A stretch of 41,020 bases of DNA from Dirinaria sp. TL-2023a (lineage: Eukaryota), in assembly GCA_051941275.1 (NCBI GenBank), contig JAVEBF010000044.1:1-41020 (forward strand), written 5' to 3'. This document shows, piece by piece, positions 1 through 41,020 of the stretch (positions are counted from its first letter, which is position 1; each line of letters begins with the position of its first letter). Under the pieces are notes generated by a model that was given only the letters and a program-made list of their open reading frames with translations, ran no database searches and was not told the DNA's origin. A program made the translations under genes and the position numbers.

Positions 1-1364
1 ATAGTATACATGGCAGTCCGCAGAATGGCAGTCCGCGGATAGGTAAACCGCAGGGCTCCGGGTAATAGTAATATCGGGTATATAGTAACCCACAATTCCT
101 CGCTTTTCTTATAGATGTTAGGCAATTAATCACACACATACAAACTGCCAAACATAGATACAATTGACCTCACAAACACCTCCTAAATCTGACAGGAGAT
201 TTATTTCACCTCCGAACGAAGGAGACTCAGGAGATCTTCCTATCTTGGCTTCTGATCTCCTCGCACTGGCATTCTACCTACTCATGAGAAATACCAGTTC
301 ATCTTGCTCGCATTGAACCGATCGGAGTATCATTTAGCCGACAGACCGTCACGTGTTGAAAGTTCAAATTCTTATGCAAGTGCGAGTGCGGGTGCGAGAG
401 AAAACTTGATAATCTTTGGCGGTTTTCAAGATGGACTGATCCGCATTAGTCACCTGCCCTCCTGGATTTCCTCCTTTCTAGATAGTACTTGTGAGGTTCA
501 GAAGGTATCGAAGTTTCGATACTCGTACACTTTCAAACGAAATACTACGGGCCAGATTTCCCTCCAACGACATCGACACCATAGAACCATGAAGTGGTGA
601 TGATCAAGGGCGCTTTTCTACATCCCATAACTCCTCACACTACACTTCTCGTTCTAAGTTTATTGCTAACACGGCGCTAACACGGCGCTTAATGATCAGT
701 CAGCTGACTGCAGCTTAGCATCGAGTCACATTTGACGAAATCAACAACCGTTTACTAAACAATAAAACCTCGGCATATCTGCTGCATACGACAGCAGGAA
801 AATCCGATGCGTTAAACGAGGTTCTATCATGAGGCAAACGATAGAGAATCTGATGATGGAAATTCTCTCAAAGCAATTTTCGATTTACAAGAAACGTGAT
901 CAATTTCCACGCAGACATAAGTCAGATCTCAAATGATCGGAATTTAAAGGGTCTAGATGCCACCGCTTACTAGATTTCTTCAGACTGAGCAATGTTCGGA
1001 CTCTGCCTTGACCCTTGGCACGCTAGAAAAATATTTTCTGTCACTCTTGGCCGAGGAGGTCGTATTGCCCAAATACAAATTAATTCATGACAGACTGCTC
1101 ACGAAAGCTTAATCCAAGATCTATACGCGGTTCTATGAATAGTCGCCTTCAGTTCTCACGCTCACAATGGATAGCCCCCATACGCCACGATGTAACCGTA
1201 CCTCTCCATGCTGCTTGAAGCTGCTGACTCTCCTCCTAAATGCTCTCGTCGCTCTGTAAGCGTCTATTGGTCTTAGCATCTTAAATTAGTAATATCAAGA
1301 GAAATGTATTTCTCACGGGCATTCCTTTTTCAGCCCTCCCAAGCCCGACTTGGAACGCCTATAC

Positions 1365-1372
1365 TATATAAA
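1365..1372 (+). promoter_or_regulatory. Putative TATA box (TATATAAA) of the acyltransferase gene
   Basis: TATATAAA about 85 nt upstream of the ATG at 1453, followed by a pyrimidine-rich tract. Confidence 0.5.
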
Positions 1373-1452
1373 CAGTGCGCCTCTCCATTCTTCATTGCCT
1401 TTCCCGTATAATATAAGCATTCAAAGGCATTCTCCCGAGCTCAGCAGCAGAC

Positions 1453-2919
1453 ATGGGAGCCATTAGCCTCGAGGAAGTCACTAAAGCGCCCGAAACGCCA
1501 CAATCACCCACCCTCAAGCTCAGCGCCTCCAACCAATGGCGCCAGACCTCCCCGACCACCTACACTCGGCCCCTCGACCCCATCGAATCGTTCTTCAACA
1601 TTATCCACACAGCCGGCGCTGAGCTAGGTCTCCAGCACTGGGCTCTCAGCGCCGGGATCAAAGTCCGCACCGCCAGCCCAACCTTCATCTCGGATCTGCG
1701 CGACATCTGGGCCACTCTCCGCTACAATAACCCCATCATAGCATGCGAAATGCAGGACGGGCAGATGACCTACCGGGTCCCTGGCTCAGCATCCGAACTT
1801 TCCCAATGGCTGGAAGCAACGTTCATCGTGCACCCCACAGCAACATCGGCGCGAGAGCTTTACGGCGAGACTGCTCGGCCGTTTACCCGCGTTGTATGCC
1901 ATGTCCTTCCTCTTACGCAGGAAATCCTGCTTCAAGGCACACATGCGCACCTTGATGGATTGGGGACGGTGACGTTATTCGACAACCTGCTTCGCCTGCT
2001 GGCTACTCCATCATCCCAACGGCAAAAGCCCAACTTTGGTGATGAAGCGAAGAACCTCCTTCCTCCACTTTCGACGATCACAAATGCCCCTCTACCAACA
2101 TCGAACCAGATCGAAAGATGGAAGCAGGACCTAAACGCCTGGGTAGGTGCTATGCCGACTCGACGCCTAGACACATTCAATACAGATCGAGCACCGGGCC
2201 GCAGCAGAGTCACTTCGCTTGCTTTTACGCCCGCGTCCACGTCAGCTATAATCGCCGCATCGCGGAAGAAGAACCTGACCGTGACACATACCTTGCAAGC
2301 AGCCATCGCACTCGCGACGCGCTCTTACGATGCTGCACAACCGCCCTCATCCCAAAACCCCACTTTGTCCACGTTTGCAATCTACAACACCAGGAGTGCC
2401 GCGCTCGCCTCTAATCCTTACAAGCCATCCGAGCTGGTAGGGCCGCACCTGACGGCGGGTCTTGCAGTCTACAACGTGGGCTCGTTCCTCGATACCGCGG
2501 CCAGTGTGCGGGATACCTTCAATTCGCATCGAGAACAAAACTACGCATTAGCCATGTTACCGGCTCTGTGCGCAGAAATCCCTCCTATCCTCGCCACACC
2601 CACGCCTGTCCCCAGCGCGGCGCCCATATTGTCCAGCTTCGGGGATCTGGATGTACGATTGCAGCGTCGATATTGTTCGGAGGTGGAGGGAGCATATGGT
2701 GGGGACAGAGGGATCGAAGTTCAGTGTCTCGATTATTGGTGTACGCTCGACCAGCTTCTTTCGGATGTCTATGTGGGCATGTGGACGTTTCGGGGGGGAT
2801 TGAGGGTAGAGGTTGGATATAATGAGGTGTACCATACGAAGGCGAGTATACAGCGGTTTCTGGGCGGGGTGAAAGATCAAGTGGAGAAGGGTCTGGGGTT
2901 TTGTCTCGAAGCTGAGTAG
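1453..2919 (+). CDS. CoA-dependent acyltransferase, Tri3 (trichothecene 15-O-acetyltransferase)-like / condensation-fold, 488 aa, intronless
   Basis: Single long ORF. N-terminal 'WRQTSPTTYTRPLDPIE' and 'W.TLRYNNPIIA' segments, catalytic HxxxD motif (HAHLDG), and C-terminal 'LSSFG...WTFRGGLRVEVGYNEVYH' are typical of fungal Tri3-like acyltransferases. TATA box upstream. Confidence 0.8.
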   Translation: MGAISLEEVTKAPETPQSPTLKLSASNQWRQTSPTTYTRPLDPIESFFNIIHTAGAELGLQHWALSAGIKVRTASPTFISDLRDIWATLRYNNPIIACEMQDGQMTYRVPGSASELSQWLEATFIVHPTATSARELYGETARPFTRVVCHVLPLTQEILLQGTHAHLDGLGTVTLFDNLLRLLATPSSQRQKPNFGDEAKNLLPPLSTITNAPLPTSNQIERWKQDLNAWVGAMPTRRLDTFNTDRAPGRSRVTSLAFTPASTSAIIAASRKKNLTVTHTLQAAIALATRSYDAAQPPSSQNPTLSTFAIYNTRSAALASNPYKPSELVGPHLTAGLAVYNVGSFLDTAASVRDTFNSHREQNYALAMLPALCAEIPPILATPTPVPSAAPILSSFGDLDVRLQRRYCSEVEGAYGGDRGIEVQCLDYWCTLDQLLSDVYVGMWTFRGGLRVEVGYNEVYHTKASIQRFLGGVKDQVEKGLGFCLEAE

Positions 2920-3141
2920 CGAGGTTTTTTCGAAAGGATGATTGGAGGATTTATAGAGTTCTCGCTTAGCGTTTTCACAGTGAGCATTGGAGCATTAGAA
3001 TGAGGTCTTTTCGCAAGTGTTGTGGATGTTGAAGATCCGACTGTTTGGTGTGACTGGTTCTTTCTATTAAATCATCTGAATGTGTGATCAAGGCATCTAT
3101 CAACTCACGTCAAGGTAGTAACGAGAGAACTCTCATAAAAG

Positions 3142-6100
3142 CTATACATGTACTCTGAGGAAATTGAATCCGTCATTCACCGCTTTTGCAGCGTCGGTAT
3201 TTTGCTTGAACATGTCAAACATATGCAACCCGTCTTTTACTATCGCCAACCCAGCAGGTACGCCATGCTCAAGCAGGGTTCGATGCGTTCGCTGCGACTG
3301 TTCCCAGGGCACATGGTCGTCTCGGGTGCCATGGATGAGGAAAGTAGGTGCATTGTACCTGCCATCACGGATATGTGCAAGGGGACTGATGCTTTTTATT
3401 TGCTCAACAGACGGGTCGGCAGGTGTCGTGACACTTTGCCGACCCGAGTCACATGTGCGTCTTAGTCCGTTGAGAAGGACGGGCAAGGTTCTCCCCTCCC
3501 AGTTCATGTGGCAAACTATCCGGGATCGGGGATCCTCGAAAGACATCCAGCCTCCGAGCGCGTGTAGAGATGCTGGCGGCGAATATCCTACGACCGGTTT
3601 GTCGTGCAGTCCGGCGTATAAGTGGTTGTAACTTGCGTCCGGTGGAGCGATGGGATTCTGGGCGAATGGCAGGTTTGGGCGAGTCCAGAATGTATCTTCA
3701 TAGTCGGTTGGAGGGTAGAATGCCAGAATCGCTTCAGGAGGCTTGATGCCTCGTGGTGGTGCAGTCCATCCAAGAGACATGGCAAGGTGGCCGCCCGACG
3801 ACCAGCCCACAGCGACGATTTTGTCCCCATCGGCACGGACATTGGGATGGCTGAGTGCCAATGTTGGTAGGGTCTTTCGTGCCCACAACAGAGCGTCACA
3901 AACATCTCGCATCGGCCCATCTGGTAAAGTAACCTCAGGACACAGCCTGTAATCTACGCTTATTGGCAGAAAACCAGCTTTGAGAAGGGTCCGTGTCTGG
4001 TCATTGCGAACGTCTTTTCTGGTGGACATGGTGTGACCTCCGCCATGGATCATAAGAGCTGTTCGGAGACTGCGATTAGATTCCACCTTGAATTCCAATT
4101 GAAGGACAACGTAGGTGCTTACCAATCGGAAGGGGTGTGCTTGCGTCCCCGAGCCCATCAGGATAATAGATATCAGCTGACAGAGCAATACCATCGTGTT
4201 CTCCGTAGGAGACGGTTTCCACATCCATTTGAGGCAAAGAATTGGCGGAGTGGTGTGTTGAAGGAGGAGTAGAGACTGAAGTCCTAATCGAAGACGAGGC
4301 TGAAGCTGGAGCTGGAGGCTGACCAGAAGCTGACAGTAACTGGGCAAGCCCCTGGACGTCGGTGATAGTCGAGAAATCGGAATGAGAAAGAGAAATCTGA
4401 AATCGCTGATGCACTTCTGCAAAAATCTCGGTGACCAGCAGAGAATCTATATTAAGACTTTCCAGAGCAGAGTCAGACGAGATTTCCATTGTTGGGATCT
4501 CAATGATGTCGCTCAACATCTGCTTTACTTTCTGCAACGTTACGGAATTACTATCAGGAACCCTCGAGTCCTCGTTTAGCGGTACGTTCTGGACTGGAGG
4601 ATGTGCTTGTATATTCTCACTGAAAGGCCCTTGTTGTGTTAGCTGGCGTAGTATCGTACATTGTGGTGTGCTGGATTTTGAGAGGTCTGTATCTATCAGA
4701 TTAGACATGCCTTCGATAGGAGCGTCTCGAATTGAAGTCTTGTTTTGGCTATTTAGTCTTCCCAGAGTCTTCGTCAAAGATTTTATAGAGAGTTTTTGGA
4801 ACGAGATTGCCATGATGGCAAGAACAAGATCCCCGGACCCTGGTTCAAAAACGAATATGTTGCATTGGAGCTTCTTAGGCGATGGTTTCTCGTACTTCGA
4901 ATAAGCAATCCACGTTTGCTCTGTTCTCCCAGTCTGAACAAACCTTGAAGTGAAGGCTATTTCATCGATGAAGTTGCACACCCACATCTCGTTAGCCTCA
5001 TCCCTGGCGAAACAGTTTGCGAGAATGCCAGAAACCTGGGTAAAGCTGTCGATCAAGACTGGATCGCAGAAACCCTTTCCCATGTTTGCTGGTCTTGAAG
5101 CCGGTAAAGATATACGAGCGACAGCTTCGTTACCCATCGAATATATGCTTTGAATCCCGTGATAGTAATCGAGGTACGTCACTACCAAGCGCATGGCCCG
5201 ATAGACAGTAGGACCCTTGAAGCCAATCGACATCGAGCATGCCTCGATCTCATTGCATCGTCGCAGCATGAGGTTATTTAGAGATTGGAAATGGGTGATA
5301 GATGTGGGCGGAGTGTTAGAATTGAACATTGTGATCTGTCCCGTAGCATGAGTGATCGGATCAGAGTGCTCGTTTTCCTCGTCATGAGTAAAGAGCCAGA
5401 AGTTCCAAGACCGTGGTTCAGAACCCTTGACCACCAGCCTCAAAAGCACGGAGCCAACAGGGTCTAGTACCAGAGGCGAAGACATCATCAAGTCAGATAG
5501 TTGTGGTATGCATAACGCTGCAGGATCCGACAACAAGCGAGAGGCCGTAAGGACAAATTCGTTGTACATCGACGCTGGGCAGAGGGTTTGCTCTACAACC
5601 TCGTGTCCTTTTGTACCCAGCTGATACAGCTCATGTTTTGGGTTGATTTTGAAGAGAGACTCGCCCTGACAAGGTTGGTTAGGAAGTAGTTGAAGCAGTT
5701 CTGATTGCGAATTCTCAGACACGTTTGTAGGTATTTTCCAAGTTGGCTCGGCTGGCTTCCAATTTAGCCAGTGGCTTGTCTTTGCAAATTGATATGGTGG
5801 TAGATTGATCCAATCATATGATGAACATTGAGACCTGTGGAACAACCAGAATTGGGCTCTTATTCCGTTTGACCACAAGCGGCAGGTAGCTCTTGTAAGG
5901 TTCATCTGAGCGTCTGCATCGCGAAGAAAAGTCGAGATGTACACATGCTCATGGCTACAACCCGCGGCTCGTTTTATCATAGGCATAATTGGTGACCCTG
6001 ATCCTGCTTCGAGCCATATTACTGGGCTATTGATCTGTTGCTCGACTCTTCTAATAGCATTCATGAAGCGAACGGGTTCACGGGTGTGCCGAGCTATTTT

Positions 6101-9100
6101 CTTTGCCGTAATGTATGACCAATCACCGTCGGAGCATGCCTCAATGGGTATCATCGGGGTTTTAAGATGAAGCTCTCCACTTGTTCGGAGCAAAGCGGGA
6201 ATGATCGAATCAAGAAGTCGAGAATGAAACGCATGACTGTTGTCCAAGCGTTTCAAGCGCACGAGCTCTGGTATTATTTCTGACGCTTTCTCGATGGCTT
6301 GGATGGATACCTCGTCGCCGGCGACGACGAAATTTCGAGGCCCATTGTAGCATGCAACATCGGCCAAATAGTTCTGGCACTGCTGCTCGGCGAGGCGAAG
6401 GAGACGATCAACATCGACTTCCGATCCTTCGACTGCCATCATGAGCCCGCCCGCGGAGCCGCAGATCGTTTGGACTAAACGGGCGCGCTCGGAGACAAAT
6501 CGGAGTGCGTCCAAAAGTGACAATGATCCAGCGACACATAAGGCAGTCAGCTGACCAAAACTGTGACCTATGAGTCTGTTGACCTTCAAACCACTATCTA
6601 TCCATGACTTGGCACACGCATACTGAATTGAGAACAGGGTGCAGTGCAAAGTCACAACGTCATTGATCGGCTCGGGGTCAAATATTGTTGGGAAAAGGCT
6701 GGGAAGAGATAGATCTTCTGTGCAGACCGAGTCGCAATCAGCCTATTAAAGGGAAGTATCAGTAAATGGTAAACGCAGCAGCGGTGTTCTAAACGGATGA
6801 GAACGCATTTAGTCATCACCTACAATGTGACGCTGTAGAAGCACGGAGCTATCATACAGGCGTTTGGAGATAGAAGCCCACTTTCCGTCCTGACCACTGA
6901 AGCAGAGAACGACAGACGAGCTACGACTAGGAATCTTGTGGAGCTCGTTAGAGCCGGCCGCGGTTTTACGGAGCTGGCTTGAAAGATCTTGGATGCTAGT
7001 ACTCGTAATTATACTCGAAGTCTCAAAATCTCTGTTCTGTTTGATCGCCAGATTGTAGGCAACATCAGCTAAAGTATTGGCCGTATCCTTCTTGGTCAAA
7101 AGGGAGTCAAGGCGGTCGCAATAGGAACGAACTGCTTCAGTCGTGTTTCCGGATATGAAAATGGGGTAACAGCCAAGATGAGAATCAGCCTTGGGGCACG
7201 AAGCCGGAGTGACGGGTGGAGGCTCCTGAACAATGATAGCAGCGTTGTTTCCGCCAGCTCCGTAATTGTTGACCAGTGCTATGCGTTTTGCGACTTTCCA
7301 TTCCCTCGTATCTGTGGGTATCGTCACATGATCTTTGCCTAGTGGCTCAATCTTCGGGTTGAGTCGTGTGAAGTTTGCTTGTTTGGGTATCGTATTTTTT
7401 TGCATCATCAGTATGGTTTTGATCAGTGACGCTGCTCCCGAAGATGCTTCAGTGTGTCCGATGTTATCTTTGACGGAGCCAACGAAGACTTCATCGTGCC
7501 GGTTGAGTCTCCCAAATCGTTCTCGGATGGATTTGAACTCAATCGGATCCCCTACCTGGGTACCCGTACCGTGCGATTCGACATAGGTAATATCTGCAGG
7601 CGACACCCCAGAATGCGCCAGGACCTTGTCATATAGCAAATGCTGAGACGGCCCATCCGGCACGAAAATTGGAGAGGAATTCGATCCCTGGTTCACGGCA
7701 GTGCCAGCGATAATGCCAAATATATGGTCACCATGTTGCATTGCTTCCCTCAGCGGCCTTAATACAACCAAACCTGCGCCTTCGGCGCGACAGTAGCCAT
7801 CGGCATCCACATCGAACGCCTTCGAGGCTCCTGTTGGACTCAAGAAACCAGCACCAATCAGGTTTTGGGTCATCTTGGAGCTTGACATGGAACATACGCC
7901 CCCGGCTATAGCGACTGAGCAATCTCTGTTTTGGAGCGCCTTTGCAATCAGCCCATGGCAACTCATTGCGAAGGCATCAACTCACCTTACAAGCGGTATG
8001 AAAGGCTACGGCTGCGGCTGAACATGCAGTGTCTAGTACCATTGAGGGACCGGTCCATCCAAAATTATGACTGACCCGACCACTGATGAAAGATCTCAAA
8101 GTGCCTGGGAGCGAGAAGGCGCTGACGGGATGCGAAGCAACATTATCAAAATAATCGTCGTTTGCTGATCCGATGTAGCATCCGACTTCTCGATCAAACT
8201 CGTCTGAACGAAGCCCATAGTAACCGCTCGATTCCATTGCTTCGTACGCAACCTCAAGACACAGCCTTTGCTGAGGGTCCATGGACTTTGCTTCCCGGCC
8301 AGAAATCCCAAAGAAACGATGATCGAACTTATTTAAATGTCGCAGATAGCCGCCCCAGAATGGTCCATTAGGCTCACGGTGTAAATCGGATGGATCAAAT
8401 CGATCTTTGGGGAATTCTTTGACGACACATTTACCCTCGTTGATTAAGTCCCAGAACTCCTCCACCGAATCAGCATCAGGGTATCTACAAGCCATGCCAA
8501 TTATTGCGATTGCATCCTTGGGTAGAAGAGTCGTGTCTTCCAAATCGCATGTAGGAGATAATGGCTGGTTGACGCGAGGCGAAGATGGATGACGACTGGA
8601 TAAAAGACTTGATACTTTAGTGGGGGAGGCTCCGTCGACGCTTCGTGGAACAAGGACCTTCTCTCCGATTGAAATATGACGGAAGCCATGTTTCGGCACT
8701 TTTCTCATATTTAAAAGAGCATCAAACATCAGGTCCCACCTTGATTGCTCGGTGAGAATAGACTGTAAGGCCACAGAATGTAACTTTCCCTCCGTGATTA
8801 TTTTCCCATCAATATTCGACAGAAGAGGGGTATTTAAGGCATGAGCATCTGGTAGACGAAATCGTTCGTCACGTTGGCAAAGCGCCAAGATGGCTCTAAG
8901 TCCCTGTAGGTGATCCCGACTATGCCATCGTCCTCGTGGTGCGAGCGGCATCGCTGGAATGTTCACCTTTGCCAAATCAGACATCAACAAGGCCTCATGC
9001 CGCTCTAGTACTGTGATCGTCGCAGTTCCTGTATTCGTAACGACAGAGACGTAGGTCTATCCACACTGTCAGCTTAAGAACAAAAGAAGTCGAGACTGCA

Positions 9101-9731
9101 CACCACTGACACCATGGAATAACTCCAATTCATGCTGCAGATGCTCCAAGTGTGCATTCGACTTCAATCTGACTGCGATGGTTGTTGCGCAACCGTGATT
9201 GGTGAGTGCGTCTGAATCGACGACGGCTCCGGCGACTAAAGCCAGACGTACAGCTTTGGCAGCCAGATCTTGGAATTGCCTTTCATTGCTCGAGCAAGAA
9301 GCAGCGATTGCAACCAAGAATCCGAGACAGAATCCTTGAACGTCCTGCAGCTGAGATGCATGGAATGATGGAAGATCAACAGCGTGTGTGAGCTTCCAGA
9401 AATCAACAATCTGAATAATGACGGTTAAGGGACATAGGAGAATGTTGTCGGTGGGCTTGAACGTCAGAGCTGCACCACCTTGAAAGAAACCGCAGAGCTC
9501 GTTTAGCCGCTTCTTTGCTGGTACTATGTCTAAACCTGGCAAAACATCCAAAATGGCGGGCCACAATGAGGGAAGCTCCCGTATTGTACTTGAAAGAAAT
9601 TCTAACTCAGGGTGTTTTCGCAGTAATATGCGAACGTCGGACAGCGAGTCTGACGACAATGCGCCCTGGGGACCAAATAAGATTGAGATAGCATCTTGAC
9701 TGCGATCGTCGCCAGGTTGCAGAGCGCCCAT
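3142..9731 (-). CDS. Non-reducing iterative type I polyketide synthase, SAT-KS-AT-PT-ACP-esterase (HSL-type alpha/beta hydrolase), about 2114 aa, 5 exons
   Basis: Exons 9731-9111, 9056-7986, 7939-6824, 6742-4123 and 4058-3142, joined by GT-AG introns (9110-9057, 7985-7940, 6823-6743, 4122-4059), give one continuous 6345-nt frame. Motifs: SAT GFCLG; KS DTACS, ESHGTGT, GHTEASSG; AT GHSFG and HAFHS; PT HEVVEQTLCP and DSFTQ; ACP IDSLL; hydrolase HGGG, GWSSG, HGTRDD, GLHMFD. Confidence 0.95.
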
Positions 9732-10718
9732 TATTGCAAAAGCGAGGATAGTCAGATCAAAGTAGGGTAAACAGATAAGTTATGTAAAGAAAAGCTATGA
9801 ACAGATGTGGAGAGAGTAAGGGCCAATAACGATTAGTACCTTGATAGGTATTTTGCGTCCCCAAGTCAATGGCACGAGGCTGATATAAATCCTCATAACG
9901 GGGTTTATCTAGTACCGAGTGAGCGACGCATGCAGGACATAGCGAGCGCGGATTGTGATCTTCGAAGCACCTAATGGGCCAGCAAACAAGGATCCCTGAC
10001 AATAGTACGTCAACCCCAGCATCCTCCTTTTAGGAGGACTTCGCACCATAGTCGGGAATGAGGACGCGACTCTCGCGGCTTGCAGCATATCAACAACGAC
10101 CAGCAGCGTCATACCCTACCGTAGTCTCCCAGTCATCGTCTAGCATCCGGGTAAAACACCTTCAAAAATGCCTACAGAAGCCGTTTTCGGGCTTTGTTTT
10201 GAAAATTTCCGCGTGAGACCGAGTTTAGATTACGTACAGAAGACACCTCAAATCACAAGGATCTCGGGATCTTGAAGCGGTTGATGCTCTTGGCTCAGGA
10301 CGGCAAGAGCCGGCAATTTGGACGAGTGACCGATAGGAGTATTTGGAAACCATCGGCGCCGTAGGGTAGGGTCCCAGCTAGGAAAATTCGAGTCATCGCA
10401 TATGAGACTGGCGGCCAAACGGAAGCAAACGGAAGCAAAACGCTGGGGATCAGTCTTGCCGCGATTGTAAGGATTCGGTTCCACCACGGTCACTAGAAGG
10501 AGAAGGAACAGCTTTTCGCAAAAGATGCACGAGAATGTAGAGCCCCACTGTACGAGTACGTTAGATAGATGTAGGAGTCCACTGTTCGAGTCCCTTAGTA
10601 CCTTACGGGAAGAAGAAGGCTGGTGGTTTCGGGCTGCTTGGCAGGGCCTTCGCGTTCAACCTTGCAATAACCCTGCAATAACCCTGGACACAGTCTCTCA
10701 ATCAAGGCTTGCCTGCCA

Positions 10719-10724
10719 TATAAA
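10719..10724 (+). promoter_or_regulatory. Putative TATA box of the NRPS-like gene, within the PKS/NRPS divergent promoter (9732-10829)
   Basis: TATAAA about 110 nt upstream of ATG 10830. The PKS and NRPS-like genes are head-to-head, about 1.1 kb apart. Confidence 0.4.
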
Positions 10725-10829
10725 TTCGTCCCCCCCAAACTTTTATTTACAATCTCCCAATGTTCGTACTTGACTTGCTTTGTCTGTTTTCACGGCTGTT
10801 TTTAAATTGTATTCACGTCATAGTTCAAT

Positions 10830-13639
10830 ATGTCACACGACCAGAATGATGTTTCCTCTGAGTTGGCCTGGAAAGCATACCTGGATGGCTTCAATCCTTG
10901 CCACTTTCCACCACTTCTTGATGAATTGCCTGACCTTCGAAGCGATTTCCATGAGACAGTCGCCAATCTTGATGTGCACGATAGCACCGTCCTCGATTTT
11001 TGTTCTCGCCACAGTCTCGAACTGCGCTGTTTGTTCCAAACAGCTTGGGCCATCGTGGTAAGCTGCTATTCCGGTCTCGAAGATATATCCTTTGCGTTTC
11101 TGGCCAATGACGGCAGTTCCCCAAACGTACAACATGATACCGCCTTCATGTTTCGCACGTATGTCACCGCAGAGCACTTCCTCTTGGACTTGATGATAGA
11201 TATGACCGGGAAATATAATGAGATCTCAGCACATCGAAAGTATTCCATTACCAAAATTCAAAATCTCCTGGGTCTTGAGGGCCAGCCACTCTTCAACTCA
11301 GTTTTACAGGTCCAACGTTCGCCTGCATCACAATCTGGTCAAGCGACGCAGAGCAGCGATCTCCAGGAGGTACGCTTCCCAAACTTTTCACGCTCATTCT
11401 ATCTCCACGTGAGTGCAGCGCTGATTCAGTCATATAGTGCGACATACAGGCCCGAGTATCAATCGAGGATGACGCTCCCATTGCAGTGCGCGTCCGCGCG
11501 CATACGTCCAAGTTCTCAGCCGCTCAGACATCAGATGTAACCCACACGCTAGGAAAGATAATATCTGAAATAGTAAGGTCCCATCCACAAAGCATGATTA
11601 AAGACTTGGAAATTCTCAGCCGACATGAACATGAGAGAATCATGAGCTGGAACAGGCCAGTTCCGAGCTCTGTTGACGATTGCTTTCATCGACTTTTCCA
11701 AGGTGTTGCCCGTAGAGCACCAGACGCTCCGGCGATCTGCTCGTGGGACGGCAATTTCACCTATGGTGAGCTCGACGTACTTTCCACTAGCCTAGCCAAC
11801 AATCTTGCCTATCTCGGCGTTGAGCCGGAAGCTTTTGTCGTCATTTGCTTCAACAAAACCTCCATCGCGTATGCCGCTATGCTAAGCATATTAAAAGCCG
11901 GTGGTGCTTTCGTCGCGATCGATCCTTCGTATCCCGCTAGTCGTATCCAGGCCATCATTGAAGCTACAAATGCCTCCATAGCTGTGACGGAGCCGCCACA
12001 CTGTCATTTGTTTGAGGGGTCCATGGAGCATATCATTGCTTTCGATTGCAAGTTGGCTGATAAACCTTCAGCCACGCCGAATGTGGTTGAATCACGGTCA
12101 AGCCCGTCGAACACTGCGTATGTAGTTTTCACGTCTGGCAGTACTGGTACGCCTAAAGGAATCATGGTTGAACATCGTAATCTTTGCACTGCGACTCTCG
12201 GACTTGCGGCGCCAATGCGAATCAAACCCTCGTCTAGGGTACTCCAATTCGCAGCCTACACGTTCGACCTTAGCTATTCCGAGATTTTTGTCACTTTATC
12301 CCAGGGAGGTTGCATCTGCGTGCCGTCGGAACACGAGAGGATCAATGACCTGGCCGGGGCGATTGTACGAATGAACGTCAACACCGCTTGCTTGATACCG
12401 AGTGTGGCTCGCATGTTCCAACCTGAAGACGTTCCAGGCCTGCAAACTCTTCTGCTTGGTGGTGAAGCACTTGTGCAGGAGAGTCTGGCACTTTGGGGTG
12501 GAAAAGTTTCTTTGACCACCCTCTACGGACCCTCGGAATGTACCATCTGGTGCAGTGCGCAAATAAATATGACAGCTGATAGCTCTGCCAGTAGTATAGG
12601 TCACGGTGTTGGCGCTCTTCTATGGATCACAAATGCCACTAACCACGACCAACTTAGTCCAATCGGATGCATTGGTGAGCTGCTGATCGAAGGTCCGGTA
12701 GTAGCTAGAGGCTATTTGGACGCCGAACAGACAAAGCAGTCCTTTATCGAAAATCCAAGCTGGGCTGAGATCCAGACTGGTCAGCGCAGACGATTCTACA
12801 AAACTGGAGACTTGGTCAGATATAAATCTGACGGAAGTGTGAGCTTTATTGGTCGCAAAGATACGCAGGTAAAATTTCGTGGACGCCGTATCGAGATAGG
12901 AGAGATCGAATTTCACCTTTCTTCACACAACCTTCTTAGACAATCCATGGTAATGCTACCTGCCACTGGGGTACACCATGGAAAGCTTGTGGCTATACTG
13001 GTGCTAAAGACAAGCAAAGAGTCGAGTTCTGGAAAGGGCGAAATGAAAATGGCCACTGATGTTACCAAGCAACCCGCTTCTGCAGAGGTCATGAAAATCA
13101 AAGACTTTATGGTTTCCAGAATACCATCTTATATGGTACCTCAACATTGGATCATAGTAGAAAACATCCCTCTGATGATATCCGGGAAATTGGATCGAAC
13201 ACGTGCGAAGAAATTTGTGGAAAGTCTTGCAGAAGAACCCCCAGCAGAGGCTAAGGTTAAACAAATGCACAAGTACGATCTCCATAGTACTGCAGAGATC
13301 AAGTTACGAAACATCTGGAGCGATGTCCTCCAGAAAGAGGCCACCGATATAGGGGTCGAGACCGATTTTGTAAGCCTGGGCGGAGATTCATTTGCAGCGA
13401 TGGAGCTTGTTGCCCGTTGCAGTGCACAGGGGTATACACTCACTGTGCGTGATCTTCTTGATAACGGCACGATTCGAGATGTAGCTTCCAAGCTCAAGAC
13501 ACCCCGGTCTGAAGACGCTGAAACTGCCGATGATGCCGCGATGGTTTCTAAAGTCCGAGAGTACTCGCAATTGCCATTGAAGTTCCCACCTGTCTGGTGG
13601 GATGTAAAACCAGTACTTTTGGCTTCTGTCAAATGTTGA
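10830..13639 (+). CDS. Single-module NRPS-like protein (truncated C - A - T), about 913 aa, 2 exons
   Basis: Exons 10830-11369 and 11438-13639 (intron GTACGC...GCTGAT...TAG). A-domain cores YVVFTSGSTGTPKG, YGPSE, GELLIEGP..ARGY, YKTGDL, GRKDTQVK, SGKLDR; T-domain LGGDSF. The N-terminus matches the C-terminal half of a fungal C domain (W..YL.G..PCHFP, FQTAWAIV). Confidence 0.92.
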
Positions 13640-13855
13640 TGGTGGAGATGATCTGCCAAGAGATGATTGGGGGACCGTATTGGAACCTGTTCCCCAGATT
13701 TCTCTACCTTAGTGTTCTTCGGTAGGACTCGCAGGCATTAGCAATCCCTCAGCTTCTTCTTGATTTGAAGTTTATTAGTTCAGGCCAACATTAGTCCTCG
13801 CACGCCCATCTTACGAATGCCTCATCCTCTATTTCGATAATCCTACCCTCATAGG

Positions 13856-14078
13856 TTAAGGTACCTTAATTTCACATTAGATAGGGTTACAGCAACCCTG
13901 TGTTTAGGGTTTCTGTAATGCAGGTAAGGTACCTTAAGGTAAGGTAGGGGTGCGGCCTGAATTCAATGTCGTCCTTGTAAAGACTCAGCACGCTCATGTC
14001 AAATACTCCCTGTTACATTGGTGTATATTACATCTTTTATGGTACGCTTTGGAAGGCAAATATACCTAGGTAAGGTAC
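13856..14078. repeat. Cluster of short palindromes built on TAAGGTAC/GTACCTTA
   Basis: TTAAGGTACCTTAA (13856-13869), TAAGGTACCTTA (13925-13936) overlapping TACCTTAAGGTA (13930-13941), and TACCTAGGTA+AGGTAC (14063-14078). Confidence 0.6.
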
Positions 14079-15333
14079 GAGTACAACGTCGGCTTGCATC
14101 TTGGCAACACGAGCCCGGGAGCGGGCGGGCGGCATGCGGCTCGTACCTCAGGAGGATCCGCTGTAACACTCCTTGCCGGCAGGGAGAAGGAACAGGTCCG
14201 CAGCATGCGAGTCATACCGCAGGATGAGAAGCATGGGCAGGAATGAAAAGCATTACGTCAAGCATATATGTATGGGTCATACCACACTACTGAAGTTACT
14301 ACTAACTCTGGCGGCATTAGGTAGGATTCCGTTGACGCTATATGTACGAGTAACCCGCATGACTCGGTCAAGGCTGATGTGGATGATGTCGATCGACGGA
14401 TCAAAGTTCAGCGCCAGCCAGCCATTCGTGGAAAAGTGGATACTTGGAGACACAACCTATGCTTGAGTAAAAAGCGCTTCAACTCGCTCAGAGCTTCTCG
14501 GGGTTCAAGGATACCGGTGGCGTCTTGAAAGGGGATCCTGTATGCTCCTTTTCGAAGTTAAGATCCTGAATGTGACTTGCCAGTGCAGCCTGAATAGCCG
14601 GTACAAGCATCTACTCAGCGGTTCTCCCACCTCCGAGCTTTTGGATGGGGGTTTTGACTGGCAGGCACGGGACACTCATTGCAGGTTCCTACCGAGAGGG
14701 GATATCGGTATTCCTCTCGTGCTGTACCTACAGCAGAGTCCCACCGATTTCCGTAGCTTCGTATTACTCAGTGCAGTGTATCTGCCATCCGTTTCCAGGG
14801 GAGAGAAGCTCGCCCGATCGTCATCAACTGCACATCAATCCGTGTCTTCTCGCCGAAGTCGGTGACAGGTCCATTCCTGAAGCTAGTCACCCAAAACAGC
14901 CTGCGGTGCCTTCCCCTGCGTACGAAGGTGAAGGAGCACGGCATCAGGACCAATGGAACATCAATCCATGCTGCCTTGACAGCGACACCTTCCAATTCGT
15001 AGGGACGCTTGATGGCCGAGTTCTCAAGTTGAGACTGGTCAGTTGCCGCCAGAGATACCGTAGGATGGCTCGAGATAGAAAATGTCATACGAACATTCAA
15101 TGGAAGCGGCAATCCATGTCACAGACGCTCTTCTGAAAGGATACCTGATATCTGTGTTGTGTTACGGCAAGATGTCAGGACTGGTATTAGGATTGGTTTC
15201 AATGAGTATCAATATCTCAGCCAAGACTCTGGGACCCTTCGGACTGTTCTTCAACGCCTGTTCAAAATCTCTATCTAGCTACGTACTCGTATCTATGTTC
15301 AATGTTGGCAGCTGCATAAAGGCTCTGGCAACA

Positions 15334-17225
15334 ATGGAAGTTACTCGTCTGGTTCCCCATTCTGTTCCACTGGGAGAGTCTTTGCCGCCCGGTAACAGAC
15401 ATGTTTGGATTCCTGACTGACTGGGTGACAATTGAGCTTATGTAAAGTATACAGGCTGTAAGCGTTTCGATTCCCACTTGGAGCAATGTAGTACGTTACA
15501 TGGCCGGTGACCAAGAGGTCTGCAACAAACTACAATGCGACTATCCAAGGTACTACACCTGACACCATTGCACTCGGCAAGTATGCACCTCACCAATCTG
15601 ATACGCTTTTACAAGGTTCTATCAGCACGCAAGCGTACAGAGATTGAGTGCCGCTGTTCTCGAGAGAATTGGAGCCCCTGAAAATGTGTGGTGTGTCATC
15701 TTTCCTTCTGAAGATGGCATGCATCGATGCAGCCAGTACCTCCGCAGTAACACAGAAGTCACATATAATAGCCAAGAGATTATATTCAGTCCGGCCCAAG
15801 GTGCATCAAAAGGGAACAATGTCTGGGCACGCTTCTGTGTTGTACTCTGTCCCGTGCAGCTCACTCAACATGCCGAACAATTTTGGGGGGTCATGGGAGA
15901 TGGAATTTCCAGTCGACATGCAGATTATCTACTAGAAAGGCTCCCCTTCATGGACTCTGCATCATCGGAATCTTCTCTACGAACATGTTCGACATCTGGG
16001 AATCCCGAAAATATACCTGCAGACCCTTGGAAAGTCTCGGATGCTGACACTAAACTGAGTATCAAGCGTATGATTGCAGGTTGTCTCAACTCAGAAGGTC
16101 CAAGCCGGAAAGCAGTCACGACGCAGGACATTTTTCTTTATCCCAAGGGAATGTGTGCAATTGGCGCCTTGGCGAGGACCCTCGCCCTGACTTCCACTCA
16201 TTCCTCCGAAGCAGTTATTTTTGGGTCAGTTTATACAAGCTATATTCTAGAATACGTTTTGCATCCAGGACTGAGCAGCTGCAGATGGCCATATGGCTCT
16301 ACCCCAAAATGTGTCCGAGTAAGTGGCTTTGAGCGCTTCACGTTCTACACTCAAGGCACGAGCGAGGGTTTAGACCAACTGGAATCATCACTGGCATCCG
16401 GCCGCTCGATCACCTGTCTCTTCTGCGAAATCCCCTCCAACCCTCTATTGGCGACTCCAGACTTGCACCGCATTCGTAGTCTTGCGGATCAATACCATTT
16501 CACAGTGGTGTGTGATGAGACGATAGGCACCTTTATCAACGTGGATGTGATGCCGTATGTGGATGTCCTTGTTGCGAGTCTTACCAAGGCTTTCAGCGGA
16601 GCATGCAACGTCATGGGAGGGAGGTGAGCATTCTGGAAATCTGGCGTGGCGTCTTTCAATACTAAACAACGCCTGCCACAGCGTGGTCCTCAACGCCTCG
16701 TCCCCGTTCCACGACCTTCTCCACGCCAAGCTGAGCAGTACTCACGAAGACCTCATGTTCCCCCTGGATGCCGAGATCCTGAACCAAAACTGCGCTGACT
16801 TCCGATCCCGAGTCCAACTCGCAAGTAGCACCGCCCTAACCCTCGCCAACCACCTTCGAACCCACGACTCCATCTCCCAAGTCAATTACCCGACCACAGT
16901 CGCCAGCGCCGCCCTCTACGAACGGTATCGGCGCGCTAAGAACGGGGGGTATGGGTCTTTGATCAGCATCGTATTCCGGGATCCCGAGAAAGCCGTCCGG
17001 TTCTACGACGCGATCGATTTATGCAAAGGACCGAGCTTAGGAACCAATTTCACGCTGGTGCTGCCATACTCGCAGGTGGCTCACGCGTTCGAATTGGATT
17101 GGGCGGAGTCGCAGGGGATAGCGAAGCATATTATTAGGATCAGTGTGGGCTTGGAAGATGAGAATATCTTGATCAAGAGGTTCGATGAGGCGCTGGAAAC
17201 GGTTGAGGTTCTTGACAAAGAGTGA
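15334..17225 (+). CDS. PLP-dependent cystathionine gamma-synthase-like enzyme (Cys/Met metabolism family, fungal STR2/met-7 type), about 551 aa, 5 exons
   Basis: Exons 15334-15402, 15455-15549, 15616-16224, 16285-16623 and 16682-17225 splice in frame (1656 nt). Motifs: LGESLPP..HAVSVSIPTW, DYPRF, FCEIPSNPLL, VVCDETIG, PLP-lysine SLTKAFSG, KGPSLGTNFTL, IRISVGLE. Confidence 0.9.
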
Positions 17226-17603
17226 GATGTGTCTCTGGGATTGGCTTGATCAGCACCTACGCCGCACTATGCATCTTGTTTTTTTAAATATCATTGATCT
17301 AACATTCTTTAAGAATAGGAGAGAGAGAAGCGACTGTTCTGTAGCTTAAATAGATATACTACAAAGATGGCATACAACATGCAATGTACTCACCACTCTC
17401 TTTCCATTTCCCAACCTCTGCCATCTCCTAATTCTTTTTGCTCCTTTCATAAAACATTCAACATTCCCCACTTTGCAATCTCCCAACGCTAACTCACCCT
17501 TCCAATAGTAAAACCAGCCCAATATTGCCTTCATTAAACTCTTTTCACTTAAGACGCTCGCTTTTTGTCAGGATATACAATTGTTATATCCTTCCAAAAT
17601 AGG

Positions 17604-17624
17604 AAAAAAAAAAAAAAAAAAAAA
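17604..17624. repeat. Poly(A) homopolymer (21 nt) between the convergent CGS-like and aldolase genes
   Basis: Direct reading of the sequence; lies in an AT-rich shared 3' region. Confidence 0.9.
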
Positions 17625-18001
17625 TATGGGTTGGGCCTCTGCTCTTTTATGTTTAGAGAAGCAGAGGGGGACAATTCAGTACGTGTATAGATCTCGATGC
17701 AGTATGTCTATGTATCTATTTTTGTTGTTGCACTCACTAGTCTTTTTAATCATTTGATTTGCAACCTGTTCTTTTTTTTTGGGATTTAAGAGAACGGATG
17801 TGATTTGGAAGCTAGATTGTACGAGTGTATTTGTGGGGCAGAGCTCGGTTTTCCAGCTGGCCTGTTTGTGAGTTTCTTTTTCTTTTCTTTTTTTTCTAGT
17901 AGAGCCCACACAGCTCACTAGTAAGAAGTTAGAGGAGTCTACTAAAAGAAATATACAAGCGGAGTAAATTCAGCCTGAGTGAACATGATTTAATTTCAGA
18001 A

Positions 18002-19233
18002 TTAAAAACCGTTCATCTCAGAAATATCACGGTTGGTATCGGCACGCAAAACCTCATCGAAGAGCGCTCCCAGATCCCGCACCGCTTGCTCGTCGATCTG
18101 ATGATGACACACGATCCGGGCACTATCCAGCGCAACACCGTACCTCTTCCCGACCTCCACGAGCCGACTCTTCTCAACCCCAGCGGCGGCGATATCAAGC
18201 CACACGATATTCGTTTCGACAGGCTTACTCAACCGGCCTCCTCTCTTGCTCCACTCCTCACCAACCCTCTTCGCGACGCCATGCACCCGACGCAAAGTCG
18301 GATTCTCAATCTCGGCCCCCGTGCCAAAATGCTCGGAGAGCGCTTCGCGCGCCGCCGCGGTGATGACGCCACCCTGTCTCATGCCGCCGCCGATGGCTTT
18401 GCGCGTGCGTCGCATCTGCCGGATCACGTCCCGATCGCCCAGGACCATGGCGCCCATGGGCGCTCCCAGGTTCTTGCTGAAATCGACCGAGACCAGGTCC
18501 ACGAGCGTGCAGTACTCCTTTAATGTCCCCGCTCCCGCGGCGACGGCTTCAAAGAGCCTGGCTCCGTCGAGGTGGGTCTTGACCCGGTGCTTGTGGGCCC
18601 AGTCCCGGATGCGACGCAGCTCGTCCAGGGGTAGGATGGCGCCTGCGGCGGTGTTTTCCATGGAGATGATGCCGGTCGGACATTTGTGGACGTCGTGGTC
18701 GTCAAGGAGGTTGGCGTGCTTGTCCAGATCCTCGACCCGGAGGTACTTGCCGTTGGAAGGTGTGACGGGTTGCAGCATCGCACCGCTCAGGACCGAAATG
18801 CCGCCGCCCTCGGAGGTGATGCTGTGGGACGCGGCGTCAAGCAGGACTCCGCAGGGCCTCGCGGAGACCAAGGCGTGCAGACAGAGTTGATTGGCCATCG
18901 TACCTGTGACCACGAACATGCCATCTTCACGCCCCGTGATGTGGGCGACGTGGGCCTCGAACTCGATCGTCGTTCGATCTTCTCGGAATACGTCGTCGCC
19001 CATTGTCGTTTCTACGATGGCGGCAAGCATACGAACACTGGGACGAGTTATCACATCACCTGCAAAGCTGTTTATTAGCCTGGTTTTAACGTGATGGAAA
19101 GCGATGACCCTTTACTCCTAAAGTCACTTCTTGCGAGGCCCGGACGACCCCATGCAATGGTCCCTTCTAAAGAATTTAGTACCTTCATAGTGGATGGTTT
19201 GACAACGTCGGTGTTTTGCGAGGATTGGGACAT
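18002..19233 (-). CDS. PLP-dependent low-specificity L-threonine aldolase family protein (GLY1-like), about 391 aa, 2 exons
   Basis: Exon 1 19233-19116, intron 19115-19060, exon 2 19059-18002. The spliced N-terminal motif is DFRSDVIT.P. Other motifs: GDDVFRED, TGTMANQL, SMENT, HLDGARL, PLP-lysine FSKNLGAPMG, RKAIGGGMRQ.G. Confidence 0.92.
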
Positions 19234-19304
19234 CTTTGTTTTTCTTGGGTTTTTTCGCTCTCTGTCCCCACCTAGCATTAGAGATGAGGCAGCAGCGCAT
19301 CCTA

Positions 19305-19310
19305 TTTATA
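19305..19310 (-). promoter_or_regulatory. Putative TATA box of the threonine aldolase-like gene
   Basis: TATAAA on the minus strand about 75 nt upstream of ATG 19233. Confidence 0.4.
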
Positions 19311-19702
19311 TGCAGTGGTAAATTGAGCAAACATTGCGAGAATAGCGAGTAACCGTAGGAAGAGCGAATTAGTACAGGGGGCTGGTAAAGACCGGAACGC
19401 TCTCGGGCATCAAGCAATTCGCAGCTGCCAGACTCAGTCAAGAAGCCTTCAATATCGAAATCTCGGAAAAAGCGTGGCTCAGGCCTGAATCAGTCTTGCA
19501 TACCCCTTAGTATCCGCTTTTACTGGAAGAATTTCTTGCTCGTGAAGCTTACGAACTAAGATTGGTCGAAGCAGGCTTAGTGGAGAGCCTGCAAGAATCT
19601 GCTAGGTAAGGTCCTCCTATCTTCTACTTCGCTGCTTAACATATTACCTTACTTCTAAAAGGCTATGAACCAAAAATGCCAGCCACTGCGACTGAATCCA
19701 TT

Positions 19703-21799
19703 CTATGACAAAATGGAAAATCTACACTCTCGTCTAATGGTCTCCGCGATTTCCAGGACGTGAGCTCGACTCTCTCGAGAGAAGACGTCGAAATATGAGA
19801 CCCAAGCGTTCACGCCCGTGCCAGGATCTAGTACACGGTCTCCCTTTTTCAGCCAGCAAAAGCTTGACGAGACATGAGCTGCAAGATCAGGACGGCTGGT
19901 GAAAAGCTCTGCACACACATCTCCAGAGTCGTAAATACCACCCTTCTGCACAGGGATACACAATATGTCACACCAGTACTGTGGCCCTTGCTTGAATGGA
20001 TGTGACAGCTGCTTGATGCGATCTTTGTCATTGACAGCAAAAAGCAAGCCGAGACCCCAATAGTCGACCCCGTACGTATGCTTTGACGCATCTGACGCCT
20101 GGATACCAGGCGGTCGCGGGTTGACCTCGATCAACCAGCAAGATTGTGCGCATCTGGCAGGAGTTCGACGCTCGGCTAAATCCAGGAGGCCCTCCTTCAT
20201 TACGTATTCCATGGTTGAATTCTCTACCCGTGCCTCGATATGGAAGAATCCATTCTTGAAACCCATTCGAAGGAGACTTTGGGTTAGGGATTCGCGAAGC
20301 ATAGCCTGCTCGTGTTTGGGAAGCTTGGACGGGAGGACAACGGCTTCTTCGATAAAGGTATTCACGCTGCCATAGCTGTTCACGTCCGCACCCTTAGGAA
20401 AATCATCACAAACCTCGACGAAGACTATTTTCTCATCGCAAAGCACCACATTTGCATCCACTTCTGGGCCATCGCAGTACTTCTCAATAACGAATTCAAC
20501 GCCGTGGCGGTCAGTGTTTATACCCTTGATACCTGCCTCGAGCTGTCCAAAATCCTCGATTCGAAATACGCCCTCAGAGAGAAAGCCGTTGGTAGGTTTT
20601 ATAATTAGTGGAAACTCAAGCCCGTGTTCTTGTATGATGTTAGAAGCTTGCTCAACACTTGACGCTCGATAAGCGCGATGTCCTTCCGAGACACTCGTCT
20701 TAAATTTGTCAGTGGAGATACTGTACGCCGACGGGGGCTCTGTCAGCAATCCCAGTTGTAAGGCAGCTTCAGCAACGTAAGGCTTGTAGTGGTCCCGGAA
20801 TGTCACGATACCGTCAAGATGACCTTCGTACGAACGCACTGCATTCACAATATCGCTTGTAAAGTCGGGGCTAGGATTAAGCTCGAGCTTGAGGGGGATG
20901 AATGTTTTGTACCAATGTGTATAGCGGGTATCGCGAAGCCAATGTCCAGGATTATCGAACACAACCATGTCGATGCCGAGAGCTGCAGCGGCTGAATATA
21001 TGCTTTCGCCGACCCCCCCGTTATCAGGGCCAGTACGACCGCCTTCGACGATAGCGAGAGTCTGGCGACGTGGCTCTTTCATAGCCAGCCAAGGAAATGA
21101 CAGACGATCCTCTAATTCACAGTCCAGAGAATTTGAGAGCGGCTTGAACGAGTCGATGCCGGTTGATTGAACGGTTTTCAAGATCATACCTCCCACAGAT
21201 GCTGCAAAGACATTGGAGAGTTGGTGCAAGTTCAAGATAGCGATGGGCTTCCCATCGAAAAATTGATGAGGCTTCGAGAAGCTTACAACGTTTGACACCA
21301 GCGCGCAGTCTATCAGGCGTAGCGGGATGATGTCTGACCGTACAAGATATCCAGTAGATCGTGGTACTACTAGTGTAGCATTAACGACTTGTCCGTGGTC
21401 GGCGTGCTTGAGGCAGTCGAGCAGAAAGGGGAACGCTGCTGTGGATCCAAGGTCTTGGGGCTGAATTCGGTGTTGCTCATTTGCAGACAGCTCAGCCAAG
21501 AGTGTAGTATCTTCTGCGTTCTCAGCCCAGGAGAATTCGGGAGATCTGGAGATCTGTTTGAAGGAGGCATGGAAAGATTGCCATGCTGGAACGCCTGACT
21601 CAGGGACGGTGGTGTCGCTTGCCTGCCAACTGCATCGATATCGGGCTGCATCGACATGTCTTGTAAGCGAAGTAGACAGGTTCGAAGCACGGAAGAAACA
21701 ATAAAGAGGAAATTGGAATTGCAATCGAAACGGGGAAGACAATTTTCACTAACCTTCGCCTTGATTGTCTCCTCCTTTTACAATAAGAACGCCCGACAT
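19703..21799 (-). CDS. Fungal ATP-grasp ligase (L-amino-acid-ligase-like, FsqD/AnkG type), about 662 aa, 2 exons
   Basis: Probable short exon 1 at 21799-21754 (MSGVLIVKGGDNQGE), intron 21753-21646, exon 2 to 19703. ATP-grasp motifs: TDKFKT, FPLIIKP..GFLSEGV, IEKYCDGPEVDAN, GFFHIEAR, LIEVNPRPPG. The 5' exon is less certain. Confidence 0.88.
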
Positions 21800-22862
21800 G
21801 TTTTATGCAGTAATCCTTAATGCCCAGTCATGGGATTATTAACTCGAGTCAGATCTCTTGCGCCACTGAATCGTCCGGTGCTAAAGAAATATGTGTGCAG
21901 GCAACAAACATAGCACTGAGGAAGGAAGTTCTATGATCTATGGTGAATATAAAGTACATGTACGCAGCTGACATGTGGCGGCTAGCCCGCATAACGGGAT
22001 ATCATCGGCCTATGGCGGGGCCGAGGGGGTTGTCGTTGATATCAACAGGTGCAAGCGAGCATGTCTACGGTAGGCAAAGCGATTGTGCAACTTGACTGCA
22101 TACATGATTGGGACCACGATCGGGATTTTTATGCTGAGGGGGAAAATTTCACTTCTCTTCCATCATGCAGCCTTCTGTCAAAGCTGCATGAGTCACGAAT
22201 GATGGAATCGGCCATGTATTGTATGGAACAGTGTTCATTGATGTTGGATTAGAGTAAAAGGGAAGATCCTTCGGGACCGAGACGTGAGAAGGTCGCTTCA
22301 GTGTGATGGCTGATGACAAGCGGATGTTTCCGCTTCCCCGTCCCGTCTGCAACTAGAAAATTACTTCAGGATCCAAGCTGTGGGGGTTTTTGCCGCCATT
22401 ACCTAACAGACCGTCCTTCATGCTGAATACCCAAACCATCAACAGGATTCAGGACAGTCGGGCCCACGTGTATCGAGTCATTCTGATTCTCGGATGCCGG
22501 TGGATGCTCCCCGGTGTCATGTATGCCTTTCTGTTATATCAGTGGCTTGAAAATTGCGCGATTTTCTGAGCTGCATGATATGCTCGTTCCTGCAGTGCTA
22601 ACAACAACAATGAATCTCCTGGCTAGCGCGGTGAGCGCGGGTGTGTGGGCAGAGCGTCTAGAGAAAGATTCCGAGTGGTCATCGAACGCTATGAATACAG
22701 CCGCTGAATGAATGGCGCTCATTGCGTCAGTCCCCACTTCATCCTGTAATCCTTGGTACCTTGGAGACAACCAATGTCAAGTTTTTTGTGTTTCTCTGAA
22801 GTCCATTAATGTGATACTAGTACCATTGCTTCTCAATACATGGCCTCTAGTGGAACATAGGC

Positions 22863-23432
22863 ATGTATGCAATCGGTAAAGAAACCTTCAATACATTCGA
22901 GATCCGCCAAATCTTTCACTCCATCAAAGCACGAAGGATTAGATTCAAGAGAGACATGTCAAGCGTGTACGAAGAGTGTTGTCAATCATCCACTGTGTTC
23001 AAGGCGTCGCCGATGCGACGCGATCAGCGCAAGTGTAATAATTGCGGCGCTCCACGCACACACATTACCCAAACACCAAGGACCACATTGCATACGCTAC
23101 ATGCCACCATTGTTATCACATTGGCACCTATATGCGATAGAGCAGATTATATGAATGCCGTGCAGGCGGAGATTTTCAGCAGCGCAAGAGAGATGAAGGA
23201 TTATATGTCCATGGGTCCTGGCTGGTCGATGGCCAAACTTCATCTCGGTGAGAGGGAAATGCTGAACGGCGATCGACAACGAAGAAGGGAATGCGAGACT
23301 TATGAGAAAAAGACCGAGTGGAGGGCTTGTGCACAATGCAAGCAGACTGGGTACTGTGGCACGTCATGTCAGAAAAAGAATTGAAGAATCCGCGAATACG
23401 TCTGCAAGCGGTTATTCAAAGAACAGGTCTAA
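22863..23432 (+). pseudogene. Degenerate MYND-type zinc-finger protein gene
   Basis: The C-terminus reads CETY...CAQCKQTGYCGTSCQKKN*RIREYVC. It fits the MYND consensus except Cys2->Tyr (TAT 23301), conserved Trp->TGA (23382-23384) and His->Arg. The frame continues to TAA at 23430-23432. Confidence 0.6.
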
Positions 23433-24649
23433 TTCATCCAAACTCCAGCATTTGGAGGACTCAGAAGAAGGGCTCGGTTGGGTTGGGACAAAGCGCAGGA
23501 TACGGGGAAGTAATGTCCGTGAGTGTCCAGGCCTATCTACGAGATCACAGCAATCTCCATTGTCAAGACTTATCAAATGACATATTGATGTATCAGATGA
23601 CCAACACCAAGCATAGTTCATGATTAGGTTGGCTTGCACCGGCTAATGTTATGACATGTAATCATATTAGCGTTTCTCTGCCAGCACACGAATAAGTAGC
23701 TTTCTTTTCACCTTAATGTGCGTGATTTCCTCCTTCAGGTAATTACAAGTACATGGCATCAACAACAAGGTAGGGTCTATTGACTGGCTACTTCATATGC
23801 TGCCTCAATATCACATTTTTTTGATCTCTTTTCACTGCCGCCACGTCAATCTATTCTTTCAACATATCACCTTTGTCATTGATCATTCTGTGAGCCTCAG
23901 ACTCAAGTATATCCATTTTCTCTACTCTGACAGGATGCGAGTGTCAGACAAAGACGACTTAACGAAGTGACGATGAGCTGATTTATCACGAAGATGCCAC
24001 TTTTAAATAGAGAAACCTTTGAAGGCCAAAAACGTTAAAGAGAGGGAGGTGGAAACGAAAAAAAGAGGATGATGTTGATAGGACCAATGAAAGAAGAAGA
24101 GAATACGTGCGCTTGCTTACATATTTTCTGTCTCTTCTTGAATCTTTGAATCCTTCGAACTATCTCGTTTTTGACCATTATCACAAGCTTTATCGCTATT
24201 TATCTCGACGCTTTTGCTTATAACATATCTGTCGCAAACTGTCCTCTCTAAAGCTGTCTTTGTTACTCATTAATGATGCAATGTAACTGTCGTATCGAGA
24301 ATAAAGTACATCTAATCTTCATCGTCATAACATTCTATTATTGCTTCTTATCTTTCGTTTTCTCTCTCCCTCAATAGCACAGATTTCCAGCTTCTAACGA
24401 AGCAGCATCTTCAACAGGGGAGTCGAGACTTCTCAGTACGCATTTGTCTTCTATTTGATATTGTTAGATGCTGTCAGTGATAAGAATCGTGATCAGAAAA
24501 AGAGATCATGAAAGGCGCTAAGGGTCAGTCGATCTCGATGTCATCAAGCTTCAAGATTCCAAGAAGCAAGGAACACAGAGAATACTTGAGCGATCTATAC
24601 GTGACATATGGCGCAGGGTCACAGTTTTCAATTCAACATTAATCACTCG

Positions 24650-26294
24650 TCTGATGATAAATTCTACTTTCAGAATGGTCATCATTGACAGGATTAGACG
24701 CAACTTATATTCTGAGACCTATGCTTCTCTTGACAAGACTCTCGATCTGATTGACACTTGTTTCAGACCCGCTGACCATGTTTTGTTAACGAATCATCTA
24801 TCAACATCTCAATCTCACACTTCGCCGACTGCAAGCCTTGCACGCATGTCCTCCTTTCAAGACTCAAGCAACTTCTATATCTCACGCTCTAACGCTCTTT
24901 TCTTTAGGTCACCAAGGAACATCAAAGAGGATCACAGCAACGGAGACTTCGAAGTGCAAGCCGGTGAGAATGATGACAACGATTCAAATAGTAAATACCA
25001 CGGTATCTGAGATCTTGGGAACAGTCATTTCCGAGACCGAAGTTGTTTTGGCAGAAAGAGATTGAGCTTGAATTGAGGACTTGAGACAATTCTATAAAGC
25101 CGCAAAGACCTGCCCGTTATCGCAGACCACGAGATTCTGGGAGAATGATCGTATTACTTAGTACTTCTTTCCAATCTTGGTGGGCACAGTTATTGACACT
25201 TTTAGATCACGTTCGAAAGCTTCGAAAGAAAGTACGTTTCATTAATATATCATCTCATCAACGACGCGAGAAAGAACCTATCGATTGACATGAACTCCGA
25301 ACACTAATCATTGTGTAGTGAGCTCTAACATTAGATCCAGATAACGTCGTAGATGGGCTGTTGCAATGTATATTCGATGCATCGACAAGTTTCTTAGCTC
25401 GAAAGCACGTTGTCGTGAAGAAGTTACACCACGTATGTCTGATTTGCACGATTCAAAACCGCAGATAGATTTCGACGAATTTTTATTTGCTGATAAATAG
25501 TGATGTTGACGAGACATGAAATCTGTTCACAAACATTGCTCTGTGCTGTCCACGTCCATTGATCGATCACGTGCGATGAATCTCTCGTCTGAGCTATGAT
25601 ACTTATCTTAAAACAGAAAAACTATCGGTCGCTAATCAGGTTCTAAGTAGAATCGATTAGACGATTTCATATCACATACTTCGAGTCTGTCCGAATTCTC
25701 AGGACTTGCGATTCACGTATGTATTAAAATCAGTCCTCACGATGATACTCAACGCAATTAAGCATGATCGCTCTGGCAGGTTTGACAATCACAAAGAAAC
25801 ACTCAAAGCTTTATTGAACATGACGTGGCGTTTCCATCGATCAGCAACGTTCGAGATCTTAATGCAGTGACGCATCAATCGCCAAACCAGCTTTAGGATA
25901 TCGAAACAGAGACGATGACTGCAACGTCCGCTGTTTAAGTGGATTCAGGGGCAGCCCTTTGCCTTTGGTCGACAAACCCCCGCATACGAAGTCGAATGAG
26001 GCCAGAGACTATTGCGAGTGAATGGTTGTCATTAATGCTATTCTGACTCTCAATTCCCGCATCTTCCGCGACGCAGAGGACAAGGAGGTTCGATAGTATC
26101 ATGACTACTTCGAGAAAGACTGGAATCGGGCTTACAATGTCCTCCGATATTTTTGGCGCTGGTACAGCGCCGATGAACGCCAAGGCAATGAGCGGCTCCA
26201 GACCAAAAACGCAGAGCAGCCGACCTACATGACCGCGGCTAAAAATGCCTATCACGTCAAACTTAGCAAGCAATTGTCAACAAATCAGGGCTGA
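24650..26294 (+). pseudogene. Stop-interrupted relic of an unidentified protein-coding gene
   Basis: Protein-like plus-strand frames broken by stops, e.g. ...EARDYCE*MVVINAILTLNSRIFRDAEDKEVR*YHDYFEKDWNRAYNVLRYFWRWYSADERQ...NQG* (TGA 26019, TAG 26094, end 26294). Boundaries are approximate. Confidence 0.4.
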
Positions 26295-27012
26295 CGAGAA
26301 GCATTAATCAAGCAGCCATTACAGTATAAGTACAGCGAACTAAATCTCGGTATCAGCAAGTTCTATCAGATCACGACTGAGGAGGTATTCTTGCAATATT
26401 AATGTCTGACATATCATTACAGGATGAAGCGCGGGTTCCTAAAACGCACAATTGAGTTATACTCCACCCATCAAAAAACACCGGGCAAAATCAAAAATTC
26501 TATGCAAGGGCACTCGGGAGTCGAAGTGTGAAATTTTTGGAAGGCCAGGGAAGCCTCTCCGAAAGATAAGAAGTTCGATCAACTAGCGATGGTTTCAGTA
26601 GAAAGTGTCTCCGTAGACATACCGTCTCAGCTGTAGAACAAAAAAACCCGCTGAACAACCTCACGTCAAACACAAAACAGCTCGCGGTCTTAACTACAAC
26701 CCAGTAGCCACATCCAATGTATACTTCTTTGCACATACGAGCTTCGATTATTTCGAACTCTCGACATCTTGACATCCATTCTTAAGCTCAAAGACAAGAT
26801 GTATTATAATCCTGAGTGCAGGAGACGGTTTGGTAAAGGTATGCTGCTTCGATATTCCCTGAGCTTGCTGGATTTGGCATTGCTGGAAGGATGTAACCAG
26901 CTCTGAAAGAAATATGGACTTTCTGTGTATATCATTCGAGCGTTCCCTTGGTCCACGAATCAACGAGCGCAGGCCCACATAAGCCCTGTCTGCGCGAGTT
27001 ATGATCGGGGGG

Positions 27013-27033
27013 TTTTTTTTTTTTTTTTTTTTT
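27013..27033. repeat. Poly(T) homopolymer (21 nt) preceded by G6
   Basis: Direct reading of the sequence. Confidence 0.9.
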
Positions 27034-28530
27034 CTCTTTCCATCTTTTTGATGCGTATTCAGAGCTATGTCGATCTACTTCTCTAATTAGAAGTTTATAC
27101 TAATCTCGATAAATAAACTTCGGTATATCCCATTATCTCAACCACAGAACACCCCAAGAATCCCATCGCACTCTTCTTAAAATCACATATCGCTACATCC
27201 TATACTTCAGAAATAAAACAAGCCCATCCTAGCCTGTCTCCGGGCTTTTTTACCTTTGTTAGTTGAATAAATATCTATATACCTACGTTAGCACTATAAA
27301 CTCCAAGCGTAAAAGTAACAACCACATTCCTTTTCAGAATATGAAGCCTAGCCTCTACAAATTTTCAACGCAAATTCCGACATGACGATGGAGAAACCCA
27401 TCAATTTCAAATTCCCGTACTTAAAATTGCGGTGTACTTCACGAACGATCAGTCATGCTGTTGGCCTCGTTGCAGTACCGCTGCCATGTTGCACTAGATT
27501 TCCGTCGTTCAGTAGTATGCCAGGGTAGAGCCAAAGAAGGTATTAATATGCTAGAAGCCCGAGCTGAGAACCTCGAGCTATAAGGTTTCTTGTCAGGTCC
27601 CGCGTGGAAATGATTTTATGGCTCTGACGTAAAATTACTCAGCAAAAGAGAGATCTTGCAAGCGCAAATAGATTTCTTGTAATTGGATTGTCGGCGTTGG
27701 ACTCATTTGAATTGATCTCACCAAGATCTCGCTTTTACGGTGGATTTGCCGTATGATGACTAGCAAAATGCTTTAAGCTCGAGAAAATTTTAAATAGTCA
27801 GTGCTTGGAAGATGAGAGGATCAAAGTTGTTCGGAAAGGGGGTGTGCATGTGGTACATAGAGAAAGAGGAAGTATAACGATTTTACTTTGTAAGATATAT
27901 ATATTATTTCTGGATATGAATAAGTGCAGGGACGAGTAATCTATGTCCATGCAATGCAATGACGGAGTCCAAACTCTGTCGCACAGGTCTCGCAGAAAAT
28001 GGGCAAAGGAAGCTTTTTTTGAAAAGATGACTTAAGTTCTCCGAGATCTTGAGGGTCTTCCTATAGAAGATTGCTATGTACAGATAATATTTCGATTATA
28101 ATAAAGATTTAAATGTATAAGTAACTGGGAATACATCTATACCTGTACGCGAGGGATTCGACTTTAGGTACTAGTATCGTACTAATGGGAACCAACATTG
28201 TTGAAGATTCGGATAGAAGATCGTCAATGCAGAATCTTGCCGGAACCATGGATCGATGCCGCGCGTGCCAGCTGAAGACCGTAAGCGAAATTAGCTCATG
28301 GATAGTATGTTATGATCCATCGGAAGGCAGAAACTTCTAAGAGGCCAAAATATAGCATGAGTGGGACAGGTGGTGAGAATTTGGAAGAGTGTAATGAGCG
28401 AAGCCTTGTTTCCCGGTGGATACTGGTTTTTTTAGTGGCGTACTTCATAAATCATACGCTCGAGTCAGGTGCTTTATACGCTTCCCCAAATCATACTTTG
28501 CAAGTTTCCTCGACGTCTCAGCACCAGCAC

Positions 28531-29607
28531 TCAGCTAGACGGCTTCCACGCATCAGCGTCTCCCCATCGATCAACCGAGATACCGGAGCTGCCAGGATGT
28601 CTAAAGCCGGCCTCGAGCTGTCGCTGGTAGCTCACGGTGCGGAGCCTCTCACTTTCACGCGGCGTGAGCTGAAGGTAGATCTCCACGCCGACTGCGTGCA
28701 AAAAGAGGGCGAGCCAGCCGGCCGTACCGAATGTCAGATTCAGAGCAGTTTTAACCCCGACATTATCGCCAAAATCCGCTTTCACGGCAACCCATCCGTC
28801 AGTAGTGCCGTTGGTAAGGCACTGCGGGTAGTTGGCTTCGAGTAAGCTTAAGTTATTATACACAAAAGCGATCTCAGTGCAAGGAATGGCACTATAATAA
28901 TCGTTGCTCGAACTTATGATCAGAGCGCTTATGATCATAATGATGCGCAGTGTGACGATGGACCCGGCGTAGAACCAAGTGCGCAGCATCCAAGCACGGT
29001 GTTGGTCTATCTGAAGGCGTTTGATGTTGTAGTAGGCTAGAAGAACACCAAGAGTGGTCATTATAGCTAATAGTCCCACGTACACTTGAGTTGCCATGGT
29101 ACCACCGAAGGCATGGCGAGCAATCATCAGAGCACCGACGTTGGCTAGCAGAAGGAGGAGGATAATGACGTAACCGTTGATGCGGTGAAAAAGCAGCGCT
29201 TTATAGCGAATGATCGGAATAAACTGGGAAGAAGACTGTCAGAGGGACTTATCTGTTTATGCGCACGAGATGAGAACATACCTGGAATACCACCAAGATA
29301 CCGGCTGGGAGTATTGTAGCAAGATGGAGTGTGATGCCAATTTTTCTAAATCCATGGTTTTCCCAATACCACTCTCCAGGTGCTGATCCTTCACGGAATT
29401 TGCCGTTGATCGAGAGGTATTGTAATCGGGCAAGGGTAAAGCCGAATAACGCTCCAGCGAAGACGAACCCTGTAAAATGAATCATGAGCAAAGTCCTCAT
29501 CGTATCCGAAGCGAGAGACTCTCACAAAGGATAAAATTGAACCCTTTCTTGAATCCAATGGCATTGTGGACCTTGGCAAAGCCGTTGGATGACTTCTCAG
29601 CCCCCAT
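28531..29607 (-). CDS. Multi-pass membrane protein, DUF2306-like, about 320 aa, 3 exons
   Basis: Exons 29607-29526, 29469-29282 and 29223-28531 splice in frame. Motifs: GF.KGFNFILW, APGEWYW, LHLATILPAGILVVFQFIP, HRINGY, ARHAFGG, QIDQHRAWMLR; several hydrophobic helices. Confidence 0.8.
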
Positions 29608-32600
29608 TTCCGTATGAACAGTGTAGAGAATGTTGGGACAGAGAAAGTACAGTAAACTGGGAGGTGTGAAATCAAGGAACCTATAACATACGCGAGCAAG
29701 CAATTGTCGAAGCTTGCGTTGAAATATTATACATGTAAGCGGAGAATTTACGGGCGTAGCTTGCTAAGCATTCAATGTGCATCTGCATGCCTCATGCTGA
29801 CACCGTGCAGTAGGCTGCAGCATGACCATACGACGATTAATTGGTGTTTCCATACAGTACAACTCGTAACTCTGTAGTGCAAGCAAAAACTCTTATAAGT
29901 CCTGCGAATGCAGAGACGAGATCTCTCATGATCATCAGCATGCGTCCGATCTACATACCAAGATTATCTTACCGAGAGCCCTGAAGATCCGAAATGCGAG
30001 ATGAACCGTGATGGACGAACTCATCACAAGCGGCTATTGGGCGCTAAGATTTCTGCAACCTTATCTCTTTGAACTCCGTACTCCGGCCAGAGGCTTGAGC
30101 CGCTTTTTCCGGAGTAGGAGTAAGTTGAAAGTGGACATTTCTGTCGTCAATCTGACTTGCAATGTCTGTTTCCCCCTCATCTTGTGTGCTTGTAGCCATA
30201 TTCTGCTCATGAACGAGCATTTCATACACCATTCATACCAGATTTCCATCAACTATCGCTAGATGATGACTTGCGTTCGCCCGTGAAAAAAAAAAGAAGG
30301 GGTTCGGAATGGATGTGTTAAAACGTGCATTCGGATTTGGATGTGTGTCTGACTTGACTGGTGCAATCGGACTTGAAAGCGTGTCTATGTTATGACTGTT
30401 GCGGCTATGAAGCAGTGATTTGTAGACCTCGGAAGGCACCTTCTCTGTACAGTTTAGTGTGGACTCGGGTGAAAGACTCCCCGAACACCGAAAGACCGAG
30501 ACTTTTTTCGTCATCGAGTCATCATAATAATACTTTAACCCTAAGGTAGCAAGATGCATCCTCGTACTCGTACACAACGCATGAAGGGATTATCAGCTGA
30601 CCATTCTGGTCACGGCCAGCACTGTGCCATGCTGATACTGGTAAGCTTCGGTCAACAAAGAAGCAAAAGCAAATCGCTCGGCGATAGATGCCCTCCTTGT
30701 CTCCTGAATTAGCTGGTCAGGTTTTTTTGGCGACTTAAGCGTCTTCCACAAAACTCAAGAGCAGCTTCCACGAACTTCATCTTTGAAAGGTCCATACCAC
30801 CTCGACACTGGATTGAGTGACTCAAAAATTCATGCCAGAGTGTGTCTAGCGAAGGTGTGGCAGAGGGAAAATCCATTCGACAGCACGGACATCGTCAGCC
30901 TATCGCTTGATGCGATTTAGTCTATAAGATTGCTTCACAAGTCTTAATATCTCTTGCATGAAATGGATCCATGGATTTGGGCATTCCAACTTCGTTGGCA
31001 GAGAATAGACCGATCGACCACAGTGCGGCTCTTCACTCCAATTCCTTAATTCAGGCTCATACTCTCTGATAATTTTCCGCGTCTTTTGACTTCCAATAAC
31101 ATCTCTTTTTGCCGATTATCCAGTCTTCCGTCGCTATAGAGCTATTCCTGCTGCTCAGATAGTCAATAATGAAGTCTAGAACATATTCTGTTTAGCGGCA
31201 ATTGAAAATCTCAGTTAGCACTTCATCTGGTCTAGGGTTTTGAGGCTTTGTTCAAGAATTGACCAAGTTCGGCTGAATCGTCAGAGGCATGTATGGTTCC
31301 TGAGTGCCTCTTGCGATGCTGCTTTGCCAACATTAGATGATTCTATATCAATGCGCTCAATGAACAATGGTGGTATGTATTCAAGAAAGCAGCGGCTGAT
31401 CTCATTCGTCGGGCATCATTCCAGTTCTGAGGGATATTAGATTAATACACAAGTCTCAATTAGACACCGTTCAGAATTTCTAGCACAAATCATGCCTTCA
31501 ACCCCTCGCCCAATCAAGGAGAAATGCCATGCTCCAATTGGGTCACTGGTAGAGTCCCTCTCGTAGTAGCATTCAAAGCCTCGCGACTTCAAAGACTTGG
31601 CTTACTAGCGCCTAAGCTCTTGATGGAGGCCAGCTGTACCAATCAATCCTTGGCGGGCAAGTGCACTTGGGTTCATCAAAGCTTCACGGTAGATGATCCA
31701 GTCAATCAAATGTAGCCGGCATCGCGGTGATACCCTTCTTAGTGCGTTGCATGTTGGACGGCTTTGACTGTGCCTGGTTCTTCAGGAGAGCTTTTATTCA
31801 AATTGGCCTTATCAGCAGGATGCTGGATAAGAGTCTAGCAGAAACTTGCTATAGAAGATTCTGTACGTTCTGGTGAACGCTTCTCTGCTAATACCGCTTT
31901 TTAATTGAAAACCAGTCTGCACTCCAAAGTGCATTTTAAAAGGACGTTCGAATCTCATTAAAACCTTATCTTTCTCTTTCAGAGGTATTTCCCTTGTCAA
32001 ACCACGGCTGGCAGGCTTATCCGTTGTAAGATCCATGAGCCAGTAATAAGCAGCAAAGAGCAGATCAGACGACTGCCCAGCAATGAGAGATTCATCCACA
32101 TCTACAAGCCAAAGATCCTCGGCATGTTCGCCTGTGTTACTGTCTACCTGAGATCAAGACCCAGGACGATTATCCCAGCCAAGTGTCTATGAAGCGTAAA
32201 CCTTGATGCATGACTCAGGTTTTACTACTGATTCTTCGACGCAAGAGGATAGCATACGAGATCGTTTTTGACCGATTGACCTTCTCAATTCGAGACTTTG
32301 TTCAACCTAGCTCGATGAGAGTCTGGTATATGTCTGCCTATTACATGAAATCTATTGTCATAGAACAGCCCTGATGGAATGTAACACAAGAACCGGAAGG
32401 TAGTACCGCTAGTACATGGTACTTAGTCTGGCAAATAAGGCCACAAAGAGCACTCACAATAGCCTGAAAGATAATTTCATTATTAACTCTTTGTCGAAGG
32501 CATGTGTCAAATCAGAAACCCAATAACTTAACAATTCGACTGCAAAACAATTCTGCAAAATCCTCGAACTTCCCTAACAGCCCAAAACGAAAAAAAATAT

Positions 32601-32611
32601 TACTACTACTC

Positions 32612-33022
32612 ATGGAGTCATCTGTTTCTCGACGTACCTGTAATATATGTCACCTCCGCTCCTCAACACGGCTCTGTCTCGCATGCTACTCAACCAACCA
32701 CACAAAAATACTTAGCTACTACCAAAGTCGCCTCAGCGACATCACAGAACAGCTGAACGCTGTTCCAACCGCGCTCGGTTTCATCAACAGCCGCTTTCGC
32801 ATGCGCATCAGCAAAGTTGAGCGGGGCAGGGAGCTGGCGATCAAGGATGGAGACATAGACGACTGGGAGATCTTGATGGAGCAAGAAGCGCGTGTGAGAC
32901 AGATGTGGGAATCGGAGAAGGCGGCTTTGCACAAGCGGGAGAGAGAGCTGGAAGCAGCTCATGATAAGTATATTCAAAGATGCGATGAGGAGGTGAAGGC
33001 ACTCGGAGATCAGTTGAAATAG
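32612..33022 (+). CDS. Hypothetical 136-aa protein with N-terminal CxxC-x8-CxxC and C-terminal coiled coil
   Basis: ATG at 32612 follows an AT-rich leader. It contains CNICHLRSSTRLCLAC and an E/K/R-rich helical tail (EQEARVRQMWESEKAALHKRERELEAA). Confidence 0.55.
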   Translation: MESSVSRRTCNICHLRSSTRLCLACYSTNHTKILSYYQSRLSDITEQLNAVPTALGFINSRFRMRISKVERGRELAIKDGDIDDWEILMEQEARVRQMWESEKAALHKRERELEAAHDKYIQRCDEEVKALGDQLK

Positions 33023-34329
33023 AAATCGCTGCTTCTTGACTGAATTTTTCTGATACTTCCCGCGTTTTCGTCAATTTGAAGTCTCAAGCTTACCTATCTG
33101 GCGGACGATCTCTCCCATTCGCAAGCAGTAGGCAGCTCACAGATCATTCTTACCGCACAGCCTGATTTCTGAGTGTGAATACTGCTAGGAAGGGTTGGAA
33201 TGTATCATTGAAGATCGAGAGAGACTGCTGGTGGTCTTGATAGCATGATTGATGAAGTCATAACCTAGACACTGTTCTTTTTTTATCCACGATAGCTTCG
33301 TAAACAGCCTATGCTACATTTCAGCTCTAATTCTGAGCCTGTGATATGCGATGTCGGAGGGAGCTATTTTTCAATCAAACACTCGAATCGCACTACCAAG
33401 AATTCCTACTTGGCAAACCCAGCAAGGAGCTGCTCAGAAATCTGGCGCGATGAGTATGACGTCGCACTTCAAATAGGCTTCAAGCAAACCCATCATTTGG
33501 CAATATTGCGGAACTTTTGTTCGCTATTACCAGACCATACTCGAAAAAAGAGCCGACACGAGCTCACGCTCTGCTGAGAAAAATACATTCAGAAAAGAGA
33601 CTCGGAACAAGATGCCTTCGGGCTAATAAGAGTCCGCAGGATCCATGCTCCAGCATTGGCAAATTGGCAGAGAGGAGATTTGCATGCTGAACCATCTTAA
33701 GAATGGTCGATCCGGAGCCTAGACCCGGCTACGACGCGTTTTTGATTTCGGATTCTCGGTTCGGAATGGAGTTTGGAACAGCCATGTGCGAAAGAAGCAT
33801 TGGAATGAGTGAACAAGGGGTGGCCTGCAGAAGACCCTTTGGGCAAGATGGCGCCTTTGGATGTCGAATAAAGCACGTGTATATCGAGTCGAGATTCAAT
33901 GTACATAAGGAGATCTAGCGAGATACTTGTGCTTTTTTCCTTCCGTGACATCAACCAAGGGCTGATGCCGATTCCGAGGATAGCTGTGACCGGATGTTCG
34001 ATGCGATTGAAGTTTTGATGGCTTGCCTTGCGTTGCTGCCAGAATGCTCTATCTCTGGAATGTTTTTGGCACAACGTGCTCGATCTTTGATCCAACGCTC
34101 AGATCGCCAATTCTCACGGTTACCTGACCAAGCTGTGCCTGCGTCTCCGCGTGCTAGTTGCCCGTGCTCTGGAAAGAACATAGTATATATGAGGCCCCGA
34201 CTCTTCACTTCTCAAGGGTAAGTGACATCCATTACGTTCTGGACAACTGTGCAAAGATTTTATCAGACCGAAATCGAAACATCCAGCCTTTGCAGTCCCA
34301 GATCCAGAGCTGTGTGGAGCATACCAAAT

Positions 34330-34848
34330 ATGCAGATCCACTCAATCCGTGGCAGTGGTCCAATCTTGGTGGCGATCTTGGCTTGCTTTTTCGTAAGTTC
34401 CTGTCCTGGATCTGGACCCTTGGGTCAGGGTTGAGCTAATGAGAGGCATTAGGGGTCCCTATGTAAGGCTATACCTGTTGTCGCGATCCAGCATACAGCC
34501 GTTGCACATTTCTCGAACTCGAGCATGGCCTCATTAGCCTCGAATTCCACGTCTACTTCCAGCTCCTCGACCGTACCAAGTCCGACCAAGCCCACTCAGC
34601 TCTGCGGAAGTCGCGGTATGGCTGCATGTCCTTCAGACCTCAGCTGTGTCGTCAACACACAGAAAGTCAATCCAGGTCTAGTGGCCGACGTTCCAGGCTC
34701 ATGCGTCCGATTGGATGGACCTGCTTGTGGTGGAAATACTGGAGCATCGTGCTCGGATCCAGAACAAGTCTGCGTGGATGATCCAAAGGATACTTGCAAT
34801 CCTTGGTTTGGAGGGCTAGATTGCCCAGGGATCTGTGTTGTGTTCTGA
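34330..34848 (+). CDS. Small secreted cysteine-rich protein, about 152 aa, 2 exons
   Basis: Exon 1 (34330-34392, MQIHSIRGSGPILVAILACFF) and a canonical intron at 34393-34452 (GTAAGT...GCTAAT...TAG) supply the signal peptide missing from the ORF-track call at 34525. An S/T-rich linker follows, then two CG(G/S)..G..C repeats with 10 Cys, including CVDDPKDTCNP..GG.DCPGICV. Confidence 0.8.
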
Positions 34849-36274
34849 GTCGACTAGCAGTCGGCCTAGTGATGGGTTTCAGATAATTGAGCGATGGGCG
34901 GCAACTGTCTTGGTGGCGGTCACTTCATGTCAAATAACCAGGCTTAGCAAGTTGTGCATAGATATAAGCAAGTCAAATATTTCCGATTTACCGTATCGCC
35001 GCAGAGGTGCCACGCTCAACTTCAGCTGTCTCTTAATTAGTCTTCATGCTGCAATATGTACGTATTTAGTGACAATTATGAAACCAGGAATTGATACCAG
35101 GAGTCTTGTTACTACAGAGATGTGTGTTGTAGATAAAACCCACGCTCACTTTCGAGGCCTTTCTCATGCCTACAATACTTGCATCACGACGTCTGCCATG
35201 CAAGATCAGGCTGAGAGTACCTAACGCCCCTTTTCTTCGAAGTTCCAGAGCCAGAACCTTCAGGGCCTTGCAAGGCAAGGGGGAAGTGTCTAGATGCGAG
35301 CGATGTCACCTCATAGGGGCCATCGATGCCACCTCAGGTGCGCATTTGATAGACATGTGGTCGCTTTTACGCAGGTATTTGACCTAGAAGCATAGAAGCA
35401 TAGGGTTTTCAGATGAGACGATCTGTCTGATGCGGCTAGCGGTATCAACGATGAGTTCAGGCAGCGCACATGACAGTCCTCTTGGCGGGGTGCCCGATGA
35501 AGCATATAATGCTCCATCGGCACCTTCTTTGGCTTCCACTTTTACTTCATTATCTGCGCATTATCGCATTGCGAAAGCGCTTTCCCCCTCACGCACTTCA
35601 GATATCGGCCGCTGAGGTAGAGCGAGTTGTTGGCGCTTTATGCGGCATGATTTGAGGCAGCTTTTGCTTGCTAGATAGACCCCTTTGGCGCCGACGAGGC
35701 CCAAAAATCTAATACAACGACTTTTGCAACACGAGCTCATGAGGCATTGAAAGCACTTCGAAGCCAAGGTGCCGACATGCAAGCCATGTACGGGGCCCAG
35801 ACTAATGGAATTCTGTCGAGAACCTCGGACAGCGCTTTGGTGCAGCGAGATGTCATTCTTGATGCCTCTTTCAGACTTGCGTTACTCAGTCTACAGCTTC
35901 AAAATTGAATCCGCAGGAAGAGTACGTCAAACTAATGAACTTATGCAGAGACCTAATACTGGGGTCTAGCAATTGGTGAGAGGTAGCGTAGATTACACGC
36001 TAAACTTGGGAGAAGCATGCATGAACTGCTAGTTGCTGTAGTTTGCTCGCTTGAGATACTATGGAGTAATCGATAGCACTTTGGCAGCCGAGATAGCTAC
36101 TCTGGGTGATTGGCTATCAAAGATGCCGGTACCCGAAACAAGCATTGCCTAATAACGATTCCCTGCGCTGAAGCCAACTTGAGGTTCGAGTAGAGCCCCT
36201 TTCTTACGGGAAACTCCCTGTCGGAGAGCGTACAGACTTAAGATGAACCCGTCAATGAAAGAAGTAACATAAGT

Positions 36275-37327
36275 TTATGAATAGCCTGGATCCACAGCAT
36301 TGAATTGCGCATCATACTCGATGGGGATCTCCGTCTCGGTCCCAAATTCATCCACTGTAAGCGCGCAGTTTCGGGTAATCAAATGCCACTCCGATTCATC
36401 GTAAGTGGTAGGCTCACTCGCAATAATCGTATGCTTGCCGATCTTGTCGTTCTCACTCTTAGTAGCTGCTTCATTGACCTTGTCTGCCCCATCCGGATGG
36501 CCTGGGTATTTCTGGTTCAGCGTTCGGCCAGCAAATTCGCTCCAATAAAGACTGGGTGGCTGTTCCGTCGCGTGGTTCCGAAAACGGATGGCGACCATCT
36601 TCTTGCCATCCGAAGTGCAGAGATTGAGACTGTTGGGCGTAGCGTTTTTGCCCAACTGCTTCTGCTGTAACTGCATGATTTGCAGGACGGTTTGTTTCAT
36701 TGCGTCCAACATGTCGGAGATCGGGTACTCTTTCTCCCACGTATCCTTTGTGCCATTTTTAGTGAGATTAGTGATGTAAAGCGCAGCAGCATGCTCAGAA
36801 TCGGTACTGCCAAGAACATTAGAGTAAGCGTCGTAACTGAACAGGTCGGTCATGTCACGGCGAATATTGGTGAAATTGGAGATGGAACCATTGTGCATGA
36901 AGACGTGGCGACCGAAGACGAAGGGATGGCTGTTGACTTGCGTGACAACGCTGCCGCTGGACGCACGGATATGTGCGAACACGCAGTAGGTCTCAGTGTT
37001 GCTGCTGAGGTTGCGGAAATTGAAGTCTGAGATAGGCGGGGACTGGGATTTGTACAAAGCAGGTCGTTGACCTGTTACATCCTTGACGTAGTCCTCGGCT
37101 GCCTTGGTGTACCACGCAACTCCGAGGCCGTCCATGTTCAGCAGGCTGTTGCGCATTTTGAGAAGGGCATCTTTGGACTCGACCAACTCGGTTTCTTCTC
37201 CATGGGGTAGAAGCTTAGGTAGATAATGCTCCGAGCACTGCTTTGAAATGGCGTTCACTGGATCGATAAGCACATCGGAAAGGAGGCAAGGCTCCTCGGG
37301 GGAGATATATGCAAACCAACGACACAT
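36275..37327 (-). CDS. Class II (Ntn) glutamine amidotransferase, DUG3-like, 350 aa, intronless
   Basis: N-terminal nucleophile MCRW. Motifs: N.DGLGVAWY, FAHIRASSG, NSHPF.FGR..FMHNG, GSTDSEH, PPSLY, IASEP. TATATAAA on the minus strand at 37440-37447. Confidence 0.9.
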   Translation of the reverse strand: MCRWFAYISPEEPCLLSDVLIDPVNAISKQCSEHYLPKLLPHGEETELVESKDALLKMRNSLLNMDGLGVAWYTKAAEDYVKDVTGQRPALYKSQSPPISDFNFRNLSSNTETYCVFAHIRASSGSVVTQVNSHPFVFGRHVFMHNGSISNFTNIRRDMTDLFSYDAYSNVLGSTDSEHAAALYITNLTKNGTKDTWEKEYPISDMLDAMKQTVLQIMQLQQKQLGKNATPNSLNLCTSDGKKMVAIRFRNHATEQPPSLYWSEFAGRTLNQKYPGHPDGADKVNEAATKSENDKIGKHTIIASEPTTYDESEWHLITRNCALTVDEFGTETEIPIEYDAQFNAVDPGYS

Positions 37328-38835
37328 CTTCCGGCGACAGATGAAAAAATCTGATGTCAGGCTAGAGAATTGTCGTCTAGTGGAGCTGTGAAGTAAGACT
37401 ATTTCTTCTCACAGGTATCTTACGATAGAACTGTCGCACTTTATATATTGGCAAGAACCGGCTCTTGGCTCGAGTTTCGGCTCTTAACGGGAGGGGAAGC
37501 AGCGACTGTTATCGTTGCACGAGGCTACGTGCAGTAGGATTTTCGTCATTTGGTATTCCTTCTCCTCCACATTCTGCTTCGATAGGCTAGCTCATATGCA
37601 CTTCGGTGTTCCAAAGAATGCGATTGAACAGCCGTGAGGGGTGCATCTACACCCGAGCTGAAATGCTCAACATAGTAAACCAGTTTGGTAGAGTGAAGGT
37701 CTGGCCACAGCCGCTCTGCAGATATTCGGCCAAAGAGATCGGAGAGAAATGATTGAACAGTGATGAGGGGTTCAGTAACGCTGGAAGGTTCCGATAGCTG
37801 TAGCGCAATTAAAGGAGGATCATCTGTTTGGAAGCTGTTTGGAAGATGGAGTACGATAGCGATGTAGGGTATTAAGTACTCCGTAAATTAGTCAGGCATG
37901 AATCGCCCAATCACAGATACTGGGACTCGCCTAATGACGCGCTAGCGGCTTTTCCGGGGAATCGGGCCAAGACAGTCCCGAGGTTCTACCGAAAGAAAGA
38001 GAACATCGACCAGTAATGAGCCATCCTGTGTCTCCAACATCGGGATCTCTTCAAAGTACAGGCGATGTGCAAACCCATTCCTATTTCCAGTTGCGAAAGC
38101 TCAAGAAAGCGTGTGCCTCAGTACAATTGGTCGTGATCAAGGAAGAACAGGAAACGTGAGCCATTCTCTGAGCGCGTTCTGTACTTGCTTCGCAAACCCT
38201 GGGTCGCGAAGAAAGGGACTGCTACGTTGGATCAACCTGAGGCAATCGCTGCTCCATGTCCACTATCATATGTCGCTCAAAAGGTCTCAATAATTACTTG
38301 GAACTCAAACGCCATGGGGGTTGCAGACTGGGGTGAAAGTCACAAAACCCCGTCTTTGGCGCCAACGAATACTGCCGCTAAAATAAATCCTTACGCAGGA
38401 GAACTGATTGAGTAGCTCACATGACTATACACGACTTCTAGCCGCATAGTATGCGAACGAATTCGAGCTGTATGGCATTACCGACAACACTACAGGACCG
38501 AGCCGAGCCGATCTCCTCTACTTATCAATTGAACCAGAAGTACATACAGGGATTCACTCTCTCAATGCTCATTGCGACCAGCTTCTGGCGGCTTATCACC
38601 CTATTATGTAACATGTTCCTGTTTCTCTGGCATGTAAAGTGGCTTGCTCTTGTCTGTCGACCTTGTATACGCGATTTGCGTATATGCGCGGTTTAGAGAC
38701 CAATAATTCTAGTACGTCACAGTCAACTTTTCTCAGGTACCATTTCAGCTTCCAGACTACATAATGCTCTTCTCGGACCTACAGTTGAACAGCAGTCTCC
38801 CATTGAATACTTTGCCGTGGACAAATAGTCTCAAC

Positions 38836-39369
38836 ATGTACATTCCCGCTCTGTCTCTTGTTATCCTTTTCTTCATCACCGCCGTACATGCAGCTTCGCG
38901 CCCAGAATGCTTCCCTGCCGGGCCAGCATGTCTTCGGCCCCAAGTGAGCGAGTGTCGCGACGCCCTTCTGAAAATGCGCTATACAGACCCGGGCTATGTG
39001 ACGCACTTCGGTCGACACTTGGTTTGGAAAAGGAACACCATTGACGTACCGCGCGTATGGCATAGCTATCCGGAAAACTGCAATGTCAAATTAGACGCTG
39101 TTACCGACCACGCTACAGACCAGTTCAGGTTACAAACACTGACAACCCAGGGTGAGGCAATCCTTAGTGCTTGTATCACTGGCGGGACCCACTGTGGAGG
39201 AATCATCAATGTTGGTCCGAAAAGGGTCATGCAGCTTTCAGTCGGCTACTATTCGTCCATTTCCGAGACGCCACTGGACGAAGAAACAACCGCGAACATA
39301 TCACTTTCCAGACGCCCGGGGGCTCTCAATGACAGTCTAGAAATCGACAACACTAAGGCAACCTCTTGA
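38836..39369 (+). CDS. Small secreted protein, 177 aa, 6 Cys, unknown function
   Basis: Signal peptide MYIPALSLVILFFITAVHA from ATG 38836, six cysteines, and an open frame to TGA at 39369. Confidence 0.75.
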   Translation: MYIPALSLVILFFITAVHAASRPECFPAGPACLRPQVSECRDALLKMRYTDPGYVTHFGRHLVWKRNTIDVPRVWHSYPENCNVKLDAVTDHATDQFRLQTLTTQGEAILSACITGGTHCGGIINVGPKRVMQLSVGYYSSISETPLDEETTANISLSRRPGALNDSLEIDNTKATS

Positions 39370-41020
39370 TAGGATTGAAAAGATTTCGGACAAGCTCCCA
39401 TGGGTGAGCTTTGCGGCCTTAATGAATGGCACTAGTCATACGAAATCAAAGACTGCATTTTCGTCCATCCGTGTCAGAAGAACTGTTTGGCTTGTATTCT
39501 TGCCAAGCTCCTCTATCCATTTTGAGACCCAAACTTCAGTGTTGCCAAGAGGCTGTATACTTGGCTTATTCTATGGAATCAATGATTCGGAAGCGGTCAT
39601 AACACTGGGCGGCGAGAGTACTATTAGCCTCGTCGAAATCACAGATCCGGACTCGGCGCGCTCCTTTACTGTACGGTATATGCCAGCTAAGACTCTGGCT
39701 GTAATGTTGATTGACAAGGTCAATTTCATTCCTGAGCGCTTGCAAGTCTTCCTTTAGACCAGAAAAGTAATCTTAATTTAGGACTGCATCAGCAATTTGT
39801 GCCACCGAGAAATGGAATCCGAAACCCATTTTCTTGGATCTTTACTCTTGGTTGCATTTCCATAATTGTCATCACCCAAACGGCAGCCAGCATTGGAGAA
39901 CATAAAGAGCTGCCGATAGTCGGCTCTGCCATGATGATATGCGCAACTTCTATATAGCATTACCAAATGGCGTCGCTTATCGAGGGCACTGCCCGCTGGT
40001 CTCTGTACTACGAGACTTAACTAACATTATCTTATGTACAAACAACCTCCGCATGCTGACCTAGACTCCTAATGATACCGTATTTGGCCTTTCCGTTCAT
40101 TGAAAATGTGCAAACGCAAGTATTGCCGATTCAGATCAATGTCTTGACGAGCGGTATTGCGGACTCTTCGACTGGTTGCTCGCTAGCGGTCGTGCCTAAG
40201 GTCACGAATCCCTAATTTTGGGTAGTCTTGCAGGTCGTACCTCCTTTAAGCCGTACTGTGGTAAGATTCTTTGAACTTTCGTCAGCCGCAATGTCCTACT
40301 AATGTAGGTCTTCAGACAGTTTCCTTCGGTATTGATATAATCTCACGATCCACGTAGTTACTTTCTGATGCCCATTGAGATCGGATACGTTAACCGAGAT
40401 ACGCCGACGCTACACCCGAGGACCCCACGATATCCCACGCTCTAGCAAGAACGGGTGCTCGTTGCTTGAGTCACCTATTAGTGTATTTATGCTATTCTTT
40501 CTACCATTCAACGATGCTGATACCAATTTTAACAGCTTGTCCGCTTGACAATAGCTCTCTATTGACGGCTGTGGGCATCTCGTTGACACGTTTTGCTATA
40601 GTATACTGAAATTCTAGCTCAGGTAAGTGCAACTTCTCACCCATACAACGAATCTCTTACAGCCATTATATTTTCCGACGAGTTTCACGATTCTTACTGC
40701 AGATTTTACTCACCTTGGAAGGAAATCTCCCCCTGGGTCCAGCCGCCCAGAAAGTGTGGCTCCCGCAATTGCTCAATAGCTTCGACAGATGCACTTCTGT
40801 GTCTCTGACAAAAATCACTCAAAGTAAGAAGTGTCTTTGAGTTAGCCGCTAGTACTCCCATGCTACGAGGTCAGCCGAGGAGTATAATCCATAAACGAGA
40901 ATCGGGGATACGCGCTTCACCCGCATAACCGACGGCTTAGGTCTTAAATACCATTATTCCCCGGAATTTTTATTATCAAGACGATCAGTCTTTGGCAAAA
41001 TCGCTCATTTAGGTAAATAT

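Follow-up and report, generated by a model that had tools for sequence, protein, structure and literature searches.

A six-gene locus of a lichen fungus as a likely member of the unc/coc/ave ATP-grasp peptide cluster family

Which pathway is encoded by a lichen-fungus locus in which an NR-PKS lies beside a C*-A-T NRPS-like enzyme, two PLP enzymes, an ATP-grasp ligase and an acyltransferase, and does this gene set have a known counterpart? A preliminary description of the window (the whole stretch of 41,020 nt analysed here, apparently a whole contig) had taken it for an undescribed cluster type.

Gene models and contig context

The earlier observation of six contiguous intact genes is borne out: all six are stop-free spliced models with GT-AG introns in the 41,020-nt window, with their frames and 12 introns intact; Pfam gives support above or near its cut-off for five of the six gene labels, and catalytic motifs were found in all six. 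The first gene, encoding the acyltransferase, starts 1452 nt from the left end of the contig; with the end this close (~1.45 kb), six genes are a minimum and the cluster may be cut off. The right flank, previously described as pseudogenes and gene-poor DNA, is indeed gene-poor but does not hold pseudogenes only, since two of the 130 ORFs outside the six genes (each of at least 62 aa) pass the Pfam cut-off, namely DUF2306 and a class II glutamine amidotransferase. Among these 130 ORFs, Pfam revealed neither an oxidase nor a CoA ligase, halogenase or transporter, nor any match to a FAD-enzyme family, the contig ending 1452 nt left of gene 1. A tract at 24-26 kb is depleted in CC, and CC content within the cluster is normal (0.94). 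Apart from poly-A/T runs, no repeats beyond chance were detected in the window. The upstream regions of the six genes do not share an 8-mer in at least four of six cases (an uncontrolled count), and the recurring 7-mers comprise one TATA-like word and chance-level words.

Core genes with named counterparts

The NRPS-like enzyme (913 aa; 10830-13639, plus strand; two exons, intron 11370-11437) has a C*-A-T organization. Its Condensation match covers only positions 198-394 of the 456-position profile and the motif check found no HHxxxD in this fragment; in contrast to a canonical C-A-T module, the catalytic HHxxxD condensation domain is missing. The protein shows about 52% identity to AveC and CocH and 56% and 51% identity to UncD in two segments, and falls with all three in a 52-row clade with a support of 100, which identifies it as the orthologue of aveC/cocH/uncD. 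The orthologues have the C*-A-T layout in common and end at the same conserved tryptophan-rich tail, indicating that the NRPS is not truncated. The protein departs from conserved columns no more often than the median relative (5 of 223, rank 20 of 44). In the A-domain pocket, seven of ten positions are identical to CocH and AveC, three of ten thus differing from AveC, and one Gly-to-Ser change is unique among the rows compared, being absent from the other 53.

The CGS-like (cystathionine gamma-synthase-like) PLP enzyme (551 aa; 15334-17225, plus strand; five exons) belongs to the CndF subfamily. CndF (PDB 8zif; E 1.5e-59, next match 3.4e-12) is its closest solved relative by 47 orders of magnitude, and CocG is nearer still, with 64% full-length identity. 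In the tree it groups with CocG in a 14-row clade (support 100), apart from housekeeping-like rows of 30-33% identity, and we assign it as the CocG orthologue. No unc or ave CGS-like protein is among the matches listed, and this orthology concerns coc only. Its departures from conserved columns are likewise at or below the median (8 of 176, rank 9 of 16).

The ATP-grasp amino-acid ligase (662 aa; 21799..19703, minus strand; two exons, intron 21646-21753) combines ATPgrasp_N and ATP-grasp_4, and its sole PDB match is an L-amino acid ligase. Full-length identities of 63% to CocI, 61% to UncK and 59% to AveB, together with a 39-row clade that includes all three (FastTree only, SH-like support 96), make it their orthologue at the sequence level. 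It departs from conserved columns at 15 of 211 positions (rank 45 of 50), above most relatives. AnkG, previously suggested as an analogue, is a poor one: it is related to Cp1B (PMC12568646), whereas the ligase here is of the ATPgrasp_N plus ATP-grasp_4 type.

The UniRef gene names unc, coc and ave appear on matches of these three genes, which lie within 11 kb here and have counterparts that are consecutive or near each other in coc, ave and unc. In Coccidioides immitis RS, cocG/H/I carry the consecutive accessions EAS32145/146/147; aveC/aveB of Aspergillus avenaceus are KAE8148645/646, and uncD/uncK of Uncinocarpus reesii are UREG_02297/02304. The coc genes are among the closest known counterparts (CGS-like 64%, NRPS 52% and ligase 63% identity, in common clades, with an NR-PKS listed without ME nearby); for unc and ave the likeness lies in NRPS and ligase orthologues of 51-61% identity, linked in each genome. 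There are also differences: cocG/H/I are consecutive whereas an aldolase-like gene separates the CGS-like and ligase genes here, the coc lettering up to I points to at least nine genes, compared with six at this locus, and the unc lettering reaches at least K (11 genes). The names probably stem from Zhang et al. (JACS 2025) on isoindolinone peptides, a study that reportedly used ATP-grasp-guided mining and included a Coccidioides pathway. In PMC13338154, that study is cited on rare ligases beside a paper that we interpret as concerning D-Ala-D-Ala ligase, the "D" being our interpretation of the text.

Because the three core genes match named-cluster genes at orthologue level, the locus appears to represent one more form of an already studied pathway family and no new cluster type, and the claim that its type is undescribed largely fails. 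That it has no characterised counterpart at all is very improbable in our view, given that these orthologues are named and mutually adjacent; the literature searched, with few subscription papers covered, contained no text describing the unc/coc/ave clusters, and none of the best 10 acyltransferase matches is a named orthologue, both of which would fit that reading. The precise combination of all six genes may nevertheless be unreported.

A further gene, between the CGS-like and ligase genes, encodes a threonine-aldolase-fold PLP enzyme (391 aa; 19233..18002, minus strand; two exons, intron 19060-19115) recognized by Pfam as Beta_elim_lyase. It matches L-allo-threonine aldolase structures (E 2.9e-46), has the PLP-lysine motif and is predicted to be an alanine racemase or an aldolase. 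For this protein and for the NR-PKS, the ESM Atlas returned nothing beyond generic families. The residue four after the stacking His is non-aromatic here and in loci L002 and L003 and aromatic in L010; as it differs among relatives, it was not used for the racemase versus aldolase call.

The cassette in other ascomycetes

Linkage was assessed by a proxy on the 31 orthologue-level NRPS matches that lie on contigs 20 kb or longer: 21 of them share their longest-contig size with an ATP-grasp match, and 24 with an ATP-grasp or CGS match. Locus tags agree with this linkage in Coleophoma, Monosporascus, Cercospora, Xylaria, Ophiocordyceps and Arthroderma, and the aldolase-like gene adjoins the ATP-grasp gene in five of 16 fungal-type loci (L001-L003, L008 and L010). 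The conserved linkage that the preliminary description proposed to test holds for the NRPS with the CGS-like and ATP-grasp genes and for the aldolase with the ATP-grasp gene, but none was seen for the acyltransferase. As judged by these comparisons, many ascomycetes carry the cassette of NRPS, PLP enzyme and ligase.

Locus L003 carries ligase, aldolase, CGS and NRPS genes in identical order and orientation; measured against L003, four gene segments have dN/dS values of 0.14-0.28, a pairwise value blind to recent relaxation. Among its additional genes are a flavin halogenase, at the place equivalent to the gap between the NRPS and CGS-like genes (13640..15333), an enolase-superfamily epimerase-like gene, a CoA ligase and an MFS transporter; L010 has an aminotransferase, a CoA ligase and an MFS transporter. 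The gap here (1.7 kb) contains no recognisable gene and no Pfam match above the cut-off, and tblastn and blastn against L001-L014 peptides or L003 DNA found no remnant. It might be supposed that the locus is an eroding remnant of a larger, L003-like cluster whose halogenase, CoA ligase, epimerase and transporter genes have been lost together with the ability to make the family product. The empty gap, the unique A-domain pocket change, the above-median departures of the ligase and the gene-poor right flank with its CC-depleted tract would all suit such decay. Against it stand six intact frames with their introns, the normal CC content inside the cluster, the at or below median departures of the NRPS and CGS-like enzyme and the low, if only pairwise, dN/dS; moreover, the absent genes may sit beyond the contig end. 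We regard decay as highly unlikely and favour a member or variant of the unc/coc/ave family.

FsqF, of the fumisoquin (fsq) pathway, is an A-T-R-PLP fusion, and one relative here (P0298) is modelled as an A-T-PLP fusion. A split FsqF-like fusion with a reductase, or another gene, in the NRPS-CGS gap was considered and rejected, as the gap has no Pfam match above the cut-off and none to L001-L014 peptides or L003 DNA. The fsq cluster of Aspergillus fumigatus has an NRPS-like enzyme and the ATP-grasp enzyme FsqD (PMC5999785) in common with this locus when the two are compared by gene content alone; its gene list names in addition an N-methyltransferase, an amine oxidase, a monooxygenase, a transporter and a regulator, and no PKS (PMC5999785). 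By Pfam, this contig carries no counterpart of the fsqB amine oxidase, the fsqC N-methyltransferase or the fsqG monooxygenase.

The polyketide synthase and the acyltransferase

The NR-PKS (2114 aa; 9731..3142, minus strand) is encoded by five exons, 9731-9111, 9056-7986, 7939-6824, 6742-4123 and 4058-3142, with the start ATG assumed, and has the domain order SAT-KS-AT-PT-ACP-alpha/beta hydrolase. The terminal hydrolase, of the HSL-type esterase family, has its Ser, Asp and His motifs. Methylorsellinate-type NR-PKSs have the architecture SAT-KS-AT-PT-ACP-CMeT-hydrolase. Unlike these, the present enzyme has no C-methyltransferase between ACP and hydrolase: no MT family was matched by Pfam, and only ~110 aa separate the ACP serine from the HGGG motif. 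Near coc, CIMG_03162, listed as a non-reducing KS-AT-ACP PKS without ME (PMC3091305 Table 2), sits nine tags from cocI (CIMG_03171) and, going by its listed domains, may be a comparable enzyme.

The acyltransferase (488 aa; 1453-2919, plus strand; one exon) is a Tri3-like HxxxD enzyme with its motif at His164. Pfam gives PapA_C only, below threshold, and the sole PDB match is the Tri3 15-O-acetyltransferase (3fot, E 1.5e-6); the best relative, 51% identical, shares a cluster with a protein of Heterodermia speciosa. The acyltransferase was not seen linked to cassette genes: of 28 contig sizes recorded for its relatives, one matches that of a cassette-gene contig, and that single match joins different sources. 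Its membership in the cluster is uncertain.

The locus could be composite, with the four-gene cassette (NRPS, CGS-like, aldolase-like and ligase) making a small peptide of its own and the PKS and acyltransferase forming a separate pair that makes an acylated orsellinate. Neither a PKS nor an acyltransferase match accompanies the cassette in any of the 22 loci compared, the closest acyltransferase relatives match cassette genes in contig size in only one of 28 cases, and the ligase also occurs in other settings, next to heme-pathway-like genes and an NRPS that is more distant in L004, L006 and L007 (read by eye) and without any cassette gene in L009. However, most of these loci end before a PKS could be reached, cocI likewise has a PKS listed without ME in its vicinity, and the PKS and NRPS genes are divergently transcribed from a common 1.1 kb promoter region (9732..10829), the ORFs of which have no Pfam match. 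We consider the composite reading unlikely. L003 is the only long locus of the cassette and ends at the 3' end of the NRPS gene.

Proposed pathway and product

Taking these comparisons together, we think it likely that the locus belongs, as a member or variant from a lichen fungus, to the unc/coc/ave ATP-grasp peptide clusters and makes an orsellinate-capped short peptide. The product is probably orsellinic acid joined to a short non-proteinogenic peptide, perhaps with D-alanine in it. The domain content agrees with the earlier interpretation of an aromatic polyketide acid linked to non-proteinogenic amino acids; the claim of novelty does not survive the named orthologues.

The PKS, lacking a CMeT domain, would with good probability produce orsellinic acid and free it or pass it on via the terminal serine hydrolase. 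As for the amino acids, CndF is described as catalyzing gamma-substitution on O-acetyl-homoserine (PMC11331486), and the CGS-like enzyme would very probably do the same chemistry, eliminating acetate and adding a nucleophile at C-gamma to give a non-proteinogenic amino acid. SimB and ToxG are threonine-aldolase-related enzymes that supply D-Ala within clusters, SimB being a racemase 43% identical to a threonine aldolase, according to PMC6168864. By its Pfam and structure matches, the 391-aa enzyme fits the same fold family; the chances are about even that it is a racemase of this type giving D-alanine, and a true aldolase is a somewhat weaker candidate role.

The ATP-grasp ligase would then couple two amino-acid units via an acyl phosphate, and the A-T enzyme would activate and carry an alpha-amino acid. 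Since a catalytic C domain is absent from the latter, a partner must form the aryl-amide bond; candidates are the hydrolase domain of the PKS, the HxxxD acyltransferase and some CoA-ligase-type enzyme encoded off the contig. Closure of an isoindolinone would need oxidative enzymes. The ring of the isoindolinone peptides is reportedly closed by a berberine-bridge-type flavoenzyme. None was found on this contig, which ends 1452 nt left of gene 1; such enzymes may be encoded beyond the contig end, or the product may be an open benzamide.

Lichen orsellinate chemistry is known mainly for nitrogen-free depsides, and an orsellinate-peptide, if true, would be a new class of lichen metabolite. The locus would also extend the recently named ATP-grasp peptide cluster family to lichen-forming fungi, as a family both widespread and variable in its extras: halogenase, epimerase-like gene and CoA ligase in L003, aminotransferase and CoA ligase in L010, and the acyltransferase here.

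A bolder version, which we hold to be distinctly unlikely, is that the pathway is complete with these six genes, in a pared-down form. Here the Tri3-like HxxxD enzyme would stand in for the missing condensation catalyst in trans and transfer the orsellinyl group to the amino acid bound on the half-C A-T enzyme. The A-domain pocket being altered and a ring-closing oxidase absent, the product would be an open-chain orsellinamide peptide containing a D-amino acid and a gamma-substituted homoserine. No description of such a PKS-to-NRPS hand-over via a trans-acting HxxxD enzyme was found in the literature searched. As a compact system, the six-gene version lends itself to asking how a PKS product is coupled to an A-T enzyme that lacks a functional C domain.

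Gene models and domain architecture

All six spliced models are free of stops, close with a stop codon and use GT-AG introns; the six-gene set of the preliminary description was borne out, with the genes where it had placed them and frames intact. The acyltransferase (1453..2919, +; 488 aa) carries an HxxxD motif at His164 and has Tri3 as its sole PDB match. It begins 1452 nt from the left contig end, so the true cluster may extend beyond six genes; the window appears to be an entire contig, since the database files its proteins under a Dirinaria metagenome-assembly label and gives 41020 as the longest contig.

The PKS (3142..9731, -; 2114 aa) comprises Pfam SAT, KS, AT, PT-like, ACP and Abhydrolase_3 domains. 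About 110 residues separate the ACP serine from the HGGG motif of the hydrolase, a spacing too short for a C-methyltransferase, which is therefore absent; the hydrolase retains its Ser, Asp and His motifs. By the established logic of non-reducing PKSs, the architecture points to unmethylated orsellinic acid as the product.

The NRPS (10830..13639, +; 913 aa) has partial Condensation, AMP-binding and PP-binding domains. Its C fragment spans positions 198-394 of the 456-position Condensation profile and no HHxxxD motif was found in it, so the enzyme should be unable to condense alone. A broken gene was ruled out, as the orthologues have the same partial-C layout and C-terminal tail. The boldest reading, in which the HxxxD acyltransferase stands in for the missing domain in trans, strikes us as improbable. 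In the A-domain pocket, numbered after GrsA, the Asp typical of alpha-amino-acid binders is retained, 7 of 10 positions equal those of cocH and aveC, and one Gly-to-Ser substitution is shared by no other of the 54 rows.

The CGS-like protein (15334..17225, +; 551 aa; Cys_Met_Meta_PP) falls in the CndF subfamily (E 1.5e-59; next match 3.4e-12), and a 20-residue insertion relative to CndF in the alignment supports an in-frame 60-nt intron in its gene. The aldolase-like enzyme (18002..19233, -; 391 aa) matches Beta_elim_lyase, and the ligase (19703..21799, -; 662 aa) ATPgrasp_N and ATP-grasp_4. Public database models (P0182/P0001) are shorter: the CGS-like protein has 275 aa there and the ligase 593 aa, whereas our models have 551 and 662 aa. 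A second CGS-like paralogue (P0158), 45% identical, lies on a 15 kb contig under the same organism label. The GC content of the aldolase-like gene is 0.59 versus 0.49-0.51 in the PKS, NRPS, CGS-like and ligase genes; that of the acyltransferase gene is 0.57.

Relationship to the unc, coc and ave clusters

Three genes have orthologues in the clusters of Uncinocarpus reesii (unc), Coccidioides immitis RS (coc) and Aspergillus avenaceus (ave), whose gene names we take to come from Zhang et al. 2025. The ligase search matched proteins named uncK and aveB, and cocI was added through cluster look-ups; uncD, aveC and cocH came from the NRPS search and look-up, and cocG from the CGS search and look-up. 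Full-length identity of the ligase is 63% to cocI, 61% to uncK and 59% to aveB; that of the NRPS is 52% to both cocH and aveC (56 and 51% to uncD in two segments), and that of the CGS-like protein to cocG is 64%. FastTree analysis (SH-like supports) grouped the window ligase with cocI, uncK and aveB in a clade of 39 rows (support 96; 94 input rows of at least 600 aa), the NRPS with all three named NRPSs in a 52-row clade (support 100; 77 input rows) and the CGS-like protein with cocG in a 14-row clade (support 100; 48 chosen rows). The accessions of cocG, cocH and cocI are consecutive, aveC adjoins aveB, and uncD lies seven tags from uncK. The preliminary description had presented an apparently undescribed hybrid cluster: its observation stands and its chemistry is plausible, but the core genes are common to these named clusters, and to a cluster type without a characterised counterpart we give the least credence. 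Literature searches that covered few subscription papers returned no description of this six-gene set.

Linkage was approximated by two genes' matches having the same longest-contig size. The sets comprised 52 of 120 listed NRPS matches, those at ≥44% identity once the window's own entry and 67 remoter ones had been set aside, 70 of 120 listed ligase matches plus two cluster members, and 24 of 120 listed CGS matches plus one. Among these listed matches, 31 from the NRPS set lie on contigs 20 kb or longer; 21 of the 31 shared a size with a ligase match and 24 with a ligase or CGS match, and all three genes met on 8 sizes. Locus tags confirmed the linkage in six genera: Coleophoma (02941, 02942, 02944), Monosporascus (009467, 009466, 009463), Cercospora (5800, 5900, 5700), Xylaria (g4940, g4938), Ophiocordyceps (0307, 0304) and Arthroderma (04659, 04652). 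A scan of metagenomes yielded 22 loci. The ligase match is clear in 16 of them, and the aldolase-like gene adjoins the ligase in 5 of the 16 (L001, L002, L003, L008 and L010), a count in which the nearly identical-looking L001-L003 are not independent. The cassette of NRPS, CGS-like, aldolase-like and ligase genes is conserved.

The other two genes fare differently. In none of the 22 loci was a PKS or acyltransferase match seen, but L003 ends at the NRPS 3' end. In Table 2 of PMC3091305, CIMG_03162 appears as a non-reducing PKS with KS, AT and ACP domains; this gene sits nine tags from cocI. This distance and the shared promoter (the 1.1 kb divergent region 9732..10829) are what suggest linkage of the PKS to the cassette. 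One of 28 longest-contig sizes of acyltransferase relatives (10 of 150 matches looked up) equals a cassette-gene one, and across different sources. The co-localisation expected of all six genes therefore holds for the cassette by contig sharing, tags and loci, is suggested for the PKS and is unsupported for the acyltransferase. We regard a composite locus as unlikely.

An eroding remnant seems more improbable still. Relative to L003, dN/dS is 0.21 for the ligase, 0.14 for the aldolase-like gene, 0.18 for the last CGS exon and 0.28 for the NRPS 3' end. At columns with 90% conservation the NRPS (5/223) and CGS-like protein (8/176) show an ordinary number of departures, but the ligase exceeds the median (15/211, rank 45 of 50). 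CC content is ordinary within the cluster (observed/expected 0.94) and reduced only at 24-26 kb; at 24001-26000 CC is depleted (0.58) and TC in excess (1.44). On balance we favour, with fair assurance, a member or variant of the unc/coc/ave family, which the cluster probably resembles in its working and to which it probably belongs.

Proposed pathway

The PKS would supply orsellinic acid, the CndF-type enzyme a gamma-substituted homoserine, and the aldolase-fold enzyme D-alanine or else a beta-hydroxy amino acid; the ATP-grasp ligase would form the dipeptide bond, and the A-T enzyme may carry an amino acid that a partner enzyme acylates. PMC11331486 gives the CndF reaction and PMC5999785 the fumisoquin gene list. 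D-alanine supply is the leading guess for the aldolase-like enzyme on the strength of two further sources: a passage of PMC13338154 cites Zhang 2025 beside a D-Ala-D-Ala ligase paper as a rare-ligase example (the D/L letters are missing there and "D" is our reading), and one of PMC6168864 places fungal alanine racemases close to threonine aldolases. AnkG, an ATP-grasp enzyme cited in the preliminary description, is not an analogue of the ligase, since it is related to Cp1B according to PMC12568646 and Cp1B was absent from the PDB search with the window ligase.

The 130 other contig ORFs, a set that short or heavily spliced exons could escape, showed no sign of an oxidase, a CoA ligase, a halogenase or a transporter. 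In the work of Zhang et al. 2025 a berberine-bridge-type enzyme reportedly closes the isoindolinone ring; the ring-closing enzyme was not seen here, so placement in the isoindolinone-making subset is not established. The four missing functions may be encoded beyond the contig end, or else the product would be an open orsellinamide peptide.

Related loci and flanking genes

The closest long relative, L003 (473-21959), has the gene order and orientation of the window and differs in a flavin halogenase between the CGS-like and NRPS genes and, past its ligase, in a CoA ligase, an enolase-superfamily epimerase-like gene and an MFS transporter; it probably represents a chlorinated variant of the pathway. 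L010 (193-11742) contains an aldolase-like gene, a PLP aminotransferase, an MFS gene and a ligase and CoA ligase in one frame of 1305 codons, either a fusion or a stop-free spacer. In L004 (4703-21865; also L005-L007) a 64% identical ligase adjoins a distant NRPS and an amine oxidase, with a CGS-like fragment of 43 aa and, by eye, two aminolevulinate-synthase-like genes, one porphobilinogen deaminase-like and one porphobilinogen synthase-like gene, heme-pathway paralogues within an apparent cluster.

In the window, an ORF 1 kb right of the ligase (22851-23384, +) has a weak terminal MYND-finger match below the cut-off and may be a fragment. Two small cysteine-rich ORFs (34310-34848, + and 38836-39369, +) without a Pfam match have hydrophobic N-termini and look secreted by eye. 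A DUF2306 membrane protein gene with apparent introns lies at 28531-29609 (-), and a class II glutamine amidotransferase in a single open frame (36275-37327, -), 14 kb from the cluster, is probably unrelated to it.
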